Source: an uncultured Candidatus Saccharibacteria bacterium
GTDB lineage: Bacteria; Patescibacteriota; Minisyncoccia; UBA6257; 2-01-FULL-56-20
Direction of reading: 5' to 3'
NCBI GenBank assembly: GCA_965231155.1
Contig: OZ246418.1
Span: 42,266-106,265 of the forward strand
DNA: 64,000 bases
The notes beneath the pieces are model-generated. The model worked only from the letters and a program-made list of their open reading frames with translations, had not been told where the DNA came from and did not search any database. Shown here piece after piece: positions 1-64,000 of the stretch. Both the position numbers and the translations under genes were made by a program. The stretch's first letter is position 1; each line of letters opens with the position of its first letter.

Positions 1-274
1 AAACACACTTACTTTCGGAAAAATCTGGGAGGATTAAGATTTTAGCTTGATATCCACACCCCTCAGAGGCAATGGATAAATTCTCCAAGAGAGCACCGAG
101 GGCTACCCACGTTCCCCGATTTCTGTAATTCAAAATCGGATGATCCTTCTCAGGCAAGGCGAATATTTTCAATTTACTTTCCTTAAACTCAAATCGCCAT
201 GGCTGAGAGTTGCTTCCCGAGGGAGCATCCACGGCTATTTCGAGAATTTTTTTTATATCAGATACTGAGACCAT
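1..274 (-). CDS. Nitroreductase-family protein, N-terminal part only (gene continues beyond window start)
   Basis: Minus-strand translation from ATG at 272-274 gives MVSVSDIKKILEIAVDAPSGSNSQPWRFEF..., the classic nitroreductase/SagB-type N-terminal motif (SxSxxQPW). The ORF runs off the window edge. Confidence 0.55.
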   Translation of the reverse strand, partial: MVSVSDIKKILEIAVDAPSGSNSQPWRFEFKESKLKIFALPEKDHPILNYRNRGTWVALGALLENLSIASEGCGYQAKILILPDFSESKCV

Positions 275-295
275 TTTATCAGGCTCCAGTCTACC

Positions 296-2020
296 CTAAA
301 TTTTCCAGACGACATCATGGGCAAACTCCGCCATTTCTCGTTGACGATTTTTGATTTGTTCTTCTGTCCAGGAATCAATCTTCACGATCCTCTCAACGAG
401 TTCTTTGTTGATATGTAATTTTGATTGTTTGTACCACTCAACCTTCTTGATAAGCGATTGATTTCCCATTGAGCCATTAATTTTTTCAGAAATCAAAGTT
501 AAATTTCCTAAACTATCAACGTAGTCTTTGGTATCCTTCTTGAGCAATCCCCACTCAGTAGGGTCTTTTGGTAAGATATGCTCTATATTGACCTTAGAAA
601 AATTAATTACTTGTTCATCGCCGCCCTTAGCTCTCTCTATATTAGCCAGAATATAAACAACGAGAGCGTAGTTTTTATACTCAATATCCATAAACTTTTC
701 GATGAAGAATTCTCTATTAGGAACTTCTAGTCTGTTTTTAAACTCGCTGACTGCACTATTCACACCCGCAAGAATTCGCCCCTGGCTTCTAAGCTGTAAA
801 GATTCTTGAATTTTTCTGGCAGTCTGGAAATATAATTTCTCAACTCTATTTCCTGGTTGCTTGCAAACGGCAGAATAAACAAAATGATAATTCTCGATAG
901 TTTTAAATATTCCGCTCAAATCCATACCAATCTTCTCCCGATTTGCTAGTAAACATAATAAGAGAGGGAAGTTCTGTGTGATACCCATTACTTTAAGCCC
1001 TTGTAAGGCTTCAAATATTTTAGAACCACTCCTACGATCGCCAACTTCATCTTGCCAAACTTTAAGATTATCACTTGCTATTTTGAAATATAGATCGGAA
1101 GAATATTCTAGCTCCTTCAAGAAAGATTCTGGATCTGCAATATTCCTCTTTATTTCCCTGTAGAGATTTCTTTCTGAAACGAATGAGTACTTCGACAGCC
1201 AGTGATATCGAATGAATTTAGACACGCTCAGAGATTTTGCACTCTCGATATTGTTTTCAATATCAATCCAAGCCTCCTTTGCAGAATCAATACCTTCTTC
1301 TGTTCTATTGTGAATCTTGGAGAAAAGGTGATTTTTCAACAAGTCAGCAGCTGTTAGATCAGCTCCTCGAGCATTAACGGTTTCGAAGATAGAGTAAGCA
1401 TCATCGTCCCTATTGATCCTTATCCATATAATTCTAAGATTGGCAAGTTTTTTCTTGATCGAATCAAGGTAATTTATTTTCCTCACTCTTTCATCTATCT
1501 GTTCTAGCTCGTTGGATATTTGTTCTCTTAAGTATTCATAATTTTCTTTAACTCTCTTCTCTTCATTGCGCTTTGGACTGCTTGATAGAATTTGTGCATC
1601 TACAGACTGTATATTCTTTTCAAAAAACTTTACCAGGGTATCCCCGCATTTCAACCGATAAGTGGGTTCACCACTAATGGGATCTCTGAATTCTATTATG
1701 CTTGTCTGTGTCAGATCAGCCTTCTTCTCATCTTTTAATTCCCGATACAGATCTCTTAATACTGCGCTCAATATCGTAAAGGTAATTAAACGTTGCTGAC
1801 CATCAATGACCTCTATAAAGTTTTCCTTCTCTATAAACTCGTAATTAAAAACAAAGGAACCTAAAAAAGAGGTTTCTTCTTCTTTTAAATCATTCCAAAG
1901 ATCAGACACATGATCCTTAGTCCAAGAATATGGCCTCTGGTAGCGAGGAATTCTATATTTCTCTTTCCCAAAAAGTATATCTTGCAAACTCTTATCTTCT
2001 GCATCAAAGAAGTTTGACAT
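296..2020 (-). CDS. GmrSD-family DUF262/DUF1524 protein (type IV modification-dependent restriction endonuclease-like)
   Basis: N-terminal DGQQR motif (IDGQQRLITF) typical of DUF262 ParB-like NTPase domain; C-terminal NIEHILPK His-Me finger motif typical of DUF1524. Start placed at internal MSNFF (ORF-track start 2191 would overlap upstream gene by 100 nt). Confidence 0.7.
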   Translation of the reverse strand: MSNFFDAEDKSLQDILFGKEKYRIPRYQRPYSWTKDHVSDLWNDLKEEETSFLGSFVFNYEFIEKENFIEVIDGQQRLITFTILSAVLRDLYRELKDEKKADLTQTSIIEFRDPISGEPTYRLKCGDTLVKFFEKNIQSVDAQILSSSPKRNEEKRVKENYEYLREQISNELEQIDERVRKINYLDSIKKKLANLRIIWIRINRDDDAYSIFETVNARGADLTAADLLKNHLFSKIHNRTEEGIDSAKEAWIDIENNIESAKSLSVSKFIRYHWLSKYSFVSERNLYREIKRNIADPESFLKELEYSSDLYFKIASDNLKVWQDEVGDRRSGSKIFEALQGLKVMGITQNFPLLLCLLANREKIGMDLSGIFKTIENYHFVYSAVCKQPGNRVEKLYFQTARKIQESLQLRSQGRILAGVNSAVSEFKNRLEVPNREFFIEKFMDIEYKNYALVVYILANIERAKGGDEQVINFSKVNIEHILPKDPTEWGLLKKDTKDYVDSLGNLTLISEKINGSMGNQSLIKKVEWYKQSKLHINKELVERIVKIDSWTEEQIKNRQREMAEFAHDVVWKI

Positions 2021-2090
2021 GAGCTCAATTATATACTCTTTGAATAACAAATAACAACTTCCATCCCAATATGGAGGAAGGATACCCGAT

Positions 2091-3233
2091 CTAATCCTCA
2101 AGTCCAATAATCCCCAAAAAATTCCTCCTCTGTTCCTCTCTATCTTTTTCTGTCTCGGGCAAATGGTATTCAGGATCGAAAACTTCATCAAGATTCACTT
2201 CCATCTTCCCATTTTTCAGCTTTTCTCCAAGAGCTAGACGCTTCACCACATAAGCCACCGCCACGCCAGACAGAGTGGCGGCATCCCCTAGTTGTGGCCA
2301 AGAGTATAAAGTTCGGCCCACTTCTAAAAGCGACTGCTGCATCCGGGTCGTTACGAAGTGCTTCCCGGCGATTTTTGTCGCTAAACGAGGCAGTTCTTGC
2401 GGTGCCATCTTCTGAAACTCCTCCAACGTTAAATGACCGGCTACACCATTAAAGATTTCAAGATTCGGATCAAGATCGTATCGCTCAATATCGAAAATAA
2501 TATTGTCACCATTATCCGTAGCCATCACTACTGGGATACCGCGCTTCTTGGCCTCTATCCTCAATCTAATTTTTAGTTCTAAATTATCAAGCTCTTCAAC
2601 AAGTACATCTAAACCATCAAGAAATTCACCGATATTCTGATCCGTCACTCCCTCGGGATATACGCGTAGATCAGCATATGGATTCATCTGATACACCTGC
2701 TCAGTAACGACATCGCATTTATTCTTATTCACAAACGTAAAATCATACCGAAGACGATTTAAATTCGAACCAGAAATCACATCCGGATCAGCCAAGCGCA
2801 TGTGTTTTCCAGCACCCATCATAGCCAGGGTCAAAGCAGCGTGACTGCCCACACTCAAGCCGGCAACTCCAATCTTGAATTCATAAAACTTCTTTTGTTC
2901 TTCGGCGAGAATGATATTCCGGTTGCGCGCTGTTCGGAGCTCTTGATGCATCTCTTCTGGTAGATAATGCACAATAATTTTGTTCCAAGGAAAATAGAAC
3001 CAAACACCTAATTGTTCTAAGGGCCTACCCGCCGATTGTTCTGCTAAAAAGATTTCGAAATCAGCCTGATAGTCTTTATCAAACTTAAAACGAGGATTCC
3101 TAATCAAAAACAGTTCCTCGAGAAGTTCCCTGTATGCATCGAAAACCTGAGAAACTTCGTGAGATTTCCTAAATTGCTCCAGCGACTGTTCTTCTATGTT
3201 GATAATAATTGGCTTCATGCTTTTTCTACCCAT
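2091..3233 (-). CDS. ThiF/MoeB/E1-like adenylyltransferase with ~110-aa N-terminal extension
   Basis: Rossmann GxGxxG-like motif IGVAGLSVGSHAALTLAMMGAG followed by DPDVISGSNLNRL (E1 family signature D-x-D-x-V-x-x-S-N-L-N-R). The N-terminal extension resembles the architecture of MccB-type peptide-adenylating E1s (inference). Confidence 0.7.
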   Translation of the reverse strand: MGRKSMKPIIINIEEQSLEQFRKSHEVSQVFDAYRELLEELFLIRNPRFKFDKDYQADFEIFLAEQSAGRPLEQLGVWFYFPWNKIIVHYLPEEMHQELRTARNRNIILAEEQKKFYEFKIGVAGLSVGSHAALTLAMMGAGKHMRLADPDVISGSNLNRLRYDFTFVNKNKCDVVTEQVYQMNPYADLRVYPEGVTDQNIGEFLDGLDVLVEELDNLELKIRLRIEAKKRGIPVVMATDNGDNIIFDIERYDLDPNLEIFNGVAGHLTLEEFQKMAPQELPRLATKIAGKHFVTTRMQQSLLEVGRTLYSWPQLGDAATLSGVAVAYVVKRLALGEKLKNGKMEVNLDEVFDPEYHLPETEKDREEQRRNFLGIIGLED

Positions 3234-4732
3234 TTTTGTTTAATACCTGGCTTGAAATAACGACTATGTTCGGCTGGCCAGAAAACGAGATGAGGCAAGG
3301 CCCGCTCTCCAACATGTCGATATAACTCTCTGAACTCCGAGTTCTTATCTTTCATATCTTCAATAATAACCGTTAGAATCTTCTTCTCAAGTTGCTTAGT
3401 TAGCTTCTTCCCAGGTCGAAGTTCTAAGTTGAGTTCCCAGTACTGATCTTGCGAACGATCAAAACGAGTGAACATAGTCAACTTGCCTGTTAAATATTGA
3501 TTGATGGATTTCCTCAGTAATGCCTCTTTTACCACCTCCGGATATATCTGTAATCCATATATGGTGATAGAAAAATCCATCCGCTCATAGATATACACAA
3601 ACGGAAGTTTCTGCAGGTGATCACTAATCTTCGCCTTTTTTGCCTCTTTCTCGAAATCAATGCCATGAATTTTGAACTTGTCCATTATCTCACTAAACTC
3701 ATAGATTCCCCCATGATCTCCAATAGAATATCTGACCAATGGCACCGCACTATCACCAGTCAGCAAAATTTCTCCATTAGGAGCTTCAAACTTGATAAAT
3801 AGTGGATTGTACTGAGCAAGTGTCGGAGTCTTCTTTATTTTCGAAAAAATATCTTCAAAGACATTCCTCTCCTTCAGAGCGAGACGACGGATGAGGATGG
3901 AGGTTGGAGTTTCGTATCCCATTGTCCCAATATCGGCAGATCCATAAATATTCAACGTATCAAAATATGGGTCTTTCACATGAGCCTTCTTGGCCACATA
4001 GTCACGAAAATTCTCAGTAAAAGCCTCGGCTGCAAAAAGCAGTCTGAGATTTAGTTTCTTCAGATTCATCCCAGAAGCCTCTGCCTCATCGAGAACATCT
4101 TTAATAAACGGTGGGTAACCAACGAGTACTGTTTGATGGAATGAAGGCGACAGGCGACGCAAAGCCTTAATAATCTCCGCCTTATTGATACCTGTGGTAA
4201 TAATGGAAACTGGATAGTTTCCTCGCTGACTAGCCAGCTCGAATGCTTTGTATGTGATGAGTCCGGCAATCCAGACACCCATACCAAAACCCACAATCAC
4301 CAGTGTCGACTTATTCATTCTTTCTGAAGTTGCCTTCAGAAAGAATTCATGGAAGATAGAAGACTCCCAATCCAAATCATTGGAACGCAAGAAATAAAAA
4401 GGCTCCCCAGTTGAACCTGATGTCGATGTAAAAACAAATGGTTTATTAAGAGAGCCATCCCAGCACAATTTCTGAAGAGGATACTGCTGGAGATAGTTCT
4501 TCTTGCTTACAGGAGGAATATACTGAAAATCTTTGAAATGCTTGATCTTCTCGGGAGAAACTTTATGACGCTTCAAGAAGTCCTTATACGCAGGTACTCG
4601 TCGAGCCGCTTGATGGAATAAAGAAAGCGCCTTCTCTTCTCCTTGCTTCTTCCAAAATAACTCACCCTTATTTTCTAAAAAAGAGACAATCTGCTGAGCA
4701 GAGTACTCAGTCATATCGACCAATTGTACCAC
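3215..4732 (-). CDS. PaaK/CapK-like (phenylacetate-CoA ligase / F390 synthetase family) adenylate-forming enzyme
   Basis: FVFTSTSGSTGEPFYF P-loop-like adenylation motif (cf. SSGTTGKP of PaaK) and downstream YGSADIGTMGYE. Overlaps the E1-like gene by 19 nt, which suggests translational coupling. Confidence 0.6.
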   Translation of the reverse strand: MVQLVDMTEYSAQQIVSFLENKGELFWKKQGEEKALSLFHQAARRVPAYKDFLKRHKVSPEKIKHFKDFQYIPPVSKKNYLQQYPLQKLCWDGSLNKPFVFTSTSGSTGEPFYFLRSNDLDWESSIFHEFFLKATSERMNKSTLVIVGFGMGVWIAGLITYKAFELASQRGNYPVSIITTGINKAEIIKALRRLSPSFHQTVLVGYPPFIKDVLDEAEASGMNLKKLNLRLLFAAEAFTENFRDYVAKKAHVKDPYFDTLNIYGSADIGTMGYETPTSILIRRLALKERNVFEDIFSKIKKTPTLAQYNPLFIKFEAPNGEILLTGDSAVPLVRYSIGDHGGIYEFSEIMDKFKIHGIDFEKEAKKAKISDHLQKLPFVYIYERMDFSITIYGLQIYPEVVKEALLRKSINQYLTGKLTMFTRFDRSQDQYWELNLELRPGKKLTKQLEKKILTVIIEDMKDKNSEFRELYRHVGERALPHLVFWPAEHSRYFKPGIKQKWVEKA

Positions 4733-4758
4733 AACTCATAAGATTGGTAAGCAGGAAT

Positions 4759-5496
4759 CTATATCCTACTAGAATCAACCAGGAAAGGCTTGAGTATAAT
4801 AGGGCTCGAAAGAAAGGCTAAGAAAATTAAGCCCACTACTCCGATTATCAGATCCAAGCCGTATAAGTGATCACCTCTTGATTCTGAATACAATAAAACA
4901 AATCTCAAAAATACATCAAAAAAACCAAGCAAACCACCAACAACAAGAAATCTAGATAGAATTTTTACTTCACGAGTTTTCCCCTTCTGAGCAAGCTGAG
5001 AAAAAATGTAGATGAAAGATCCTATACTGGCAGCTAGAAGTAGAAAAGTTAATAGGGATACCCTATAGCTAATGTCCCAGTAGAGGCCGCCCTCCGGAGT
5101 TATTACTCCCCGAGGCGCAAAGATTAGGGTAACTAGAATTAATAAAAATCCTAATAAGCCGGTCGCTATCGGACCAAAGTGAAAAGGAAATCTGGGGAAA
5201 AAGATATAATAAACTGAATAAACTCCGAGAGTTGCATGTAACACTAGAGCTACATTCGTGAGAAGCAATACATAAAAAAGACCGACCTGACTGCCGGAGA
5301 AAAGTAATGAACCAAAGCCTAGAATCCCATTTTGTAAGGCTGATAAAAAAATGAATACGCTAATGACCAAACCGATATAACTACTTTGTTGGTTCTCGGT
5401 GGATCTACGGAAAGCTTGGAAGAACCAAAAACTACAAATACTTAAACCAACAAAAAGGAGGGTGAAGGCAATCGATGTAGAGGTGATAACCATCAA
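4759..5496 (-). CDS. Polytopic membrane protein, unknown function (first gene of the E1/PaaK operon)
   Basis: 245 aa dominated by hydrophobic helices (at least 6 predicted TM segments). No recognisable motif. Confidence 0.4.
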   Translation of the reverse strand: MMVITSTSIAFTLLFVGLSICSFWFFQAFRRSTENQQSSYIGLVISVFIFLSALQNGILGFGSLLFSGSQVGLFYVLLLTNVALVLHATLGVYSVYYIFFPRFPFHFGPIATGLLGFLLILVTLIFAPRGVITPEGGLYWDISYRVSLLTFLLLAASIGSFIYIFSQLAQKGKTREVKILSRFLVVGGLLGFFDVFLRFVLLYSESRGDHLYGLDLIIGVVGLIFLAFLSSPIILKPFLVDSSRI

Positions 5497-5512
5497 AGGT
5501 TTCTATGGTTTA

Positions 5513-6295
5513 CTACGCTCCGCCGAATGCAACGGAACCAGAACCAAAGAATGGCTTCTTGTGTGCTTTTTTAGCGTCCTCCCAAGAAAGATCAAAAGCT
5601 TTTTTCAGGGCTTCGGCCATCTCCTGACTCTCAATCACTAACGCGAATTTGTTAACTGGCGACATAAACACAATCTTATTGTCATAGACGCTAATCTCTG
5701 GAGAAACTTTTAATGGAGCGCTATCTTTACTAACTTTCGCGAACTCATGCATGGTCGCCGTCTCTGGAAACAACATCTTCACTTTGACATTTTTCTTGGC
5801 GAGACGATCGTAGTATTTTTCTGGGACAGTTCCTCCTTCATCTTTCGCGGCATAGGCACGAATTGTTTCCAGTGAGCTCAGCGCATCTTCATACACCGTT
5901 TTCATTCCTTCGACGCCTTCGAAGAGTTGTACCTTAGGCATCAAGGAGTTCTCCTTGCCGGCTTCGAGTTTCAGTTTTGGCAAAAGTTCTCGAGCCACAC
6001 TGGCCAGTTCGGTATATTCTTTAGCGCTCCCTTCGAGATACTGGACGAGTTGTTCGGGAGAAATCGAATTGTAGACCTTCACGCCACGTCGTTCGGTAAT
6101 GCTCACCAATCCACGCTTTGATAGGGCGTCTAAAATAACATAGGTGGTGCTACGATTGATGCCCGCTTTTTTGGAGATATCGCTCACAATCGAGGAACCA
6201 AGCTTTAAAAGCGCGGTATAGACCTCCGCTTCTTTCTCGGAAAAACCTGCTTTTCGCAAAACGCCGTCGAGGTTCATAGTGTTCTTATTATACAA
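5513..6295 (-). CDS. TrmB-family transcriptional regulator
   Basis: N-terminal winged HTH: LRKAGFSEKEAEVYTALLKLGSSIVSDISKKAGINRSTTYVILDALSKRGLV, characteristic of TrmB/sugar-specific regulators. Confidence 0.7.
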   Translation of the reverse strand: MYNKNTMNLDGVLRKAGFSEKEAEVYTALLKLGSSIVSDISKKAGINRSTTYVILDALSKRGLVSITERRGVKVYNSISPEQLVQYLEGSAKEYTELASVARELLPKLKLEAGKENSLMPKVQLFEGVEGMKTVYEDALSSLETIRAYAAKDEGGTVPEKYYDRLAKKNVKVKMLFPETATMHEFAKVSKDSAPLKVSPEISVYDNKIVFMSPVNKFALVIESQEMAEALKKAFDLSWEDAKKAHKKPFFGSGSVAFGGA

Positions 6296-6303
6296 TAACT
6301 AAA

Positions 6304-6327
6304 TTTATAATTGTTAATAATTATAAA
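6304..6327. promoter_or_regulatory. AT-rich inverted repeat (TTTATAATT-N6-AATTATAAA) immediately upstream of TrmB-family gene start; candidate operator/promoter element
   Basis: Perfect 9-bp inverted repeat seen directly in sequence, 9-30 nt upstream of the minus-strand start codon at 6295. Confidence 0.25.
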
Positions 6328-6375
6328 CAACAATAATAAACCTGTCAACAAGGGGACACCCGAGTCCAGAAAAGA

Positions 6376-6804
6376 CTATCCCCTGGCCTCGTCTAAGGCC
6401 TTATTGACCATCCGATCAGCAGCTTTATTCAGCTCTCGGGGAATGTGTTTGAACGTCACGCTCTTAAAGTCTAGTCGCAAGTTCCAGATCTGCATAAAAT
6501 AGGGCTGGAGTTTCTCATCTTCGATTTTATAAATTGCATTCATCTGCTTCACGATCAACTCACTATCCATTCTGACTTCAACATCTGTTTGTTTTGCTTT
6601 TGTTTTCCCAAGAAGTGCCTTGGCTTTCTTTAACGCGAAAACCAATGCCAAGTACTCAGCTTGGTTATTCGTCATAATTCCTAAGTACTCTCCGTATTCT
6701 TTTCCACCAACTACCGCGCCCAAAGCCGCTGGCCCAGGATTACCTCGCGATCCCCCATCGGTATAGATAAGAAATTTATTTTCTGTTGGAAAAAGTGAAC
6801 TCAT
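6376..6804 (-). CDS. rnhA: Ribonuclease HI
   Basis: FLIYTDGGSRGNPGPAALGAVV ... TNNQAEYLALVFALKKA: canonical RNase H catalytic D/E/D motifs. Confidence 0.85.
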   Translation of the reverse strand: MSSLFPTENKFLIYTDGGSRGNPGPAALGAVVGGKEYGEYLGIMTNNQAEYLALVFALKKAKALLGKTKAKQTDVEVRMDSELIVKQMNAIYKIEDEKLQPYFMQIWNLRLDFKSVTFKHIPRELNKAADRMVNKALDEARG

Positions 6805-7376
6805 TTGCCAATTAATCGTAAGAAAACCTGATATGTTGTCCGTGCATCATCAATCGCCCGGTGCGCTCGGCCACGATCAACACCAAAATAATTTGCTAAC
6901 TCTCGCAAAGAAAACCTCACTAACGACGGATCGTCCCGCAACTGCAACCAGGCCAACGCAAACGTATCTAGCGGTTTATAAAAATAGTTTCCTTCCAGGT
7001 CGTGATCCCAAAGTGCTTTTTCGAGATGAAGCATATCAACAGAAACATTGTGGCCAACAAGGATCGCGTCCTTGGTGTACCGCAGAAACTCTTCAAGCCC
7101 GGCCTTCATCTCTACTCCTTCCCGCTTCCACTCCTCCTCGTCGTAACCACTAATCTCTAAACCACTCGGATCAGCGTTCTCGATATGCTCTGGTTTAAGC
7201 TTAATGTCTCTCTCATTCAGAATCTCAAAACTACCGGCCTTGGCCTTAACAAGACCAATCTCGGTGATCTCGTGATCAAATCGAAGACCAGTAAACTCAC
7301 AATCAAAAAACACCAAATCGCGATCATGGATGAGGGGCTCGTATTCTGGCTGGATGATATCAGTTTCTTCTGGCAT
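6801..7376 (-). CDS. DEDDh 3'-5' exonuclease (DNA polymerase III epsilon/DnaQ-like)
   Basis: Exo I FFDCEFTGL, Exo II GHNVSVDMLHL, Exo III HRAIDDARTT motifs. Start set at MPEETD to avoid 100-nt overlap with the upstream paralog. Confidence 0.75.
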   Translation of the reverse strand: MPEETDIIQPEYEPLIHDRDLVFFDCEFTGLRFDHEITEIGLVKAKAGSFEILNERDIKLKPEHIENADPSGLEISGYDEEEWKREGVEMKAGLEEFLRYTKDAILVGHNVSVDMLHLEKALWDHDLEGNYFYKPLDTFALAWLQLRDDPSLVRFSLRELANYFGVDRGRAHRAIDDARTTYQVFLRLIGK

Positions 7377-7380
7377 AGAA

Positions 7381-9162
7381 TTAGGCAACTTCCGCCTGGT
7401 AGCACGCTTCGCAGTATACAATCTCCGGTCGATCAGGGCTATAGGAGGTCTGAAAAACATTAGAACACTGCGCTTCTCCATGAGGATGCACTGCCAAATT
7501 AAGATACACTCCTCCGTCTGAACACTTCCCGGAACACTGACAAGTCCGTGGCCATAGTTTAATCGGATTTCTTTCGGCTAAGCGTTCGTAGTGTCGACAG
7601 TTCGAACAGAGATGAGGAGCTGGTATATTCATCTGCCGATAAAACGCCAACTCAGTAGGAATAATCTTAAATACCGTTCCGCACTGATGATTGCACTGAC
7701 CTGCGTGTTCACATGAGACTGTCTGTTCGAGAATAGAGTCATCAATCTCGGTAATAGTATTCGGGAGGTTCTTTGATTGGACGGTTGCTTGGTAGTTTTT
7801 CTCTGTTGCTCCCTTCCACTTCACAGAACCGAGTTTGGCCTGCTCCTGGCTTAATGGTCGCAACTCCTGAGCCACTGTTTCGTTGTACGCAAAAGGAGAA
7901 ATCTGCGCAGGGAAAAACTCTCCGTACTTATACATACGACCACCCTGATCTACATACGGCATCGTATTCATGTGTTCGATAATCTTCGGAACCAGAGCTT
8001 CATACTCCTCTTTTGAGTATTGTTTATTCAAAATACAGTACTGTTTATTCCGTAACCCAACACACCCAAAAAGATAGGAGGAGTTGTGGCAGTTGTATGA
8101 GTACTGTACGTTGTGGCAGTTAAAAATAAATCGAGAGAAAACGGACTTGCTGCCTGGATAGATTGTCGAAATCTCATACGAGAGTTCTGATTTCAAACCA
8201 AAGTGATCACAATCAACACAATCCTTCACACTCGAATAGGCCAACCATAAATAACGGCAATCTTCGGCACCACCAAAAACATCGAACGTCATAAAACAAT
8301 TCTTGGTCTCCTCGAGATTATCACCGAGAGAGTTGATCCCTCTTAATATCCGCGCAAATTTTCGAGGATACTTCTGGGCATGGAGCTTAAACTCGGCTTT
8401 CAGTTTTTGAACAGCCTCATAGTTTCCTAAATCGAACTCCTTGATCTTCTTTTCATACTCCTCCTTTGAATACTGAACATTAAAAATGCAGTAGGATTGA
8501 TTCGAAAGATTGACGCACCCAAAACAATCATGGCAGTTTCTACAGTTCAGAAGAAAAGCAGAATTATAACAACCCTCACAGTACCGACTATAGAGAAGTT
8601 TCGAGCAGTTAATACAGTCGATCGTACTGTAGTTCCATTCACATTTCGTATCCCAGTAACAGTCGGAACATTCTTTACTCTGAAAAATAAATGCAGAGTA
8701 GTTTGTATTTTCATTAAAATCGCCACCAATAACCAAATAACAATTCTTGTTCCCTTCAGTAATGCTGCAATAGTCACTATTCACTGGATTAATATTTAGA
8801 AGGGCTATATCAGGAACCTCTCCCCAAAGTTCCTGTAGTTGAGTAAAAAATGGACGATTGAAATCGTACTCCCTAAAAAAAGTAGCGGCATCCCAAGAAT
8901 CGCTCCACCACTCCTTGTGATCGTACACTTTCTGAGAGTTGTCAGGAGAAAAAATTGAAATCACTTCCTCGGTGTGACCTGGAGCATCACATTTTCTTCG
9001 GTAGAGCGTCCTTTCATTACGGAAAGTCATTCGACGCACAAGCCGACACTCAAAACAGAAGGTTGGCGGAGGCACATCCATCTTCTTATAGAACTCGAAA
9101 TCAGCCGATTCAATCGTGAACGACTGTTTGCAGTTCTGACAGTTTTTAGTCTCTGAGTTCAT
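7381..9162 (-). CDS. Cysteine-rich ~590-aa protein, paralog 1 of 3 (zinc-ribbon-like N- and C-terminal modules, internally repeated Cys-rich core)
   Basis: N-terminal CQNCKQSF-I-DFEFYKKMDVPPPTFCFECR...RN.R.LY.RKC and matching C-terminal module (CNHQCGTVF-I-ELAFYRQMNIPAPHLCSNCR...RNP..L..R.C). The core has two copies of C..C..C..S..L.NC.NC.DCFGCV.L.N..YCI.N.QYSKEEYE. More than 35 Cys residues. Confidence 0.6.
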   Translation of the reverse strand: MNSETKNCQNCKQSFTIESADFEFYKKMDVPPPTFCFECRLVRRMTFRNERTLYRRKCDAPGHTEEVISIFSPDNSQKVYDHKEWWSDSWDAATFFREYDFNRPFFTQLQELWGEVPDIALLNINPVNSDYCSITEGNKNCYLVIGGDFNENTNYSAFIFQSKECSDCYWDTKCEWNYSTIDCINCSKLLYSRYCEGCYNSAFLLNCRNCHDCFGCVNLSNQSYCIFNVQYSKEEYEKKIKEFDLGNYEAVQKLKAEFKLHAQKYPRKFARILRGINSLGDNLEETKNCFMTFDVFGGAEDCRYLWLAYSSVKDCVDCDHFGLKSELSYEISTIYPGSKSVFSRFIFNCHNVQYSYNCHNSSYLFGCVGLRNKQYCILNKQYSKEEYEALVPKIIEHMNTMPYVDQGGRMYKYGEFFPAQISPFAYNETVAQELRPLSQEQAKLGSVKWKGATEKNYQATVQSKNLPNTITEIDDSILEQTVSCEHAGQCNHQCGTVFKIIPTELAFYRQMNIPAPHLCSNCRHYERLAERNPIKLWPRTCQCSGKCSDGGVYLNLAVHPHGEAQCSNVFQTSYSPDRPEIVYCEACYQAEVA

Positions 9163-10952
9163 GTAACTTCGCTATTATAGCATTGCTCACAGTAGATAAT
9201 CTCGGGGCGATCTGGCGCGTAAGAAGTCTGGAAAGTGTTCAGACATTGGGCATCTCCGTGAAAATGAGGCGAGGTATTCGCGAAGGCACCGTTTGAAGAC
9301 CAGGAGCCACTACACTGACACTGTCGTGAATAAAGCGCCAATGGATTTCTCCAGCTGATCCGGTCCACATGACGACAGTTAAAACAAAGTCGTGGCAGCG
9401 GTAGTTGCATCTGACGATAAAATGCGAGTTCTTCAGGCGTGATACGAAAAGCCGTAGTGCAGTTAGAACCACACATACCAGAGTGATTATTTATTTCATC
9501 GTGCATGCAATGAATAATCTCTTTCACTATCGAGTCATCCACCCCGGAAATAGTTTCAGGTAGGTCTTTTGATTCTTTCGTTATCTGATACTCTCTTTTT
9601 TTAGAAGCTTGCCAGCGATAGCCTTGTTCTTCGACTTCTTTTTGTGTGAGGGGAAAATATTCTTGCCCCTGGCTTTCGTTATATCCTATGGGATTTATAT
9701 CGAGCGGAAAAAACTCGCCATACTTATACGTTCTTCCTTTCGAATCGACGTAGGGCATCTCACTCATATGCTTGATAATTCTCGGCACAAGCTCTTCGTA
9801 TTCTTCTTTAGAATACTGCTTATTAAGAACGCAGTACTGCTTACTTTTTAAGCCAACAGAACCAAAGACGTTGCTCACACTTTTGCAGTCCATGATATAC
9901 TGGGAGTCTGTTGCCGTCTCACAGTTCACAGTAAAAAAAGATCGATGAAGACCAAGTCCCGAACAGGAAGTTTCATAAGCAAGCTCCGCATCAACTCCAG
10001 TTGATGTTATATCCATGCAGTCCTTGATAGGGTCAAAGATGATACTCTGGGAGTATGCGCAATTTTGAGCTTCGTTTGCAAAATAACAGTTCTTGAGCTC
10101 GGAGGAGTTATAAATGTAATCCCCCTTACACCCCGCATCCTTTACGCCATGTCGGAAACGAACCGGATTTTTTATCCAAAACTCTTCCGCTTGTTTTCGA
10201 GCTTGATGTACTCCCTCTCGAGATTTCAAGTCGAACTCCTCTAGCTTCTTAACATACCCTTCTTTTGAATAAGGCTGGTTGAAAATATAATAATTTTTAT
10301 TTCGAAGACCACTGCAACCAAAACAGTTAGAACAACCAACACAATCCTGACTCAGCCACACATCACTGCACGAGTTACAGTTTCGGGAATAGAAAGTCTT
10401 ATAGCATTGCGTAAGGTTGATAGAGTAGTAACAAAGCTCTGAATATTTGGTATTAATGGTATCAAAGCAGTTCTTTGCCTTCTGCAAAGTCACGTTATAG
10501 GCACTATCCTCACACTCACCTGAATCAAAACACATATACGAGTTTTTCATGTCTAATCCTTGACCATACTCGCTATTCACACTGTTCGTATTAAATACGC
10601 TCATCGTCGGAACTTTGAAGTAGAGCTCTTTAAACTGCGCAAAAAATGGTCGAGAAAAATCATAGTCAACGCCATATTCTAAAGAATCCCACGCATCACT
10701 GATCCAGTACTGCCGATCATAGACAGGCATCGGCGCGTCCTCGGGAATTAGTGAGAATATTTTTTTACCAGTGGCGTCACACACACGTTCATGCAATGTG
10801 CGCATATTCCGAAATGACATTCGTCGCATCGCGCGGCACCGCCAACACCAGGTCGGCGGTGGAACCTCAATTTTCTTATAGAAATCAAAATCGGCGGGTT
10901 CGATTACAAAATCTAATTTGCAATTCTGACAGCTGCGTGTTTCTAAGTTCAT
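9159..10952 (-). CDS. Cysteine-rich ~597-aa protein, paralog 2 of 3
   Basis: Same architecture as 7381-9162 (MNLETRSCQNCKLDFVIEPADFDFYKKIEVPPPTWCWRCR...). Shares a 4-nt ATGA start/stop overlap with paralog 1. Confidence 0.6.
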   Translation of the reverse strand: MNLETRSCQNCKLDFVIEPADFDFYKKIEVPPPTWCWRCRAMRRMSFRNMRTLHERVCDATGKKIFSLIPEDAPMPVYDRQYWISDAWDSLEYGVDYDFSRPFFAQFKELYFKVPTMSVFNTNSVNSEYGQGLDMKNSYMCFDSGECEDSAYNVTLQKAKNCFDTINTKYSELCYYSINLTQCYKTFYSRNCNSCSDVWLSQDCVGCSNCFGCSGLRNKNYYIFNQPYSKEGYVKKLEEFDLKSREGVHQARKQAEEFWIKNPVRFRHGVKDAGCKGDYIYNSSELKNCYFANEAQNCAYSQSIIFDPIKDCMDITSTGVDAELAYETSCSGLGLHRSFFTVNCETATDSQYIMDCKSVSNVFGSVGLKSKQYCVLNKQYSKEEYEELVPRIIKHMSEMPYVDSKGRTYKYGEFFPLDINPIGYNESQGQEYFPLTQKEVEEQGYRWQASKKREYQITKESKDLPETISGVDDSIVKEIIHCMHDEINNHSGMCGSNCTTAFRITPEELAFYRQMQLPLPRLCFNCRHVDRISWRNPLALYSRQCQCSGSWSSNGAFANTSPHFHGDAQCLNTFQTSYAPDRPEIIYCEQCYNSEVT

Positions 10953-11215
10953 AGAATTTGGAAATCTTTATAATGCTTATGCTCAGCATTTTCGACTTCA
11001 ATCTTCTCGACTCGCGCCTCTCGCGGGCCTTTCTTACACCAAGCAATAAACAAATCCAACTGATCATCATCTCCTTCAACTTCGGCCAAAACTGAACCGT
11101 CTGGCATATTCTTTACATAACCAAACACGCCAATAACTTCTGCCATCTTCTTCGTTGTGTCCCTAAAGAAAACATCCTGGACCTTGCCGTATACTTTAAT
11201 AACGAGATGGTTCAT
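10949..11215 (-). CDS. acyP: Acylphosphatase
   Basis: VKVYGKVQDVFFRDTTKK ... GYVKNMPDGSVLAEVEGDDD: acylphosphatase signatures (V-x-G-x-V-Q-G-V-x-F-R and G-x-V-x-N). Confidence 0.8.
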   Translation of the reverse strand: MNHLVIKVYGKVQDVFFRDTTKKMAEVIGVFGYVKNMPDGSVLAEVEGDDDQLDLFIAWCKKGPREARVEKIEVENAEHKHYKDFQIL

Positions 11216-11220
11216 AGCTC

Positions 11221-12993
11221 TTATACGATTTCGGCATTATAACACTGCTCGCAATACACTATCTCTGGGCGATCTGGGGTGTAGGTCGTTTCAAATTTAT
11301 TCAGGCATCGTCCACCGACATGAGAGGTGTGCTCTTTAGAATTCCTAAAAACTTTGCCATCACATACGCACTGACGACTACAAAGCTTGAATTTATTCCG
11401 CTCTCCAAGACGCTCGTAGTGGCGGCAATTGACGCATAGTTCAGGAATGGGGACACCAAGCTTCTTTAACAATTGAAGCTCTGGAGCGATTAGACGAAAT
11501 ACCTTGGTGCATTGATGATTACAAACTCCTTCATGTCGACACTGAATCAGTTCCTGAAGAATACCCTGGTCCACCTCTTGGATTGATGTAGGGATCTGTG
11601 AAAACTTCATCGTAAAAGTATTCGACTTATCCTTTGCCTCACGCCATATATATCCTCTCTTAACCGCCTCCTCCTTATCTAACGGAAAATATTCTTGAGC
11701 GATGGTTTCGTTGTAGGCAAAAAAAGACATCTCCATAGGGAAAAATTCACCGTAACGATATTCTTTCTTGTGTGAATCAACATATGGCATAGCCATCATA
11801 TGTTCTTTGATCTTTGGCAGAATAGCTTCATATTCTTCTTTGGAATACTGCTTATTCAGAATGCAGTACTGTTTATTCCGAATACCTACGGACCCAAAAC
11901 AATGCGGAGAATTTCGCACAAAATAACAATACTGAGTATCGTAGCTTTCCCAAACATTACCGCAAAAAGCGACATTATGAACCTTAAGTCCGGTATCCAT
12001 AATGTCGTAACTTGATTCAACGAGACCTACGGCGTAAGCGTCATAGAGATCTCTCATCTCAGTCACACCATAGACTAGAAAGCGCGAGTTCTCAGCAGGA
12101 CCTTCCACATCGAAACAATCCTTACAGTCTTTCACGCCATTCAGGTAATCTCCAGTAGAGTTGACGGCTCGACGAGAGTTAGAGAACTTTCTAGGCCGAG
12201 TAAGTAATAATTCTCGGAAACGCTTCTCCACGATAGCCCGACCTGTTTTAGTGTCTAGACGAAGTTCTTTAACTTTTTCCTTGTATTCTTCAGGAGAAAA
12301 CTGCTGATTGAAAATTGAATGTTTGGCGTTTCTTAACCCTACACAACCAATACAATCCTGAGAATTACGGCAGTCATAGCAATATTTTGAATTGATACAT
12401 CCCTCAGAAAGAATGAGGTGATCACTCTCGTAGCAAGCCTCCGAATCAACCAGTTGGTAACAGTGTTCATTTTTCCTAGAACCAAGCATATCAAAACAAT
12501 CTTTGTTTTCGATTGAGTGGTAGAGATACGCCGTGTCTTCGTTCATGTCACTCGCAAAATTCAGATAGCAGTTTTTTGATTCATAGGTAAAGTTGCAATA
12601 ATCGCTTTGAACATCGCTAATGTTAATGAGTGAGATAAGCGGGACTGAGTTTAGAAGCTCTTTCCATTGCTCAAAAAAAGGCCTCGAGAAATCATACTCA
12701 CGCCCATACTGCATAGGATCCCACTCGTCGCTCCACCAGTATTTTGTATCGTATACAGGAATAGCGAGCTCTGGCGGATACATAGTAATAATGGATTCCC
12801 CATGACCCGGAGCATCACATTTTCGCTTATAGAGATTCCTCTCATTCCTCCAGGTTAAACGGCGCATCAAACGACAGTCCGGACAAAAAGTCGGTGGTGG
12901 CACCTGCATTTTTTTGTAGAAATCAAAATCGACTGACTCTATCGTAAATTCTTGTTTACAGTTCTGACAGTTTTTTACTTCTTTTTCGGCCAT
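11221..12993 (-). CDS. Cysteine-rich ~590-aa protein, paralog 3 of 3
   Basis: MAEKEVKNCQNCKQEFTIESVDFDFYKKMQVPPPTFCPDCR... Colinear with paralogs 1 and 2 throughout. Confidence 0.6.
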   Translation of the reverse strand: MAEKEVKNCQNCKQEFTIESVDFDFYKKMQVPPPTFCPDCRLMRRLTWRNERNLYKRKCDAPGHGESIITMYPPELAIPVYDTKYWWSDEWDPMQYGREYDFSRPFFEQWKELLNSVPLISLINISDVQSDYCNFTYESKNCYLNFASDMNEDTAYLYHSIENKDCFDMLGSRKNEHCYQLVDSEACYESDHLILSEGCINSKYCYDCRNSQDCIGCVGLRNAKHSIFNQQFSPEEYKEKVKELRLDTKTGRAIVEKRFRELLLTRPRKFSNSRRAVNSTGDYLNGVKDCKDCFDVEGPAENSRFLVYGVTEMRDLYDAYAVGLVESSYDIMDTGLKVHNVAFCGNVWESYDTQYCYFVRNSPHCFGSVGIRNKQYCILNKQYSKEEYEAILPKIKEHMMAMPYVDSHKKEYRYGEFFPMEMSFFAYNETIAQEYFPLDKEEAVKRGYIWREAKDKSNTFTMKFSQIPTSIQEVDQGILQELIQCRHEGVCNHQCTKVFRLIAPELQLLKKLGVPIPELCVNCRHYERLGERNKFKLCSRQCVCDGKVFRNSKEHTSHVGGRCLNKFETTYTPDRPEIVYCEQCYNAEIV

Positions 12994-14081
12994 GGTCGTT
13001 TTAGAGCCTCAATACCCGGCAACTTCTCACCAGCCAAATAAGCTAACATCGCACCTCCACCAGTGGAAACAAAATTAAACGCCTTATCAAGCTTATTCTC
13101 CTTAATGAACATCACCGTCTCTCCACCACCGGCCAATCGAAAGGCTTTTTTATTTTTAGCGATTTCTTTTATCAGAGCACAGGTCCCATACGAAAACTTC
13201 TTTTTTTCGATAAAGCCGAACGGACCGTTCCAGATAATCGTCCCCGCAGTCTTAATTTTCGGGATAAACGATTTTACCGATTGAGGCCCGGAGTCGAGAA
13301 TTCTTTCTTTTTCCCAAATAAAATCTATAGGCAGTAAGAGATTTTTATAACGTGCAATTTCTTTAACCACTGCTCCGGGATCTTCATCGGCCACTGATCC
13401 CTCAATATCAACTCCCCGTTCTCGAAGAATTGTATTGGCTACTGCTCCACCGAGAATAAAGGTGTCGGCTCTCGTTTTAAAATACTTAATAACCGGTAGC
13501 TTGTCGTGTGCTTTTCCGCCTCCAAAAATAATAACCAGTGGCTTCTGGGCACGCCTCATTACATAGGAAAGATGTCCAATTTCTGACTCTAATTCCAGAC
13601 CACCAAAACTTGGTAAAATTTTTGTAATCGCAGATACCGAAGCGTTGGCTCGGTGTGAAACAGCAAAAGCATCATTAACGTAATAATCTGCCAGCGAGCC
13701 CAGTTGCTTAGCCAACTTGATATCATCCTTCTCCTCTCCTTTTAAAAACCTAAGATTCTCCAGTAGGAATATACTTCCTCTTGGGGATCTCTCTATCTCT
13801 TTTTTGATTTCAGCAAAACGAAAATGTGGAATAAAAGAAACTTTTTTCTTCAAAAGTTTCTCTAGATTCTTAGCGTCTTTCTTTAAACTAAATTTTTCAT
13901 CAACCTCCCGTGGACGACCGCGATGGCTCACAATTACAATCTTCGAAGCCTGCTTCAGAAGAAAATGAATAGTTGGTATTGTCGCCTCCATACGCCATTC
14001 GTCTTCGGTATTGAAATCTAAGCGAAGCAGCGCAGTCCCTCCTAGTTTCTCCGGACTGGCTTGCTTCAGATATTTAATCAT
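12975..14081 (-). CDS. pgk: Phosphoglycerate kinase
   Basis: LLRLDFN...VSHRGRP, AFAVSHRANASV, FIWNGPFGFIEKKKFSYGT, AGGGETV: canonical PGK motifs. Confidence 0.9.
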   Translation of the reverse strand: MIKYLKQASPEKLGGTALLRLDFNTEDEWRMEATIPTIHFLLKQASKIVIVSHRGRPREVDEKFSLKKDAKNLEKLLKKKVSFIPHFRFAEIKKEIERSPRGSIFLLENLRFLKGEEKDDIKLAKQLGSLADYYVNDAFAVSHRANASVSAITKILPSFGGLELESEIGHLSYVMRRAQKPLVIIFGGGKAHDKLPVIKYFKTRADTFILGGAVANTILRERGVDIEGSVADEDPGAVVKEIARYKNLLLPIDFIWEKERILDSGPQSVKSFIPKIKTAGTIIWNGPFGFIEKKKFSYGTCALIKEIAKNKKAFRLAGGGETVMFIKENKLDKAFNFVSTGGGAMLAYLAGEKLPGIEALKRPWPKKK

Positions 14082-14123
14082 TACGGTTTATTATACTCGA
14101 GGTTTTCTATATAATGAAAAGGT

Positions 14124-15389
14124 ATGGAAAGAAAGCGGATAGTCATTCTGGGAGGGGGGTTCGGCGGTCTCACGACCGCTTTTTCCATATCGAAAGAACT
14201 CCACAGCCTCCGACTCCTCGACTCATATGAACTCGTCCTTATTGATCGGAACGAACATCACACCTTTATTCCCCTCTTATATGAGGTGGCAACTACGGCC
14301 AAAGAGACAGCAAATCTTATTCACCTTCATGACCTGGTCACCCACAACCTGACTGAACTAACCACACACTCATCAATCCGTTTCATTCAGGATGAGGTAC
14401 AAAGAATCTCTCCCAAAGAGGGCCTCATCACCCTGAAGAAAAACGGCACTATGAAAGCTGAATACATTGTCCTGGCCTTAGGCTCAGAAGTGAACTACTT
14501 CAATATTCCTGGACTCAAAGAGTATTCCCTGACACTGAAATCATTTTTCGACGCCATCCATCTTCGAGACGCTATCGTCAATCTGGCCGAAAACAAATCA
14601 GTCATTGAAATAGTGGTGGGTGGGGCAGGACCGACAGGAGTTGAGCTGGCTGGAGAACTCACTAACTGGTGTTCACGCTCACTTGGCTGCCAGCTCCATG
14701 TCACACTCATTGAAGCCCAGCCGAATATTCTTTTCGGCTTTCCTTCCAATATTGCTGGCCGAGCAGAAAGACGCCTCCGCGATCTTGGGGTACATATAAA
14801 AACTCAGGCAAAAATTCTTCAACTATCTACTAAGGAAGTGGAACTGGGAAATGGTGAAAAAATACCGTTTGATCTTTTCGTGTGGAGTGGTGGCGTAAAA
14901 ACTCCCGACCTCCTCCTCAACCTCCCTTTAAAAACTGAGACTCGTGGTAGAATCGAAACCCACGAGACTATGGCCTGTCTTCCGCAAACCCCAGATCTAG
15001 AGCTAGGCTGTATGGTTTACGGTATTGGCGACAATGTCTGTTCTTATGATCCTCGCACCAATAAACCAGTTCCGGCGGTTGCTCCGGCAGCTATCGCACA
15101 AGCAGGCGTGGCCGCGCACAACATTATGCAGGATATTAGAAAAGCAGAAGGTCTGCCCCAAACTATTCGCCGAACGTATATTCCAGCCGACTATCCTTAC
15201 GTCATTCCAGTCGGCGGTAAGTACGTTATTGCAAAAATTGGTCCTATTGTCCTTGCCGGAATCTTCGGCTGGATATTTAAAGGACTTGTCGAGTTCTATT
15301 ATCTCACTTCGATTATGCCGAAATCAAAAGCCTTTCGTGTCTGGATTAAAGGACTCCTCGTTTTTATGAAAAACGACAAGCTAGGATAG
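14124..15389 (+). CDS. ndh: Type II NADH dehydrogenase-like FAD/NAD(P)-binding oxidoreductase
   Basis: N-terminal RIVILGGGFGGL dinucleotide-binding motif and second GGAGPTGVELAGEL Rossmann motif. Length and layout match NDH-2. Confidence 0.7.
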   Translation: MERKRIVILGGGFGGLTTAFSISKELHSLRLLDSYELVLIDRNEHHTFIPLLYEVATTAKETANLIHLHDLVTHNLTELTTHSSIRFIQDEVQRISPKEGLITLKKNGTMKAEYIVLALGSEVNYFNIPGLKEYSLTLKSFFDAIHLRDAIVNLAENKSVIEIVVGGAGPTGVELAGELTNWCSRSLGCQLHVTLIEAQPNILFGFPSNIAGRAERRLRDLGVHIKTQAKILQLSTKEVELGNGEKIPFDLFVWSGGVKTPDLLLNLPLKTETRGRIETHETMACLPQTPDLELGCMVYGIGDNVCSYDPRTNKPVPAVAPAAIAQAGVAAHNIMQDIRKAEGLPQTIRRTYIPADYPYVIPVGGKYVIAKIGPIVLAGIFGWIFKGLVEFYYLTSIMPKSKAFRVWIKGLLVFMKNDKLG

Positions 15390-15402
15390 AGAGTAAGACC
15401 TT

Positions 15403-17775
15403 CTACGCTCTTAAACGACGGTGAATCTCTGATTCGACAACTGCCCGATCGGCACCATACTTCAAACGTGAATACTCTTTCATCTTGGTGGCAAGATCAA
15501 CATCCCCTCCCCGCCAGGAGGTGGTGGAGACTTTCATATTGAATGGTCTGGCCGTCTGACCATTAATCAAAAGTTTCACATGGGCATTTAAGTTGTCGAT
15601 ATTAATAAGGTCATTTTCATCAAAAACAGGAGCGAATTGTTTTGCCAAGAACTCAGCGTCCTGGACGCCAACTCGCATGGCCACCTGGGAACCGACGTTT
15701 CCGAATATTGAATCTCGAATCTTCTCCTCGAGCTGGGCGATAAACTGGTGGGCCACTGTTAAATTGAGACGGTACTTTCTGGCCTCCGAAAGAATGGTGG
15801 AGATCGAATCGGTCGTGAAGTTCTGAAACTCGTCAATGTAAAGATAGAAATCACGACGCTTATTCATATCAGGAATGTCACCACGCGAAAGTGCGGCCAT
15901 CAGAATCTTTCCGGTGAAAATCATACCTAACAAACTAGCATTAATATCACCAATCTTTCCTTTCGAAAGATTAATAATCAGAATCTTTCCAGAATCCATT
16001 ACTTCTCTGAAATTAAAAGCTGACTTCGGCTGACCAATGATTGGACGCATATAATCATTGGCAATGAAGTTGTTAAATTTAGAAGTGATATACGGAGTCA
16101 TGTTTGCTAATGACGCCTCACCACCAGCCTTGGCGGCTTCCTTCTCCCAAAAATCAACAACCACAGGATTTTGAATACGCTGTAATTTTCGTTTTCGAAA
16201 TTCGGTATCTGTAAAAATTCGTGGCACCTCAACCAGGGTCGCGGGCTCATTCGGCATATCTTCCATTAAAAGCAACAAGGCATTCCTCATATACTGTTCA
16301 AACATCGGACCCATTGTTTCGGCCACGAATAATTTATTAAAAATGCTTTGCATCTCGTTTACAATAAACGTCTTCTCCTCTGGACGATCAAAGTTGTAGT
16401 CGATCATATTTAATCCTAATGGTCGTGCCAGATCACCAGGGTTGAAGTAGATAAGATCGTCTAAACGTTCTTTGGGAATATGCTCAATCACATTCTCCGC
16501 CACATCACCGTGAGGATCGATGATCGAAACTCCCCGACCAGCCTTAATATCCTCAATGAGCATACTAGCCAAAAGAGTTGTCTTACCAGTTCCAGTCTGA
16601 CCAACAACATAGACATGACGTCGACGATCTTCCTCCATAATGTAGACAGGATGCTCCTGTCCTCGAAAATTGGTCTGGCCCATTAAAAGTCCTGACTTTG
16701 GCAAATCAGCAGGCGGTGGAGCCTCTTTTGATTTCAACCACTTCACTTTTGGTGTCTCGGTTGTGGAAATGGGAAGATGGTAGAGGCTGGCCAGTTCTTC
16801 GGCATTCAGAATCATAGCTTTTTCTTTATCAAATTTTCGGAAGACATACTGGTGCAAAAGCGCTTGGACATTACGCGGTTTTACAATACGAAAACTATTC
16901 CGTCGTGGACTGGTGAACTGACTAAAGGGAGTAGCGATGCCATCAATAATTTCATCAGCCACACGGGTATTCGGGGCCGAAGCGATAATCCGCACGTTTA
17001 CCATAAATAAAGCTTTTTCAATTTTTTGTTCCAGCATTTTCAACCCCTCCTCGTCGACAAGACGTTCATTTTTCCTACGCTCCCGTCCTTCGGCATCGAG
17101 CGCGTGTTTGATTTCTTTTACGTTCCATGGCGTCTTCTGATGAAACACTTTACTTAAGGACTCTCCTCGTTTCATCTCTTTAATATAATTTTCAACCAGT
17201 CGACGAGAGTCGCTCGGCGCTGGCTGAATAATCACCTGCAAGGCAGCTCCCTCGCCAAGCTCCTGGATTTTTGCGAAGCCGTTCAAAATGCCATCGAACG
17301 CATCGGCGCCAATCTCCTCGTACGTTCGAATGGGAAGCGCAAAAGATTCCTTTTGCTCAAAGAAGGCGGCGGTAGTAATTCCCTGAGCATTGAATACATT
17401 GTAGTCGTCCGGCAAAGGCACCACGCTGGCATTCGTCCAAACTCCCTGGACCTGTTTAATCGCCGCCTCGCTCAACTCTCGAGGAATCGCCATATGAAAA
17501 TGAATCTCTTCGCCAATATGAGGCACCGCTACTTCGAAAACAAATGGAGCACGGAAAGAAGCAAGGGAAGCAAAAAGTTGTTCGGTTTTATTAATTTCTC
17601 GCTTGAAGTCGTCAGATGGCCCGCCTTCTTTTTTTGGTTCACGGGGGATTCTAATTAAGAAAAGTTCGAGAGAAAGGGAGGAGAGGAGGGCCTGAGTCTG
17701 CACTCGACGAAAGATAAAGTATCCCCCCGCAACAAGAATGAGACCGATGAGTAAAATGAGAATTATTTCAATCAT
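15403..17775 (-). CDS. TraD/VirD4/TrwB-like type IV coupling-protein ATPase with N-terminal TM anchor
   Basis: N-terminal hydrophobic segment; Walker A VVGQTGTGKTT; DEFQNF and HQFIAQL motifs typical of T4CP/TraG-D C-terminal region. Confidence 0.7.
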   Translation of the reverse strand: MIEIILILLIGLILVAGGYFIFRRVQTQALLSSLSLELFLIRIPREPKKEGGPSDDFKREINKTEQLFASLASFRAPFVFEVAVPHIGEEIHFHMAIPRELSEAAIKQVQGVWTNASVVPLPDDYNVFNAQGITTAAFFEQKESFALPIRTYEEIGADAFDGILNGFAKIQELGEGAALQVIIQPAPSDSRRLVENYIKEMKRGESLSKVFHQKTPWNVKEIKHALDAEGRERRKNERLVDEEGLKMLEQKIEKALFMVNVRIIASAPNTRVADEIIDGIATPFSQFTSPRRNSFRIVKPRNVQALLHQYVFRKFDKEKAMILNAEELASLYHLPISTTETPKVKWLKSKEAPPPADLPKSGLLMGQTNFRGQEHPVYIMEEDRRRHVYVVGQTGTGKTTLLASMLIEDIKAGRGVSIIDPHGDVAENVIEHIPKERLDDLIYFNPGDLARPLGLNMIDYNFDRPEEKTFIVNEMQSIFNKLFVAETMGPMFEQYMRNALLLLMEDMPNEPATLVEVPRIFTDTEFRKRKLQRIQNPVVVDFWEKEAAKAGGEASLANMTPYITSKFNNFIANDYMRPIIGQPKSAFNFREVMDSGKILIINLSKGKIGDINASLLGMIFTGKILMAALSRGDIPDMNKRRDFYLYIDEFQNFTTDSISTILSEARKYRLNLTVAHQFIAQLEEKIRDSIFGNVGSQVAMRVGVQDAEFLAKQFAPVFDENDLINIDNLNAHVKLLINGQTARPFNMKVSTTSWRGGDVDLATKMKEYSRLKYGADRAVVESEIHRRLRA

Positions 17776-17790
17776 GATGAGAGCCTCGAA

Positions 17791-18186
17791 CTACAACACT
17801 CCCCGCTCTTCTAGGTGTGGATATAGTTTCTTCACTAACGCATCATGGAAGGCATCAAGGACAAAGGGGTTGGCCTTTCTGGCTTCACGATCAGCTTTCA
17901 GAATGCCTTGATGAAAAGCGATATCGAGTAAGTATTCCACCTGAAGCTTCGTTTCTGCTGAGGCGTTATCCACATACTGAGGCAAAGGATTCTGTAGGTC
18001 GGTTGGGGTGACCACTGGACCATTGTTCGTATCCGTAAAAGACTGAATAGACTTCTTTAAAAGCGCTTCTCCAGTGAGATGTCTTGTTTCTGGTGCCTCC
18101 TGATGCTTCCCTACTTCACGGGCTAGATGGGTGAGATCATCTTCAAGCGCCTGGTGTTCAAATTCTGGTAGTAATTGTTCAGCCAT
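17791..18186 (-). CDS. Hypothetical acidic protein upstream of the coupling ATPase
   Basis: 131-aa ORF, 16 nt upstream of the ATPase on the same strand. No recognisable motif. Confidence 0.35.
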   Translation of the reverse strand: MAEQLLPEFEHQALEDDLTHLAREVGKHQEAPETRHLTGEALLKKSIQSFTDTNNGPVVTPTDLQNPLPQYVDNASAETKLQVEYLLDIAFHQGILKADREARKANPFVLDAFHDALVKKLYPHLEERGVL

Positions 18187-18205
18187 GTTGTTATTATAGT
18201 ATACA

Positions 18206-19825
18206 ATGACTCGTTATATTTTCGTAACTGGTGGCGTCATGTCGGGGATTGGAAAGGGAGTCTCCACAGCCTCTATCGCCCGCCTCTTACAAGACAAAGG
18301 TTTCAAGACGACAGCGGTAAAGATTGATCCCTATGTAAACGTCGATGCCGGTACAATGAACCCTCTCGAACACGGAGAGGTTTTTGTTACCGAGGATGGT
18401 TTAGAGTGTGATCAGGATATTGGTAACTACGAACGATTTCTTGGTACCAATATTTTTCGCGACAACTACATGACCACTGGCCTGGTCTATCAAACTGTTA
18501 TCAACCGCGAACGAAGCCTGGGATACAACGGACAGTGCGTTCAGGTTGTTCCGGCTATCCCTGACGAAGTGATTCGCCGACTGAAAATCGTTGGCCAAAA
18601 ACAGAAAGCTGATTTTGTACTAATCGAAATTGGTGGCACGGTTGGTGAATATGAGAACCTTCTCTTCCTCGAGGCGGCACGCATGCTCAAGTTGCAGAAC
18701 CCCGAGGCGGTGATGTTTGTCCTTGTGAGTTATCTCCCAATCCCCTCGAAGATTGGAGAGATGAAGACCAAGCCAACCCAGCACGCAGTTCGCAACCTGA
18801 ACGGTGCGGGTATTCAGCCAGATATCATCCTCGCTCGTTCAACGGAACCCATTGATGAACCCCGTAAGAAAAAAATTGCCATCTTTTGTAACGTCTCGGC
18901 AGAAGATATCATCTCTGCCCCCGATGTCGATTTTATCTACGACATTCCTCTGAACTTTGAAAAAGAAGGAATTAGTAATCGTATCCTTAAAAAGTTTGGC
19001 CTCAAACCGAAAAAGATAAATGGTCATGAGTGGAAGACTTTCACAGAGTCTATTCATCGCGCTAAAAAACCACTAAAAATTGCTATCGCAGGAAAGTACT
19101 TTACTACAGGGAACTTCACTCTGAGCGACTCTTATCTTTCAGTTATCGAAGCCATCAAACACGCGGCCTGGCGCGTCGGCCGAAAACCAGAGATTCACTG
19201 GATCGATACGGGGGTTTTTGAAAAATCAAAAGCCAATTTAAAACAATTATCTCAGTATGATGGTTTGATTGTTCCGGGAGGCTTCGGCACGCGCGGCATC
19301 GAAGGAAAGATTCTAGCCATTCAGTATGCCAGAGAGAAAAAGATTCCATTCCTGGGGCTGTGTTATGGCCTCCAGTTAGCCGTCGTAGAATTTGCTCGTA
19401 ATGTGGCTGGGCTGAAAAATGCCCACACCACCGAAGTGGATCCAAAAACTCCTTATCCAGTGATTCATATCCTCCCTGAACAGTTAGAGAATCTACAGAA
19501 ACATAATCTTGGGGGCTCAATGAGACTGGGCGCCTATCCTTGCGAGATTAAAAAGAATACCAAGGCTTTCAAGGCGTACGGCCAGGAGTTGATCACTGAA
19601 CGACATCGCCATCGCTATGAAGTGAATAATCAGTATCGCGACTTGATCGAGAAAAAAGGCCTGACGATTTCTGGAATTAATCCAGAGAAAAACTTAGTGG
19701 AGATTATCGAGATCAAAAACCACCCGTTCTTTATGGCCAGCCAGTTCCACCCTGAGTTAAAATCTCGGCCACTGACTCCTCATCCAATGTTTTTGGACTT
19801 CGTGAAAGCAGCAAGTAAGAAATAA
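18206..19825 (+). CDS. pyrG: CTP synthase
   Basis: YIFVTGGVMSGIGKG..., DPYVNVDAGTMNP, and C-terminal glutamine amidotransferase GLCYGLQ with catalytic Cys. Confidence 0.95.
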   Translation: MTRYIFVTGGVMSGIGKGVSTASIARLLQDKGFKTTAVKIDPYVNVDAGTMNPLEHGEVFVTEDGLECDQDIGNYERFLGTNIFRDNYMTTGLVYQTVINRERSLGYNGQCVQVVPAIPDEVIRRLKIVGQKQKADFVLIEIGGTVGEYENLLFLEAARMLKLQNPEAVMFVLVSYLPIPSKIGEMKTKPTQHAVRNLNGAGIQPDIILARSTEPIDEPRKKKIAIFCNVSAEDIISAPDVDFIYDIPLNFEKEGISNRILKKFGLKPKKINGHEWKTFTESIHRAKKPLKIAIAGKYFTTGNFTLSDSYLSVIEAIKHAAWRVGRKPEIHWIDTGVFEKSKANLKQLSQYDGLIVPGGFGTRGIEGKILAIQYAREKKIPFLGLCYGLQLAVVEFARNVAGLKNAHTTEVDPKTPYPVIHILPEQLENLQKHNLGGSMRLGAYPCEIKKNTKAFKAYGQELITERHRHRYEVNNQYRDLIEKKGLTISGINPEKNLVEIIEIKNHPFFMASQFHPELKSRPLTPHPMFLDFVKAASKK

Positions 19826-19827
19826 AA

Positions 19828-19854
19828 AGTCCCTACATCTTACGATGTGGGACT
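19828..19854. terminator. Hairpin between convergent pyrG and small membrane ORF (candidate bidirectional terminator)
   Basis: AGTCCCTACATC-ttacg-GATGTGGGACT stem-loop, flanked by A-run on the + strand (T-run for the minus strand). Confidence 0.45.
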
Positions 19855-20119
19855 AAAATTGTTCGGGCGAACCTGCGCTCCCGGAATCTTGGGACGGCCA
19901 GAGCATGGAAATCCCGTTCAGACTCACGAGTGCGCCGACAGCTCCGAGAAAAAACATGCTACTCACATAGCCTTTGAGCATGAAGCTACCACCAATAGCC
20001 ACGTAGGTCATCGAAACTAGCTTCGAATCCTTGCTCAAGATACCGATCTTTTCGAGTAGGAGTACCCCAGCTCCAGCGAACCCAATTGGTAGCACGACAT
20101 AATAGTCTGCCCAATTCAT
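19853..20119 (-). CDS. Small membrane protein (2 TM), unknown
   Basis: 88 aa, hydrophobic with GxxxG-like motifs. Confidence 0.35.
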   Translation of the reverse strand: MNWADYYVVLPIGFAGAGVLLLEKIGILSKDSKLVSMTYVAIGGSFMLKGYVSSMFFLGAVGALVSLNGISMLWPSQDSGSAGSPEQF

Positions 20120-20170
20120 AGATCCTCCTTTCAGAATCTGACTGAATTATATTCAGCTAGGGAGTACGTG

Positions 20171-20200
20171 TCAAAAAAATACCAGCGGTTAGGCTGGTAT
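20171..20200 (-). terminator. Rho-independent terminator downstream of rplU
   Basis: Minus-strand reading gives AATACCAGC-ctaac-GCTGGTATT followed by TTTTTTT. The hairpin overlaps the rplU stop codon. Confidence 0.6.
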
Positions 20201-20503
20201 TTTTGTAATTTCTACTTCGGTGAATGGTTGGCGATGACCCTTGCGACGACGCAAGCGAGTCTTTGAGTGATATTTGAAAATAAGCTTCTTTACTCCCCGG
20301 CCTTCAGAGACTACCTTTGCGGCAACGGTTGTTTTGAGGTATGGAGTGCCCACCTCAACCTTGTCGCCATCCGCCACCAGCAGTACTTTATCAAAAGAAA
20401 CCTCGCCGCCAGTAGTGGTTTCGAGCTTCTCGATCTTCAGTTTTTCGCCAGAGACAATCTTATACTGCTTGCCCCCAGTCTCAATAATTGCAAATTGTGC
20501 CAT
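20189..20503 (-). CDS. rplU: 50S ribosomal protein L21
   Basis: MAQFAIIETGGKQYKIVSGEKLKIEKL... matches L21. Start set at MAQF rather than the upstream ORF-track Met. Confidence 0.9.
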   Translation of the reverse strand: MAQFAIIETGGKQYKIVSGEKLKIEKLETTTGGEVSFDKVLLVADGDKVEVGTPYLKTTVAAKVVSEGRGVKKLIFKYHSKTRLRRRKGHRQPFTEVEITKIPA

Positions 20504-20504
20504 A

Positions 20505-20873
20505 TCAATTGACAGTGATAATAGCCCGAAAGGCGACAAAAAGCAAGATGGCCAGGCCTAAAGTAACCGCAGCCACGAACTTCCCCCAAAACCAGTCCCT
20601 ATCCTCCAGTTCTATGGCAATGAAATAGTTACTTATAACAATTACTAAACCAATCAAGCCATACCCCTCTAACTGCCAGAGACTTCCGAACTGATCGATG
20701 CCACTCTTCGTGAAATGAAGGACCAAAGGATCACTCTCGCCCCGAAGGAAGAAAAAAGCCAACCCCTGCGCAAGGAGAATTAACGCAAAGGCTGAACCAC
20801 AAAGCATATTAATCAAAGGATACCCCTGAGCTTTTTTCGCAAAGTCACTCAGTCGTTTTTTTTGTTTGATCAT
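20505..20873 (-). CDS. Membrane protein, unknown
   Basis: 122 aa with 3 hydrophobic helices. Confidence 0.4.
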   Translation of the reverse strand: MIKQKKRLSDFAKKAQGYPLINMLCGSAFALILLAQGLAFFFLRGESDPLVLHFTKSGIDQFGSLWQLEGYGLIGLVIVISNYFIAIELEDRDWFWGKFVAAVTLGLAILLFVAFRAIITVN

Positions 20874-21865
20874 CGTGAAGACTTGAGAAAAGCTGCTACC
20901 GCATCCGGATCGGCAGTATTAATATCTACGCCCGTGGACAACTCAAAACCTGCCGACGTCGAGAGCTGAGGGAATATCTCCATATGCCAGTGGTAGTAGT
21001 GATATTTATCCTGATTTTTGAGTGGTGAAGTGTGAATGAAAAAATTCAGATCTGGGTCATGGAGCTTTTTCCTAATAATAGCGAGACTTTTCTGTAGCAA
21101 GTCGGTCACTCCAGCTAATACTTGAGGCGAAGAACGTTCGAAATATGATAAATGTTTCTTAGGGAAAAGCCTTATCTCGTATGATCGACGAGACACATAG
21201 GGAGCCATTACAATTGCCTCTTCGTTTTCTAAAATGATTCTCTTTCCGATCTTCTTTTCATAAGTCAACATTTCGCAGTGGATACAGGCCTTATTCTTTT
21301 CATAGTATCGCTCTGAACCACTCAGTGAGTGATGAATGTCTGGTGGCACAATCGGTAGCGAAAGAATCTGATAATGCGGATGATAGACGGAAGCCCCAGC
21401 CTTCGGACCCCAGTTAAAAAAGGCAGAGGTATATACAATGCAAGGATCGTCAACAAGTTGCTGATAGCGCATCTGCAGTATTTCTAGTACTTCTCGAGCA
21501 TGTGCCGGAGTAAGCATCGAAATATTTTTATTGTGATCACGTGTAATAATGAGATCGTGATGCCCAATCCCCGTCCTCGCCGCATACGGTCCATCCTTAA
21601 AAACCTCTGAACACTGCTCAATATGGTTCAAGGCGGGAAAACGATTCGGGATAACAATCACTCGCCATTTCCTAGATTTTGGCAAACTTAAAATCGGTGG
21701 CCAGTTAGAAGCCAGAGATAATCTCTTCTCTTCGAAAGGACAGGTATCACGAGAAGCCGGCTTACGCTTTTCCTTCCCCTTACCAAACTCAGAAGGTCGA
21801 GCAGCTCGCTCTGGAGACATGAGTATCCAGTCTCCAGAAACAGGATCTTGTCGAAATTCACTCAT
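20870..21865 (-). CDS. galT: Galactose-1-phosphate uridylyltransferase (HIT family)
   Basis: Zinc-binding C-x-F-C...H motif region (DTCPFE), HCEM and active-site H-x-H-x-E/Q (YHWHMEIFPQ). Overall GalT length. Confidence 0.8.
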   Translation of the reverse strand: MSEFRQDPVSGDWILMSPERAARPSEFGKGKEKRKPASRDTCPFEEKRLSLASNWPPILSLPKSRKWRVIVIPNRFPALNHIEQCSEVFKDGPYAARTGIGHHDLIITRDHNKNISMLTPAHAREVLEILQMRYQQLVDDPCIVYTSAFFNWGPKAGASVYHPHYQILSLPIVPPDIHHSLSGSERYYEKNKACIHCEMLTYEKKIGKRIILENEEAIVMAPYVSRRSYEIRLFPKKHLSYFERSSPQVLAGVTDLLQKSLAIIRKKLHDPDLNFFIHTSPLKNQDKYHYYHWHMEIFPQLSTSAGFELSTGVDINTADPDAVAAFLKSSR

Positions 21866-21894
21866 GAATAGTTAGGATAAAAAATCTAGATGAA

Positions 21895-23829
21895 TCAATC
21901 TTTCGGGGGTCTGACTGTTTCTTTCCCCATCTTATGTAGATAGTACCACTCGAAAACATCTTTGGCGATTGGCAGGGCGTTCAAGCTCCCCTGTTTCGCA
22001 TTCTCTACCAGCACCAGAATAGCTATTTCCGGTTTCTCTATCGGAGCATACCCCACAAAGAAAGCGTTCTCGGCGCGATTGTTATTAATCTGAGCCGTTC
22101 CCGTTTTTCCTGCAACTTTTATAGGCAACTTCACCAAACTGTAACTTGATCCTATGGGCGAAGTCACCGCTAACTCCATTCCTTTCTGGGCCCAGCGAAT
22201 CTCCGGACCAAGATACGTTAGATCTTTCATCACTTCAGGTTCCAGCTCAGCTGAAAAATGAGGACGGTAGAGCGTCCCACCATTCGCCATGGCGGCAATA
22301 TAATTCAGAAGTTGAATTGGGGTGACCTGAAGATCTCCCTGGCCGATACTCACATTATACGTATCACCCAAAGTCCACGGTCGGTTCCGACGAGCCTGCG
22401 ACTCATCTGGTTCGGGAAGCTTGCCCTTGGCCTCACCCACAAAATCAACGCCGGTTAATTTACCTAATCCGAAAACATCCCACCACGCAAGCAGGTGCCC
22501 AATACCCAAACCTTTGATATCACCGAAACCACCGCCCACCTCATAGAAATAAACATTCGAAGACTGAGCAATGGCCGACATTACATTCACATACCCTTGA
22601 GGTCGCCAGTCTAAGAACCGAGAAGGCTTAGAAGGATTATAGGGGTTAGGAATATCGAGATATCCAGGAGAGTAGATAGTTCTCTGAGGCGTAATCACCT
22701 TCTCCTTTAAGGCCGCAACGGCCACCAACGGCTTTATAGTTGAACCAGGACTATAGAATCCAGAAATGACTCGGTTAAAAAAAGGATGGAAAGGCGAATT
22801 GAATATTTCTTGTTTCTCTTTGTTTCTCCCAGGAGAGGAGAGGATATTGTTATCATATGTTGGAAGACTGACCATAGCTAAGATCTCTCCATTTTGAGGA
22901 TTCATAATGAGGCCAGCGCCAGACTGCCGACCAAGAGACTGTAAACCGCTCACCATCCGATTATAAAAATACCGCTGTAGATCGCTATCAATAGTGAGCC
23001 TAAGTGTCTTTCCAGAAACGGGCGGTACTGACTCGGCCTGGTTCAAAGCAGTCCCCCGAGCATCCCGACGCTCAGCCCGATATCCATTCACTCCTCTGAG
23101 ATAGTCGTCATAGTAAGCTTCAATACCTACCTTACCAACCAAGAACTCATTCTTCAGCTTCGGATTTTTTTCTAAGCTCACGGCATCAACCCGGCCAGTA
23201 TAGCCAACAATAGAAGAAAAGATGGGGCCACCAACATAATGACGCTTAAATCCAGACTGCACAGTCACGGGCAAGTTCGGATGAGTTTCGAAGGCAACAA
23301 TCTGTGCTTCATCTAATGCTTCGGAAAGTAAGATCTGATCTTTTTCTTTTTCCAGTCCTTCCACAATCTGATTTTCAATTTCTGCGATGGGAAGATTAAT
23401 TATTCCACTAATCCCCTCGAGAATAGCCTGCTGATCAGAAGTTGGCGCCAGAAAATCTTTCACTCGCAAAAAGGCAAGAAAACTGGGCGCGTTATCAACT
23501 AAGACTACGCCATTCCGATCAGTAATCACTCCCCGAGGAGCAGGATCAATTTTCCTTGCTTCCAAATTAGATTTTGCCCGTACTGAATAATCTTCATAAG
23601 AGAATGGTCCTAAAAATATCACCCGCCCTACCACAATAGTAAGCACTAACACTACCCAAAAACCAAGAACAACAAAAACTCGATTGCGAAGTGGCACTTC
23701 AACGAGTCCAAAACTCCCCAGCGACTCAGTCGCGGAGAGGTCTTCAAAAGCAAAATCAAAATCTGATTTTCTAGAAAAACGCTTCATATGGCTCAGCATT
23801 AAATGTATACCAGGAAGCCGTGTACGCAA
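21895..23829 (-). CDS. mrdA: Penicillin-binding protein 2 (class B transpeptidase)
   Basis: SxxK (SPGSTIKP), SxN, KTG (KTGTAQ) motifs. Follows mreBCD. Confidence 0.85.
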   Translation of the reverse strand: MRTRLPGIHLMLSHMKRFSRKSDFDFAFEDLSATESLGSFGLVEVPLRNRVFVVLGFWVVLVLTIVVGRVIFLGPFSYEDYSVRAKSNLEARKIDPAPRGVITDRNGVVLVDNAPSFLAFLRVKDFLAPTSDQQAILEGISGIINLPIAEIENQIVEGLEKEKDQILLSEALDEAQIVAFETHPNLPVTVQSGFKRHYVGGPIFSSIVGYTGRVDAVSLEKNPKLKNEFLVGKVGIEAYYDDYLRGVNGYRAERRDARGTALNQAESVPPVSGKTLRLTIDSDLQRYFYNRMVSGLQSLGRQSGAGLIMNPQNGEILAMVSLPTYDNNILSSPGRNKEKQEIFNSPFHPFFNRVISGFYSPGSTIKPLVAVAALKEKVITPQRTIYSPGYLDIPNPYNPSKPSRFLDWRPQGYVNVMSAIAQSSNVYFYEVGGGFGDIKGLGIGHLLAWWDVFGLGKLTGVDFVGEAKGKLPEPDESQARRNRPWTLGDTYNVSIGQGDLQVTPIQLLNYIAAMANGGTLYRPHFSAELEPEVMKDLTYLGPEIRWAQKGMELAVTSPIGSSYSLVKLPIKVAGKTGTAQINNNRAENAFFVGYAPIEKPEIAILVLVENAKQGSLNALPIAKDVFEWYYLHKMGKETVRPPKD

Positions 23830-24224
23830 ATACTGACTAATAGACTCATTACAAGAATCTCAAAAAGAAAAAGAGGGGCCGTGAAAAATGCTATCCCTAC
23901 AGTTCCAAGATAAAATAGGCTCACCCCTAGGCTGGCGAGCAAAGGAGAAAGTAAGGGAGAATGCCCTAACACAAATAGTCGCAAAAAGTGACTAAAAGAG
24001 ACTATCACTAAGATTGTAATCAACTCCACAGAGATGACAGGACCGGCCACTACAAGAAATCCACAAAGTGTAAGAATTAATAGATTGATAATTGGAATCC
24101 CCCCCGAAAGAGCAATCAGGCCCATGAGTAAAAGATCGGGCGCATAACCAGACCAGAGAACCATCTTCAACTGAAGGAGTGCGAGGAGAATGGTGAGGAA
24201 AAGTAATATAAAGCCTTTCTTCAT
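23799..24224 (-). CDS. mreD: Rod shape-determining protein MreD (membrane)
   Basis: 141-aa polytopic membrane protein directly between mreC and PBP2. Confidence 0.5.
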   Translation of the reverse strand: MKKGFILLFLTILLALLQLKMVLWSGYAPDLLLMGLIALSGGIPIINLLILTLCGFLVVAGPVISVELITILVIVSFSHFLRLFVLGHSPLLSPLLASLGVSLFYLGTVGIAFFTAPLFLFEILVMSLLVSICVHGFLVYI

Positions 24225-24913
24225 ATCTCAGATTCAACGACAACCTTCAGTAGGTTATTAATATCATACGGAAATTCGATATCAGCTTCCCTGAAAAGTT
24301 GATCGGAAGAAAGGCGAACCTCTCTAAGGCGCCCGATGACGGCGCCATATGGCATTTCAGGAGCAGCGCTCACAATAATATCGCCGGGAGATACTTTCGA
24401 TTCTTTTGGGAGAGTGGTAATTATTGGACTGAGCCCCCCAACGAATAACCCTGATGTTTTTTGATTACCAATTCGAACTGCACTTTTAAAATTATGATCG
24501 AAGACTGTCTTTACAAAACTTTTCGTAGCGGTTGTCTTTGAAATCGTACCAACAAAAAATATACCCGATGAAGATGGTTTTCTTTCAGTTCCGCTTAAAA
24601 ACGCCATAACAGCCGCTCCCTCTTTCACGCCACCACGAGTACCTTTGTCGATAATTAACTCGTGCTTAAAGTTAAGCGGATAGTGCGAGTATACATTCGC
24701 AACAATACCCTCGACACCTGAGACGCGATCGTCATTTTTCATTAACTGATTCTTAAGATAGGCGTTCTCGCCTCGTAGCAGATCAATCTCGTCCTGCACT
24801 GGACTCAGTTGTTGGCCAAAACTATGAAACCGCCAGAGCGTATTTGGAGACCAGGCAACGAGAATAACAAGGAGAATGAGAAAGGCTCCTGGAAGCCAGC
24901 CGTATTCTCTCAT
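24221..24913 (-). CDS. mreC: Rod shape-determining protein MreC
   Basis: N-terminal TM, coiled-coil, then beta-rich domain. Position between mreB and mreD. Confidence 0.7.
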   Translation of the reverse strand: MREYGWLPGAFLILLVILVAWSPNTLWRFHSFGQQLSPVQDEIDLLRGENAYLKNQLMKNDDRVSGVEGIVANVYSHYPLNFKHELIIDKGTRGGVKEGAAVMAFLSGTERKPSSSGIFFVGTISKTTATKSFVKTVFDHNFKSAVRIGNQKTSGLFVGGLSPIITTLPKESKVSPGDIIVSAAPEMPYGAVIGRLREVRLSSDQLFREADIEFPYDINNLLKVVVESEI

Positions 24914-25992
24914 GAAACGCGAATTTCTAACGCTCTTTGAGGGTTATCGAAAAGTGGACGATTTTGATCGATATCCTCGATTAACTGACCCAAACCACGA
25001 GCCACACACAACAATGGATCCTCAACAACTACCGTTTTCACTGACGTCTCTTTCTCAATCAGTCGATCCAGACCCCACAGAAGTGCCCCGCCACCACAAA
25101 GGTGGATACCACGCTCTAAGAGATCGCCGGCCAGTTCCGGAGGAGTTGACTCAATCACTTCCTCGACGCTCTCAACGATGGTTTTCAAGGAACGTTGGAG
25201 AGCTGTTCTCACCTGAGAACTTTTCATTACCACCTCCCGAGGAAGACCAGTTGAAACATCTCGTCCCTTAATAGAAAGCTCGTGTTGTCCTCCGGGCCGA
25301 TGCTCTCCTGGAAGAGCCGAACCAACCATCATTTTTGCCAACTCAGCAGTTGGTTCACCAATAATCAACTTAAACTCGTCTCGAACAAAACGAATAATAT
25401 CATCGTTGAACTTATCCCCCGCAGTCTTCAAAGTCTTCGAGATAACCATACCGCCCATAGAAATAACAGCGATATCGGTGGTGCCTCCACCGATATCAAC
25501 TATCAGACTGGCGGTTGGTGAGTAGATAGGAAGATTTGCCCCAAGTGCGGCGGCGACTGGCGAATCTACTAGATATACCCGAGAGCAACCAGAGTTTAAG
25601 GCGGCATCCTCTACGGACTTTCGTTCTACTTCAGTCAGTCCGTCGGGAATGGCGAGCACTGCACGACGAAATCCAAAAGAAAATCCCTGACTAAATCGTT
25701 TGAAAAAATGACGCAAAAGTTCCTGAGTCATCTCAAAATCAGAAATCACGCCATTCACTAGTGGTCGGATGACTTCGATATGTCCCGGAGTTCGCGCCAG
25801 CATCTTTTTGGCATCATCGCCAACCGCCACAATCTGATTTGCTTTTCGATTAATCGCCGTGACCGATGGTTCGTTCACCACCACACCTCTTCCCTTCACG
25901 TAGATCACGACGTTCGCGGTGCCAAGATCGATACCTATATCGGTGAAAAAATAGTTTAAATAATTCCGAGACATATTCTTTTGAGAAACCAA
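24910..25992 (-). CDS. mreB: Rod shape-determining actin homolog MreB
   Basis: DIGIDLGTANVVIYV..., DIGGGTTDIAV actin-fold phosphate motifs. Confidence 0.9.
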   Translation of the reverse strand: MVSQKNMSRNYLNYFFTDIGIDLGTANVVIYVKGRGVVVNEPSVTAINRKANQIVAVGDDAKKMLARTPGHIEVIRPLVNGVISDFEMTQELLRHFFKRFSQGFSFGFRRAVLAIPDGLTEVERKSVEDAALNSGCSRVYLVDSPVAAALGANLPIYSPTASLIVDIGGGTTDIAVISMGGMVISKTLKTAGDKFNDDIIRFVRDEFKLIIGEPTAELAKMMVGSALPGEHRPGGQHELSIKGRDVSTGLPREVVMKSSQVRTALQRSLKTIVESVEEVIESTPPELAGDLLERGIHLCGGGALLWGLDRLIEKETSVKTVVVEDPLLCVARGLGQLIEDIDQNRPLFDNPQRALEIRVS

Positions 25993-25994
25993 GA

Positions 25995-27257
25995 CTACTC
26001 TCCCTTAATCAATTTTAAAGCTTCTTCGTACGAAACAATTTGCACCTCCTCGCTATTCCGTTTTTTTAGTTCCACTTTATCTCCCAGTTTCGGACTGACG
26101 ACTGCTCGCCAGGGTAGACCAATAAGATCGGCATCGGCGAACTTTTCTCCCGCACTGACCTCTCTGTCGTCATAGAGTACTTCAACGCTCGCAGCTTGTA
26201 AATCTGCATAAAAATCCTCTCCCGAAGCCCCGCCAAGCGCGAGAATATGCACCTTAAATGGAGCCACCGATTCTGGCCAGATAATGCCCTTCTCATCGTG
26301 CCACTTCTCCACAATCACACCCATTAATCGGGAGATACCAATACCATAGCAACCCATAATCACTTCTTTTTCTGAACCATCCTGGTCTTTGTAGGTGAGA
26401 TTAAACGGTGCCGAGTACTTAGTTTTTAGTTTGAAGATATTCCCCACTTCGGCGGCCACATCTTCTTTTAAGTCAGTCGTTCCGCATGAAGGACAGGTTG
26501 ATTGCTCTTCGATAATTTCTTTGTTGATTGCGATCTTGCAGGACTGACAGATATAGATAGTATCCTCACCGGCCGAAGTGAGTGTCTGGAACTCGTGAGA
26601 GTATTTGGCAAAAGTGCCTCCTGATGCAAAGGTAAAATATGTCGACTCTCCTAGGCCCACCGCTTCATAGATGCGAGTATACGCCTCTCTCACTTTTTCA
26701 TAATACTCATCGAGATCGGTTTCGTTCGTATGGAAAGAATAGAGGTCTTTCATTAAGAATTCACGACCACGAAGCAATCCAGACTTGGCACGCTTCTCAT
26801 CGCGGAACTTAGTCTGTACCTGAAAGACGTATTTTGGTAAATCCTGATAAGAAAGAATACTTCGTTTACCCAGTGGCGAGACAATTTCTTCGTGAGTCGG
26901 TCCAAGCGCATACTCGCTTTGTGAGTAGTGACTCGTGAACCGGAATAACGTGTCATAAGTTTCCCATCGTCCAGTTGTCTCCCAGTTCGTTTTTGACTGC
27001 AATGCCGGCATCAAAATTTCCTGGCCTCCGACTGCCTCAATTTCTGTGCGAACAATATTTTCAATATTTCTTAAAGTCCTCAAACCTAATGGTAAAAAAG
27101 TGTAGACACCAGCCATCAACTTATCGACGAAACCAGCGCGCATCAATAACTGCGCATTTAAAGCCAACTCATCCTTCGGAGCCTGTCGTTCTGTTTTTGA
27201 AAAAAGTGTGGACTGTCGCATGAATACTAGGGTATCACGCGAGGCTAGGCTTGGCAA
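25995..27257 (-). CDS. proS: Proline--tRNA ligase (short form)
   Basis: N-terminal MRQSTLFSKTERQAPKD typical of ProRS; class II aaRS motifs; C-terminal anticodon-binding region. Confidence 0.7.
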   Translation of the reverse strand: MPSLASRDTLVFMRQSTLFSKTERQAPKDELALNAQLLMRAGFVDKLMAGVYTFLPLGLRTLRNIENIVRTEIEAVGGQEILMPALQSKTNWETTGRWETYDTLFRFTSHYSQSEYALGPTHEEIVSPLGKRSILSYQDLPKYVFQVQTKFRDEKRAKSGLLRGREFLMKDLYSFHTNETDLDEYYEKVREAYTRIYEAVGLGESTYFTFASGGTFAKYSHEFQTLTSAGEDTIYICQSCKIAINKEIIEEQSTCPSCGTTDLKEDVAAEVGNIFKLKTKYSAPFNLTYKDQDGSEKEVIMGCYGIGISRLMGVIVEKWHDEKGIIWPESVAPFKVHILALGGASGEDFYADLQAASVEVLYDDREVSAGEKFADADLIGLPWRAVVSPKLGDKVELKKRNSEEVQIVSYEEALKLIKGE

Positions 27258-27284
27258 AAACTGATTTCCTCGTAATAGGAGAAG

Positions 27285-27887
27285 TTAGGAGAAATCTCTG
27301 AGTAGAATCTCCCTCGCTCTTCGCAATGCCTGACCACGATGACTCACACTATTCTTCTCTTCAAAAGTAGCCTGAGCCCCTGTCTTTTTTAAGACACTAC
27401 TATAAAACACCGGGTCATAGCCAAAGCCATTTATGCCAACTGGTTCTCTGACGATGACCCCTTCGTACGAACCCTCACAAGTCCTCACTTTATCGTTTTC
27501 TGGATTATAGATCGCTACCACTGCTCGAAAACGCGCTGTCCTTTTTTCATCTGGGATATCTTTCAGTTCTTCTAAAAGTTTTCTGTAACGATCCTCGTCT
27601 GTGCCTGGAGCGTACCGAGCAGTATAGACTCCGGGCCGACCATTCAACGCATCGACTTCCAAACCAGCATCTTCGGCCAGAGTTAAAAGGCCAGTCTTTT
27701 TTCCAATGGTCATAGCTTTAACAATGGCGTTTCCTTCAAAGGTCATGCCGGGTTCTTCCACTTCATAGCCGGGAGGGAGGCCGGAAATATTATTTAAACT
27801 TAAAAATTCGAAAGGGAGATCTTTTAAAAGCGCCACAATCTCTGGAAATTTTCCCTGATTCCGCGTGGCAATTAAAAGTTGCTTCAT
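27285..27887 (-). CDS. rdgB: Non-canonical purine NTP pyrophosphatase (RdgB/HAM1 ITPase)
   Basis: LIATRNQGKFPE and FGYDPVF motifs. Confidence 0.85.
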   Translation of the reverse strand: MKQLLIATRNQGKFPEIVALLKDLPFEFLSLNNISGLPPGYEVEEPGMTFEGNAIVKAMTIGKKTGLLTLAEDAGLEVDALNGRPGVYTARYAPGTDEDRYRKLLEELKDIPDEKRTARFRAVVAIYNPENDKVRTCEGSYEGVIVREPVGINGFGYDPVFYSSVLKKTGAQATFEEKNSVSHRGQALRRAREILLRDFS

Positions 27888-27893
27888 ACCAAA

Positions 27894-28988
27894 CTACAGC
27901 AAAAGAAACTTATCAAGGAAAAATACGACCAGTCCCAAACCACAAGCCAAGGCTGAAATAATCCAAAAACGCATAGTAATCTTCGACTCATGCCAACCGA
28001 CTGCCTCAAAGTGATGATGGAGTGGCGTGGATATAAAAATCTTTTTCTTAAATAGCTTTTTACTGGCGATCTGCACTAATACCGAAATCGACTCAACGAC
28101 AGGAATAAACATGAAAAGTGGAAGAAGTAACGTAGTGTTAGTTAGCATGGCAATCACTCCTAAGGTGATACCCAGCGACATCGAGCCAGTGTCTCCCATA
28201 AACAACTTTGCCGGAAAAATGTTGTGCCAAAGAAATGCCAATAGGCTTCCCATCATTACCCCACCGAATGCTGCGAGGTGATACCGACCAAGCACAAAGG
28301 CAACTGTCGTTAAGGCACCGAACGCAAACAAAGAAACACCGCCCAGGAGACCATCAAGACCATCCGTCTCGTTCGCTGAAAAAGCTGAAGCAATAATAAT
28401 GAAAATAAAAAGTGGGATATACCAAGGACCAATCTCGAAGGTGCCAAACAAAGGAATCGCAATCTGACTAATCCCTAAACGCACATAAAACCACCAAGCC
28501 CCCACAAGCGCGATGACTGCATAAAGCACAAGTTTATAGCGAATTTTTACTCCGCCACCATCTGTGCCAATTCTCATCACACCAAGGCCATCATCAATAA
28601 GTCCCAGCACCGCAGCGATGAATAAAGTGGCGAGAGGAAGATAAGTTTCTCCTCGATCGATAAAATTAATAAAAGAAAATTGTGGCCATAAATGTCCAAA
28701 CAAAATGTCTAGTACCGCAAAAATAAGTGCCAAAGAGATGACTGTTCCCCAGATGACCACTCCACCAGCGGTTGGCGTACCCGCCTTTTTCTGATGAAGC
28801 CCGTGAAACACAGGAGCATTTTCCGGAGGTCGAATCTGCTTCCCAATATGATATTTATTCAGAATCTTAAACCAAGCTGGAGTTATAAAAAGAGTAACGA
28901 TAAAAGCCACTGCCATAAGTCCAATGATCCGAATGGATTCAAGAGGAATGAGTAAACGAGTGATACCAGTAAAATTCTCAGGACTCAT
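27894..28988 (-). CDS. mraY: MraY/WecA-family phospho-sugar transferase (likely phospho-MurNAc-pentapeptide translocase)
   Basis: NETDGLDGL motif and a 10-TM-type profile. Located in a cell-wall gene neighbourhood. Confidence 0.6.
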   Translation of the reverse strand: MSPENFTGITRLLIPLESIRIIGLMAVAFIVTLFITPAWFKILNKYHIGKQIRPPENAPVFHGLHQKKAGTPTAGGVVIWGTVISLALIFAVLDILFGHLWPQFSFINFIDRGETYLPLATLFIAAVLGLIDDGLGVMRIGTDGGGVKIRYKLVLYAVIALVGAWWFYVRLGISQIAIPLFGTFEIGPWYIPLFIFIIIASAFSANETDGLDGLLGGVSLFAFGALTTVAFVLGRYHLAAFGGVMMGSLLAFLWHNIFPAKLFMGDTGSMSLGITLGVIAMLTNTTLLLPLFMFIPVVESISVLVQIASKKLFKKKIFISTPLHHHFEAVGWHESKITMRFWIISALACGLGLVVFFLDKFLLL

Positions 28989-28996
28989 TTTTTTAT

Positions 28997-30046
28997 TTAT
29001 TCATAGTTTTGCTTAAACCAATCAAGAAGCGTTGAGGTGTCATCAAAACGATTAGAACTATTCAAAACTACAATCAACACCGGCCGTCTTTTCACTGAAA
29101 AAATAGAAAGGAGATTACCTCCAGCTTCGTCAATAAACCCGGTCTTGCCACCAATAAAATCAGATCGGCCTGCAAAGACATTAATGGGTAAGATACTTCG
29201 TTCCCGTTTTGATTTTTGCTCAACCACTCGAACACCAGACTGATGTGTAATATCCAAGATATCTTCATGGTGACTCACCAACTGGAAGGCCAACTTCTCC
29301 AAGTCGGTAACTGACGACTGATTCACTGGAGAAAGGCCAGAAGGATCATAATAGTAGGTCTGTGTCATTCCCCAGATCTTTGCCTGATCATTCATCTTTG
29401 AAAGAAAATCCTCTCGTCCATATGCCTGAGCGAGGGCCTCGGCTGCAGCATTGTCTGAGGCGATAAGCATAATTTCCATGAGATCGCGAACAGTGAACTC
29501 ATCCCCTGCCTTGAGTGCTCGCGTACTCGAACCTTCTTCTTTTGGAAAATTCTCTGGACTTATCGTGATGACTGTCTCTGGCGATAGAACCTTACTGGCG
29601 ATGACTGCAGTCATCAACTTCGTGATAGAAGCAATCGGCCAGTGCCGACTAATTCCCTTCTCAAGATAGTGCGTACCGCTATTCAGATCACCAACCAAAG
29701 CAATCCCTGCCTGTATTTCTGGTGGGTAGATTTCAGCACGCTGGATGAATGGTGATGTAAACGCATTCGTTGACGCAGCCAAGGCACCAACCATCAGTGC
29801 CTCCGTATTACCACCATCCTTGAGTCGGTTGCTATGAATACCCACAGCCATCTCTTTGTCAGACGTTTCGAGTGTAGGGATAGCGGCAGCCTGACTCTGA
29901 AGAGATGATAGAGAGGCGACTCCTGGATTAGTTTGTAACTTATCATTAGCAGTGATCGTCTTACCTTTTTGAGGGACCGTGTTAGCCCAAAAAGCAACAA
30001 GAACCATTACGACGAGCAAAGCAATTTTTTTATGAGTGATAATCAT
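28997..30046 (-). CDS. D-alanyl-D-alanine carboxypeptidase (S11 low-MW PBP)
   Basis: SITKLMT (SxxK), SDN, KTG motifs. N-terminal signal/TM. Confidence 0.8.
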   Translation of the reverse strand: MIITHKKIALLVVMVLVAFWANTVPQKGKTITANDKLQTNPGVASLSSLQSQAAAIPTLETSDKEMAVGIHSNRLKDGGNTEALMVGALAASTNAFTSPFIQRAEIYPPEIQAGIALVGDLNSGTHYLEKGISRHWPIASITKLMTAVIASKVLSPETVITISPENFPKEEGSSTRALKAGDEFTVRDLMEIMLIASDNAAAEALAQAYGREDFLSKMNDQAKIWGMTQTYYYDPSGLSPVNQSSVTDLEKLAFQLVSHHEDILDITHQSGVRVVEQKSKRERSILPINVFAGRSDFIGGKTGFIDEAGGNLLSIFSVKRRPVLIVVLNSSNRFDDTSTLLDWFKQNYE

Positions 30047-30057
30047 GAGCGATAAGG

Positions 30058-30594
30058 CTACCCGGAAAATGAAGCAAGAAGTTCTCGGAATTTTTCATAC
30101 TCAGGAAGTTGCACTTGTTTCTCAAGTCCTAGATGTTTCAGCGTATCAAAACTGGCCTGATATACAAAAGAATTCGCTCGGCTAGGATCCGAAGAACGCT
30201 CAACCAGTCCTCGCACTAAAAGTGAACGAAGGATGAACATAGAGTTCACTCCGCGCAGATACTCAATTCGTGTTCGAGAGATTGGTCCAAGATAAAGAAT
30301 AATAGAAAGCGTCTCAAGGCTGGCAGGAGTCAGATCTTCGCTCAACTCTTTTTTCATAAACACCTCGAGAAGTTTATGGAATTCTGGCTTGGTTACCAAC
30401 TGGACCTTGCCCTCATGACGAATCAGTCGCACACCACGCTCGGCGCGTTTTAACTCTTCTTCAAACTGATCAAGAAGCGTCTCACATTCTTCAAGTGGCA
30501 AGTTTAAAACCTCGCTCATCTTTTTCAGAGAGAGTGGTTCACCGTGTAAAAAAAGAAGGGCCTCGCATTCGGCGAGTAAATTTCTTGAGCTCAT
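30058..30594 (-). CDS. scpB: Segregation and condensation protein B
   Basis: ALLFLHGEPLSLKKMSEVL winged-helix ScpB signature. Confidence 0.8.
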   Translation of the reverse strand: MSSRNLLAECEALLFLHGEPLSLKKMSEVLNLPLEECETLLDQFEEELKRAERGVRLIRHEGKVQLVTKPEFHKLLEVFMKKELSEDLTPASLETLSIILYLGPISRTRIEYLRGVNSMFILRSLLVRGLVERSSDPSRANSFVYQASFDTLKHLGLEKQVQLPEYEKFRELLASFSG

Positions 30595-31340
30595 AGATTT
30601 TGAGAATTACGCGTAATGATTATATCAGAAAAATGTTCAGATTGTTCAAGGGTAATCGCCTGCTCACGAGCCAAGTGGAGAATAGCCAAAAAAGAAACGA
30701 CTATTTCCGAACGATCAGCGGTGGCGGAAAGTTCTGAGAAAGTTGTGTTTTCGATCTGTCGCAAACGCCCCAAAATAGTGTGCATCTGCTCTTCGAGGGT
30801 AACGACGGCTTCGCGCATCGTCTCCTCTTCTAAAATAATTTTTTCTAGAGATTGCGCCAGTCGCCCGAGGCCAGTTAATAAATTTTCCAGAGATAAGGTC
30901 TGGCCAGGATAAAAAAGTTTCTGTTCTGCTTCTCTTGGTAAATTTTTTGCAATAGAAAGAAAGTAAGGACGGCTGGCCTCATAGGCATCTTTCTGCCAGA
31001 GTTTCTGCACGAGCTTACTGGCCTCCTTAAACTCTCGATAGGCTTTCAGTCTCTCTTCTAGTTGATCTAAACTCCCCTCCTCTTCGGAAGTGAGCGGTAG
31101 TTCGGGTAAAAGGGATTTTGATTTGAGGAGAATCAACTGACTACCCACAACAATAAAATCAGCCAGAAGGGCCGGCGGAGTGTGTTCCAGTTTTTCGATA
31201 TGACGCAAGAAGTCGTCAGTGACCTTGGCCAGACTCAGACGACTGACATCAAGTTTTTCAGATTCGATAAGTTGCAGGAGTTTATCCAGTGGTCCGGAAA
31301 ACTCTCCGAGGCGTAATTCGTAGGGAGATAGTGGCGTCAT
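30591..31340 (-). CDS. scpA: Segregation and condensation protein A (kleisin)
   Basis: YELRLGEFSGPLDKLLQLIESEKLDV N-terminal ScpA signature. 4-nt overlap with scpB. Confidence 0.8.
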   Translation of the reverse strand: MTPLSPYELRLGEFSGPLDKLLQLIESEKLDVSRLSLAKVTDDFLRHIEKLEHTPPALLADFIVVGSQLILLKSKSLLPELPLTSEEEGSLDQLEERLKAYREFKEASKLVQKLWQKDAYEASRPYFLSIAKNLPREAEQKLFYPGQTLSLENLLTGLGRLAQSLEKIILEEETMREAVVTLEEQMHTILGRLRQIENTTFSELSATADRSEIVVSFLAILHLAREQAITLEQSEHFSDIIITRNSQNL

Positions 31341-31433
31341 ACGTTAGTGGCATTATAGGAAAAAATGCCAATGAAATCAAAGAAAAAATGAAATAATTTG
31401 TCTCGTCTTTGAAATACCCCTATAATCCTTTTT

Positions 31434-32570
31434 ATGGCTCTCGCATATCACCGTAAGTATCGACCGAAAAAACTCGACGAACTCGTCGGACAGGAAGAAA
31501 ATATTGAGATTCTCAGAAACGCCGCCAAAGAAGATCGTCTTGGTCAGGCCTACCTTTTTTATGGTTCACGTGGCACAGGCAAAACCACCACCGCACGCTT
31601 GGTGGCAAAACTCCTCAACTGCGAGAAACGCGTCAGCGATCCGAAGTTTGCCAAACTCGGCGAGCCTTGTGGCGAGTGTCAGTCATGCTTAGAGATTGAT
31701 TCGGCCAATGCCATCGACCTTATTGAAATCGACGCCGCTTCAAATCGTGGTATCGACGAGATTCGAAATCTCAAAGAGAATATTCGCACTGCTCCCACCT
31801 CAAGTAAGTACAAGGTCTACATTATAGATGAAGCGCACATGCTCACTCGTGAGGCTTCGAACGCACTCCTCAAAACACTCGAGGAACCTCCGGCGCACAC
31901 TACTATTATCCTCGCCACCACTGAATACGAAAAACTCCCTCCGACCATCACCTCGCGCACGCAACGCTTCCTCTTTAAAAAACTGACCAAACCAAAAATT
32001 ATTGAAAAACTTCAACGCATCGTTGATGAAGAAAAAATTAATATTGAGCCTGACGCCTTAGAGCTCATCGCCGCGCTCGGCGAAGGCAGTCTCCGCGACG
32101 CCGAATCGCTCCTTGATCAGATGGCGTCTTTCTCTGGTGCACTGGCTAAAAAGAAAGAGGATCTTCTGACCGTTGCCTTAGTTGAAAAACTTACTGGCCG
32201 AGTGGGTATGAAAAAAATTCACGGTCTCTCGGAGCTGATCTTAAAAAACGACGCCAAAACTGTAGTCGAATATCTGGAAAAAGTTGACGAAGAAGGACAC
32301 GACTTGGTGCGATTTACCAAAGATTTAATCCACTATCTTCGCAAAGTCATCGCCCTCAATGTGAGCGCGGAATTAGAGAAAGATTTCCAGTCAGAAATGA
32401 CCGACGAGGAGATTAAAAAACTGAAAAGCCTGGCCAGCCTTATTCATCGAGAAAAACATATCGCTCTGCTACGCAATCTCATTCGAGCCTATGCCGATAT
32501 GCGATACTCACCTTTTGCGCTGATTCCCTTGGAGATTACCCTTGTCGAACACTTGGAATCGAAGAAATAA
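31434..32570 (+). CDS. dnaX: DNA polymerase III subunit gamma/tau (short form)
   Basis: YRPKKLDELVGQE, Walker A GSRGTGKTT, zinc module CGECQSC, sensor motifs. Confidence 0.85.
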   Translation: MALAYHRKYRPKKLDELVGQEENIEILRNAAKEDRLGQAYLFYGSRGTGKTTTARLVAKLLNCEKRVSDPKFAKLGEPCGECQSCLEIDSANAIDLIEIDAASNRGIDEIRNLKENIRTAPTSSKYKVYIIDEAHMLTREASNALLKTLEEPPAHTTIILATTEYEKLPPTITSRTQRFLFKKLTKPKIIEKLQRIVDEEKINIEPDALELIAALGEGSLRDAESLLDQMASFSGALAKKKEDLLTVALVEKLTGRVGMKKIHGLSELILKNDAKTVVEYLEKVDEEGHDLVRFTKDLIHYLRKVIALNVSAELEKDFQSEMTDEEIKKLKSLASLIHREKHIALLRNLIRAYADMRYSPFALIPLEITLVEHLESKK

Positions 32571-32600
32571 AAAGAGCGATTCTGTAAAAAGATCGCCCTA

Positions 32601-34025
32601 TTAGATAGAAAGCCTTTTCGTGATGATTGTGCGTCGGAGAGCAAATGCCCGATGCACAATCTCAGCGCCAGATTCTGAAGCATCCCTCGCGTGAGGTTGG
32701 AGTGAGTAGCGTCCTCCTTCCGTTCCCGCGTTGTCGTTCTTCAGAACAACACCGAGCTGGACAAGTCGGAGAATGGTCTTCCGAGTCGGTTCCCGCTCTA
32801 AGCCATGAGCTGATGCCGCCTTCAAGAGATCTCGTTCCCCAATTCGACGCATCCCGACATATGGTTCGTGACGGCCGGGACGAAGAAGAATGAGAATGAT
32901 CTCCTTAGCTAGACCCTCATCAACATCCTCAGGCAAGAGGCCTGCGACATCAAAGAGATCGAAGATCCTTACCCGTTCTTCGGAAGAGTGGATGATTTCT
33001 TCGACTGCATCAGAATGAGGGAGTTCCTCCGGCATCTCGTCTGGCCAGACGAGACTTCTGGCATCGAGAATACGATGTCGAGCTTTCCGCAGTCGTCGCA
33101 TTGTATCTGGAAGATCAAGCTCTGCGATGTATCCACGGATTTGCTCCTCAGACTCCTCTGAGGGTGCAAGAAAGAGGAGTCTTCTCAATTCCTCGATGAT
33201 GCCCTCACACTCAGAGTGAATCTCCTCAGGAGTAATCTCTGGCGTAGGTTCGGGATGTGGGCAAGGAGGACCCGCGAAAGGAATCCTCTGTCTCTTTGGT
33301 CTTGGCAAAGAAGGCGAAGGTGGTCGATACACCTGTCGAGCTGGTTTTACAATTCGCCTCTGCTTTCTCCTCCTCACCATAATGAAACCGAGCACAGTGA
33401 GCGCCGACAGTCCGCCGGTCATTGAAGCAATGACAAACGGGAAATCGGTGATTAGTGGTTCGATCTTCGGAGTCAGGAGAGTCTGAATCTCCTCATCTCC
33501 AAGTTTCAGAATGGAAACAAGCTCAGAAACACCGACTGGCGTCTTCACGTATAAATTGAAGGCGACCTGATAGGATCTCTCTCCGTGATCATGGAGACCT
33601 GTTCGGTCGATATACTCCTTGCCTTCCGGAGACACTCGCCTGAAACCAAGGTAGGGGCTCCCGGGGGCGGTGGGTGGAAGCAGGACTTCGAACTGAATGT
33701 ATGCTTCCCGTTTCCGGAGCGTATCGCCCGAAGACCCTTCATTCAACCAGATGATATGCGCCAACCGAAGATCGAAAGAAGAGAGACTCACTCCTTGCGG
33801 AGCAGGCACTCGCTTCTCCTGCTGATCCTTGAGCTGTTTCTGATCTTCCTCGGGAACATTGTCTTCCAGCGTTCCCACCTCAGCAACAACTCTGAGTTTC
33901 CTCGCCTGCAAAACCTCCTCGAGACGAGAAAGATTTTCCAGAACCTTGACCTCTCCAGCTATCGCCCGGTTAGACCCCGCACAAAGGAGCCAGCCGAACA
34001 AAAAAGCTGAAACCAACCTTTTCAT
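32601..34025 (-). CDS. Secreted/membrane-anchored hypothetical protein, compositionally GC-rich
   Basis: Signal peptide MKRLVSAFLFGWLLCAGSNRAIAG, one internal TM, Arg/Pro/Glu-rich C-terminal half. Codon usage is visibly more GC-rich than neighbours. Confidence 0.4.
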   Translation of the reverse strand: MKRLVSAFLFGWLLCAGSNRAIAGEVKVLENLSRLEEVLQARKLRVVAEVGTLEDNVPEEDQKQLKDQQEKRVPAPQGVSLSSFDLRLAHIIWLNEGSSGDTLRKREAYIQFEVLLPPTAPGSPYLGFRRVSPEGKEYIDRTGLHDHGERSYQVAFNLYVKTPVGVSELVSILKLGDEEIQTLLTPKIEPLITDFPFVIASMTGGLSALTVLGFIMVRRRKQRRIVKPARQVYRPPSPSLPRPKRQRIPFAGPPCPHPEPTPEITPEEIHSECEGIIEELRRLLFLAPSEESEEQIRGYIAELDLPDTMRRLRKARHRILDARSLVWPDEMPEELPHSDAVEEIIHSSEERVRIFDLFDVAGLLPEDVDEGLAKEIILILLRPGRHEPYVGMRRIGERDLLKAASAHGLEREPTRKTILRLVQLGVVLKNDNAGTEGGRYSLQPHARDASESGAEIVHRAFALRRTIITKRLSI

Positions 34026-34160
34026 ACCCTACCCCTTTCTCCCATATGGGAATGACTATGATCTACCCGCAGTATAGCAGAGAACTAATCCCCTTCAAGG
34101 TTCCTCGAAAAATAGTCCGAAGGTTGAAAAATATCCAATTTCTTACTACCATACGAAAGC

Positions 34161-34187
34161 TACACTATATTCTTGCAATATAGTGTT
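34161..34187. repeat. Perfect 9-bp inverted repeat (ACACTATAT-N7-ATATAGTGT) just upstream of tRNA-Gln
   Basis: Seen directly in sequence; located in the divergent region between the 32601-34025 gene start and the tRNA. Confidence 0.3.
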
Positions 34188-34195
34188 TTCTTACT

Positions 34196-34266
34196 TGCCG
34201 GGTCGTCTAATGGTAGGACAACGGACTCTGAATCCGTTTATCTTGGTTCGAATCCAGGCCCGGCAG
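34196..34266 (+). tRNA. tRNA-Gln (anticodon CTG)
   Basis: Manual cloverleaf: acceptor TGCCGGG/CCCGGCA, D-arm GTCT-AATGGTA-GGAC, anticodon arm ACGGA-CTCTGAA-TCCGT (anticodon CTG), T-arm CTTGG-TTCGAAT-CCAGG, discriminator G. Confidence 0.8.
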
Positions 34267-34360
34267 CAGTCTAGTTTAGTATCGATGGACCAGGAGCTGT
34301 AATAAATGACACCCAATAACCTGGACGGGTTATTAAGAAAACTATACTCTTGTTCTCATA

Positions 34361-37300
34361 ATGTTTGACGCTTCTGACTTACAGCTTAATCCCAAAGAAA
34401 TAGATCCTCCCGGAAGTCCGGATAAGTTCGAAGCTTTCTGTTGCGCACTAGTACGAGAAGTCTGGAAGGATCCTACAGCTGGACGCATTGGACGATCAGG
34501 ACAGAAGCAGAACGGGCTCGATGTTATTGCCCGTTACAACATGGGAGCAGAATATTGGGGACTACAGAGCAAGAACAAGGATTCTTTAACAGGCTCCCTC
34601 TCAAGGAGCGATGTAGAAGTAGAAGTGGAAAAAGCTAAAGGATTCACACCCCCACTGAAATGTTTTTACATTGTAACCACTCTTCCACGAGATCAAGCCC
34701 TTCAAGCTATCGCACGAGATATTACATCTAAGAATCTTTCTCTTGGACTTTTTTCTGTACACTTTTGGTTTTGGGAAGATATTTGCGAGCACCTTCTCGA
34801 ACATCGAGAGCTTCTTTACATCTATTGGCCTCATTTACGTCCTGGGACACAAACTAATCCGAGCAGTGCTCCTTCTTCTATCAAGAAAGGTACCGAGAAG
34901 ATTCTTGAAGATGAGGCAAATCTTCGGGAAACCAATATCACGAACTCTGGAACTGGCACCATTAACATCGCCATCGGAGATGGCGGGACCGTTACTGTTA
35001 TCCCCGACGAAAAGAAAGAGATCCACGCCAAACTCGATATAATTCGAAATTACATCGATGAAAATATCCCCATAACAGCCCTGCGTGAATTGGAGCAGAT
35101 CAAAAAGGATCACTGGGTAACCGCAGATAGTATATTGAAATTCAGAATTCTAACTAACATTGCCGCTTCAGAATCGAAGGTAGGCAAAGAAAGTGACGCT
35201 GGGAAACATTTCATCGAAGCTCTTCAATACAATCCTAATGACGAAAAGGCTTTATGCAATGCGGCAACCGGTTATCTTATTCAAGAAGATAAAGAAGAAG
35301 CACGGAAATATATTCAGAAGGCATTGATGATAAACCCAGCTAGCGACCGTGCTTTTTCTTTAACGATTTACGCTGCGCCTACTGGTGCATTTATCGAAGA
35401 ACTTCAAAAGAATATCCCTTCGATAAACCTAAGGTCTGCCCCTGTTTCTTATGCCATTGGATTCGTCTTAAGAGCTAGGGGTGAACTTGAGGAATCAATC
35501 CCATGGTTCAGACAAGCAGCCGATATGGCACCTACGGATATAGAGATGAGCACTTCGTTAGCTGAGACATTACTTCAGACAATTATTGATGATCAGTCTG
35601 TTGTGTTCGGCCAACAATTGACTGAAAAAACACGAAACCTCTTAAACGAGATTGATGACATATTTAAGAAAGCGTGGAATACAGTGTCCAACAAAGAGAT
35701 AAAAGTATATAGAACAAGCTGGCTTTTGAATCGCAGTCTCGTAAATAAATTATTGAGCAACTACGATATTGCAATTCGGACAGTAGACGAGGCGCTTGAG
35801 TTAAGACCAGATGATCTGAGTGTGATTAAGCAAAAAGCGATTCTTCTCTTTGAAGGCGGAAGGAAAGATGAAGCTCTTGTGTTTATTAAGGATATAATCA
35901 AAGATACCTCAAAACCGGAGATGGTTATCCCGGCCGCTGCGCTCCTTGCAAGCACATCTCATTATGATGAGGCGCTCGAGATACTTAATAGTTTAAAAAA
36001 TAAAACTGACGACAAGAAAGCTATCGCCGAAGCAAACCGGATGCTCGTTGATTTACTAGGAGCGGTGGGCAAATTTGAGGATGCTAGAATCTTGTCTGAC
36101 CAAATAATGATTGCGGAACCTGATAATATTGGATATTACATTGATCGAGCGAATCTTCACTCAGCAATAAAAGATACGGACGGAGTCCAAAAATATATTG
36201 ACCAAGCAAAAATTCGGGCAAATGAAAGTTCTTCCAAAAGAGAGCTGATCGAACTAGCCAATGCCTTATATAAATTTGAGAAATTTGCTGATGCAAGTGA
36301 TATCTTCACTTTGGTTGCTGATAAAAACACAGACTCCGATCTCACGCGAAAGCTACTTAATAGTTATTACCGCGCCGGCAAACTGGGGGAAGCTCTGAAA
36401 GTGATCCAAGCTCTTAAGGCCGGAACTGTGTCTTCCAATAAATATCTTGTAGAAATGGAATCCTCAATTTATGAGGAGATTGGAAACTGGCAAAAGGCGA
36501 AAGAAATATGCCTCGAATTCTTCAAAAAGAATCCCGAAGACAACGAGATTAAGATTCGATATGCCGCTGCCTTATTGAGGAGTAGCACCACGGAAGACCT
36601 AAAAGAACTTGATGAACTACTCGACTCGGAAATTGATACTTCTGATTTCTCTTTTAATTTATGGATGCAACTGATAAATCTATATGAATTTCGGGGACGA
36701 GTAGGACGTGCGATTGCTTCAGCATATGAAGCCCGAAGAAAGTTCTTCAATATGCCCGAAGCACATATTCAATACGTTGGTGTTTTTTTCCGGCGCGAGA
36801 AAGTCCTCGACCCAGAGCTTAACTGTTTGGAAGCACAGGAGAATTCAGCGATCCTTTTGGGAGATGGCTTATCCAACGACTGGTTTATACTTGAAAAACG
36901 AAAAGATTCTGACTTAAATAAAAAAGAAATAAATCCCGATCATCCTCTATTTTCTCTTTTACTTGGGAAGAAGACTGGTGATGAAATTATTGTGCAAAAC
37001 ACGGGACCAATCCCTGACAAGAGAAAGATACAAGAGATTAAACATAAATTTGTTTATGCCCTGCACGATAGTTTAAATAATTTCAGTTCTAGATTCCCTA
37101 CGGCTGGTGGTCTTTGGGGTATTAAAGTAGGCACTACAACAGACTCCTCTGAGGGAGAGGCGCCTAACGGGATAAAGCTAATACTTGATCAAGTTTCTAA
37201 GCATGACAATTTCATCCATAAGGTAGAGGATTATTACAATAAGGGTCGGCTCACTCTTGGGGCATTCGGCAAGTTAATTGGGAAAGATGTATTGACTGTC

Positions 37301-38335
37301 TGGGGCGGTATCATTTCTTCTCAAGGCTCTGGAATCCAAGCTTCTCTTGGAACTCCTCAAGAACTTAAAGAAAGCACCCTACTCCTAAGACGCGTCCCTC
37401 CATTGAAACTAGTTATTGATCCTGTTTCTATTATGACAATTCACGGTATGGGAATGGCCGATAGTCTGATAAAGATATTTGGACGACCGATAGTTACTTC
37501 CTCAACAGTTGATCTCATTCGAGTTGCTATTGCAGAGAAAGGAGGTCTCGGCTCAGACGGCTATATGAGCATCGCTAAGGAAGGAGACAAGTTCGTTAGA
37601 AACGAAGTTACTCCTGAGCAAATGACAAAACATATTCAGTATCTCGATTCGATTGCGAAATGGATTGAGAATAATTGCGACATACTTCCTTGTGAACCCG
37701 CTCTCTCTATAGACAGAGATATCCGAAAAAAGAACGAAGAGATTCTAGGCAGAGAATCCTATGAAACAATATTACTTGCGGCTCAACCTGGAAACCTTTT
37801 ATATTCTGACGATGAACGACTTCGCGCGCTCGCTCGGAATGACTACAATTGTACTCCTGGTGTTTGGACTCAACTCTTGATGATGGAGATGCGAGAGAAG
37901 AATGTCATTACAAAAGAAGCGTACGCACAAGCTATTCTTAAACTACTCAACTCTAAATATCGACACACAAGTGTTAGCAAGGAAGTGATGGTAGAAGCAG
38001 CAATTCAGGCCTCATGGAAGATCCGGGAGCCACTCACAAGCGTCCTCGCAAAACTTAAAGAAGGAGATGCTGATACCAAATCAGCCGCGGCAGTAAGCGC
38101 AGAGTTTCTTTTAGAGATTTGGAATAAAGAAAATGCTATGTCTCCCGAAGAGAAGGAAAATATGACGAGTTATCTAGCTGGAGTTCTGGTAGAGAATCGG
38201 TCGTTCACAGATGTGCTCTTCCAATTGAGAGCCGAGCTTGCACGAGTTTTCAAGAGTAATTCTCTTGAAAAAGAAGAGGTGATGTCGGCATTACGTGCTT
38301 GGGCCAAAGAGAGCGGTATCACTTACGAAATTTAG
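34361..38335 (+). CDS. Giant multi-domain protein: N-terminal Mrr-cat-like (PD-D/ExK) nuclease domain, central TPR array, C-terminal alpha/beta domain of unknown function (possibly PIN-like)
   Basis: N-terminus FEAFCCALVREVW...GRSGQKQNGLDVIA...EYWGLQSKNK matches Mrr_cat pattern (FE..L...G....RSG..DgGiDvia....vQcK). More than 12 TPR-like helical repeats in residues 230-760. C-terminal LKLVIDPVSI...LYSDDERL is suggestive of a PIN-like acidic pattern. No Walker A found. Confidence 0.55.
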   Translation: MFDASDLQLNPKEIDPPGSPDKFEAFCCALVREVWKDPTAGRIGRSGQKQNGLDVIARYNMGAEYWGLQSKNKDSLTGSLSRSDVEVEVEKAKGFTPPLKCFYIVTTLPRDQALQAIARDITSKNLSLGLFSVHFWFWEDICEHLLEHRELLYIYWPHLRPGTQTNPSSAPSSIKKGTEKILEDEANLRETNITNSGTGTINIAIGDGGTVTVIPDEKKEIHAKLDIIRNYIDENIPITALRELEQIKKDHWVTADSILKFRILTNIAASESKVGKESDAGKHFIEALQYNPNDEKALCNAATGYLIQEDKEEARKYIQKALMINPASDRAFSLTIYAAPTGAFIEELQKNIPSINLRSAPVSYAIGFVLRARGELEESIPWFRQAADMAPTDIEMSTSLAETLLQTIIDDQSVVFGQQLTEKTRNLLNEIDDIFKKAWNTVSNKEIKVYRTSWLLNRSLVNKLLSNYDIAIRTVDEALELRPDDLSVIKQKAILLFEGGRKDEALVFIKDIIKDTSKPEMVIPAAALLASTSHYDEALEILNSLKNKTDDKKAIAEANRMLVDLLGAVGKFEDARILSDQIMIAEPDNIGYYIDRANLHSAIKDTDGVQKYIDQAKIRANESSSKRELIELANALYKFEKFADASDIFTLVADKNTDSDLTRKLLNSYYRAGKLGEALKVIQALKAGTVSSNKYLVEMESSIYEEIGNWQKAKEICLEFFKKNPEDNEIKIRYAAALLRSSTTEDLKELDELLDSEIDTSDFSFNLWMQLINLYEFRGRVGRAIASAYEARRKFFNMPEAHIQYVGVFFRREKVLDPELNCLEAQENSAILLGDGLSNDWFILEKRKDSDLNKKEINPDHPLFSLLLGKKTGDEIIVQNTGPIPDKRKIQEIKHKFVYALHDSLNNFSSRFPTAGGLWGIKVGTTTDSSEGEAPNGIKLILDQVSKHDNFIHKVEDYYNKGRLTLGAFGKLIGKDVLTVWGGIISSQGSGIQASLGTPQELKESTLLLRRVPPLKLVIDPVSIMTIHGMGMADSLIKIFGRPIVTSSTVDLIRVAIAEKGGLGSDGYMSIAKEGDKFVRNEVTPEQMTKHIQYLDSIAKWIENNCDILPCEPALSIDRDIRKKNEEILGRESYETILLAAQPGNLLYSDDERLRALARNDYNCTPGVWTQLLMMEMREKNVITKEAYAQAILKLLNSKYRHTSVSKEVMVEAAIQASWKIREPLTSVLAKLKEGDADTKSAAAVSAEFLLEIWNKENAMSPEEKENMTSYLAGVLVENRSFTDVLFQLRAELARVFKSNSLEKEEVMSALRAWAKESGITYEI

Positions 38336-38340
38336 ATTCA

Positions 38341-39627
38341 CTATTCTAGGGTTAACTTCTTGTCTATTAAGATCAACTTACTTCTAAATGATTGCATCAA
38401 CTCTCGCTTCTCTTCTAAGATTCCATCTTTAAGTAGGTATTTCGCATACGATCGCAAGTCAGTTTTGTTTTGCTCTAACCTTTCTTTCTCGTCTAGGCCA
38501 AGCACCTTATTTCGAAAGTGACCGAACCGCTCCATCTCTTTTTCCAACTTCTGTCTTATGCCAATAGAATTGAGATCAATTTTATCCATAAGCTCCAAGA
38601 GTTGGGCAATTAAGACTTTTTCTTCAATATATCCGCCCTTGCAATTTCTATCTTTGAACCGAGTACAGCCATAATAGATATATTTTGCTATTGTTCCATC
38701 TTTAAGATTCTTATACTTCTCCTCTGCCGATATCCCCGAACCACAAAGCCCGCAGGACATAAGACGAGTGAATGCAAACTCTCCATGCTTTGTCCTGACT
38801 TTCCGCTGAAGCTGCAATTGCTTCTGTGTTGAGTCAAATAGTTCTTTTGTAATAATCGGAATGTGTTTTCCTTGAAACCATCTTCCACTCCCCCGAGGAT
38901 ATTCGTATCTTCCGTAGTAGAAAGTATTGTTAAAAAGAATGTACACATTACTCAACGTAAATGGTTTCCCATTTCTTGATACAAATTTTATTTCACGAAG
39001 CCATTCGTAAACTTTTCTGCCGCTCCAACCCGTTAAAGCAACTTTCTCGAACATTTCTTTTACAATAGGAGCGCGCTCAGGATCAATGAAAATATGGCCC
39101 TTCTCGTCGACATTTTTTGAATTCAGATAGCCAGTAGGCGCTACCGATGGCCAAAGCCCCATCTCGCACTTGGTTTTCAATCCCCTTTTTACATTTATGC
39201 TCTTATTGTCATTCTCTAGTTTTGCCTGGGAGCCAAGAATCATGAGGAGAAATTTCTCATTAGGATTATCAGTGAACCTCTGACTGTAAGTCTTGATCTC
39301 AACTAGTTTCTTTTGATCAAAGAGGTCAACAATTGCTCCGAGATCGCCTGCGTTGCGACTCAGTCGATCTGGATGCCAGACTAGGATACCATTGAACTTA
39401 TCCTCCCGAATGTCGTTAAGAAGCTTGTTGAATACTGGACGTTGTCCACAGTCTTTAGCTGAGTGTGATTCTCTGTAAATATCAGTAACGTTCAGATTGT
39501 CTCGCTGCGCCACCAACAACATCTCCTTTGTTTGAGAGTCTATCGAAAGAGCCTGCTTCTCCTCTGCTTCGCTAGATTTCCTCGCATAGAGGCAGTAACG
39601 GACCTCCTGAGCTATTTCTGTATCCAT
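38341..39627 (-). CDS. Large serine recombinase (resolvase N-domain + recombinase domain + zinc ribbon)
   Basis: YCLYARKSSEAEEKQALSIDSQ catalytic Ser region, then recombinase domain and C-terminal CGLCG...C..C zinc ribbon. 428 aa. Confidence 0.85.
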   Translation of the reverse strand: MDTEIAQEVRYCLYARKSSEAEEKQALSIDSQTKEMLLVAQRDNLNVTDIYRESHSAKDCGQRPVFNKLLNDIREDKFNGILVWHPDRLSRNAGDLGAIVDLFDQKKLVEIKTYSQRFTDNPNEKFLLMILGSQAKLENDNKSINVKRGLKTKCEMGLWPSVAPTGYLNSKNVDEKGHIFIDPERAPIVKEMFEKVALTGWSGRKVYEWLREIKFVSRNGKPFTLSNVYILFNNTFYYGRYEYPRGSGRWFQGKHIPIITKELFDSTQKQLQLQRKVRTKHGEFAFTRLMSCGLCGSGISAEEKYKNLKDGTIAKYIYYGCTRFKDRNCKGGYIEEKVLIAQLLELMDKIDLNSIGIRQKLEKEMERFGHFRNKVLGLDEKERLEQNKTDLRSYAKYLLKDGILEEKRELMQSFRSKLILIDKKLTLE

Positions 39628-39669
39628 ACCCCAATGGATGACGCAGACCTCCGAGGAAGTCCAGGGCTC

Positions 39670-40344
39670 TCAAGAACCCTTTATCAGCCTCACTAATTCG
39701 GCAAACTGATTTGCTCCAATATTTCCTTCGCTAATATATGGCTTTTGAGGATTGCATGTGGCGTATGGAATCTTGGTTAAAAAAGGAACAGCTTCTCTCC
39801 AAATCCGTTCACCGCGCATAACGATGACGACTGGGTTTCTTTTTAAGGCATTCCCAACAAGATGCACCGAGTAACGCTGCGAGGGTAGTAGCTCTCCTTT
39901 CCATTGATACTTAACCGAGTGATAAGGAAAGTACTCAACGCAAAATATCTTTTTGGATAGCTCTTCCCACCCTACATTCACTGCACGCATGAGCGGCCCA
40001 ACCCTTCCTTTCCACCACTCATGCCCGGCTTGCGATACCTCAGCGAGTGCCGGGTTGAAGGGATAAAAAGGATAGTCATCAAACTGATGTAAGAAGTTTG
40101 ATCGAGCAATACTACTGAATAATTCACAGGCTTTTTCTGACCCAGTTTCTAATCCATATCCAGGATTGAGGTTAAGGAGAATAATTGGCGCGTCTGGATT
40201 ACCGACATAAGGAGATGGCAGCTGATCTAATAATATCTTCCCTTTGGGATCACGACATCGATCATTGAAGACTTCGATTGCCTTTTCATCTTCAGAAAAG
40301 ATAAATGGCGGAACTGTAGGCAGATGCGTCCAAGGATTTCTCAT
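39670..40344 (-). CDS. Hypothetical protein (weak uracil-DNA-glycosylase-superfamily-like N-terminal motif)
   Basis: PYVGNPDAPIILLNLNPGYG loosely resembles UDG family motif A. Otherwise ORFan. Confidence 0.35.
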   Translation of the reverse strand: MRNPWTHLPTVPPFIFSEDEKAIEVFNDRCRDPKGKILLDQLPSPYVGNPDAPIILLNLNPGYGLETGSEKACELFSSIARSNFLHQFDDYPFYPFNPALAEVSQAGHEWWKGRVGPLMRAVNVGWEELSKKIFCVEYFPYHSVKYQWKGELLPSQRYSVHLVGNALKRNPVVIVMRGERIWREAVPFLTKIPYATCNPQKPYISEGNIGANQFAELVRLIKGS

Positions 40345-40365
40345 AGCCCGAGGGGATAGGAGTCG

Positions 40366-41178
40366 CTACTCCCCAAATCCATTTTCGACCTTTTCAATAA
40401 ACCCTTCCTTTATAAATGTTTTTCCAGACTCTACCCCAATGCCACTTAGTTTATAGTGGAATTCTCCGAATCCAGGCACGCGATTACAATACTGTCTCTC
40501 CCCTTTTTTAAGATTGTAGAGAGAATGAGATGAAGCTCTTAGTGGGTCATCGAACTCAAAAAGAAAGTTATGAGTCATCAGCCTCCAAAGAGTCCCATTT
40601 TCACTAATACTGAATTCGATATTCTTAATATCCTCAGTCCCATCGTTAAAAAGTTCGAGCATCTTATAACTACGATTAAGACCAAATCTAACATCCACAC
40701 TCGGAATCCGATCGAATTGCAATCCCGCCGTAATAGCTGGAAAATCAGGGTGAATCTGGGAGTGTTTCATAAATAACGGAGCTAACACTTGAGCGGTTAA
40801 AGTCCCCGAGCTCCACTTGTACGAAGCGGCTTCTTCTCGAATAAGATCAATGACCTCAACCGGCAAATCATCTGGAGTGATGAACATCCACTCCTTAATT
40901 CGTAGGCCAATCTTTTTTTGACTTATAGCTTCAGCTAGCTTGCCGATATCTTCTCTTATTTTATTCCGATACTGAGAAAGTTCTTTACGCTCGGGATACA
41001 TCGGACAGTAAACTGCGCAAACAATCTGCTCATTTTTAATGTAACCGTCCACTCCCGAATCATGCCACTCTTTAAGACTTTGAAAGTTCTTTCCGTACTC
41101 AGCTCCTAAGACAGTATTTACCAATCTTTTAAACTCAATCGGATCTTCTATTTTCCGGATACGTGCGTATATATTCAT
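40366..41178 (-). CDS. Hypothetical protein with Mrr-cat-like N-terminal segment
   Basis: EFKRLVNTVLGAEYGKNF...HDSGVDGYI resembles restriction-endonuclease-like core (FE..l...G....DgGiDg). Remainder unknown. Confidence 0.35.
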   Translation of the reverse strand: MNIYARIRKIEDPIEFKRLVNTVLGAEYGKNFQSLKEWHDSGVDGYIKNEQIVCAVYCPMYPERKELSQYRNKIREDIGKLAEAISQKKIGLRIKEWMFITPDDLPVEVIDLIREEAASYKWSSGTLTAQVLAPLFMKHSQIHPDFPAITAGLQFDRIPSVDVRFGLNRSYKMLELFNDGTEDIKNIEFSISENGTLWRLMTHNFLFEFDDPLRASSHSLYNLKKGERQYCNRVPGFGEFHYKLSGIGVESGKTFIKEGFIEKVENGFGE

Positions 41179-41339
41179 AGGTTGGAGTGATTATATTCCT
41201 ACCCCATCTCAATATCCAGTTGAAAGACTGGACGAAGAGCTGTCGACAACTCCCCCTTCGCAAGGTCCCAGATCTAAGCTAGGAATGGACAAGAAAGGTC
41301 GAAAATCGGTACAATTCCTTTACAACTAAATAGCCGTAA

Positions 41340-41545
41340 GGCAGAGACCTAAACCCTCGGAGCAATCCGGCGGCATGGTCTACGAAGTCCCTTGGAAGAC
41401 ACTGAACCCCGCGTTCAGCGACTCTTCCAAGGGCCATACTGGGAAACTGGTATGGGGTCGTAAGACCTAGCTGATGCGGGGTTTAGTGTTTCTCCACCCC
41501 GCAAGACATAAACCACCTCTGTCGGGGTGAATACTATTTATTAAT
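41340..41545. ncRNA. Candidate structured non-coding RNA (nested hairpins, two GNRA tetraloops), strand undetermined
   Basis: Perfect 11-bp stem CCCTTGGAAGA...TCTTCCAAGGG enclosing inner 6-bp stem CTGAAC/GTTCAG (41389-41433); CCATACTGG-GAAA-CTGGTATGG (41434-41456); GGTC-GTAA-GACC; GCGGGGT...ACCCCGC. No ORF of at least 60 aa in a 370-bp gap between divergent genes. Confidence 0.3.
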
Positions 41546-41548
41546 TTT

Positions 41549-42229
41549 ATGCGTCTCATCTACGAAGAACCGCAGTCCATGGGAGGAGTTCTCAAAATCT
41601 ACGAGGACAAGATCGTCTACAAATCCGCCTATCTCAACCCAGAACAAACAATCCTTACCAAGCAAATTGTTTCCGTAAATCTTTCTGCTTTGCTACCTCA
41701 AGTGATTTTGGAAATGACGGGTAATCAGAAAGTTTCCATCACCACTAGCGACAAAGAAAAGATCCGAGAAACTATTCTGGATGTCATTAGTGGGACCGCC
41801 AAACCCCACCACGCAGAAGAAGTTTCTCCAGTCAGTGAACCAGAGCAACAGGAAGAAAAACCAGAACATGATGCTACCAAGAAGAAATGGGCGATATTTG
41901 GATTTGTCATTATCCTCATATGCGTAGTCGGAATATTCACAAGCGGGAGTAATTCATCACTAGTCTCTTCACTTCAAGGGAATAGATTTATGGCCGCCGC
42001 CGAAGCCGAGGGCTACGCCAAAGATCTACTTCGAAAAGAAGGATACTTAAATATAAAGCTTGGATCTTTCCCGACGATTAACGAGAATCCAGAAAAGACC
42101 ACATTCTATATCGAAAATACCTTCTCGGCAGAGATCTATGCCCGAGGTATACAAGGGACTTATGTAGCCATCGTTTCCTTCGCCCATGGTTCATATGAAG
42201 TAACAGATATCGCTTTCGAGAGAGACTAA
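41549..42229 (+). CDS. Single-pass membrane protein, unknown (N-terminal PH-like beta region, acidic linker, TM, C-terminal domain)
   Basis: TM segment WAIFGFVIILICVVGIF. No catalytic motif. Confidence 0.4.
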   Translation: MRLIYEEPQSMGGVLKIYEDKIVYKSAYLNPEQTILTKQIVSVNLSALLPQVILEMTGNQKVSITTSDKEKIRETILDVISGTAKPHHAEEVSPVSEPEQQEEKPEHDATKKKWAIFGFVIILICVVGIFTSGSNSSLVSSLQGNRFMAAAEAEGYAKDLLRKEGYLNIKLGSFPTINENPEKTTFYIENTFSAEIYARGIQGTYVAIVSFAHGSYEVTDIAFERD

Positions 42230-42233
42230 TTTC

Positions 42234-42620
42234 TTAAGAGATTGGAGGATCATCTCTATCCTTATCCAGTCGCGCCACATCTTCGAGAAGTTTCTTGAAC
42301 AATTCAGTTGCCTCTCTCATCTGCGAATTATTTTCCTCCCGGGATCTCATGTAGCGAGGATGGTTGTTATCGAGATAATACTTCGTCGCGGGAAAACTCC
42401 CTTTTTGAGCCATGACTAAGAGATTCCCTTCCATGAGATCGTTCTTATTATCCCTGCCACGTCCTAGGGCCTTGCCCATCTCCCTATCAAATCGAGAATC
42501 CCCATCTCTCCATCGGTAAATATGCGCTCGCGAGATACCGGCACGCTTCGAAGCAATACTGATATTGGCAGTTTCCTCTAGGACCTCCAGAAACTTCTTT
42601 TTATCCGCATGGCTTTTCAT
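42234..42620 (-). CDS. HTH protein resembling phage terminase small subunit
   Basis: SIASKRAGISRAHIYRWRDGD helix-turn-helix. Size, basic charge and position directly downstream of a ParB-methylase are typical of phage packaging modules. Confidence 0.4.
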   Translation of the reverse strand: MKSHADKKKFLEVLEETANISIASKRAGISRAHIYRWRDGDSRFDREMGKALGRGRDNKNDLMEGNLLVMAQKGSFPATKYYLDNNHPRYMRSREENNSQMREATELFKKLLEDVARLDKDRDDPPIS

Positions 42621-43956
42621 CTATTTTTACCGCTTTTTCTCCCGTTAGTTTTTCCCATCTTTTCTTGATCACCTCGGCGTAGATTGGCTGCTTCTCCATG
42701 AGATAGCATCGTCGCTTCATCCGGGTGGCGGCAATAAGCGTACTGCCACTTCCTCCAAAGGGTTCAACGATCAGATCGCCACGCTTGGTAAGGACTTTGA
42801 TGTAGGGAATAAGAATCTCCAATGGCTTTGTCCCGAATATAATCCCCTGTCCCGAGCTTTTCTCATCTGATGCCTTGTACCCTATGAAATCAGTTGGCTG
42901 GATCTTCTTCCCATGTTCGTAGCCTTCCCACTGGGGCTTCCCGGAGATGGCATAGAGGGCCGTTTCATATTCTTCTTGGAGGAGCTGATCTTCTGGTTCC
43001 ATGTGCATGTTCTCTTTGTCTTCTGAACTTCCAACCATAGCGATATCGTGCTTAGAGAAGAACTTGTACTTGGCCGCGAACCCTTGGGTACGGTTAGGTA
43101 GGTGCCACACGATCATGTTTTTGACCTTCCAGTACTTTTCCATCTCACCCCAGATGATCCGGAGATTCTTCCAATTCTCGTAGACAATGATGTGGAAGTT
43201 CGGCTTGGCAATCTCGGCGATGTTCGCCATCCAGAGTTCAGTGAAGTTGGATGGCAAGGTATCGGTGCCAATATATCTACGATCACGCTTCAAGCCAAAG
43301 CCTTCGATTGCTTCACCATGCTTCTTCTTGCCCTTCAGATAGTCGAGAATGTACGGTGGGTCAGTGAAACACATGTCGGCTCGTTCCTCCCCCATGAGCT
43401 TCAAGACGTCATCTCTCTCCATACTGTCCCCGCACATGAGACGCGAACCGCCAAGATCATAAACATCACCAAGCTTGGTCTCGATACTGTTGATATCCAA
43501 CTTCTCTAGTTCTTTCTGGATATCAAAGACTTCTGGCGTTTCTTCTTCCGGAAAGATGTCATCTAACTCTTCACTTGAGAAACCAATGTCCTTCAGTAAC
43601 GACTCATCGAACTCGGCCAACAAGGAGAGGTCGAACTCTCCGGTATTCTTGTTGAGCCGGATGATCAACTCTTCTTCTTTCTTCAGATCAGCAATGTGGA
43701 CATAAACGACGGGGATCTCCTCGAGGCCCATCGACTTCGCAACCTCGAAACGGAAGTTGCCGCCCACGATCACCCCCTCCCGACCCTCGGCCGAGTTGAC
43801 GATCAAAGGATCAACTAACCCATGCTGCTCGATACTTTCCCTCAACTGCGCCGTGGCCTCCTTAGACCAGACTCGTGGATTCCGTTCCGGATGTCGAAGG
43901 GACGACAAGGGAACATAACTAACCTGCAGCTTATCGCTGCTTTGTGTTGTGTACAT
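42601..43956 (-). CDS. ParB-like nuclease domain fused to beta-class N4/N6 DNA methyltransferase
   Basis: N-terminal ParB/Srx motif (GGNFRFEVAKSMG); MTase motif IV FTDPPY precedes motif I VEPFGGSGST (beta-class order). Confidence 0.8.
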   Translation of the reverse strand: MYTTQSSDKLQVSYVPLSSLRHPERNPRVWSKEATAQLRESIEQHGLVDPLIVNSAEGREGVIVGGNFRFEVAKSMGLEEIPVVYVHIADLKKEEELIIRLNKNTGEFDLSLLAEFDESLLKDIGFSSEELDDIFPEEETPEVFDIQKELEKLDINSIETKLGDVYDLGGSRLMCGDSMERDDVLKLMGEERADMCFTDPPYILDYLKGKKKHGEAIEGFGLKRDRRYIGTDTLPSNFTELWMANIAEIAKPNFHIIVYENWKNLRIIWGEMEKYWKVKNMIVWHLPNRTQGFAAKYKFFSKHDIAMVGSSEDKENMHMEPEDQLLQEEYETALYAISGKPQWEGYEHGKKIQPTDFIGYKASDEKSSGQGIIFGTKPLEILIPYIKVLTKRGDLIVEPFGGSGSTLIAATRMKRRCYLMEKQPIYAEVIKKRWEKLTGEKAVKIDEKPCG

Positions 43957-44297
43957 AAGTTTATATGAACTATTACTTTTTTCCGACAGATATCTACAAC
44001 TGAAAGAACAACCTAGACACCATTTTCAATTTTTTAATTAGCAACCTACCAACGAAGATGTCCGCAATGTAAAAAAGCATTACCAGACATAAATTTTCCA
44101 TTTTCCATATTTATTTTGTCTGTACAATGCTCCTTTACGCTGCAGGCATATAAAGAAGCTATCTCGCGTGCTCTTCCGATAAGGAAGCGCTCTATGATTC
44201 ACGTTACTTTTATTCGACCTTTAGGGTTATTATAGTGTGCTAGATAGTTCTGGCAAGTGCTATTGTGCACAACTCTCCCCCGTGATACTCTTATCCC

Positions 44298-44639
44298 ATG
44301 AAGCTTTCTGAGCTTACCGCTAAGATACGGAGTCTTCCGGCCAAACAACAAGTTGGCTTATGGGTCATCCTCAATAAATTCCACAAAGAAAAGGGAACTT
44401 GGTTTACGACGGGCGACTTCTCTCTAGAAATGCAGAACTACCTCACTCCCGATGATCCTAATCGGTTAGCCAGGATTATGGGTGGCATTATGAGTAGCTT
44501 GTTAAGAAACGGAGTTATTGAACAATTCACCGGCGGACAGAAACCAGTCTGGACGGTCTCCCCTCAAATCCATAAGTATGCAAAAGAAATAAAAGATTCT
44601 ATCTTCCCTGTAATCACCTACTGGGAAGAAGGACGGTAG
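44298..44639 (+). CDS. Hypothetical protein
   Basis: 113-aa ORF after an AT-rich 340-bp gap. No motif. Confidence 0.3.
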   Translation: MKLSELTAKIRSLPAKQQVGLWVILNKFHKEKGTWFTTGDFSLEMQNYLTPDDPNRLARIMGGIMSSLLRNGVIEQFTGGQKPVWTVSPQIHKYAKEIKDSIFPVITYWEEGR

Positions 44640-44643
44640 ATTC

Positions 44644-45117
44644 TTACCAAACTTTCTTACTGGCTAGCTTCGGAAACGCTAACGTGAAGAGTCCCAGTAA
44701 GACGCTGGTAATTAAAAAATAAAACAAGAAAGACGGTAGGATCATTATGATCCATATCGAATTAACGTAGGCGGCGGTGTTCACCTGAAGTGAAAACTGA
44801 GACATCGGTATTGGGCCCTTCGCAACTAGCGTAAATAACGTCGGGATACAAAAACTTGCAATCCCAAGAAGCAATAACCAATTCAGTGTCTGTAAAACCA
44901 ACTTAAGTGGTGGAAGCAACTTCACTATCTGGAAGCAAACATAACTCCCAATATAGAATCCGATTAATGGAGAAAATATAAACGCATTCTTCTTTTCTTC
45001 TGGAGAACCTCCGACGATATCGAAATAAGTGAGCATGAGGACTGCAAAAAACATCGCGATAGTCAGTGAAACCTCGAATCGCTTTTCCACGCCTTCGGTG
45101 AGCTCTTTCGTAGACAT
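44644..45117 (-). CDS. Membrane protein, unknown
   Basis: Four hydrophobic helices. Start set at MSTKEL to avoid overlap. Confidence 0.35.
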   Translation of the reverse strand: MSTKELTEGVEKRFEVSLTIAMFFAVLMLTYFDIVGGSPEEKKNAFIFSPLIGFYIGSYVCFQIVKLLPPLKLVLQTLNWLLLLGIASFCIPTLFTLVAKGPIPMSQFSLQVNTAAYVNSIWIIMILPSFLFYFLITSVLLGLFTLAFPKLASKKVW

Positions 45118-45131
45118 CAAAGTGTTGGATG

Positions 45132-45332
45132 CTAGAACCACCGTTTCACCCCCTTGTGATGAGAACAAGTTCCTTGGCGAGTTTTACTCGTGCTGTACGT
45201 TCCATCTTTACACTGGGCGGTAATACGCGGCTGTTTATATACGGGAATGGAAGTCTTAGCCTGCACCGGAGAGGAAGCTGCTGGGATTAAGAGCATGCCA
45301 AGTGCCATGCCGAAAAACAACTTATTCTTCAT
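45132..45332 (-). CDS. Small secreted DUF3761-like protein
   Basis: Signal peptide, then CKDGTYSTSKTRQGTCSHHKGVKRW, matching the DUF3761 C-DG-YS-S...GTCS-HGGV-W pattern. Confidence 0.55.
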   Translation of the reverse strand: MKNKLFFGMALGMLLIPAASSPVQAKTSIPVYKQPRITAQCKDGTYSTSKTRQGTCSHHKGVKRWF

Positions 45333-45431
45333 GCCCTCATCCTACTCCTTTAAGGCTTCCTGACAAGCTGTGTCGCACAATCATATGTTGTATGACCACA
45401 CAATAAGCTATTAGAATGGTCCTATAAGGGC

Positions 45432-46025
45432 ATGGAAATTGATATAAGATTTTACTTAGGAATTATTGCGGGGGTAATTTCATTTGGTGCGTACCTTATT
45501 TATTTCCGCTCAATACTAAAAGGTGAGTCAAAGCCTAACCGCGTTACCTGGTGGATCTGGACATTTATGGGAGCGATTCTTGCTTTGAGTTACTACTATT
45601 CTGGAGCAGAAAACACCATCTGGACGCCGATAGTTGAATTTATCGGTCCTTTCTTAACGGCGCTCCTCTCAATTAAATATGGAGAGGGAGGAACGGTGGA
45701 TAAGACAGATATAGTTTGCCTCTGTGGAGGGATAGTCAGCATCTTACTTTGGATTGTTACCGGAAATCCTGTCCTCGCTCTTATATTAAATCTTGCAATA
45801 GATCAGTTTGCGTTGATTCCCACGATGAAGAAATCATATCTACGACCCGAGGGAGAAAGCTTTTGGGCATGGGTTGGCACCAGCTTGGGAGATTTCGTAA
45901 ATATATTAGCGATAGAGAAATTTACCTTTGCTGTTGTGGTTTACCCAATCTGGATGTTTATTGATGATGTGATTATCGTATGGTTCCTGGGAATGGGTAA
46001 AAGAAAAGCAAGAAATAGAACATGA
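45432..46025 (+). CDS. Membrane protein, unknown
   Basis: 197 aa with 5-6 TM segments. Confidence 0.35.
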   Translation: MEIDIRFYLGIIAGVISFGAYLIYFRSILKGESKPNRVTWWIWTFMGAILALSYYYSGAENTIWTPIVEFIGPFLTALLSIKYGEGGTVDKTDIVCLCGGIVSILLWIVTGNPVLALILNLAIDQFALIPTMKKSYLRPEGESFWAWVGTSLGDFVNILAIEKFTFAVVVYPIWMFIDDVIIVWFLGMGKRKARNRT

Positions 46026-46046
46026 AACTTGCGGAACCGAGAGTGA

Positions 46047-47264
46047 TCACTGACGCTTCACTCCCGCTCTCCAAAATAGTCCTAGAAGAATTGTGCCTAC
46101 TCCCGCAACGATAAGGGCAGTAGTAGAAAAACCCATAATATCAAGCAGGATACCAAGAAGAAGTGGGGCAGTCAGATCGCCAAGGTTAATAATCCCTTCG
46201 AAGGCACTCCCCCGTTCGCCGTAGGTAGCCGGTGAACTGAATGATGTTACCAAACCTTTCTGGATGATAGCGAACCACTCAAGAACAATTCCCAAAATAA
46301 AGCTGGCCAGAAGCTTGAACCCATAATCCGGAAAAAGCACGAGACCGATCGTAACTCCTACAATGGTTACCAAGCCCAGAGCAATCAACTGATATTTATT
46401 ATGATGATCGGCAACTTTTCCCAGTGCATATCCAAATAGTGATGGGATAGTCCCTACGATACCCAACAGAATCACCATGGCCGGTTGAGCACCATCAATA
46501 TAAGCATCGATCGGAATAAAGAAGGAGATCAAAGTGCCAATAAGGGAAGAAAAGAACATAAGGGTACCCAGAAGGCGCAGATCTCCATTCCAACTGATCC
46601 ATTCCTGAATGGCCATCCGATAGGAAGCGAGCACTGAAGCTTTTCCGGATTCCGCAACCGGAGGTACTACATCGTCTGGAGCTTTCAAGGCTATAAAGAA
46701 GGCCAGCAATGCAAACGGAATAATTCCCCCAAGTAAGTAGTAAATTGGTACAAATTTGACTAGGGCCATACCAATCAAGGCTGAGCCGATCCAACCAAAG
46801 TTAGCGACCATATCCATGTATCCAAAAGATGAGTTCACATCAGTCGAATCGGTACTCCGGCGATAATAGGTATCCACCCCAATATTATTCATGCTCCACC
46901 CTATGCCGTTCACTACCCGAGCAAATACCACAAAGATTGCCATCCCAGTCATCCCCGCAAGCAGATAACCAAAACCTACCAACGGATATAGGAGTAAAGA
47001 AAAAAGGATTATTTTCTTGGCGGAACTCCGGTCGGCCCACTCACCGACTAAAGGAAGACATAGCAAACCGGTAATGTCTATAAGGGAACGAAAAAGCCCC
47101 GCTTCCGCGAATGTCTGAGAAAAATGGAATAAAAAAAGCGGGATAAGAGACTCGCCAAATCCCCAGCCAATCCAATGAGCCGTACGAGCCCAAGCAATGA
47201 TCCGCACCCCTTGGGATAGTGATCCTTTCTTGTGTTTGCGGGAGAAGGCACCGTGCAGTGACAT
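46047..47264 (-). CDS. MFS transporter
   Basis: 12-TM profile with MFS-type loop motif between TM2 and TM3 (GEWADRSSAKK). Confidence 0.65.
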   Translation of the reverse strand: MSLHGAFSRKHKKGSLSQGVRIIAWARTAHWIGWGFGESLIPLFLFHFSQTFAEAGLFRSLIDITGLLCLPLVGEWADRSSAKKIILFSLLLYPLVGFGYLLAGMTGMAIFVVFARVVNGIGWSMNNIGVDTYYRRSTDSTDVNSSFGYMDMVANFGWIGSALIGMALVKFVPIYYLLGGIIPFALLAFFIALKAPDDVVPPVAESGKASVLASYRMAIQEWISWNGDLRLLGTLMFFSSLIGTLISFFIPIDAYIDGAQPAMVILLGIVGTIPSLFGYALGKVADHHNKYQLIALGLVTIVGVTIGLVLFPDYGFKLLASFILGIVLEWFAIIQKGLVTSFSSPATYGERGSAFEGIINLGDLTAPLLLGILLDIMGFSTTALIVAGVGTILLGLFWRAGVKRQ

Positions 47265-47272
47265 AGCCTCGA

Positions 47273-47914
47273 TTATATCATCTGTTCCGTATATCCCAAT
47301 TCGATAAGTCGCTCATAAGCTTTCCAAATATCGTCTGGAATTTCCTGAGCAATTTGGAATCCATTTTCGCCATAGAGTTTGATTCGCTGAAGATCGCCAA
47401 CCATAATGTTTATAACATCTTCTTTGGAGCGAAGATGGTCGGGATACTCTTCGAATGATATCGGCGGCGAAGTCACAATGACATCTTTCTCCGGCCATCG
47501 TTTTCTGAAAGTAGCATACGATCGTCGCTCCATGTACGGTTTCTGGACGACAATAAACTTTTGTAGGTCAATTCCTTTTTCTTCTAAGAGCTTCCTTGTG
47601 AATAAAATATTCTCTCCGGTATTCGTAGACTTGTTTTCTACGATGATCTTATCTTCGGGAACTCCCATTTTGATTGCAATTTCTGCGAACCTATCCCCTT
47701 CTGTTTTATCCCATAATCCTTCGGTTAGTCTGCCTAGACCACCGGAGAAGATAATCAGCGGTGCCCAGTCTTCGAGAAGCAGTTTGCTGGCATATTCCGC
47801 CACTCGTTCGTCGTGACTCCCGAGGACTAAAATACATTCAGCTTTTTCGAGCTTCTGATTCATGTGGTGGTAGTCCCAAATCTTTTTGGCGAGAGTCTCA
47901 ATTTCGGATTCCAT
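47273..47914 (-). CDS. DUF218 (YdcF/SanA-family) protein
   Basis: ILVLGSHDERV...IFSGG...TNTGENI pattern of DUF218. Confidence 0.55.
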   Translation of the reverse strand: MESEIETLAKKIWDYHHMNQKLEKAECILVLGSHDERVAEYASKLLLEDWAPLIIFSGGLGRLTEGLWDKTEGDRFAEIAIKMGVPEDKIIVENKSTNTGENILFTRKLLEEKGIDLQKFIVVQKPYMERRSYATFRKRWPEKDVIVTSPPISFEEYPDHLRSKEDVINIMVGDLQRIKLYGENGFQIAQEIPDDIWKAYERLIELGYTEQMI

Positions 47915-47916
47915 AT

Positions 47917-48243
47917 CTATTTCTGATTTTCTAATCTGTCCATTTCTTGCATAATCAAGCCATAAAGATCCTCCTCTCCTTCCTGATGAGCTTGGAGTCT
48001 GGTCTCTTCATAGGTTTCCAATGCTTCTTCCTTGTAGCCAGCCGAGGCAAGCACAAAAGCTCGTTCGATATTCACAATGATGTTTGCTCTGCTGGTATTC
48101 ACTGCATCAGCAATTCTTTCTTGCTGGATGATGTAGTCGACAAATAATTGCCTTGCTTCAAGGTCTTCGATTTTCTTATTTCGAAGAGTCTCAATGACTT
48201 TCTCCTGACTAATGGTTTCCTGATTAGGAATGGATTCTTTCAT
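47917..48243 (-). CDS. Hypothetical protein
   Basis: 108-aa acidic helical ORF. Confidence 0.3.
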   Translation of the reverse strand: MKESIPNQETISQEKVIETLRNKKIEDLEARQLFVDYIIQQERIADAVNTSRANIIVNIERAFVLASAGYKEEALETYEETRLQAHQEGEEDLYGLIMQEMDRLENQK

Positions 48244-48506
48244 TAGACGTGGCTGATGGATTGATGGCTCTCTTTACGCCATTCTCTCCGTAAAGATACA
48301 AGGTCGAGGTTCTGTTTTTCTAATTCAAACTGTTGTACAAAAACCGGAAACCAATTATCGGAAGAAGTAGGTCTACCTTCTCCATCGTAGGCTGCGTTTC
48401 CTTTTCTTTTGCTTTGAAAGTTCATGGTTCCGAAACTCTCTGAGTCGGTATTAGTAAAGAAGACTTCTCCTTGTTGAGTTTCGGGATGCATGAACTCTTT
48501 AACCAT
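48243..48506 (-). CDS. Hypothetical protein
   Basis: 87-aa ORF. Confidence 0.3.
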   Translation of the reverse strand: MVKEFMHPETQQGEVFFTNTDSESFGTMNFQSKRKGNAAYDGEGRPTSSDNWFPVFVQQFELEKQNLDLVSLRREWRKESHQSISHV

Positions 48507-48558
48507 TCCCCTATTATATCACTGGTTCAACTCCGAGCATCTAAACAAATAAAAAAAC

Positions 48559-49224
48559 CTATACCCGATTTCCAAATATAGGCTTTTTCTTTTTTGCCAC
48601 AATGAAATTATTTAAACGATAAGAAAATACTCTCTCTATATTAAATCCTGCCCCTTCTAAGAGCTTGCCCAACTCAGTTTGATCGTACACATGTTTTTGA
48701 ATCTCGAAAATTGGTCCCAGATATCGGAAAATAAGTTTTCCCAAAAAAGTATCGGCTCCGGGATCGGCCAAAAGAAATCTCCCCTCCCCTCGTAATACGC
48801 GAAATATTTCTCGAAGCGTCTGCTCCGGATTCCAAAAGTGGTGAAAAGCCTCGGATGAAATAACAAGATCGAATGATTCTTTTTCAAAGGGCATAGACTC
48901 CACACCGCCCAGGACGAAGGAAGTAGTGGCGGTGCCCTCTGTCTTCCTCTTTGCCTCGGCGACCATCTGAGGCGAGGCGTCGATTCCCACAAACTGACTC
49001 TCTGGATATGCCCTTGCTAAACGGGCAAGAACCTCTCCCGTACCACAAGCCACATCAAGCACGCGAGACTGCCTGTGAATCAAATGCTCCCCCTCGATTA
49101 TTTCAATTAGTTTCTTATACAAAGGTTCAAAATAAAACCTGGAAATACGTGAGTCGTACTGGCTAGCCATGCGATTAAATAACGCCGTGGTCTTACTTTC
49201 AAATTTTATTTTTTGGTCGTCCAT
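48559..49224 (-). CDS. Class I SAM-dependent methyltransferase
   Basis: Motif I VLDVACGTGEV, motif post-I GIDASPQMV. Confidence 0.75.
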   Translation of the reverse strand: MDDQKIKFESKTTALFNRMASQYDSRISRFYFEPLYKKLIEIIEGEHLIHRQSRVLDVACGTGEVLARLARAYPESQFVGIDASPQMVAEAKRKTEGTATTSFVLGGVESMPFEKESFDLVISSEAFHHFWNPEQTLREIFRVLRGEGRFLLADPGADTFLGKLIFRYLGPIFEIQKHVYDQTELGKLLEGAGFNIERVFSYRLNNFIVAKKKKPIFGNRV

Positions 49225-49227
49225 GTT

Positions 49228-49662
49228 TTACCAGTTTTTACAGCACTCAATAATTTTTTGACCAATTCTCCGCCAACGAGGATGCGCGTATAAAACAAAG
49301 ATGCCACCGAATATTATCCATAACCCGACAAGGAGAGGCATGGTTAAATTTATATCCGTCGTTTGCTTTCCGATCAGCCAGTAGGCAGTCGCAAAGAAAG
49401 TAAGGAGTGTCGGAAATTTGAAGATCTGATACTTCTCGGAAGCCTTAGAAAAAAGATAGTACATTCCCCCGACTGCGCTTCCCCCGAGGAGAATACCAAG
49501 AAGAATCGGATCGCCCTCTTCGTAAAACCAGTAATTATAGAGGAGAATGAGCCACGTCAAACTAACCGAAATACAAAGGGCGCATATTTTTTTACTAACA
49601 ATCTCTCGGGCAAGTAACCCCAGAAGAAAAAAACCGATAAGAATGACGACGGCAAAGGTCAT
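49228..49662 (-). CDS. Membrane protein with CxxC (CALC) and C-terminal CC motifs
   Basis: Four TM segments. Cys pairs possibly metal/thiol-active. Adjacent to copper cluster. Confidence 0.35.
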   Translation of the reverse strand: MTFAVVILIGFFLLGLLAREIVSKKICALCISVSLTWLILLYNYWFYEEGDPILLGILLGGSAVGGMYYLFSKASEKYQIFKFPTLLTFFATAYWLIGKQTTDINLTMPLLVGLWIIFGGIFVLYAHPRWRRIGQKIIECCKNW

Positions 49663-50180
49663 AGGAAGATTTGGATGAGCGCTGAGACTATGATCAAGAG
49701 CGCGAAGGTAATGCTTACTCCTTGATACGGCAAGAACTTTCCCTTTCTTAAAGTGGTTACAAGTCGGCTCACGTACGGCGCGATCAGAATGATTACCGCA
49801 CCAATCGCCACCCCCACCAAGAAAAGATCGATGGTATAGGTATTATGAAATAACGTTCCATATTTTCCCCACCAACTGATGTAGAGCGGATCGTAATCCC
49901 GGATCAATGGCATGATGGGGATAATCGTGCCCAAGAAAATTAAAATGGAAAGGATACAATACTGCGCCGGAATATACTTTTTCTTTGGCAGCCCAGCAAG
50001 CCACATACCCAAGGCTAACGCGAACGCCCCAATCATGACGCCAACAATCACCGAAGAAATTCCCAGAGATACCGCGAGAACCGCGAGCACGCCGGCTCCA
50101 GCTGTACACAAGGGACAGTGGGCCAGAGCCAACTTAGGGAAAAACAACAACGATAGAGGTAGCCAAAGAAATTTCTTCAT
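49659..50180 (-). CDS. Membrane protein with N-terminal HCPLC motif
   Basis: Signal/TM then CPLC. Four further TM segments. 4-nt overlap with preceding gene. Confidence 0.35.
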   Translation of the reverse strand: MKKFLWLPLSLLFFPKLALAHCPLCTAGAGVLAVLAVSLGISSVIVGVMIGAFALALGMWLAGLPKKKYIPAQYCILSILIFLGTIIPIMPLIRDYDPLYISWWGKYGTLFHNTYTIDLFLVGVAIGAVIILIAPYVSRLVTTLRKGKFLPYQGVSITFALLIIVSALIQIFL

Positions 50181-50182
50181 AG

Positions 50183-50674
50183 TTAGTATTTCATGAACTC
50201 ACCGATCGAACCGTCTTTTCCCAGGGCAAAGATAGTCCACTCTCCGGTTTTCTGACCAGGCATACCAGGTGATCCCGCAGGCATGCCGGGCAAAGCGATA
50301 CCCTTGATATCCGGCTTTTCGGTCAGTAGTTTATTAATGATCTCAAGCGGAATATGGCCTTCGATCACATAGTCTCCGATCACCGTCGTATGACAGCTCT
50401 GTAGATTGGCTGGAATACCATACTGGTTTTTGATCGGAGTAAGATCAGGAAGATTTTCTATTTTCACCGACAGGCCTTCGTGCTTCAGATATTCAGCGTA
50501 GACCTGACAACAGCCGCAGGTGGGAGTTTTGTAGACGGTCGCCTGAAGGGCTAATCCCACAGTACCAGTTTTTGGAGCCTCCTGACTATTCGTAAAGGTA
50601 CCGATAAGAACCAGACCGCCGATCACCACCACCGCTCCGAGAAACAAGATTTTGTTTGTAGCATATTTTTTCAT
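50183..50674 (-). CDS. DUF411-like periplasmic metal-binding protein
   Basis: Signal anchor, then TCGCC motif characteristic of DUF411 proteins, often found in copper-resistance loci. Met/Pro/Gly-rich GMPAGSPGMPG segment. Confidence 0.5.
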   Translation of the reverse strand: MKKYATNKILFLGAVVVIGGLVLIGTFTNSQEAPKTGTVGLALQATVYKTPTCGCCQVYAEYLKHEGLSVKIENLPDLTPIKNQYGIPANLQSCHTTVIGDYVIEGHIPLEIINKLLTEKPDIKGIALPGMPAGSPGMPGQKTGEWTIFALGKDGSIGEFMKY

Positions 50675-50687
50675 GAGTGAGTGATTT

Positions 50688-51290
50688 TTATTTGGACCAA
50701 GCCTTTTCCCAACTCCGCATCATCTCAATCTCTTTGGACTGCGAGGTGATAATCTGATCGGCCAATTCTTTCATCTCCGCCCGATCGGTTGTCGAGGCAA
50801 GCATCCGGGCCATCATCACCGCCATCTCGTGATGCGGAATCATCTGTCGGATAAACTCTAAGTCAAAATCTTTGGCGCTACTTAAAACATCTAAATCTCC
50901 ACTCATACTATCCATATGCATCATACCGCCACCCATCATACCCATACTTTGATTCGTTGCCGGAACCTGCGCGCCAAACCAATTCTCGTACCATCCTTTC
51001 ATACTCACGATCTCGCGCTGTTGTGCTTCAATAATTCCATTCGCCAAAGAAAGTATCTCCGGCCGTTTTGATTTTTTGAGCGCCAGTTCGGCCATCGCGA
51101 TCGCCCCGTCGTGATGCGGAATCATCTGCTCAATGAAATGCTGATCGATATTTCCCATCATTGATCCGCTTGAACCTCGATAGAAACCTCCCATCATTCC
51201 TCTCATTCCCCATCCACCGAAGAGCAGTGGCGTAAGAAGTACGCCGACTAACACTCCTCCTAAACCAACGATTATGTTTTCTTTTGTCAT
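50688..51290 (-). CDS. DUF305 protein (tandem duplicated, copper-resistance associated)
   Basis: Two copies of the MIPHHxxA...M motif (MIPHHDGAIAMA and MIPHHEMAVMMA). Met/Gly-rich linker. Confidence 0.7.
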   Translation of the reverse strand: MTKENIIVGLGGVLVGVLLTPLLFGGWGMRGMMGGFYRGSSGSMMGNIDQHFIEQMIPHHDGAIAMAELALKKSKRPEILSLANGIIEAQQREIVSMKGWYENWFGAQVPATNQSMGMMGGGMMHMDSMSGDLDVLSSAKDFDLEFIRQMIPHHEMAVMMARMLASTTDRAEMKELADQIITSQSKEIEMMRSWEKAWSK

Positions 51291-51301
51291 GTTTTTATTA
51301 T

Positions 51302-53287
51302 TTATAAAGTTTTCTGTCGCAGTAGCACAGCATTCACCGCCACAATTACTGTGGAGAGGGACATGAGTGCTGCTGCTAATGCTGGCTCAAGAAACAATCC
51401 CCACGTCGCGAATACTCCAGCAGCTAACGGAATGGCAATCACGTTGTACCCCGTAGCCCAGAAAAGATTCTGGATCATCTTCCGATAGGTCAGACGAGAA
51501 AGTTTGATGATCTTCACAATGTCTCTCGGATCATTTCTGACGAGAATTATTCCCGCTGATTCAATGGCCACATTCGTTCCTGCGCCAATTGCTATCCCCA
51601 AGTCTGCTTGTGTGAGCGCCGGAGCGTCATTGATCCCATCCCCCACCATAGCGACCTTTTTGCCCTGTTCTTGAAGCAGTTTCACTTTTTCCGATTTATC
51701 TTTCGGCATAACGCGGGCAAAGTAGTCATCAAGGTTCAATTCTTTGGCCACCCAGCGAGCGACATCCTCAGCATCTCCCGTAATCATCATCACCTTTACT
51801 CCTGTGCTCTGAAGGTCACGGACCGCATCCCGGGATTCTTCGCGAATAATATCGGCGAGAGCGATAGCACCAACAAGCGCATCATTTTGGATAACATACA
51901 CAACAGTTTTTCCTTCTTCGGAAAGCGTGGCGACTTTCCGCTTGAACTCCTCTCCTCCTGCAATATGCTTACCTAGAATCAACGACTCGCTCCCCACCAC
52001 TACTTTATTTCCGCCGACTGTCGCGGCCGATCCCTGTCCGGGTAAACGAGTAAATTCTTCGATTCGCGGCAAAGAAATGTTTCTCTTCTCGGCTTCGCGA
52101 ATGATTGACTTGGCGATGGGATGCTCCGACTGGCTATCAACGGCGGCGGCCAAAGCGAGAACTTCTTCCTCGCTCTTGCTTTCTGCGGGAATGATATTAG
52201 AAACTCCGAACTCACCGCGAGTGAGCGTTCCTGTCTTATCGAATAGAACCGTATCAATATTTCTGGCCGCTTCGAGCGCCAAACGTTGCTTTACCAAAAA
52301 TCCATTCTGAGCAGCTTTCGTTGTAGATATAGAAGCCACTAACGGAATGGCCAAACCAAGTGCATGGGGACAAGCGATGACCAAAACCGCGACCATCCGC
52401 TCGATCGCAAACGAAGGCTCGGCAAAGAAAAGCCAAGCAATTAAAGTAGCTAAGCCGGTCGCGATAGCAATGATCGTGAGGTAATATGCGGCTCTATCTG
52501 AAAGTATCTGCAAGCGAGACTTCGAGGCTTGAGCTTCGGAAACAAGCCGCATCACTCCAGCTAAAAATGTATGCTCACCAATTTTATTTATTTTAACGGT
52601 GAGGGAGCCATCACCATTTACTGTTCCAGCGATTACCTCATCTCCTTCTTTTTTAGAGACTGGCTTTGATTCTCCGGTCGCTACTGACTCGTTTACTTCG
52701 GAGGTTCCTTCTAGGACCATACCATCAGCAGGAATTGTGCTTCCAGGTCGGACCAAAACCATATCTCCTTCCTTGAGTTGATCGAGAGGAATCACCACTG
52801 TCTTACCATCACGAATAACCTCGGCTTGATCCGGCAGAAGTTTAGAAAGCTCCTTCAAAGCACCTTGAGCACCGGAGACTGCTCGCATTTCGATCCAGTG
52901 TCCAAGAAGCATGATCGTAATCAGAGTTGCTAGTTCCCAGAAAAGAGTATGCGATTCTCCTCTTAAGAAAATGTAAAGACTATAGATATATGCTACCGAA
53001 ATCGCGAGAGAAATCAGGGTCATCATTCCCGGCAGTTTGGCCTTGATTTCGTTCTGGGCGCTTTTTATAAATACCCACCCTCCATACAAGAAGATGATTG
53101 AAGAAAGTATCGGAGAAATAAACTGCCACCCAGGAAACAAAGGTGGTTGCCAGTTAAAAAGCATCGGGACGATATCCGAGTAAAGTAATACCGGAATCGT
53201 TAATACAAAAGATACGAGGAATTTCTTTTTGAAGGCTTCCGTATGATGCCCAGCGTGCTTATTGAACTTATGTATATTGTGGTCCAT
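51302..53287 (-). CDS. copB: Copper-translocating P1B-type ATPase (CopB-like, His-rich N-terminus, no HMA domain)
   Basis: CPH motif in TM6 (IACPHALGLA), DKTGTLT phosphorylation site, GDGINDAP hinge. N-terminal HKFNKHAGHH. Confidence 0.9.
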   Translation of the reverse strand: MDHNIHKFNKHAGHHTEAFKKKFLVSFVLTIPVLLYSDIVPMLFNWQPPLFPGWQFISPILSSIIFLYGGWVFIKSAQNEIKAKLPGMMTLISLAISVAYIYSLYIFLRGESHTLFWELATLITIMLLGHWIEMRAVSGAQGALKELSKLLPDQAEVIRDGKTVVIPLDQLKEGDMVLVRPGSTIPADGMVLEGTSEVNESVATGESKPVSKKEGDEVIAGTVNGDGSLTVKINKIGEHTFLAGVMRLVSEAQASKSRLQILSDRAAYYLTIIAIATGLATLIAWLFFAEPSFAIERMVAVLVIACPHALGLAIPLVASISTTKAAQNGFLVKQRLALEAARNIDTVLFDKTGTLTRGEFGVSNIIPAESKSEEEVLALAAAVDSQSEHPIAKSIIREAEKRNISLPRIEEFTRLPGQGSAATVGGNKVVVGSESLILGKHIAGGEEFKRKVATLSEEGKTVVYVIQNDALVGAIALADIIREESRDAVRDLQSTGVKVMMITGDAEDVARWVAKELNLDDYFARVMPKDKSEKVKLLQEQGKKVAMVGDGINDAPALTQADLGIAIGAGTNVAIESAGIILVRNDPRDIVKIIKLSRLTYRKMIQNLFWATGYNVIAIPLAAGVFATWGLFLEPALAAALMSLSTVIVAVNAVLLRQKTL

Positions 53288-53299
53288 AGATCTAAAAAT

Positions 53300-53569
53300 T
53301 TATTTCTTCTTTGATCGTTTATAGACGGTCATAATCTCCTTCATAGCCTGTGCCTCCTTACCACTCTTCATCTGCTCAACCACATGAGTCGTGAGGTGAT
53401 TTTCTAATAAAAGATCTTCGACACTCGATAAGGCCTCTTTGATCGCCGAAGACTGAGTGATGATGTCTATGCAATATTTCTCCTCATCGACCATGCGCTC
53501 CAATCCCCGTACCTGTCCCTCGATCCGATGCAACCGAGAAGTTAATTTATTTTTAATGTCTTTTCTCAT
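53300..53569 (-). CDS. csoR: CsoR/RcnR-family metal-sensing repressor
   Basis: RLHRIEGQVRGLERMVDEEKYCIDIITQSSAIKEA: CsoR signature with Cys (C-x-D-I) and the His/Cys ligand set. Confidence 0.8.
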   Translation of the reverse strand: MRKDIKNKLTSRLHRIEGQVRGLERMVDEEKYCIDIITQSSAIKEALSSVEDLLLENHLTTHVVEQMKSGKEAQAMKEIMTVYKRSKKK

Positions 53570-53574
53570 AACCC

Positions 53575-53599
53575 CATTATACCCCCCTAGGGTATAATG
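53575..53599. promoter_or_regulatory. 25-bp palindrome CATTATACCCCCCTAGGGTATAATG: CsoR-box-like operator (ATACCC-N-GGGTAT) with symmetric -10 TATAAT hexamers on both strands (divergent promoter)
   Basis: Perfect 10-bp arms around a CCCTAGGG core, seen directly. Sits 6 nt upstream of the csoR start and about 180 nt upstream of the first cassette gene on the + strand. Confidence 0.5.
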
Positions 53600-53616
53600 T
53601 CAACATCCTGTTAAAA

Positions 53617-53756
53617 CTGTCTCATTTGTCTCATTTAGCCCTAGACCGAGACGGGTCAGTTATTACCCTATTCTGACCCCCAAAGAACCCTTATACTGAT
53701 TGAAAGTTCCTGGTACTAGACCGAGGAACACAGCCACCTTGAGATAGGTTCCTCGG
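53617..53756 (+). repeat. Leader repeat copy 1 (modules W gtctcatttgtctcattt, X gaccgagacgggtcag, Z tatactgattgaaagttcctggtactagaccgaggaacacag...ccaccttgagataggtt) upstream of gene 53777
   Basis: Roughly 140 nt, highly similar to 59288-59470 upstream of unrelated gene 59515. Ends in hairpin CCTCGG-gtc-CGAGG that pairs with the GAGGAG RBS. Confidence 0.5.
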
Positions 53757-53776
53757 GTCCGAGGAGCATTAAAGAT

Positions 53777-54439
53777 ATGTTTGAATGGCTAAAAGATAAA
53801 ACAATCGGAAAGTTCAGGCGCTGGAAGTCTCGACTATTTCTACGTATTATCGGAGAACTACATAAAGAACGCATGCGCGAACGCTTAAAAGACGTCCCCG
53901 CAGAACTGAAAGAGTATCATGCCAGAGAGACCATAATGAATGGAAATAGCACCGCACTGCATAATCTTTATAGAAAGGCCAAAGATAGCAAAAAGTTTCA
54001 GGAGGCATTTTTGTATTTTTTCTATGAGTTTGAAATAAATCTTAAGCATATGATCATGTCCGAGATGATGGTTGCAAACAGCATGGAGGCACTCAAACGT
54101 GACGAGAATAATCATTTCCCCATATATTCGGAAGATGAGGTATTAAAAATTCAAAAAATTGGACATATTTCCACTCTGATAGAAAAATTTTCCTCCGTTC
54201 ATGGTGATGAGATTGAAGATAGCTTAAAGGCCATCAACGACGCAAGAAATTTCATCATTCACAACATGCTAAAGGAGGAAATGAACGAAGGGCAGATTGA
54301 AAAATCATTTGAATACTTCTTCGTAGCCACCAATGGTCACATCAATAAAGCTTATAGATTTTTTGATAAAACGCTCGAAGAAAGACCCGAAAAAATACTG
54401 GCTACAGTGAAAAAGATTGCAGTAGAGAAGATACGCTAG
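53777..54439 (+). CDS. Hypothetical alpha-helical protein with HEPN-type R-N-x3-H motif
   Basis: C-terminal KAINDARNFIIHNML (RNxxxH). Mostly helical composition. Cassette 1 of the array. Confidence 0.4.
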   Translation: MFEWLKDKTIGKFRRWKSRLFLRIIGELHKERMRERLKDVPAELKEYHARETIMNGNSTALHNLYRKAKDSKKFQEAFLYFFYEFEINLKHMIMSEMMVANSMEALKRDENNHFPIYSEDEVLKIQKIGHISTLIEKFSSVHGDEIEDSLKAINDARNFIIHNMLKEEMNEGQIEKSFEYFFVATNGHINKAYRFFDKTLEERPEKILATVKKIAVEKIR

Positions 54440-54463
54440 AATTCCGTCCGAGGAGCATCAGAA

Positions 54464-54823
54464 ATGGAAGATTCAATATCATTGCAACTCGCAAAACAGT
54501 ATCTCGGAAAAGAGGTTGAGGTGACTATGGACCGACCGCTTGGAACTAAACATCCCAAGCATGGCTTTATATATGAAGCGAACTACGGTTTTATTGAAGG
54601 AGTAGAAGCTCCTGACGGAGAAGATCTGGACGCCTACTACCTGGGAGTGCAAACACCTCTTCAACAAGCAAAAGGAGTTTGTATTGCAATAGCCCATCGC
54701 AGAGACAATGACGACGACAAACTGATTGTCGTTCCCAAAGGAACTAAATTAACAGATGAGCAGATTATGCTTGCAATCCATTTCCAAGAGCAGTGGTTTG
54801 ATACAGGAATCGTTAGAAAATGA
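54464..54823 (+). CDS. Small protein with degenerate inorganic-pyrophosphatase-like acidic motif
   Basis: APDGEDLDAYY resembles family I PPase D-x-D-x-x-D signature in degenerate form. 119 aa. Confidence 0.3.
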   Translation: MEDSISLQLAKQYLGKEVEVTMDRPLGTKHPKHGFIYEANYGFIEGVEAPDGEDLDAYYLGVQTPLQQAKGVCIAIAHRRDNDDDKLIVVPKGTKLTDEQIMLAIHFQEQWFDTGIVRK

Positions 54824-54868
54824 CCCGTCCGAGGAGGGTCAAAAGGTAAGATAAAGAAACTTAAGAAA

Positions 54869-54914
54869 AGCCTCTGGTGGTCTCACTTTTTAAATATCCG
54901 AGACCGAGGAGGCC
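54869..54914 (+). repeat. Y-module hairpin copy 1 (CCTCTGGTGGTCTC-actttttaaatatcc-GAGACCGAGGAGG) pairing RBS with upstream CCTC
   Basis: One of three near-identical copies (also at about 55605-55650 and 56735-56773), each 10-20 nt upstream of a different start codon. Confidence 0.5.
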
Positions 54915-54922
54915 AGACGGCC

Positions 54923-55558
54923 ATGGGCCTTGAACAACGTAATAACGGAAGCGATATACTTAAGCTAATGGAACCAGAAATTAAACTTGTAGTCGAAGAA
55001 TCATTAACAAAAGTAAAGCGCATTTTCAACGTGGAAGATGTTTCAGCTCAAGTCGAAGAAGATCCCTCCCAGGTGATTCCTGAAACCGGCGCAGGCGGCT
55101 CCACTCCCGACTCACATACCATCTGCGTCTATTACGACTCCAACAATAAAAATCTTAGGAAAAATTTTCGGGAGGAAATCAAGAGCACGGTAACGCATGA
55201 ATTCCACCATGCAATCAGGAATAGGACCTACAACTGGAAGGAAGATACACTGCTTGGCGCGATAATCAGCGAAGGACTTGCCGATCACTTTGATATAGAA
55301 GTAAACAGTGGAAAACCAAAACCTTGGTCTGTTGCCCTAACTGATACTGAGCTAGAAAGAGTTGAAGAAATTGCTACCCCTGAATTGAATAGTCGCGAAT
55401 ACAACCACGCGGATTGGTTCTTCGGTTCGAAAAAAAGAAATATTCCCAGATGGGCAGGGTATGCGATGGGTTTTAAACTTGTGGGCGAATACCTGAAAAA
55501 GACCGGCAAGAAAGCTTCTGCGTTAGTTGCCGAACCTGCGAGATCTTTCTTTGACTAG
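54923..55558 (+). CDS. Putative zincin-like metallopeptidase (HExxH)
   Basis: THEFHHAIRN HExxH motif with downstream Glu/Asp-rich segment. Roughly DUF2268-like arrangement (inference). Confidence 0.35.
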   Translation: MGLEQRNNGSDILKLMEPEIKLVVEESLTKVKRIFNVEDVSAQVEEDPSQVIPETGAGGSTPDSHTICVYYDSNNKNLRKNFREEIKSTVTHEFHHAIRNRTYNWKEDTLLGAIISEGLADHFDIEVNSGKPKPWSVALTDTELERVEEIATPELNSREYNHADWFFGSKKRNIPRWAGYAMGFKLVGEYLKKTGKKASALVAEPARSFFD

Positions 55559-55604
55559 TGCTCGAGATGGATTGGAACGGTAGCATAAAGAAACCTCAGA
55601 AAAA

Positions 55605-55650
55605 CCTCTGGTGGTCTCACTTTTAAAATATCCGAGATCGAGGAGGCCAG
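55605..55650 (+). repeat. Y-module hairpin copy 2
   Basis: cctctggtggtctcacttttaaaatatccgagatcgaggaggccag; followed by an X-like gagaccgagacggatca segment. Confidence 0.5.
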
Positions 55651-55727
55651 CACGAGTCAGCGCGGTATCGTATGAGACCGAGACGGATCATATTTTGCTA
55701 ATTCTTGAAAAAGATTAGAATGGGAGC

Positions 55728-56156
55728 ATGTCTCAGGATTTGCCACAAAAAGAATTGATAATCGCCGTAGTGGAAAAAGACAGCGCTTTATTAATGCGAA
55801 AAAAGCCAGCTGGATCTCCTCCGTATGTAGAAACCTGGTATTCGCTGGGATGCGATCGAATTCCCGGCCAGGATGATCCAACCACTATAAAGAATTATTT
55901 GAAATCAGAAGTTGGCATCGACGTTGAAGTTGATCCTAAATCGATTCCCTTTGGAACTGAAATTAAAGAAGATCACGATGGCATTACCAAGAATTTTATC
56001 TACGTTAACCTCCTTTGTCATTATCTCGGCGGCACACCCAAGATACCCAAAGGCGCTGAAAAAATTGAATGGCTACCAAAAAATAGTTTGGGATCATTTG
56101 ATATCGTACCACCCTCAATAAATCTTTTTAAATCTCTTGGGTATCTAAATTCTTAA
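55728..56156 (+). CDS. Hypothetical protein, weak NUDIX-like layout
   Basis: ELIIAVVEKDSALLMRKK...G(x5)...SEVGI weakly resembles a Nudix fold start. Low confidence. Confidence 0.25.
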   Translation: MSQDLPQKELIIAVVEKDSALLMRKKPAGSPPYVETWYSLGCDRIPGQDDPTTIKNYLKSEVGIDVEVDPKSIPFGTEIKEDHDGITKNFIYVNLLCHYLGGTPKIPKGAEKIEWLPKNSLGSFDIVPPSINLFKSLGYLNS

Positions 56157-56157
56157 A

Positions 56158-56688
56158 ATGCGCAAAAGAAATCTTGGGAAGCTTGAACAATACGATTATA
56201 TCGATGACGAATTTATTGGAGAAACCAGCCCTGATTATATCGAAGCTATCGGCCTATTTGTGCTTGAATTTAGCGCTCTGGAACATGAAATAAATTTACG
56301 AATTGCAGATCAAATTAACGATAGAGCACACTTTCAAGGATATCAGGTCATTGAACTTTTATCCTCAAAAGATAAGATTGATTTATTTTCGAGATGGGTT
56401 GGCGCTTATATGGTCATGGGCAATAGTAAAAAGAAAACTCGATTTAATCGCCTCGTTCAAAAGCTTCGAGAATTAAATGCATTTCGAAATAAAGTTCTGC
56501 ATGCCAATTGGATGTCTGCGGCTAAGGATGGCACAGTTAGAACTCGTATCGTCATCAACGAGGGAGAAGGCGCTGTTCGCTTCGAGAGAACAAAAATCAC
56601 TCCAACATTAATTAATAAAAAATCGGAAGAATGCTCCAGGGCGAGAGATGAGCTCGATGAGATTATGGAGGGAGCTTATAACAGCTAG
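56158..56688 (+). CDS. Hypothetical protein with HEPN-type R-N-x3-H motif
   Basis: LRELNAFRNKVLHANWM (RNxxxH), very similar in local context to the motif in gene 53777 (N-[DA]-[AF]-R-N-x-[IV]-[IL]-H-[NA]-N). Start codon overlaps previous stop (TAAAATG). Confidence 0.4.
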   Translation: MRKRNLGKLEQYDYIDDEFIGETSPDYIEAIGLFVLEFSALEHEINLRIADQINDRAHFQGYQVIELLSSKDKIDLFSRWVGAYMVMGNSKKKTRFNRLVQKLRELNAFRNKVLHANWMSAAKDGTVRTRIVINEGEGAVRFERTKITPTLINKKSEECSRARDELDEIMEGAYNS

Positions 56689-56734
56689 ACCGAGACGGGT
56701 CAGTTACTCCCCTACTACGACCCTCAGAAAACCC

Positions 56735-56773
56735 TTTGGTGGTCTCACTTTTTAAATATCCGAGACCGAGGAG
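56735..56773 (+). repeat. Y-module hairpin copy 3, preceded by X-module copy (56686-56736)
   Basis: tagaccgagacgggtcagttactcccc...aaccctttggtggtctcactttttaaatatccgagaccgaggag. Confidence 0.5.
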
Positions 56774-56877
56774 TCCCATTATAAAAAACGGCGTATTCAG
56801 GTTTTGAATGACTAGACTTAATGTCATTTATATCTCATAATTTCCCCAGCTTTTCCAAAACCTTAGGGAGGACACTC

Positions 56878-58188
56878 ATGGCACAAGAAAACACTGCGGT
56901 TCAAGACGCTGGAGCTTCCCCAATGGAAGCGGATCTTCGAAACATTCCCATTGATCTCATCGATCCAGATCCTCGTCAACCCCGCACCGACTTCGACGAA
57001 GAAGCCCTAAATGCGCTGGCCGAGAACATAGAGGCAGTAGGGGGCTTACTCCAAACCGTTGTAGTTCGTCCATCACCTACTGATCCGGGTCGCTTCATGC
57101 TGATCGGTGGCGAACGGCGATACCGTGCTTCGAAAAAAGCCGGGTCAAGCACTCTTCCTTGCATCGTCCGGCAGGGCGATAGGATTCCCTTCGTCATGTC
57201 TATGGTTGAGAACATGCTCCGGGCAAGTCTCAACCCCATCGAAGAGGCGCGCGCCTTTAGACGATGCCACGACGAGTATGGGATGTCGTATCACGAGATT
57301 GACCGAACTTTCAAATTCAAACGAAAGAAATCGGAAAACGTGGTGCGCCTTCTGGAACTGCCGGAAGAAATTCAGCAAATGGTGGAGAACGGCACATTGC
57401 CGCCAAGCTATGCGCTGGGTTTACATCAGTACGCTGAAACCCGAGACGTCGTCGCCATGGCCTACGCCCTTGCCGATGGACGTGATCCCGGGGTTGTCTT
57501 GCCAAAACGGAAGACAAAATATGTTAAAGGTGAGCCGAAACCAACGGAGTTTCGAGAGTATTTCCTGTTAGCCAAACAGAGTGATCGTGTGAGAAGACTC
57601 GCCGATGCACTTCTGGCACACGACACAGGGATACAGCGTCGGGCGTGGATGAAGAACTCACGCACGAGCAGAACGAACCTTCAACTCAATCTTCGTGCCA
57701 TGGCAATTGCCTTCGGGCAAATGACTGCTCGACTCGAAGATCTCGAGAAACCATCAACAGTAACGTTCTCGCCTGCGTCAGAAGCCAAGTCGAGCCCTCT
57801 TACTCGGCCGACAACTCCGCCCAAGAAACCGACGCAGGAAAAATGGTTACCTCTCCCGGACGAAAGCACCTTCGAAAAAATCGCTGGAGTAATTCGATTG
57901 GTCTCCTTTGATCGCAGGGGAGGTAGACTTGCCTACCTGAGCGAAGAACGTCTCAAGCGGAAGGGATGCTCACCGGAACTCCTCCTCGAAGCCTTACGAG
58001 TTTTTCGAGATCAGTGGAATCGAGAACCGGCCACAGGGAATACTCAGGTAGAACGAGAATTCCTGGGGTTTCTCAAGGGAACTCGCGAAAATTCCGGGTG
58101 TAACCAGTTTTTCAGTTTTATCGGAAAACTCAGAGATCTAGATACCTCCGAAGATCCAGTTCCTCTGAGCCCCCTATCAGACGACTAA
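56878..58188 (+). CDS. ParB/Srx-domain protein with long Pro/Thr/Arg-rich C-terminal extension (GC-rich gene)
   Basis: LIDPDPRQPR...LLQTVVVRP...LIGGERRYRASKKAG: ParB N-terminal domain with GERRxRA motif. RBS AGGGAGG 7 nt upstream of ATG at 56878. Codon usage distinctly GC-rich. Confidence 0.65.
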   Translation: MAQENTAVQDAGASPMEADLRNIPIDLIDPDPRQPRTDFDEEALNALAENIEAVGGLLQTVVVRPSPTDPGRFMLIGGERRYRASKKAGSSTLPCIVRQGDRIPFVMSMVENMLRASLNPIEEARAFRRCHDEYGMSYHEIDRTFKFKRKKSENVVRLLELPEEIQQMVENGTLPPSYALGLHQYAETRDVVAMAYALADGRDPGVVLPKRKTKYVKGEPKPTEFREYFLLAKQSDRVRRLADALLAHDTGIQRRAWMKNSRTSRTNLQLNLRAMAIAFGQMTARLEDLEKPSTVTFSPASEAKSSPLTRPTTPPKKPTQEKWLPLPDESTFEKIAGVIRLVSFDRRGGRLAYLSEERLKRKGCSPELLLEALRVFRDQWNREPATGNTQVEREFLGFLKGTRENSGCNQFFSFIGKLRDLDTSEDPVPLSPLSDD

Positions 58189-58212
58189 AACCCTCATCGT
58201 GAGGGTTTTTTA
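58188..58212. terminator. Rho-independent terminator shared by convergent ParB-like and sigma54-activator genes
   Basis: AAAACCCTCA-tcg-TGAGGGTTTT followed by TTATT. Begins at the ParB-like stop codon. Confidence 0.8.
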
Positions 58213-58240
58213 TTACTGAAAATAAAAATCCGTCATAAGG

Positions 58241-59206
58241 TTATGACGGAAGTTGAACTGGTGAACCGCTACTTTGATACTCACTCAAACGGTTATAAAG
58301 AGTCTTCAAAGAAATTCCCAGGCTTGCTGATGCCGCTTGCTTATTGCCTTTATGGTATTCAAGCGCTGCCAAGATGTGTTCTCTCTCGATATCAACCAGC
58401 GGGCGCGGGGTATGAGATGGTGCAAGTTGATTCTTAACCGGAGAGCCTCCTCGAACACGATCCGGAATATGCTCAAGACCAACTTCCCTTTCAGAAAGTA
58501 CGGTTGCCCGCTCCATAACGTTCAGCAGCTCCCGAACATTGCCGGGCCAGCTGTAACGCAGGAGATGAGTCAAGGCATCCTTGGCGATAGTCTTCCGATA
58601 GATCTCGAGTCTGTTCCTGATCAAGACTTCAATATCTTCTGGACGATCGCGCAACGCAGGCATGGTCAGATCGAGAACGCTCAGACGATAAAAGAGATCT
58701 TCTCGGAACGTTTGTTCTCGGACCATTTTCCACAGATCCCGATTTGTTGCTGCAATAATACGAACATCGGTCTTCTGCGCCTGATCGCTGCCCAAGGCGA
58801 AAATCTCACCATTATCTAGGAAGCGAAGTAGCTTTGATTGAAGCGACAAGGACAACTCCCCTATCTCTTCCAACAAAACCGTACCCCCATTAGCAGTCAT
58901 CAATACTCCTGGCCTATTTTCTAACGCTCCGGTGAACGACCCTCGAGTATGACCAAAAGCCATGGAATGCCAGAGATCTTCTTGGTGGATATATGTTCCA
59001 TCAACCACGGCCAGTGATTTGTGCTCTTGCCCTCGAGGACTTTTTTCGTGGATAAACTGAGCCAGTGCGGACTTGCCTGTGCCCGTTTCTCCGCCAATCA
59101 GTATGACACTACCAGTTTGAGCAAAACGTTCTGCTCGTGCCAAAGCTTCCTGCATGAGACGACTCGCCGCAACCCATTTCATATGAACTCCCCTCTCATC
59201 GAACAA
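58241..59206 (-). CDS. Sigma-54-dependent transcriptional activator, AAA+ core plus Fis-type HTH, no sensory/receiver domain (PspF-like)
   Basis: GETGTGKSALAQ Walker A, GSFTGAL (GAFTGA equivalent), GTVLLEEIGEL Walker B, RIIAATN, FREDLFYRL, WPGNVREL, C-terminal ASLGISLKTLYNRL HTH. Probable true start at internal MKWVAASR (59182). Confidence 0.85.
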   Translation of the reverse strand: MFDERGVHMKWVAASRLMQEALARAERFAQTGSVILIGGETGTGKSALAQFIHEKSPRGQEHKSLAVVDGTYIHQEDLWHSMAFGHTRGSFTGALENRPGVLMTANGGTVLLEEIGELSLSLQSKLLRFLDNGEIFALGSDQAQKTDVRIIAATNRDLWKMVREQTFREDLFYRLSVLDLTMPALRDRPEDIEVLIRNRLEIYRKTIAKDALTHLLRYSWPGNVRELLNVMERATVLSEREVGLEHIPDRVRGGSPVKNQLAPSHTPRPLVDIEREHILAALEYHKGNKQAASASLGISLKTLYNRLSEYQSSGSPVQLPS

Positions 59207-59287
59207 CTGCCTCTATCTAAGAGGAAATACTTTCTCCTGTCAAACACAAAGAGTCACTCAGTGTCGATATCGTTGCAAGTCTCAAAA

Positions 59288-59470
59288 ACCGTCTCGTTTG
59301 TCTCATTTTTACCCGACCAAGGTGGGTCAGCAACTCCCCTGTTCCTACCCAAAAAACCCTTACACTGATTGAAAGTTCCCAGTACTAGACCAAGGAACAC
59401 AGTAACTGAGCGAGAGCGAAGGAGTACTGAGGTTAGTAGGCCGAATGTGCCACCTTGAGATAGGTTTCCA
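59288..59470 (+). repeat. Leader repeat copy 2 (W-X-Z modules with a ~45-nt insertion) upstream of gene 59515
   Basis: gtctcgtttgtctcattttt...gggtcag...aacccttacactgattgaaagttcccagtactagaccaaggaacacag...ccaccttgagataggtt; compare 53617-53756. Confidence 0.5.
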
Positions 59471-59514
59471 GTGCTTCTATTCGGGAACGGGCTCTTCTAA
59501 ACTATAATGGAAGA

Positions 59515-59784
59515 ATGAAAGAAACTGCCAAATCATTCCCTGATGCAGAAATGAACCCCCGTCAAAAAGATTCTCAGGGGTTAGACTTCTGGGCTACCAG
59601 CCTACTCGAAAACAACCTTATTAGTAAAAGGGAATATGACGAGTTCATCGAAAAAAATAATTCGAAGGAAAAAATGATGGAAGAGAGAAGGTTGCCCCAG
59701 CTCAAACACTATGGAGAATTTACTTCGACCGAACAAATAAGAAAAAAGATTAGACCGCAAGAGGAAGAAAAATTTATTATATGA
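59515..59784 (+). CDS. Hypothetical small charged protein
   Basis: 89-aa Lys/Glu-rich ORF behind leader repeat copy 2. Confidence 0.3.
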   Translation: MKETAKSFPDAEMNPRQKDSQGLDFWATSLLENNLISKREYDEFIEKNNSKEKMMEERRLPQLKHYGEFTSTEQIRKKIRPQEEEKFII

Positions 59785-59895
59785 TGCACCTCAAAGAAAA
59801 ATGGAGAGATCAAAAGACTAATCGACGCAAACCTAGATGAAGTTTGCGACTTCGCAGACAAACTTCCTGGTGGATTTGAATATTGGGATGTCGAG

Positions 59896-60246
59896 GTGAA
59901 AGAATTCGTCAAAAGTATTGCAGCTGGCACGATCATTGTCTCCCCAAACGGCAGGACAATAATTGAAACGTGGCATGGTCCACATTATCTGAATACTACA
60001 AATGTTCCAAAGTATCATGCCGAGTTTGATCCCGATCAATTCCATATGCACTTTAATTGGAAAGGGCCAGAAGAAGCTCGTGATCTGCCCGAGATGCAGA
60101 ACTATGCCTTAAAAGCATTGCGCTATTTTTTCCGGCATCTAAAACCAAGAGAGAACGAACCTATATACGCAGAGTATGGAGTGAAAGCTAGTGGGGAGAT
60201 TTATTTTATTGAAGCAAACGACTCCTCCTTGTTAACTGGAAAATAA
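59896..60246 (+). CDS. Hypothetical protein
   Basis: 116-aa ORF. No motif. Confidence 0.3.
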   Translation: MKEFVKSIAAGTIIVSPNGRTIIETWHGPHYLNTTNVPKYHAEFDPDQFHMHFNWKGPEEARDLPEMQNYALKALRYFFRHLKPRENEPIYAEYGVKASGEIYFIEANDSSLLTGK

Positions 60247-60287
60247 AACTGAACGGCCAAGATGGGGCAACTTCTCTCCCTAATCTC

Positions 60288-60776
60288 CTAACCCCGACGG
60301 GCTGCGTCTATGGTAGCGACGTCAATCTTCTTCATTGTCATCATCGCTTTAAATGCACGTTCTGTTGCTGCGCCACCAACAGCGAGAGCTTCAATAAGCG
60401 TTCGTGGAGTAATCTGCCAGGATACTCCCCAACGATCCTTACACCACCCACACGCACTCTCCTGTCCACCGTTTCCAACAATTGCATTCCAGTAGCGATC
60501 TGTTTCCTCCTGATTATCAGTAGCGATCTGGAAAGAAAATGCTTCACTTTGTTTAAACGCTGGTCCGCCGTTCAGACCAATACAGGGAATTCCACAGACC
60601 GTGAAATCCACCGTGAGCGCGTCGCCTTTCTTGCCATCCGGGAAATCACTGGGTGCATAAAAAACAGCGTTCACCTTACTATCAGGAAAAGTCGCCGCGT
60701 AAAAGTTTGCCGCTGCTTCCGCATCCTTATCAAACCAGAGACAGATCGTGTTTTTAGGTATTTGATTCATATGCAA
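60288..60776 (-). CDS. VOC-superfamily (PhnB/3-demethylubiquinone-9 3-methyltransferase-like glyoxalase fold) protein
   Basis: ICLWFDKDAEAAANFY...GDALTVDFTV...RWGVSWQI pattern typical of PhnB-like VOC proteins. Confidence 0.65.
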   Translation of the reverse strand: MHMNQIPKNTICLWFDKDAEAAANFYAATFPDSKVNAVFYAPSDFPDGKKGDALTVDFTVCGIPCIGLNGGPAFKQSEAFSFQIATDNQEETDRYWNAIVGNGGQESACGWCKDRWGVSWQITPRTLIEALAVGGAATERAFKAMMTMKKIDVATIDAARRG

Positions 60777-60864
60777 CTATCTTAACGCACCCCCGAATAG
60801 CTCACAAATAAAAATCCCACCATCGGATTCTTCCTTTGGTGGGATTGGATAAATTGTTTTGTAC

Positions 60865-61500
60865 TCACAGAAGGAAGGCGCCTCCCCTAGCCTTCTCTTC
60901 GCTGGTCATCCAAGCGTCGTAGGCAGCTGCGACACAACCGTCGACAACCATGCCAGCGATCATCTTGTCATACCAAGACTGAACGCCAGAACAAGCGACG
61001 ACCAAACCACTACGCTTCACCCCTCCCCAGAAAGGTGTGTCGCCGGGGAAGAGGAGATGCGGCATGACGTCGGTACGGTCGTCATTCCGATCGTGCCAGA
61101 GCTGAAGCGCCTTACAACGAGCGATATCGCTATAGGGGTGCTCCCACTCCTTCGGGTTACCGAACGAGCGCTCGTAAAGCGCCATCGGCTCGATGACGTA
61201 GTTCGGCCACTTCGGATAATCTCCAGCCCGATCATTTTCCATCGAGGGAACAAGAATCACAACGTGGCAGTGTTGCCGTTTCGGACCGAAGGGGCTGGGT
61301 CGACTCTCGGTACCCATGGCCAACCTCAGAACCTCCTCGACGACAACCTCCGCAACCTCTCGGTTGAGGAACCGAGGAACAAGCTTACCGGACATACAGC
61401 TCCTTTCAATCACTCCCAGATCCTGAGAGTTACTAATTAATTTTATAATACACAAATAAACATTTGTCAATTCTGAAAGACGCGGAGTTTTCTCCCTCAC
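60865..61500 (-). CDS. Hypothetical protein (GC-rich)
   Basis: 211-aa ORF with GC-rich codon usage. No recognisable motif. Start uncertain (several internal Met). Confidence 0.3.
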   Translation of the reverse strand: MREKTPRLSELTNVYLCIIKLISNSQDLGVIERSCMSGKLVPRFLNREVAEVVVEEVLRLAMGTESRPSPFGPKRQHCHVVILVPSMENDRAGDYPKWPNYVIEPMALYERSFGNPKEWEHPYSDIARCKALQLWHDRNDDRTDVMPHLLFPGDTPFWGGVKRSGLVVACSGVQSWYDKMIAGMVVDGCVAAAYDAWMTSEEKARGGAFLL

Positions 61501-61594
61501 TCTAATTTATCCTTGTATAAATTTGGATACTTTTCTGGAAATAGTCTGAAATATTTTCCATCCTACGTGTTAAAGTTATTGTATATTTAGTTAA

Positions 61595-61831
61595 ATGAGC
61601 AAAATGCACATCCTTCCTCCAGATCTCAAAAAAGCTATTCAGTCGAATAAAAAAGTAAAAAATCTTTGGGAAGATATCACACCGCTCGCTCGCAATGAAT
61701 GGATCTGCTGGGTGACTTCGGGGAAAAAATCTGAAACGCGAAATATACGAATTGCAAAAGCGCTCTCTAAAATGCAGACGGGTATGCGTCGTCCTTGTTG
61801 TTGGGCAGGTTGTCCGCATCGAAATACTTAA
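61595..61831 (+). CDS. YdeI/OmdA-family small protein
   Basis: WEDITPLARNEWICWVTSGKKSETRNIRIAKA matches the YdeI/OmpD-associated C-terminal domain pattern (NEWI.WV.SAKK.ETR..RI). Confidence 0.55.
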   Translation: MSKMHILPPDLKKAIQSNKKVKNLWEDITPLARNEWICWVTSGKKSETRNIRIAKALSKMQTGMRRPCCWAGCPHRNT

Positions 61832-61892
61832 AAAATAACCTGTGCGGAAAATAAAAGATTTCATATGACTTGAGTTGCGGTATACTTAATCT

Positions 61893-63608
61893 ATGAATCT
61901 CAGCGTATTCGCCGAAATTGGAATACTGATCAGCATCGCCACCCTCGTTTCTCTCTTGATGCGGTTGTTGCGACAACCACTCATCATCGGACACATCTTT
62001 ACCGGACTCCTCGTTGGTAGTTTTGCCCTAGAACTTTTTGATAGCACCGAAACCTTAGAACTTTTTAGTCAGCTCGGTATCGCCTTCCTATTATTTAGCG
62101 TTGGCCTCACCCTGAATCCAAAAATACTACGCGATTACGGCAAAGCCTCTCTCGTTACGGGGTTCGGTCAGGTCCTTCTCACCGGCAGTGTTGGTATCAT
62201 CGCCTGCCTCCTACTAGGGTTCAACTGGATAACTTCTCTGTATGTTGGTGTCGCCCTGGCTTTCTCGAGCACCGTTATCGTCCTTAAACTTCTTTCAGAT
62301 AAGGGCGATCTGGACAAGCTCTATGTAAAACTTTCGATCGGCTCACTCCTCCTCCAAGACATCATTGCTATTGTTCTTCTGTTTATTATTCCTTTTATTA
62401 CCGGCTCTCAAGGAAGTGGCTTTGAACTCATACGAACAATTGGCTTGGGAGTGACGACTGGTTTTGGAGTCTTCCTCTTCGCTCATTACATTATCCGCCA
62501 CCTTCATTCTTACCTCACCCGCTCACAAGAACTACTCTTTTTATTTGCCAACGCCTGGGGCATGGGCGTCGCCGCCTTATTCGCACAAGTTGGCTTCTCT
62601 CTCGAAGGTGGTGCCTTGATTGCCGGTGTGGCTCTTTCCACACTCCCGAGTCGCCATGAAATTAGTGCTCGACTGGCGCCACTCCGCGACTTCTTCATTG
62701 TCGCTTTCTTCATTCTCCTCGGCACACGAATGGTGGTCGGAAACTTCAGCGAGATCCTCGTCCCGGCGCTCATCCTCTCTGCGTTTGTTCTTATCGTGAA
62801 TCCCTTGCTCCAGTTAATTGTTATGGGAGCTCTTGGATATCGTCGAAAGACAAGTTTCCAAACTGGAATGATGGCTGCGCAGATCAGCGAGTTCTCGCTT
62901 ATCCTCATTGCACTCGGTGTTTCTCTTGGTCAGGTCGCACCGGCCGTTCTCTCGATGGTAACGCTCGTTGGACTCATCACAATTTTCATCTCCAGTTATC
63001 TCATTCTATATTCCGATATCCTCTACCGTTACGTCGCTCCCTACCTCCGCATCTTCGAACGTAAAGGATTATCTGCTGAACGTTCTCCTCGTACCAAGGC
63101 CTACGCCGCACTCCTTATAGGAAGTAATCGTATTGGTTTTGATTTCATTAAACTCTTCAAGGAAAGAAAACTAAGATTCTTGGTTCTTGATCATGATCCA
63201 GAAGTCATCGGCCAACTCGCTCATGAAAAAATAGCGCACGAGTATGGTGATGCGCAGGATCCTGATTTACTCGAAGAACTAAAAATTCACAAAACGAAAC
63301 TGGTTGTCTCGACCATCCCCGACCTCGAAACCAATCTCGTCATTCTTTCCTGTGCAAAACGGAATGGCCAGGGACCTATTGTGATGATGGTGGCTCATAG
63401 TATCTCCAACGCACTCGCACTCTATGAAGCAGGTGCTGACTATGTCATCCTTCCACACTTCCTCGGAGGAACACACGGTGCCTCGCTGGCTCGTCGGTTT
63501 GCTGAAGATGCAACCGAGATACGATCAATCAAAGTAGATCACATTAGCGATCTACAAACTCGTTTGGCTCATGGTCATGAGCATCCTCAACTTGAACGGT
63601 GGCGATAA
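61893..63608 (+). CDS. Cation:proton antiporter (CPA2/Kef-type) with C-terminal RCK/TrkA-N domain
   Basis: 12-13 TM antiporter core followed by IGSNRIGFDFIKLF Rossmann-like RCK motif. Confidence 0.8.
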   Translation: MNLSVFAEIGILISIATLVSLLMRLLRQPLIIGHIFTGLLVGSFALELFDSTETLELFSQLGIAFLLFSVGLTLNPKILRDYGKASLVTGFGQVLLTGSVGIIACLLLGFNWITSLYVGVALAFSSTVIVLKLLSDKGDLDKLYVKLSIGSLLLQDIIAIVLLFIIPFITGSQGSGFELIRTIGLGVTTGFGVFLFAHYIIRHLHSYLTRSQELLFLFANAWGMGVAALFAQVGFSLEGGALIAGVALSTLPSRHEISARLAPLRDFFIVAFFILLGTRMVVGNFSEILVPALILSAFVLIVNPLLQLIVMGALGYRRKTSFQTGMMAAQISEFSLILIALGVSLGQVAPAVLSMVTLVGLITIFISSYLILYSDILYRYVAPYLRIFERKGLSAERSPRTKAYAALLIGSNRIGFDFIKLFKERKLRFLVLDHDPEVIGQLAHEKIAHEYGDAQDPDLLEELKIHKTKLVVSTIPDLETNLVILSCAKRNGQGPIVMMVAHSISNALALYEAGADYVILPHFLGGTHGASLARRFAEDATEIRSIKVDHISDLQTRLAHGHEHPQLERWR

Positions 63609-63615
63609 CTTATCT

Positions 63616-64000
63616 ATGTTCCTCGAATTTATTGATCAGAAAACAATCTATCTCATCGCTCATATCTTCGGCGTAGCACTTGGCGCCGGCGGTGCTTTCG
63701 CGAGCGACACAATGTTTTTCAGTACCATAAAAGACGGGCGTATCCAGAAACACGAACTCCGTTTTATGAAACTGGGTGGCAGACTTGTTTGGCTGGGACT
63801 CGCAGTTCTTTTTGTCTCAGGAATACTTCTTGTTCTCACTGATCCCACTGGATATCTTTCTTCAAGCAAATTCCTGGCCAAAATCTCTATCGTTGGCGTG
63901 ATCGTCTTAAACGGCATCATCTTCCACTTCATACATATTCCCCACATTCATAATCATCTTGGTCTCAAGTTTGCCGACTCTCCCACGTTCGTAAAAAGAG
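63616..64000 (+). CDS. Membrane protein, partial (continues beyond window end)
   Basis: ATG at 63616, then MFLEFIDQKTIYLIAHIFGVALGAGGAFASD... with multiple TM segments. No stop before window end. Confidence 0.35.
   Translation, partial: MFLEFIDQKTIYLIAHIFGVALGAGGAFASDTMFFSTIKDGRIQKHELRFMKLGGRLVWLGLAVLFVSGILLVLTDPTGYLSSSKFLAKISIVGVIVLNGIIFHFIHIPHIHNHLGLKFADSPTFVKR

Follow-up and report, generated by a model that had tools for sequence, protein, structure and literature searches.

Two adjacent genes in the 64,000-nt window (the whole stretch of DNA that was analysed, from an uncultured Candidatus Saccharibacteria bacterium), here called geneA (270 aa) and geneB (224 aa), are neighbours by chance cargo shuffling and do not form a conserved two-gene defence operon. 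Profile comparisons indicate that geneB is a distant homologue of the anti-phage DNA glycosylase Brig1, with conserved counterparts to both functional residues of that enzyme, and the N-terminal domain of geneA has a nuclease fold. We lean, without great confidence, towards reading each gene as an independent, single-gene cargo, with the two lying side by side in a variable slot of a serine-recombinase island, geneB a Brig1-like glycosylase and geneA a separate effector. Their role as cargo is probably defensive.

Both genes start with ATG on the minus strand in the ORF listing, geneA (40366..41178) upstream of geneB (39670..40344), and the 21-nt spacer between the geneA stop and the geneB start (40345..40365, minus strand) contained no terminator-like site in a terminator scan and no evident Shine-Dalgarno sequence upon reading. 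The lengths and the gap given in the first-pass annotation agree exactly with these coordinates. A large serine recombinase of 428 aa (38341..39627, minus strand; Pfam Resolvase 2.2e-24, Recombinase 2.5e-17, Zn_ribbon_recom 4.2e-6) is located 42 nt downstream of geneB on the same strand. On the other side, and divergent from geneA, is a LOOT RNA (RF03000; 41346..41468, plus strand) that scores 77.5 bits (gathering score 46.4), and the pair is thus flanked by a recombinase and a structured RNA, as had been described. The LOOT RNA occupies the same island position, by DNA synteny, at the locus of the closest relative, L004 (8643-8761, 77.7 bits); it is context only, outside any geneA/geneB unit, and a literature text search for it gave no functional information. 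A promoter-like site, TGGATA-17-TATAAT (41190..41218, minus strand; 10/12 in a consensus scan), ends 11 nt before the geneA ATG, and the mRNA from this site, if used, would be nearly leaderless; the scan found 2 sites as against 3.6 expected by chance, which makes it weak evidence. Given the short gaps and the absence of a predicted terminator, geneA and geneB are probably co-transcribed with the recombinase in the source strain, an arrangement that reflects cargo shuffling and not functional partnership.

The location in a mobile island beside a recombinase, also part of the first-pass annotation, was borne out. The island is of the serine-recombinase type, measures about 10 kb and extends from a tRNA-Gln(CTG) gene (34196..34267, plus strand), the conserved flank of the variable region (85% identical in L004), to a ParB-methyltransferase block. 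Between the recombinase and the tRNA gene is a second variable slot, which holds a TPR-GreAB-C-PIN conflict-system protein of 1324 aa (34361..38335, plus strand; PF20698 8.1e-31 and many TPR families) in the window and a 1189-aa helicase with an MTES_1575 nuclease in L004. A repeat search for att sites over positions 33800-46500 gave short, chance-level matches only, among them one within geneA to the 3' end of tRNA-Gln (13/14), and the island borders are therefore set by synteny alone.

Both genes are real and not chance open reading frames, since they belong to conserved protein families, since geneB shows a dN/dS of 0.12 against its 84%-identical relative, and since the structure models of both are of high confidence (pLDDT 94.8 and pTM 0.91 for geneB, pLDDT 90.9 for geneA). 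The description of the pair as ORFans holds only narrowly, in that no Pfam family or name covers either protein. The geneB family contains 1056 or more clusters (90% identity), all unannotated, with a patchy, low-copy distribution across phyla that includes candidate-phyla bacteria, Acidobacteria, Phycisphaerae and Bacteroidetes. The geneA family comprises 33 clusters, and its N-terminal domain is found in 445 representatives at 50% identity. Sequence searches of the PDB with single sequences and with profiles gave no meaningful match for either protein. A scan of 2.9 million viral contigs gave one match to geneB and none to geneA, which points to a cellular origin of both genes; a phage-encoded, anti-defence origin was rejected on these counts.

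The first-pass annotation had noticed a weak UDG-like motif in the 224-aa protein, and this observation was correct. In a Foldseek search of the PDB with the geneB model, the first 23 matches were all members of the UDG superfamily (UdgX, family 4/5 UDG, SMUG1), with TDG lower down; this support is consistent but weak (E about 1e-2, TM 0.3-0.4). The geneB protein has the alpha/beta fold of the UDG superfamily, an assignment that also draws on its homology to Brig1. Motif A of these enzymes, in the loop after strand 1, reads for example GQDPY, GEAPG, GINPG or GMNPG. In geneB, the strand at residues 54-58 leads into N58-L59-N60-P61-G62, in which N60, P61 and G62 are conserved in 51, 49 and 45 of the 51 family members, respectively. 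Motif B, the His-Pro-Ser-type loop that follows a core strand, is represented by the strand at residues 133-137 followed by F139-P140-Y141-H142-S143, with H142 conserved in 46/51 and S143 in 49/51 members. No member departs from N60, E137, Y141 or Y158, and all 51 carry an aromatic residue (W or Y) at position 110.

We compared geneB to the NCBIfam model for Brig1 (NF047634) and obtained 35.2 bits (E 9e-9) over residues 34-176 only. This model was matched by 50 of the 51 family members (best member E 1.2e-12) and was the only NCBIfam family matched; none of the repair UDG families in NCBIfam was matched by any of the 51. The equivalog cutoff of NF047634 is 230 bits over the whole protein, and by this comparison geneB is a homologue of Brig1 and not a Brig1 equivalog; with 35 against 230 bits, the specificity of Brig1 cannot be transferred to geneB. 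An hhalign comparison of the geneB family with Brig1 gave 93.6% probability (E 2e-7). The Brig1 sequence was taken from the supplement of PMC11078745; one of its residues was filled in from the DNA as printed, and the numbering was checked against the paper. Brig1 is described as an anti-phage alpha-glucosyl-5hmC DNA glycosylase (Hossain et al., Nature 2024, PMC11078745), and the base-stacking aromatic residue Y121 and the Watson-Crick-face glutamate E147 are reported there as required for activity and immunity. The alignment pairs Y121 with W110 and E147 with E137 of geneB, so that both functional residues have counterparts conserved in 51/51 members, as W/Y and as E. Brig1 and geneB share the UDG-superfamily fold, detectable sequence homology and the motifs xLNPG after strand 1 and E-x-(Y/F)-P-(W/Y)-H-S, where LGLNPG of Brig1 aligns with motif A and Y-P-W-H-S with motif B. 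Each consists of one small gene. Like brig1 and brig3, some relatives of geneB are found beside an ADP-ribosylglycohydrolase gene, and some beside defence genes.

The differences are considerable. The two proteins are only about 26% identical over 109 aligned columns, their N- and C-terminal regions are unlike, and N145 of Brig1 corresponds to C, V or T in the geneB family; since N145 is not conserved and the flanking regions differ, the specificity of geneB may differ from that of Brig1. Whereas 42 homologues of Brig1 were reported, mostly from Actinobacteria, the geneB family has its more than one thousand clusters in the bacterial groups named above. The geneB protein belongs to a large, uncharacterised sister family of Brig1. 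Getz et al. described 11 clusters of UDG-like proteins from integrons, which may already include this family. Brig2 and Brig3-BapA (10.1101/2025.10.29.685425; 10.64898/2026.02.25.707755), with which geneB was compared by description and not by sequence, are likewise based on divergent UDG-fold enzymes that excise modified phage bases, and they are often found near mobile elements; for Brig2, about 41% have mobile elements or defence genes nearby. In Brig3-BapA, a glycosylase and its operon partner were shown experimentally to act together (10.64898/2026.02.25.707755). In contrast, geneB adjoins a protein with a nuclease fold instead of an ASCH-like deglucosylase, nothing links that neighbour functionally to geneB, and the adjacency of the two genes is not conserved.

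By analogy with Brig1, geneB would be a UDG-superfamily enzyme that acts as a monofunctional DNA glycosylase. It may flip a non-canonical pyrimidine, probably a phage-specific modified one, into a pocket that would be lined by the aromatic W110 and the invariant E137. It would then cut the glycosidic bond, and the abasic sites left behind may block replication of the invading DNA.

For the 270-aa protein, the first-pass annotation had rightly pointed to an Mrr-cat-like N-terminal segment. The N-terminal domain of geneA (aa 1-150; 40729..41178, minus strand) has a PD-(D/E)xK nuclease fold of the Mrr-like type, and its model contains the alpha-beta-beta-beta-alpha-beta core of these nucleases. 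It is followed by a beta-sandwich of about 110 aa (aa ~156-262; 40393..40713, minus strand) that is Ig-like or discoidin-like. The score against Pfam Mrr_cat (PF04471) was 13.5 bits as compared to a gathering score of 21, and the matches of 21 of the 33 family members (best E 1.4e-4) were likewise all below the gathering score. The PADLOC model for LmuA was matched by 27 of the 33 (best E 1.9e-11), with only the N-terminal part of the model involved; geneA itself covers positions 16-155 of its 336 positions. The signature of the domain is D40-x-G-x-D44-G-Y ... A55-x-Y57-C-P ... K73-x3-D77-x2-K80. Among 132 diverse homologues of the domain, which come from very different architectures, D40, D44, K73, D77 and K80 are conserved at 95-100%. 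D44 (98%) precedes a predicted strand at residues 45-47. The next predicted strand, from residue 52 to 56, and the residues that follow it read A55-x-Y57-C58-P59 (83%, 73%, 90% and 85%), without a lysine, while K73, D77 and K80 (95-98%) sit on the helix at residues 67-86 of the model. Because strand 3 has no lysine and these three residues are on the helix, the nuclease activity of geneA is uncertain.

Several known systems carry a domain of this kind, and geneA differs from each of them. In the PD-(D/E)xK cleavage domains of the Mrr-like or type IIS type (AF1548, FokI, LlaBIII and the Avs4 N-terminus), the position of AxYCP is taken by the canonical strand-3 (D/E/Q)xK, and the conserved K/D/K on the following helix is a feature of geneA. 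Compared to the LmuA variant of Lamassu (PADLOC PDLC03852), geneA has neither the C-terminal region of LmuA nor an adjacent LmuB/SMC partner, and its immediate neighbours are geneB and the LOOT RNA. In the other geneA contexts, no SMC-type Pfam family was found in the scanned immediate neighbours, several of which have no Pfam match and of which those at L086 were mostly unscanned. The STAND ATPase of Avs4 is absent, and the C-terminal beta-sandwich sets geneA apart from proteins of the Avs4, FokI and LmuA type. Some TPR-GreAB-C-PIN proteins (PF20698) carry the geneA-type N-terminal domain, which is fused to TPR proteins as well; all three proteins of about 1200-1560 aa that carry it are TPR plus PIN-TPR-GreABC proteins. 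Only this domain is common to them and geneA, which has no Pfam match to TPR, GreAB-C or PIN. The 1324-aa member in the same island, about 2 kb away, is different: its N-terminus was not matched by an HMM of the 132 N-terminal domains, and its alignment to the geneA family with hhalign was not significant. A likeness of the two N-termini, suspected by eye, is therefore not supported at sequence level. Alignment of the geneA family by hhalign to the FokI cleavage domain was also not significant.

The first-pass annotation had taken the two genes for a module, possibly a defence/anti-defence pair, and had proposed conservation of the neighbourhood as a check. With tblastn and an HMM search of every ORF, a geneA-type domain was found in none of the 85 non-self geneB loci, of which 57 extend 850 nt or more upstream of geneB, many metagenome loci being short; with tblastn and HMM, geneB was found in none of the 11 non-self geneA loci, which represent 7 distinct contexts. 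In L004, the island is syntenic and keeps geneB (84% identical), the recombinase, the LOOT RNA and the ParB-methyltransferase block, but an unrelated 308-aa ORF fills the slot of geneA. The two families thus do not co-occur, and the idea of a module or a pair fails the proposed check. Homologues that occur separately in conserved metabolic operons had been named as the outcome that would refute the first-pass idea. Half of this was observed: the homologues are indeed found apart, but their surroundings vary and are not metabolic operons of a conserved kind. A defence role of each gene, taken separately, is plausible.

The neighbourhoods of geneB bear on two other explanations of this gene. It could be a housekeeping or damage-repair glycosylase, a divergent UDG that removes uracil or another lesion and that is found in the island incidentally. 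We regard this as unlikely, although the fold and the motifs would suit such an enzyme, Brig1 and Brig3 retain weak uracil excision, many distant relatives stand in ordinary chromosomal surroundings (tRNA synthetases, aldolase, transporters; L100, L101), and genes of repair type are close to a few (AP_endonuc_2 twice, DinB_2 twice, RadC, AlkZ-like). Its only detectable NCBIfam relative is antiviral and not a repair family, its distribution is patchy, and its neighbourhoods vary widely, share no conserved operon for repair and include defence genes (type IV REase, BrxA, Hhe, Mokosh, AbiEi, and ADP-ribosylglycohydrolase twice). Furthermore, the near clade is always located in recombinase-, methyltransferase- or terminase-type islands: those of the window and L004, L097 with an rve integrase, L098 with a serine recombinase, a helicase, DUF5677 and a methyltransferase, and L099 with a terminase-like gene, two methyltransferases and an SNase. 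Alternatively, geneB might serve the mobile element, together with the adjacent recombinase, rather than host defence; it could help to maintain the element, to exclude competing elements or to process the methylated DNA of the element itself. Among the neighbours, no family other than the serine recombinases recurs (4 loci, plus L098), the 42-nt same-strand adjacency is kept in the window and in L004 (71% nucleotide identity over both genes), and N6_N4 methyltransferases are present in the islands of the window, L004, L098 and L099. A recombinase is nevertheless found within two genes in only about 5 of about 85 loci, the majority of the family has no mobile element next to it, and no recombinase system is known to need a glycosylase; this explanation is very improbable.

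With regard to geneA, the question is whether the domain is active and whether it acts with geneB. A catalytically dead protein, which would keep the nuclease fold but bind DNA or a ligand, regulate or serve as a decoy rather than cleave, is suggested by the AxYCP that most of the 132 homologues have at the position of the strand-3 (D/E)xK and by the Mrr_cat scores below the gathering score. Some PD-(D/E)xK enzymes have relocated active-site residues. The near-complete conservation of D40, D44, K73, D77 and K80 fits a working site of that kind, and the domain takes the N-terminal "effector" position in TPR-sensor and TPR-GreAB-C-PIN proteins; we therefore consider a dead protein the less probable case, though one to be reckoned with. 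Cooperation of the two genes in the window, in which the glycosylase makes abasic sites and the nuclease-fold protein cleaves at or near them, has in its favour the 21-nt gap on one strand with no predicted terminator, the promoter-like site upstream of geneA and the operon precedent of Brig3-BapA, and AP endonucleases are reported to cleave the products of Brig1 in vitro (PMC11078745). It is contradicted by the lack of co-occurrence in the 85 and 11 other loci, by the exchange of geneA for an unrelated ORF next to a retained geneB in L004, by the occurrence of each family alone in many contexts, and by Brig1 and Brig2, which act as single genes. As a conserved system the cooperating pair is largely refuted, and as a local arrangement we hold it to be highly improbable. 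It is just as doubtful that the geneA-type domain is an unrecognised catalytic variant (AxYCP plus the helix K-x3-D-x2-K), the effector of many TPR-sensor immune proteins, that would cut at the abasic sites made by geneB in a local "mark-and-cut" against modified-base phages in candidate-phyla bacteria.

Under the reading that we favour, of two independent cargo genes, geneA would be a separate small effector whose N-terminal domain is a module that heads TPR-sensor and TPR-GreAB-C-PIN proteins elsewhere, and its beta-sandwich most likely serves in recognition of a target or ligand or in oligomerisation. The adjacency of two unknown genes beside a recombinase is no evidence of a system here; it was co-occurrence that separated them. 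Antiviral DNA glycosylases (Brig1 in 2024, then the Brig2, Brig3 and Dag families) are a recent addition to the known classes of defence, and each known family recognises a different modification of phage DNA. Tentatively, the geneB family may be a fourth family of Brig-type antiviral glycosylases, widespread and with a base specificity of its own, which is more likely than "mark-and-cut". If antiviral, it would add a widespread new member to the class, possibly with a new base specificity, and its hosts include small-genome candidate-phyla bacteria, for which the phage-defence repertoire is poorly known. The chemistry of the geneA N-terminal domain, once defined, would help to annotate several hundred multidomain proteins.

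The contexts of the geneA homologues are mixed. Three of the seven other contexts are of the housekeeping kind, and homologues are also found beside type II and type I restriction-modification systems and an Mrr_cat_2 helicase. A PADLOC search with the 308-aa ORF of L004, a 563-aa protein of L089 and a 400-aa AAA_16 protein of L087 gave nothing or marginal matches to the P-loops of QatA/PifA. The latter two proteins are encoded upstream of geneA homologues as their partners.

The window carries two genes on the reverse strand, geneA (40366..41178, 270 aa) upstream of geneB (39670..40344, 224 aa), and the ORF listing agrees exactly with the first-pass annotation, including the 21-nt spacer. A large serine recombinase of 428 aa (Resolvase, Recombinase and Zn_ribbon_recom domains) is encoded on the same strand 42 nt downstream of geneB, and a LOOT RNA (RF03000; 41346-41468, +; 77.5 bits) lies divergently upstream of geneA. 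Both are real genes: each belongs to a conserved protein family, the AlphaFold models are confident (geneB, pLDDT 94.8, pTM 0.91; geneA, pLDDT 90.9), and geneB has a dN/dS of 0.12 relative to its 84%-identical relative. No terminator-like site was found between them in a scan of the sequence, and their strand has a single promoter-like site, which is weak evidence and precedes geneA, so that co-transcription is plausible in this strain. Just 11 nt separate the -10-like TATAAT of that site (41178-41218, -) from the geneA ATG, and neither gene is preceded by a visible Shine-Dalgarno sequence, which suggests that translation in this organism may be leaderless or Shine-Dalgarno-independent.

The first-pass annotation had read the two genes as one module, possibly a defence/anti-defence pair, and had raised the question of whether they always co-occur. 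They do not. We searched with tblastn, using all family members, and with HMMs over all six-frame ORFs, and recovered a geneA-type domain near geneB only in the strain of the window itself (three loci, 100% identical). None of the 85 other geneB loci contained such a domain (57 of them extend 850 nt or more beyond geneB on its upstream side), and geneB was found in none of the 11 further geneA loci (7 distinct contexts). Most telling is L004, the syntenic island of the closest relative, which retains an 84%-identical geneB and resembles the window in tRNA-Gln (85% identity), dnaX (75%), the ParB-methyltransferase block (85%) and geneB plus recombinase (71%); the slot upstream of geneB is there occupied by an unrelated 308-aa ORF. 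That the genes are not an obligate pair is highly likely. The two-gene module is not a real unit, and the neighbourhood represents cargo turnover in the island rather than an operon.

The weak UDG-like motif noted earlier in geneB proved to belong to a UDG-fold protein homologous to Brig1, the anti-phage alpha-glucosyl-5hmC DNA glycosylase. GeneB has no Pfam or PADLOC match, and its sole NCBIfam match is Brig1 (NF047634; E 9e-9; 35 bits, with the equivalog cutoff set at 230). The match is not a fluke: of the 51 members of the family, 50 matched this model (best E 1.2e-12), and none matched a different NCBIfam family. In a Foldseek search of the PDB, the first 23 matches were all to the UDG superfamily (UdgX, family 4/5 UDGs, SMUG1), with TDG lower, at weak scores (E ~1e-2, TM 0.3-0.4). 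For a direct alignment, the Brig1 sequence was taken from the supplement of PMC11078745, with one lost residue restored from the printed DNA, which places Y121, N145 and E147 at the positions numbered in that paper. Using hhalign, the geneB family aligned to Brig1 over 109 columns (93.6% probability, E 2e-7). The geneB segment ILLNLNPG corresponds to VVLGLNPG in Brig1, with N60 present in 51/51 family members; W110 corresponds to Y121 (W or Y in 51/51), and E137-Y-F-P-Y-H-S to E147-L-Y-P-W-H-S (E137 in 51/51, H142 in 46/51, S143 in 49/51). Immunity is reported in PMC11078745 to be impaired in the Brig1 mutants Y121A, E147A and E147Q, and excision to be abolished in Y121A/E147A. The conserved counterparts of these residues indicate that the Brig1-type pocket of geneB is very probably a working one, and we consider it likely that geneB encodes an enzyme of UDG fold, related to Brig1, whose predicted pocket is intact.

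The two families are nevertheless separate, as identity is low, the terminal regions differ and Brig1 N145 is replaced by C, V or T in the geneB family. Because it falls below the Brig1 equivalog cutoff, geneB is provisionally filed as a new family-level variant among the UDG-derived antiviral glycosylases, with a putative activity like that of Brig1 and, by extension, Brig2 and Brig3; it may coincide with one of the 11 UDG-like clusters from integrons (Getz et al.). In a profile search the family comprised no fewer than 1056 clusters (90% identity), all annotated as hypothetical and lacking a Pfam domain, and 264 loci were confirmed in JGI metagenomes.

In the near clade of geneB (45-84% identity), the surroundings always feature a recombinase, methyltransferase, terminase or integrase; this clade covers the window together with L004, L097, L098 and L099. 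The more distant members L100 and L101 are located among ordinary genes. Clustering of 237 neighbours yielded serine recombinases as the only recurrent ones, in 4 loci. The tally for 142 neighbours within two genes (Pfam and PADLOC) was mixed: resolvases, a type IV REase, BrxA, Hhe, Mokosh and AbiEi were present, as were AP_endonuc_2 (twice; TIM-barrel, Endo IV-like superfamily), DinB_2 and many housekeeping genes. An ADP-ribosylglycohydrolase flanks geneB relatives in two metagenome loci, a neighbour also reported for brig1 (PMC11078745) and brig3 (10.64898/2026.02.25.707755). We rate a defence role for geneB, in which it would remove a modified base from phage DNA, at about even or slightly better as against repair.

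The Mrr-cat-like segment described earlier in geneA was confirmed as an N-terminal domain with a restriction-endonuclease fold. The Pfam Mrr_cat match is sub-threshold for the window protein (E 0.079) and recurs in 21/33 family members, and 27/33 match the PADLOC LmuA model (best E 1.9e-11), but solely in its N-terminal part (positions 16-155 of 336). Compared with nuclease folds, the domain scored 10.2 to AF1548, 10.0 to FokI, 9.1 to LlaBIII, 9.0 to N.BspD6I, 8.9 to Avs4, 8.0 to AspBHI and 7.4 to MspJI; in the predicted model, a beta-sandwich of Ig-like or discoidin-like type spans residues ~156-262. When 1.84 billion representatives were searched exhaustively with an HMM, the N-domain had 445 matches, and the full two-domain architecture was rare (about 7 representatives). 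Among the matches listed, the domain alone heads proteins of ~450-470 aa in 52/144 and of ~1150-1560 aa in 16, besides other sizes. All three long proteins tested (P0203, P0217, P0230) combine it as N-terminus with TPR and PIN-TPR-GreABC, and TPRs also occur in carriers of 465 aa and 704 aa. It thus behaves like an effector module that heads conflict proteins of the sensor type, and a modular effector-type domain of restriction-endonuclease fold is highly likely.

Over 132 diverse sequences, the conserved core consists of D40 (100%), G42 (99%), D44 (98%), A55 (83%; Q in 14%), Y57 (73%; otherwise H or F), C58 (90%), P59 (85%), K73 (98%), D77 (95%) and K80 (95%). From the model, rather than from superposition, we infer that the strand usually bearing (D/E)xK lacks the lysine and that the conserved K/D/K sits on the following helix. 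The domain may be an active variant or a dead one, and a defence nuclease with catalytic activity is a possible reading of geneA, at even chances or somewhat less. GeneA has the fold of Mrr, FokI and the N-domain of Avs4, and shares its N-domain with LmuA-type and TPR-GreAB-C-PIN proteins; membership of Lamassu, Avs or TPR-GreAB-C-PIN was rejected, as their defining parts are missing.

One homolog of geneA follows a type II R-M system (L085), another is flanked by an Mrr_cat_2 helicase and, on its other side, by a type I R-M system accompanied by MauJ and DUF5677 (L092), and a third adjoins genes for an AcrVA2-like protein and an Rhs toxin (L089); three contexts are housekeeping or uninformative. 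At 12-31 nt upstream, some homologs are preceded by a 400-aa AAA_16 P-loop ATPase (L087 4786-5988, L094 5786-6988) or a 563-aa protein without family (L089 5278-6969), and the partners of geneA-type proteins may differ in other lineages. Viral contigs are essentially devoid of both families. The explanation we favour, with modest confidence, is that geneA and geneB would be independent single-gene cargo, probably defensive, carried by the serine-recombinase island. The result is useful for annotation and provides testable candidates; given the 2024-2026 literature on defence glycosylases, it would come as no surprise to specialists.

Two other slots of the island are also swapped between the window and L004. 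A 226-aa membrane protein (41549-42229, +), located between the LOOT RNA and an HTH gene and with a weak, non-significant DotU/TssL match, is replaced in L004 by a tRNA_anti-like OB-fold protein. A 1324-aa TPR-GreAB-C-PIN protein (34361-38335, +; PF20698, 8e-31) is replaced by a 1189-aa SF1 helicase with an MTES_1575 nuclease; it adjoins tRNA-Gln (34196-34267) in a second variable, defence-type slot between recombinase and tRNA gene. The HMM of the geneA-type N-domain did not match its different N-terminus (34361-34870), and N-terminal effector swapping seems common within this system. A search for att repeats of the island gave nothing convincing, and the 13/14-nt match of the tRNA-Gln 3' end (34249-34262) inside geneA (40467-40480) is probably due to chance. 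A 451-aa fusion of ParB_N and N6_N4 DNA methyltransferase (42601-43956, -) overlaps by 20 nt the gene for a 128-aa HTH protein (42234-42620, -) with weak HTH_Tnp_1_2-type matches, and this block, 85% identical in L004, looks like a phage- or island-backbone module. The LOOT RNA, just downstream of a promoter-like TGGACA-18-TACAAT (41286-41315, +), holds the same island position in L004 (8643-8761; ~77 bits in each genome) with the protein genes on both sides swapped, and may be part of the island backbone.

Follow-up and report, generated by a model that had tools for sequence, protein, structure and literature searches.

What is encoded in the 370-bp gap between two long open reading frames (41179-41548; two short minus-strand ORFs of 42 and 52 aa touch it) of the window, the 64-kb stretch of DNA analysed here, and what might it do for the element that carries it? 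An earlier note had described the gap as a run of stems and capped hairpins. Its individual elements were all recovered: an 11-bp perfect stem (41389-41399 with 41423-41433), the enclosed 6-bp stem CTGAAC/GTTCAG (41402-41407 with 41413-41418), a 9-bp stem with two G.U pairs (41434-41442 with 41447-41455) and its GAAA cap (41443-41446), a GGTC-GTAA-GACC hairpin (41456-41467) and a GCGGGGT/ACCCCGC hairpin (41476-41482 with 41496-41502).

Identity and fold of the RNA

Rfam cmscan of the whole 64-kb window, the kind of search that the earlier note had proposed, identified positions 41346-41468 of the plus strand as a LOOT RNA (RF03000), with a score of 77.5 bits compared to a gathering score of 46.4 and an E value of 7e-13. 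The match spans the full model (positions 1-121 of 121). The gap holds no new RNA class but a copy of LOOT, which is already catalogued among bacterial RNAs. No other Rfam family reached threshold in the region, c4, group I and II introns, hammerhead, RNase P, tmRNA and SRP included, in line with the earlier failure to recognize the last four. The only non-LOOT match at E ≤ 1 was spurious, a miRNA model on the minus strand (22.5 bits compared to 70). Among the classes previously offered, a phage regulatory RNA agrees with the phage-like setting described below; ribozymes and riboswitches did not stand, with no matching family at E ≤ 1 in the region, nor did retrons, with none at gathering score in the whole 64-kb window.

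Placed on the window, the Rfam structure gives 41 canonical pairs out of 43, with all six helices, P1 to P6, in the family order (Table 1). Its energy is -57.3 kcal/mol, compared to a minimum free energy of -57.6. The plus strand folds at -91 kcal/mol, compared to -61.3 ± 4.3 for 200 dinucleotide shuffles (z = -6.95), none of which was as good. The minus strand folds more weakly (-84.5, z = -4.86), and four G.U pairs of the Rfam structure would become A.C mismatches on it. The G.U pairs and the better fold favour the plus strand as the RNA strand. The consensus nucleotides of the family are found in the window: the CCUAAA/GCAUGG internal loop, GAAA on P5 and GUAA, a GNRA loop, on P6. The A-rich linker of the consensus is only partly kept in the window (UACGAAGU).

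Five further LOOTs were found, with scores of 73.8-86.5 bits; four come from IMG/VR viral contigs and the fifth from a metagenome contig. Together with the window copy they make up the comparison set of six (the window, L137, L171, L172, L173 and L177). Weak cmsearch matches in L174, L178 and L179 (14-22 bits) were taken as chance. Neither GenBank phages nor PLSDB plasmids gave a BLASTN match to the 370-bp gap. Loose DNA patterns (CCTAAAC...GGCATGG and CCTAAACCCTC...GGCATGG), searched on viral contigs, gave matches that nhmmer and folding showed to be chance only, and a pattern anchored on the 3′ tail motif described below gave no further LOOT and one chance match, in L180.

Across the six LOOTs, canonical pairs fill 94.8% of the pair cells, and 28 of the 43 pairs change on both sides, in alignments that were fitted to the covariance model, a caveat for these counts; a MAFFT alignment of the first two LOOTs misplaced the 3′ end. 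None of 500 shuffles scored as high, and slid controls were paired at 30-39%. Between the window and L137, 17 pairs differ at both positions and 2 at one, 15 are the same, 4 are broken and 6 gapped, and 34 of the 88 paired columns are identical. The six helices are maintained by compensatory changes. The stems, on whose conservation in relatives the earlier note had staked its reading, are kept in all six LOOTs, and the covariation analysis that it had called for comes out in its favour. A chance build-up of hairpins in a G+C-richer spacer, for which the general abundance of short hairpins and nothing more can be cited, is refuted by the z score, the Rfam E value and the covariation in six homologues; we give it next to no credence. 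The Rfam match, the covariation and the phage-like setting support the earlier view that the gap holds a functional structured RNA and not spacer.

Small hairpins are also found at the place of the optional P0 hairpin in L172 (GCCC-GCAA-GGGU), L177 (GCCC-GGAA-GGGC) and L173 (AACC...GGUU), and none in L137 or L171; this weakly suggests that P0 may be part of the LOOT RNA.

Table 1. Features of the LOOT locus, in window coordinates.
Feature	Position	Strand	Remarks
Large serine recombinase (integrase)	38341-39627	-	Pfam Resolvase + Recombinase + Zn_ribbon_recom; PHROG integrase, E = 4e-68
Two genes between integrase and LOOT (224 aa + 270 aa)	39670-41178	-	no family match
Promoter of the two-gene insert	41218-41190	-	predicted
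Sigma-70-like promoter, TGGACA-18 nt-TACAAT	41286-41315	+	predicted; 10/12 consensus matches
Optional 5′ hairpin P0, GCC-GUAA-GGC	41333-41342	+	read from sequence; just 5′ of Rfam model
P1	41346-49 with 41377-80	+	LOOT core
P1/P2 internal loop, CCUAAA (41348-53) opposite CAUGG (41374-78)	41348-41378	+	putative variant of 11-nt GAAA-tetraloop receptor
P2	41354-60 with 41367-73	+	L2 = AGCAAU (GCAA tetraloop)
A-rich linker	41381-88	+	LOOT core
P3	41389-99 with 41423-33	+	LOOT core
P4	41400-07 with 41413-20	+	L4 = 41408-12
Pseudoknot 5′ strand CCCCGC (top of P4 + L4)	41407-41412	+	directly after conserved AA; pairs with 41476-41481
P5	41435-42 with 41447-54	+	L5 GAAA = 41443-46
P6	41455-59 with 41464-68	+	L6 GUAA = 41460-63
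3′ tail: GCGGGG (41476-81), then U-rich tract UUUAGUGUUU (41482-91)	41476-41491	+	beyond Rfam model
Hairpin GCGGGGU/ACCCCGC	41476-41502	+	-13.4 kcal/mol; no U tract after it
Terminator-like hairpin CACCUC-UGUC-GGGGUG (41514-29) + A/U-rich tail	41514-41545	+	-8.5 kcal/mol
orfX (226 aa)	41549-42229	+	one predicted transmembrane segment; co-oriented with LOOT
Small-terminase-like HTH protein	42234-42620	-	39-41% identical to LOOT-adjacent ones in L171, L172, L173
ParB-N6/N4 DNA methyltransferase	42601-43956	-	69% identical to L173 416-1759

A receptor-like internal loop and a pseudoknot

The internal loop between P1 and P2 resembles the 11-nt receptor for GAAA tetraloops of the group I intron P4-P6 domain, RNase P, group II introns and tectoRNA. 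It matches the canonical receptor CCUAAG/UAUGG at 9 of 11 positions in the window and at 10 of 11 in L137 and L173. The loop reads CCUAAA/CAUGG in the window, L171, L172 and L177 and CCUAAC/UAUGG in L137 and L173, and its positions are the upper-case, most conserved ones of the Rfam LOOT consensus. The shared CCUAA and AUGG cover the C-G pairs of the receptor, the U.A handle, the AA platform and U9 (for their roles, PMC2275092, PMC10243134), and every platform or loop-contacting residue is the same in the LOOTs as in the canonical receptor. The sole step to differ is the G6.U7 wobble, replaced by A.C in four LOOTs and by C.U in the other two. Many substitutions are tolerated at this 6.7 step in mutagenesis, but the change from G.U to G-C was very harmful (PMC10243134, PMC2275092). 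On the other side of the putative contact, L5 is GAAA in all six LOOTs and the length of P5 is invariant (8 bp); the remaining loops vary (GCAA, GUAA, UUCG, CUCG, UUUU). From this pattern of conservation we infer that the GAAA loop may dock into the receptor-like loop.

The 3′ tail, beyond the end of the Rfam LOOT model, forms a covarying pseudoknot with the region of the P4 loop. The tail motif aligns without gaps in all six LOOTs, the 36 pseudoknot pair cells are all canonical, and four of the six pairs show changes on both sides, position 4 varying as C-G, U-A, G-C and A-U. The observed value was reached by 0 of 500 shuffles, and slid controls were 33-56% paired. Duplex energies range from -6.3 to -11.6 kcal/mol. 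The partner strands lie about 65 nt apart, across P5 and P6, except in L171, where a local hairpin is formed. Directly after the helix comes a U-rich tract, with at least 5 U in 8 nt at all six loci, and the tail motif contains a fixed NUG triplet (GUG at 41486-88 in the window).

Both strands of the pseudoknot have other possible partners. P4 is a strong 8-bp hairpin with a loop of just 5 nt in the window and L177, so that there the pseudoknot requires opening of the top of P4, and the C-rich strand also pairs locally in L137, L171 and L173. The hairpin at 41476-41502 rivals the pseudoknot for the G-rich strand; analogous downstream complements exist in L177 and L172, at positions that are not conserved. 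In L171 a local canonical terminator is built on the same G-rich strand. Two other pairings were considered and dropped: one joins 8 nt of the receptor strand (CUAAACCC) to the tail (GGGUUUAG) and is seen in the window but not in the other loci, and the other joins the A-rich linker to the U-rich tail and works in L171 alone.

Genomic setting and transcription unit

The setting of LOOT is phage-like, with a serine integrase, a TerS-like protein, a ParB-methylase and TerL, and four LOOTs lie on IMG/VR contigs. The window recombinase is 52-60% identical to the LOOT-adjacent recombinases of L171, L172 and L173, and LOOT is divergent from a large serine recombinase at five of the six loci. On the other side, the convergent module 42234-43956 on the minus strand faces the co-oriented orfX. 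L173 and L177 carry, in addition, a large terminase (phrog_38; E = 4e-36 and 8e-63). The arrangement is conserved, with the integrase leftward, LOOT and a variable ORF rightward, and the terminase/methylase genes leftward; such context counts are not independent, since there are only six sequences, all from related elements. The carrier of LOOT is probably a small serine-integrase element, phage- or satellite-like and integrative. Its integrase had no match at E ≤ 1e-30 in TBLASTN against GenBank phages, and a search around the island gave no att-like direct repeats. Integrated copies meet host DNA at the 3′ end of the integrase gene and not at LOOT; in L137 this junction abuts a tRNA-Met gene. 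A related integrase (60% identical) in L149 is without LOOT. The best named PyrG matches come from Liptonbacteria, Sungbacteria, Parcubacteria and Patescibacteria (66-72% identity), and the host is most likely a Patescibacteria bacterium, judging from these sequences.

The 270-aa protein encoded between the integrase and LOOT belongs to a family (33 proteins found, 30 of them in alignment A1) that recurs in restriction/defence neighbourhoods of Patescibacteria MAGs. As a guide to LOOT it led, over 12 genome or metagenome loci and further contigs, to one LOOT only, and about 385 kb of loci of this family hold only two. Because LOOT is so rare in these loci, the protein is no fixed partner of it.

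From the promoter predicted upstream of LOOT, transcription would start at about 41322, roughly 24 nt 5′ of the LOOT core. Same-strand promoter-like sites occur 20-57 nt upstream of LOOT at five of the six loci (the window, L137, L171, L173 and L177); L172 has a TATCAT box as in L177, yet it was not called by the promoter scan. In the stretch that separates LOOT from the downstream ORF, the scan called no promoter at any of the six loci. This co-oriented ORF starts 19-81 nt after P6 in all cases, and the flanking genes are mostly on the opposite strand. The six downstream ORFs have no mutual similarity (BLASTP, E ≤ 1e-3) and no Pfam family above threshold, L177 alone giving a weak sub-threshold match to NucS_C; no homologue of the 226-aa orfX protein was found. 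A riboswitch would be expected to be consistently associated with functionally related downstream genes, and the six ORFs show no such association. Since one leader precedes unrelated cargo genes, classical ligand sensing is disfavoured. The A/U-rich tail of the weak terminator-like hairpin, which was found in the window locus only, reaches the start codon of the next gene. Promoters of the window genes appear to abut start codons, the -10 box often standing right before the ATG, and Shine-Dalgarno motifs are almost absent among them. The functional unit probably extends from the promoter to the end of the tail near 41491, with an RNA of about 170 nt.

Possible roles of LOOT and comparison with known systems

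Our best guess, to which we give a probability of about 45%, is that LOOT is a cis-acting leader or attenuator for the variable cargo gene. LOOT would fold into a compact body clamped by the contact between the GAAA loop and the 11-nt receptor and by the pseudoknot, and, as a cis-acting leader, would head a moron-like transcription unit. Its pseudoknot helix and U tract could form a terminator or attenuator, or else a 3′-end or stability element, and would gate transcription from the LOOT promoter into the exchangeable cargo gene, with the hairpin at 41476-41502 as a possible anti-pseudoknot state. This is supported by the promoter-like site of LOOT at five of six loci, by the absence of any called promoter before the downstream ORF, and by the co-orientation of that ORF, non-homologous as it is, at all six. 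However, promoter, 3′ end and read-through are predictions; a weak promoter of the downstream ORF may have escaped the scan, host promoters abutting start codons; and the six related elements do not provide independent counts. A terminator stem made by a long-range pseudoknot would moreover be unusual, the top of P4 must open or the C-rich strand be freed from local pairs, and L171 has a local canonical terminator instead. Finally, the Rfam type of LOOT is sRNA gene and not cis-regulatory. The classification as "Gene; sRNA", by Rfam and by the source study (PMC5737381, PMC7779021), favours a close rival that we regard as possible but doubtful: LOOT would be a stand-alone trans-acting product of a prophage-like element, either an sRNA or a protein-binding scaffold, the pseudoknot and U tract would simply be its terminator or 3′-end structure, and the downstream ORF would be transcribed separately. 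The promoter-like site, the U-rich tract following a G+C-rich helix strand at all six loci and the canonical terminator of L171 at the same place are compatible with it, and tertiary elaboration such as receptor, GAAA loop and pseudoknot is usual in RNAs that function through their folded shape. Since host genes often have a -10 box right before the ATG, the downstream ORF could be expressed independently, as a leaderless gene. Against a trans-acting product, a separate promoter was called before that ORF at none of the six loci, the gap of 19-81 nt is short, the ORF is always co-oriented in spite of its lack of homology between loci, and inspection by eye showed no complementarity to a target that is shared by the loci. 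Less probable again, and in our opinion unlikely, is a reading of LOOT as a conserved leader at a cargo-expression site and as a self-contained RNA device, made of the receptor-GAAA clamp and a pseudoknotted terminator, that would decide the expression of exchangeable lysogenic-conversion or defence genes in serine-integrase phages or satellites of Patescibacteria. These carriers would form a family of which the GenBank phages searched include no representative. The working part of the device would be the pseudoknot with the 3′ tail, both absent from the Rfam model; in a bolder version, the exposed receptor and the GAAA loop would assemble between molecules.

Translational control is improbable. 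The G-rich tail would be a ribosome-binding site for the NUG triplet, sequestered by the pseudoknot, and would control either the downstream ORF itself or a short leader peptide. The triplet is AUG, GUG or UUG, never CUG, in all six LOOTs and follows the G run by 4-5 nt; the downstream ORF begins with it in L137, L171 and L177, as does a 14-codon ORF in the window, and in L172 it opens a 15-codon upstream ORF that overlaps the start of the downstream ORF via AUGA. However, in-frame cases (four of six, compared to about two expected) are not significant, the upstream ORF of L173 has just 5 codons, and the would-be central A of GGAGG is not conserved and covaries with L4. The near absence of Shine-Dalgarno motifs in the host also makes such a reading of the tail doubtful. 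We consider it similarly improbable that LOOT is self-assembling, with receptor and GAAA loop joining molecules into tectoRNA-like dimers or larger forms, or that it is an unrecognised ribozyme. Both the receptor-like loop and the GAAA loop are invariant, they would be exposed because no helix closes the ends of the LOOT core, and homo-oligomers are formed by other bacterial ornate RNAs, recent examples of such assemblies being ROOL and GOLLD (PMC12286853). The present data are equally compatible with docking within and between molecules, no ribozyme family matched at E ≤ 1 in the region, and the LOOTs show no conserved unpaired core that looks like an active site already known. A role at the level of DNA, as an att site of the serine integrase, an origin or cruciform-forming repeats, could be suggested by the inverted repeats and by the integrase adjacent at five of six loci, and is very improbable. 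Only one strand preserves the G.U pairs, a receptor motif and GNRA loops make sense in RNA alone, and the compensatory changes keep the pairing and not the sequence (34 of 88 columns identical between the window and L137), whereas att sites of serine integrases are conserved in sequence. Two further points speak against it: integrated copies join host DNA at the integrase 3′ end, next to tRNA-Met in L137, and the related integrase of L149 occurs without LOOT.

The LOOT motif was described by Weinberg et al. in 2017 (PMC5737381) and is named as a "metagenomic-based RNA" in the Rfam 14 paper (PMC7779021); the literature examined gives no function, host or genomic context. The window RNA shares with the Rfam entry the six helices, the CCUAAA/CAUGG loop, GAAA on P5 and a GNRA loop on P6. 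However, the Rfam model starts after the optional P0 hairpin and ends about 23 nt before the conserved RNA does, and the tail adds the pseudoknot and the U-rich tract. Tail, receptor and phage context go beyond the database entry. The window LOOT itself is a regular member of a catalogued family, a modest surprise for the specialist. For an RNA that has been an orphan since 2017, the six loci supply a likely host lineage (Patescibacteria), a mobile-element context, a probable transcription unit and two testable features, the receptor clamp and the pseudoknot with its U-rich tail. The "unknown function" of LOOT thus becomes accessible to in vitro experiments for which culture of the host is not needed.

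The P1/P7 c4 RNA and the P4 CI RNA are leader-derived immunity RNAs of temperate phages and satellites. By analogy, LOOT would likewise be a structured RNA of a temperate or satellite-type element, placed directly behind a promoter, with the genes that follow it on one transcript, and close to the element's integration/immunity side. However, there is no sequence or structural similarity between them and no c4-family match in the Rfam scans, LOOT is without noticed target complementarity across loci, and its downstream genes are unrelated cargo. The put RNA of phage HK022 and the Bacillus EAR are cis-acting antitermination or attenuation leader RNAs. Like them, LOOT would be a compact RNA right after its promoter that could act on the polymerase whatever lies downstream, and a leader of this type would fit a conserved leader before exchangeable genes. 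They are not homologous to LOOT, whose action on polymerase is suggested by analogy only, and they precede distant terminators, whereas LOOT ends in a terminator-like feature. ROOL and GOLLD, which are often found in prophages or phages, are orphan, highly structured bacterial RNAs that came, as LOOT did, from the same comparative approach. They are unrelated in sequence and much longer (500-800 nt compared to about 120-170 nt), and LOOT, unlike them, is known so far only from uncultivated Patescibacteria-type elements.

Identity and fold of the structured region

The structured region upstream of the 226-aa ORF adds a regular member to a known, functionally orphan RNA family and does not constitute a new class. 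Only two matches were returned when the whole window was scanned with Rfam 15: a tRNA-Gln and LOOT (RF03000), the latter covering the full model with 77.5 bits (gathering score 46.4; E = 7e-13). No further Rfam family scored in the region apart from a miRNA model on the other strand, a spurious match below threshold. All six family helices and the conserved letters are found in the alignment of the window to the model. The Rfam structure placed on the window sequence has 41 of its 43 pairs canonical and is no more than 0.3 kcal/mol above the minimum free energy.

The earlier note, made from the sequence alone, had described nested stems with GNRA tetraloops in an ORF-free gap and read them as a functional RNA, to be checked by Rfam and covariation. 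Both checks were positive. The gap, one between long ORFs (41179-41548), was borne out, and sequence inspection found the 11-bp perfect helix (41389-41399 with 41423-41433) enclosing CTGAAC/GTTCAG. The 9-bp helix with its GAAA cap (41443-41446) and the hairpins GGTC-GTAA-GACC (41456-41467) and GCGGGGT/ACCCCGC (41476-41482 with 41496-41502) are also as described. The fold energy of 41340-41545 is -91 kcal/mol on the + strand, compared to -61.3 +/- 4.3 kcal/mol in dinucleotide shuffles (z = -6.95), and the minus strand folds less well (z = -4.86). Together with covariation, the + strand folding energy rules out chance and upholds the claim of structure beyond random spacer.

The 270-aa neighbour protein, which has relatives in Patescibacteria MAGs, was used as a guide to further loci. 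It yielded one more LOOT, on metagenome contig L137 (74.2 bits; same site in L131 and L138). DNA patterns from the window and L137 copies then led to four others on IMG/VR viral contigs (L171, L172, L173 and L177; 73.8-86.5 bits, all above the Rfam cut-off). An alignment of the window and L137 copies guided by the Rfam model has just 34 of 88 paired columns identical; 17 pairs had changed on both sides, 15 were unchanged, 2 had changed on one side, 4 were broken in one sequence and 6 were gapped. In the alignment of all six sequences (A5), 94.8% of the pair cells are canonical and both partners have changed in 28 of 43 pairs. None of 500 shuffles scored as high and slid controls were 30-39% paired, a large margin even though alignments fitted to the model are biased toward it. 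Recurrent G.U pairs fix the RNA strand. Family membership and the conserved fold are thereby demonstrated; strand-specific G.U pairs, RNA-only motifs and covariation exclude both a DNA-level element and chance hairpins.

LOOT goes back to a comparative study published by Weinberg et al. in 2017 (PMC5737381); it is not mentioned in the main text. It is termed a 'metagenomic-based RNA' in the Rfam 14 paper (PMC7779021), has about 43 base pairs in six helices according to Rivas (PMC7657543), and gained two covarying pairs in Rfam 15 (PMC11701678). Neither that main text nor the other three papers assign it a function. What is added here is the genomic context and two testable structural features, possibly already in the original authors' unpublished notes.

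Coordinates of LOOT and associated features (window unless another contig is named)
Feature	Position	Strand	Remark
LOOT	41346-41468	+	helices P1-P6
LOOT conserved letters, CCUAAA...GCAUGG			P1/P2 internal loop
LOOT conserved letters, GAAA and GNRA loop			on P5 and P6 respectively
Conserved tail	41476-41491	+	
Predicted sigma-70-like promoter	41286-41315		promoter scan; TGGACA, 18 nt, TACAAT
Predicted divergent promoter	41218-41190		of the 270-aa gene
270-aa gene	40366-41178	-	
226-aa ORF	41549-42229	+	
Large serine recombinase	38341-39627	-	one side of LOOT, then two unknown genes
Small-terminase-like HTH protein	42234-42620		other side of LOOT; one of a convergent pair
ParB-N6/N4 methylase	42601-43956		the other of the convergent pair
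GmrSD-type restriction enzyme	296-2191		cluster at window start
ThiF-family protein	2091-3233		cluster at window start
TrmB-type regulator	5513-6295		cluster at window start
Example gene starts (Shine-Dalgarno motifs scarce; -10 box near many ATGs)	14081, 14124, 18186, 18206, 31340, 31434, 41178, 47264		
LOOT, L137	5495-5615		metagenome contig
LOOT, L171	5001-5120		IMG/VR viral contig
LOOT, L172	2016-2132	-	IMG/VR viral contig
LOOT, L173	9854-9970		IMG/VR viral contig
LOOT, L177	2421-2538	-	IMG/VR viral contig

Genomic setting and transcription unit

The recombinase, HTH and methylase families recur beside LOOT at other loci. The window recombinase is 52-60% identical to its L171-L173 counterparts and 25% to that of L137; identities reach 39-41% for the HTH protein and up to 69% for the methylase. 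The recombinase starts only 158-169 nt from LOOT, in the opposite direction, in L171, L172 and L173, and a large terminase is present in L173 and L177. The L137 island abuts a tRNA gene: a group I intron of 219 nt (Rfam 92.9 bits) divides tRNA-Met (CAT; 2028-2321, +) into two exons, and the 3′ exon and the recombinase ORF overlap at the latter's 3′ end. Synteny with L170, a close relative of the host, is kept up to tRNA-Gln and then lost; thus everything beyond 34.3 kb in the window is a variable island. Capsid genes and a large terminase are absent from the window element, which by its gene content looks like a remnant or satellite-like element. A 60% identical recombinase at L149 occurs without LOOT, and so the integrase has no need of it.

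The 270-aa family (alignment A1) has no Pfam or PHROG match and carries strongly conserved YCPxYPER and FNDGTE motifs. Its named relatives are mostly from Patescibacteria MAGs, and it recurs beside genes for restriction-modification and other defence systems (AlwI, Vsr and Dcm methylases, type I R-M, Mrr-helicase). A second defence-like cluster, including several large ORFs without family, occupies 296-7481. Within 34196-38335 of the window, tRNA-Gln (CTG) precedes the gene of a 1324-aa TPR-GreAB-C-PIN protein; the gene after this tRNA in L170 is another one, encoding a Upf1-like helicase that has an MTES_1575 domain. L170 lacks the 474-aa gene at 32601-34025 and keeps the position of a VirD4/TraG-like coupling ATPase (15403-17775, -) amid housekeeping genes. 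A chromosomal-type ParB (ParB_N + HTH_ParB), distinct from the island ParB-methylase, adjoins a sigma-54-dependent activator at 56821-59206. Ordinary chromosomal genes of the window include PGK, PyrG, MreB, PBP2, DnaX and an aminoacyl-tRNA synthetase. The best named relatives of PyrG (66-72% identity) are Liptonbacteria, Sungbacteria, Parcubacteria, Niyogibacteria and 'Patescibacteria group' MAGs; one match at 78% is labelled Anaplasmataceae. A Patescibacteria (candidate phyla radiation) bacterium is thus the most likely host.

The scan also called promoter-like sites 20-57 nt upstream of LOOT in L137, L171, L173 and L177. A TATCAT box is common to L172 and L177, the L172 copy not being called. 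Between LOOT and the next ORF, no promoter was called at any of the six loci. This ORF invariably has the orientation of LOOT, its start lying 19-81 nt past P6. The six ORFs are mutually unrelated, so that classical riboswitch behaviour is unlikely. Several have transmembrane segments. The order of predicted promoter, LOOT and variable ORF is demonstrably kept inside serine-integrase phage-like elements. The otherwise unrelated L171 (~5172) and L173 (~10017) ORFs share a conserved start stretch, AAAAAUAUGAAUCUC (Met-Asn-Leu); their start region seems to have been retained while the gene body was exchanged.

The 3′ tail, its pseudoknot and possible roles

Conservation extends past the end of the Rfam model at all six loci: 7-9 nt beyond P6 comes a hexamer rich in G, and then CUUUnUGUUU. 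This hexamer is the complement of six bases (window 41407-41412) that come after an AA conserved at the P4 top. All 36 cells of this pairing are canonical, both sides change in 4 of 6 pairs, and one position varies as C-G, U-A, G-C or A-U. Pairing and covariation scored as high in none of 500 shuffles (slid controls 33-56%), and duplex energies range from -6.3 to -11.6 kcal/mol. Because the partner strand lies inside P3/P4, the helix is a pseudoknot, outside the 121-position Rfam model. At least 5 U occur in the 8 nt after it at each locus, and this demonstrated combination of covarying helix and U tract is therefore terminator-like. With just 5 nt in the P4 loop of the window and L177, the pseudoknot there requires the upper part of P4 to open. 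The C-rich strand is also able to pair locally in L137, L171 and L173, and a downstream complement could capture the G-rich strand in the window (41476-41502, -13.4 kcal/mol), L177 and L172; in L171 a local canonical terminator is built on the same strand. A small hairpin 5′ of the model (P0), mostly GNRA-looped, is present at four of the six loci.

LOOT may be the cis-acting leader to a moron-like cargo unit, in which the pseudoknot and U tract would form an attenuator or 3′-end element. The chief competing reading makes LOOT an independent sRNA acting in trans, with the same helix and U tract as its terminator. The tail could also be a ribosome-binding site: its NUG triplet is fixed and is the start of the downstream ORF at three loci; at the remaining three it begins a short upstream ORF. 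However, window genes have almost no Shine-Dalgarno motifs, and many have a TATAAT-like -10 box 5-12 nt before the ATG, for which reason we rank this reading low. These starts suggest widespread leaderless or very-short-leader mRNAs in the organism. In the window, a 14-codon ORF, VFLHPARHKPPLSG (41486-41530), begins at the conserved tail GUG and stops 20 nt before the 226-aa ORF, in frame with it; its L172 counterpart stops in an AUGA where it overlaps the gene after it.

The receptor-like internal loop

The GAAA loop on an 8-bp P5 is invariant in the six LOOTs, and the remaining loops vary (GNRA, UUCG and others). This GAAA may clamp onto the P1/P2 internal loop, within one molecule or between molecules; the LOOT RNA would then be a compact body held by two tertiary contacts, this clamp and the pseudoknot. 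The internal loop, receptor-like in sequence, reads 5′-CCUAAA / CAUGG-3′ in the window, L171, L172 and L177; L137 and L173 have 5′-CCUAAC / UAUGG-3′ instead. LOOT departs from the classical 11-nt GAAA-tetraloop receptor, CCUAAG/UAUGG, only at the peripheral G6.U7 step. In published high-throughput data many substitutions of this step have a negligible effect, but changing it to G-C does great harm (PMC10243134, PMC2275092). At all loop-contacting and platform residues (C1 C2 U3 A4 A5, A8 U9 G10 G11), the LOOT loop is identical to the 11-nt receptor.

Follow-up and report, generated by a model that had tools for sequence, protein, structure and literature searches.

A probable CsoR operator inside the consensus promoter of a predicted leaderless copper operon from a Candidatus Saccharibacteria genome

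Analysis of a 64,000-nucleotide stretch of DNA from an uncultured Candidatus Saccharibacteria bacterium, referred to as a whole as the window, indicates that an inverted repeat located immediately upstream of a csoR gene is probably the operator of the adjacent CsoR-family repressor. The putative operator lies within a leftward, consensus sigma-70 promoter, and the -10-like hexamer that appears in mirror image on the opposite strand does not seem to be a maintained promoter. The features of the site are as follows.

53575..53599, no strand assigned: extended inverted repeat, the full symmetric extent of the putative operator (arms CATTATACCC and GGGTATAATG, spacer CCCTA)
53579..53595, no strand assigned: core CsoR box ATACCCCCCTAGGGTAT (TAC at 53580-53582, nine intervening bases, GTA at 53592-53594)
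53598..53603, minus strand: -35 hexamer TTGACA of the csoR promoter, the last two bases of which (CA) are the outermost bases of the repeat
53576..53581, minus strand: csoR promoter -10, TATAAT, which begins with the terminal TAT of the CsoR box
53593..53598, plus strand: mirror-image TATAAT, a candidate rightward -10 (best -35 match 2/6, no TGn)
53569..53569, minus strand: predicted transcription start, the A of the csoR ATG, from the geometry read in the sequence
53300..53569, minus strand: csoR, 89 aa, CsoR/RcnR family (PF02583, Trns_repr_metal; E = 4.1e-27, residues 6-84)

The plus strand at 53575-53599 reads CATTATACCCCCCTAGGGTATAATG and its reverse complement reads CATTATACCCTAGGGGGGTATAATG; because the two differ, the site is not the perfect 25-bp palindrome of the original prediction. 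Instead, it consists of two 10-nt arms (53575-53584 and 53590-53599) that are 100% complementary, lie 5 nt apart and flank an asymmetric center, CCCTA. The symmetry of the arms does place a TATAAT hexamer on each strand (plus, 53593-53598; minus, 53581-53576), as originally noted, and the TAC-N9-GTA dyad of the box encloses a C6/G3 tract. The motif ATACCC-N5-GGGTAT has a single exact occurrence in the 64-kb window, where an exact match to the 12 palindromic bases is calculated to be expected ~0.004 times; with two mismatches permitted, ~1.4 chance matches are expected, and no further CsoR boxes were found within the window. A search for inverted repeats (arms of 10 nt or longer, spacer of 8 nt or shorter) yielded 14 matches at approximately nine places in the window, compared with 1.0 +/- 1.5 in the shuffled window. 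Comparable repeats are not rare in this DNA and, therefore, the size of the repeat alone proves little. Judging from the sequences compared, the non-randomness of the repeat consists in its sequence, in its position 6 nt upstream of the csoR start, and in the presence of the box in 76 of the 79 csoR loci described below, with a chance expectation of ~2% per locus.

The minus-strand promoter matches the sigma-70 consensus at 12/12 positions in a promoter scan (TTGACA, 53603-53598; 16-nt spacer; TATAAT, 53581-53576) and is one of only three perfect 12/12 promoters in the window, compared with 0.05 expected. This match supports, at the level of sequence, the leftward promoter for csoR-copB that was originally predicted to overlap the box. 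The 16-bp spacer is filled by the inverted repeat, one arm of which holds the whole -10 hexamer; the box with its extended arm overlaps the -35 hexamer by two bases, and its terminal TAT begins the -10. The gap between the -10 and the csoR ATG comprises only six bases, GGGGTT, and therefore the canonical +1 would be the A of the start codon, such that the csoR-copB-DUF305-DUF411 mRNA is predicted to be leaderless. The position of the start codon is consistent with the homologous proteins, given that nearly all of the best 120 csoR homologs are 89-90 aa long and start from the same Met, and no earlier in-frame start of csoR was found. The other two perfect promoters of the window precede leaders, one of them with a clear AGGAGG; thus, the leaderless arrangement appears to be specific to csoR here rather than a habit of the genome.

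The genes that follow csoR on the minus strand comprise a predicted copper operon:

51302..53287, minus strand: CopB-type P1B ATPase, 661 aa, with a CPH motif, DKTGT and a His-rich N-terminus, and with no HMA domain
50688-51290, minus strand: DUF305 protein
50183-50674, minus strand: DUF411/CopG-like protein
49659-50180 and 49228-49662, minus strand: two membrane ORFs, which together with the DUF305 and DUF411 genes complete the conserved operon (49228..51290)
48559-49224, minus strand: methyltransferase, next after the membrane ORFs

The ATPase gene begins 12 nt past the csoR stop codon, so that the two genes share one operon, and the ATPase contains five His among its first 20 residues. The csoR gene is, accordingly, genetically linked to a copper exporter, with the P1B ATPase accompanied by DUF305 and DUF411 proteins; no copZ chaperone gene was seen in the operon of the window. 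The order of the genes in the operon is the same in two close relatives, L083 and L088. At 89 aa, CsoR of the window conforms to the PF02583 fold of ~90-100 aa, and the solved structures most closely related to it are those of CsoR proteins (4m1p, 4adz, 3aai and 2hh7, with 4m1p and 4adz the best). The RLxR DNA-binding motif reads RLHR (R12-L13-H14-R15), with R12 and L13 invariant in the alignment. The exact protein is known from metagenome assemblies only, and the great majority of its relatives belong to Patescibacteria (CPR) genomes. The ligand positions are C33, H58 and H62 (x-C-H-H), which departs from the canonical Cu(I) fingerprint, x-C-H-C, in that H62 aligns to the second Cys of 4m1p and 4adz. 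This His in place of Cys at the second ligand position is seen across the clade (mostly Patescibacteria), and H62 is invariant in 28/28 aligned sequences. The second-shell residues Y32 and E78 are likewise invariant in the 28 aligned sequences and, by a constant offset, we infer that they map to Y35 and E81 of the Mycobacterium tuberculosis protein.

The conservation of the site was assessed in a set of 80 retrieved loci from different GTDB species, with 70 nt upstream of each csoR read; the counts cover 79 csoR loci, namely, 78 from Patescibacteria-dominated MAGs and the window itself. TAC-N9-GTA is present upstream of csoR in 76 of the 79 loci and the remaining three contain near variants. 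The distance from GTA to the start codon is 10-14 nt in 70/79 loci, with 33 at 10 nt, as in the window, and 26 at 12 nt. The core ATACCCC/GGGGTAT is almost invariant among the promoters of the family. The forward -10, which begins with the TA of GTA, retains TAnnnT in 62/67 distinct family promoters, and a forward -35 matching at least 5/6 positions at a spacing of 16-18 nt was found in 52/70 loci (mean score 4.76). Conservation of the box, the spacing and the forward hexamers implies that the leaderless design with the operator inside the promoter is a conserved module of ~40 bp. Outside the core, the bases at flank positions 2 and 3 co-vary from one arm to the other, being paired in 36/67 and 37/67 loci where column composition predicts 25 and 22 (p <= 0.001), which suggests that the extended symmetry is a property of the operator itself; the left flank tends to mirror the variant of the right -10, as in TATACT/AGTATA, TATTAT/ATAATA and TATCAT/ATGATA. 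In the closest relatives, L083, L086 and L088 (CsoR identity 96-79%), the genes flanking the operon differ in every case and, by inspection, the sequences of the close relatives cease to match at the -35 hexamer.

The site closely resembles characterized type-2 CsoR operators, which are G-tract pseudopalindromes with the consensus ATATACCCCTNAGGGGTATAT, contain a TAC-X9-GTA dyad that is essential for CsoR binding, and in Streptomyces lividans bind two CsoR tetramers per site (PMC3902906). The G-tract pseudopalindrome and the TAC-N9-GTA dyad are shared by the window and the type-2 operators of S. lividans, B. subtilis, S. aureus and L. monocytogenes (PMC3902906), as are the location upstream of csoR and a copper ATPase gene and the RLxR motif of the regulator. 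The window sequence TTATACCCCCCTAGGGTATAA can be compared with this consensus and with the S. lividans copZA2 site TATACCCCCTAGGGGTAAG, which is set apart from it chiefly by a central TA displaced by one base. The window is distinguished from the type-2 operators by the asymmetry of the G/C tract (C6-TA-G3) and by perfect symmetry that extends 4-5 nt further out, and from the type-2 systems by a regulator with x-C-H-H rather than x-C-H-C, by the Patescibacteria-type host and by an operon in which copZ is not seen. The site is an AT-rich inverted repeat with TAC-N9-GTA around interrupted G/C tracts, located at the regulator's own promoter, adjoining a PF02583 gene and conserved in the family. 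Its identification as a CsoR-type operator, proposed in the original prediction, thus agrees with both the type-2 consensus and the TAC-N9-GTA rule (PMC3902906), as far as sequence comparison can indicate.

The closest operator sequences are the CsoR boxes of S. lividans, C. glutamicum and B. liaoningense, and the closest experimentally studied architecture is that of NreA from Mesorhizobium (nreAXY; PMC12724321). As in the window, the repressor gene comes first in the nre operon and the dyad operator occupies the spacer between -35 and -10; the regulatory region measures 39 bp, compared with ~40 bp in the window, the arrangement is conserved across strains, and the nreA mRNA is leaderless by 5'-RACE (PMC12724321), as is predicted for the window mRNA. 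NreA differs in being a nickel sensor. In Bradyrhizobium liaoningense csoR-cueA, the box TATACCC-N5-GGGTATA overlaps with its ends the -10 hexamers on both strands, similarly to the window; the 91-aa CsoR carries its ligands at positions 33, 58 and 62, the same as in the window, and the csoR mRNA is leaderless by 5'-RACE (PMC5057107). The bidirectional promoter at this box was demonstrated by 5'-RACE, qRT-PCR and lacZ fusions (PMC5057107): the divergent gene encodes a copper ATPase, both promoters have a -35, and both starts are mapped. In the window, unlike B. liaoningense, csoR and the ATPase gene belong to one operon, with csoR first; the rightward direction lacks a -35, and the divergent gene has no relation to metals. 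CsoR from Thermus thermophilus (PDB 3aai; PMC11672702) resembles the window protein in having His in place of the second Cu(I) Cys, in the second-shell Tyr and Glu, and in the linkage to a copper exporter; it differs in that it possesses an additional N-terminal His5, which the window protein lacks and which leads to the reading H-C-H-H in PMC5057107, and in that it goes with CopA/CopZ rather than with a CopB-type pump.

To the right of the promoter, the following features were detected:

53613..53735, plus strand: conserved element of ~125 nt, outside the operator, between the promoter and the ORF at 53777
53777..54439, plus strand: divergent ORF, 220 aa, with a GAGGAG Shine-Dalgarno sequence; a single-member protein cluster
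54842-54916, 55576-55650 and 56704-56778, plus strand: three copies of a 75-nt intergenic repeat, 71-89% identical, with a GGTCTC...GAGACC hairpin

The 125-nt element runs AAAACTGTCTCATTTGTCTCATTT ... TAGACCGAGGAACACAG from 53613. A second copy is located at 59285-59405 (plus strand), with no CsoR box upstream, and a third in L088, a relative with 79% CsoR identity, at ~4815-4950 (minus strand), where the csoR promoter lies on one side of it and an unrelated NUDIX gene on the other. The element contains a tandem TGTCTCATT repeat and several short hairpins, and each copy is upstream of a different gene. No Rfam match was found for the element; alignment and folding of the three copies gave a weak signal (z = -2.5, with 3 pairs showing double changes among the 3 sequences), and a metagenome scan with the short pattern GTCTCNTTTGTCTCATTT returned more than 120 matches, almost all of them chance matches and none with the rest of the element. 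By eye, a TATAAT (59493-59498) at the end of the second copy overlaps one ATG and is located 7 nt before another (59493-59511, plus strand).

Five small plus-strand ORFs are located at 53777-56688, some of them separated by the 75-nt repeats. No Pfam family was assigned to the first, the ORF at 53777, which gave a sub-threshold HEPN_Apea match (E = 0.02) over an Rx4H motif. Rx4H motifs reminiscent of HEPN nucleases, ARNFIIHN and FRNKVLHAN, are found in the ORFs at 53777-54439 and 56158-56688 (plus strand), and of these two, only 53777-54439 gives the weak HEPN_Apea match. All occurrences of the short motif AGACCGAG fall between 53.6 and 56.8 kb and are on the plus strand. The 75-nt repeats part small, unrelated ORFs in the manner of cassette boundaries, but without attC core sequences: neither RYYYAAC nor GTTRRRY was found in the seven intergenic intervals at 53600-59508. 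No integron integrase or tyrosine recombinase was detected among the ORFs scanned, which are part of the ORFs of the window and include a large serine recombinase; the flanking genes encode a ParB-like protein and a sigma-54 activator. An integron cassette array as the right-hand context was therefore rejected, there being no canonical attC cores and, among the ORFs scanned, no IntI, and the "cassette array" of the original prediction is not supported.

The wider region that contains the copper operon looks like an integrated island, with the following features:

34196-34266: tRNA gene
after the tRNA, in the region 34196-39627: 1324-aa TPR protein with the PIN domain of the TPR-GreAB-C-PIN system
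38341-39627: large serine recombinase
42601-43956: ParB-DNA methylase fusion

In addition, a full-length match to the LOOT RNA family (RF03000) is present at 41346-41468 (plus strand; 77.5 bits, compared with a gathering score of 46.4).

The alternative that had been put forward originally is that one CsoR box serves two back-to-back promoters, one of which faces right. Under this scenario, a copper-inducible plus-strand transcript would start at ~53605 and pass through the 125-nt element into the ORF at 53777 and the small genes. We consider this doubtful, although the plus-strand hexamer is a perfect TATAAT and the concept has a precedent: a CsoR-box promoter with overlapping -10 elements was shown by 5'-RACE and reporter fusions in B. 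liaoningense (PMC5057107), so the idea of a bidirectional box is not new. When 53540-53800 was scanned under relaxed settings, the mirror TATAAT ranked first (8/12) among the plus-strand -10 candidates in the 207-nt intergenic region between csoR and the ORF at 53777, where no better promoter for this ORF, that is, none above 8/12, was found on the plus strand; nor was a sigma-54 -24/-12 element found by eye in the 125-nt element. The upstream gene is divergent in the window, L083, L086 and L088, and three of these four closest loci (the window, L083 and L088) combine the mirror TATAAT with the divergent neighbor. However, the promoter scan called no plus-strand promoter at this hexamer: the rightward -35 position reads TAACCC/AACCCC (2/6), and GGG stands at the place of the TG of an extended -10. 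TATAAT hexamers number 44 in the window, the clear promoters of this genome have both hexamers, and the rival leftward promoter on the same DNA scores 12/12. Compared with what a bidirectional divergon would show, -10-like hexamers overlapping both ends of the box are present, on the plus and minus strands, but the -35 matches 6/6 leftward and at most 2/6 rightward, with no extended -10, the ORF at 53777 has no metal-related family, and the divergent neighbors differ in every relative. Across the family, the mirror hexamer keeps TAnnnT, with the critical final T, in 28/67 loci versus 62/67 for the forward hexamer; the mirror -35 averages 2.77/6, compared with 2.53 for random sequence and 4.76 for the forward -35; and, by rough ORF-based gene calls, the mirror hexamer shows no enrichment next to divergent upstream genes (11/29, versus 17/38 for tandem genes). 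Furthermore, no CsoR box precedes the 125-nt element in its second copy (59285), the downstream ORF has no metal-related feature, and in Bradyrhizobium the divergent gene is a copper pump with -35 elements in both promoters. The rightward copper-responsive promoter is thus not supported, given the lack of a -35 and of TGn, the poor conservation of the mirror hexamer and a downstream gene without a metal link. The second TATAAT, as judged from the sequences, is probably a by-product of operator symmetry, appearing on the plus strand because this symmetry runs 4-5 bases past TAC and GTA and mirrors the real -10. That the mirror TATAAT is a CsoR-gated promoter, such that copper stress would produce a transcript through 53613-53735 into variable, small, partly HEPN-like genes, seems quite unlikely to us; were it true, metal stress would be coupled to an accessory or defense-like gene array in a Patescibacteria genome, but the comparative evidence is against it.

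A different concern is the inducer, that is, whether the site is a genuine operator of a CsoR-family repressor that responds not primarily to copper but to Ni/Co, Zn/Cd or several metals. This appears very unlikely. It could be suggested by H62 in the place of the second Cys of the Cu(I) triad, by the H-C-H-H motif of RcnR, the Ni/Co sensor, and by the response of T. thermophilus CsoR, with the ligand motif C-H-H, to several metals (PMC5057107, PMC11672702). However, the RcnR-type N-terminal His at position 3 is absent from the window protein, which begins MRKD; Tyr32 and Glu78 of the second shell, a feature typical of Cu(I) sensors, do not vary in the alignment; the regulated genes form a copper set (the CopB-type ATPase with its CPH motif and His-rich N-terminus, DUF305, and the CopG-like DUF411); and the operator is of the CsoR type, with an interrupted G-tract. 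Given x-C-H-H in place of x-C-H-C, copper specificity rests on the gene context and on the T. thermophilus subgroup, for which the selectivity itself is not settled; a review regards the variant as probably sensing Cu(I), perhaps with greater promiscuity (PMC11672702). Finally, it is extremely improbable that the repeat, rather than being a protein operator, serves to terminate transcription or marks a recombination or junction site bordering a mobile copper module. The divergence of the relatives' sequences at the -35, right beside the repeat, and the island-like region with its tRNA, serine recombinase and repeats are compatible with a junction, but the motif stands at a fixed distance from csoR in 70 loci and in many genomic contexts, which fits a cis-regulatory site and not a junction. 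A terminator is rejected given that no T-run follows the repeat on either strand and that the terminator scan made no call. The search for a structured RNA was negative as well, with no Rfam match at or near the site at the gathering threshold or at E <= 1; since the leftward transcript is predicted to start beyond the repeat, it would not contain the repeat.

With the repeat read as the operator of the adjacent CsoR, a mechanism can be proposed in which the binding, the copper response and the transcription start are modeled on characterized homologs, whereas the geometry and the conservation come directly from the DNA compared. Metal-free CsoR would occupy the box, possibly as two tetramers per site by analogy with S. 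lividans, and block RNA polymerase. Copper bound at C33, H58 and H62 would free the repressor from the box, and the strong promoter would then fire, with +1 at the A of the csoR AUG, to yield a leaderless polycistronic mRNA that encodes CsoR, CopB, the DUF305 and DUF411 proteins and the two membrane proteins. Newly made CsoR would close the loop, resulting in negative autoregulation.

As such, the site is an ordinary, well-precedented autoregulated metal switch; the mildly new point, at the level of sequence, is the apparent conservation of the module across so many Patescibacteria-type genomes. The ~40-bp module recurs in ~70 csoR loci, mostly from Patescibacteria MAGs; it joins a -35 of consensus sequence to a CsoR box whose end provides the TAT of the -10, followed by a start codon that coincides with +1 or lies no more than two bases from it. 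This recurrence is sequence-level evidence that uncultured bacteria with reduced genomes use canonical sigma-70 promoters, and it suggests that at least one leaderless mRNA is translated in these bacteria, although other genes of the window have Shine-Dalgarno leaders. The module also is a candidate for a compact, portable copper switch and comes with a natural set of operator variants.
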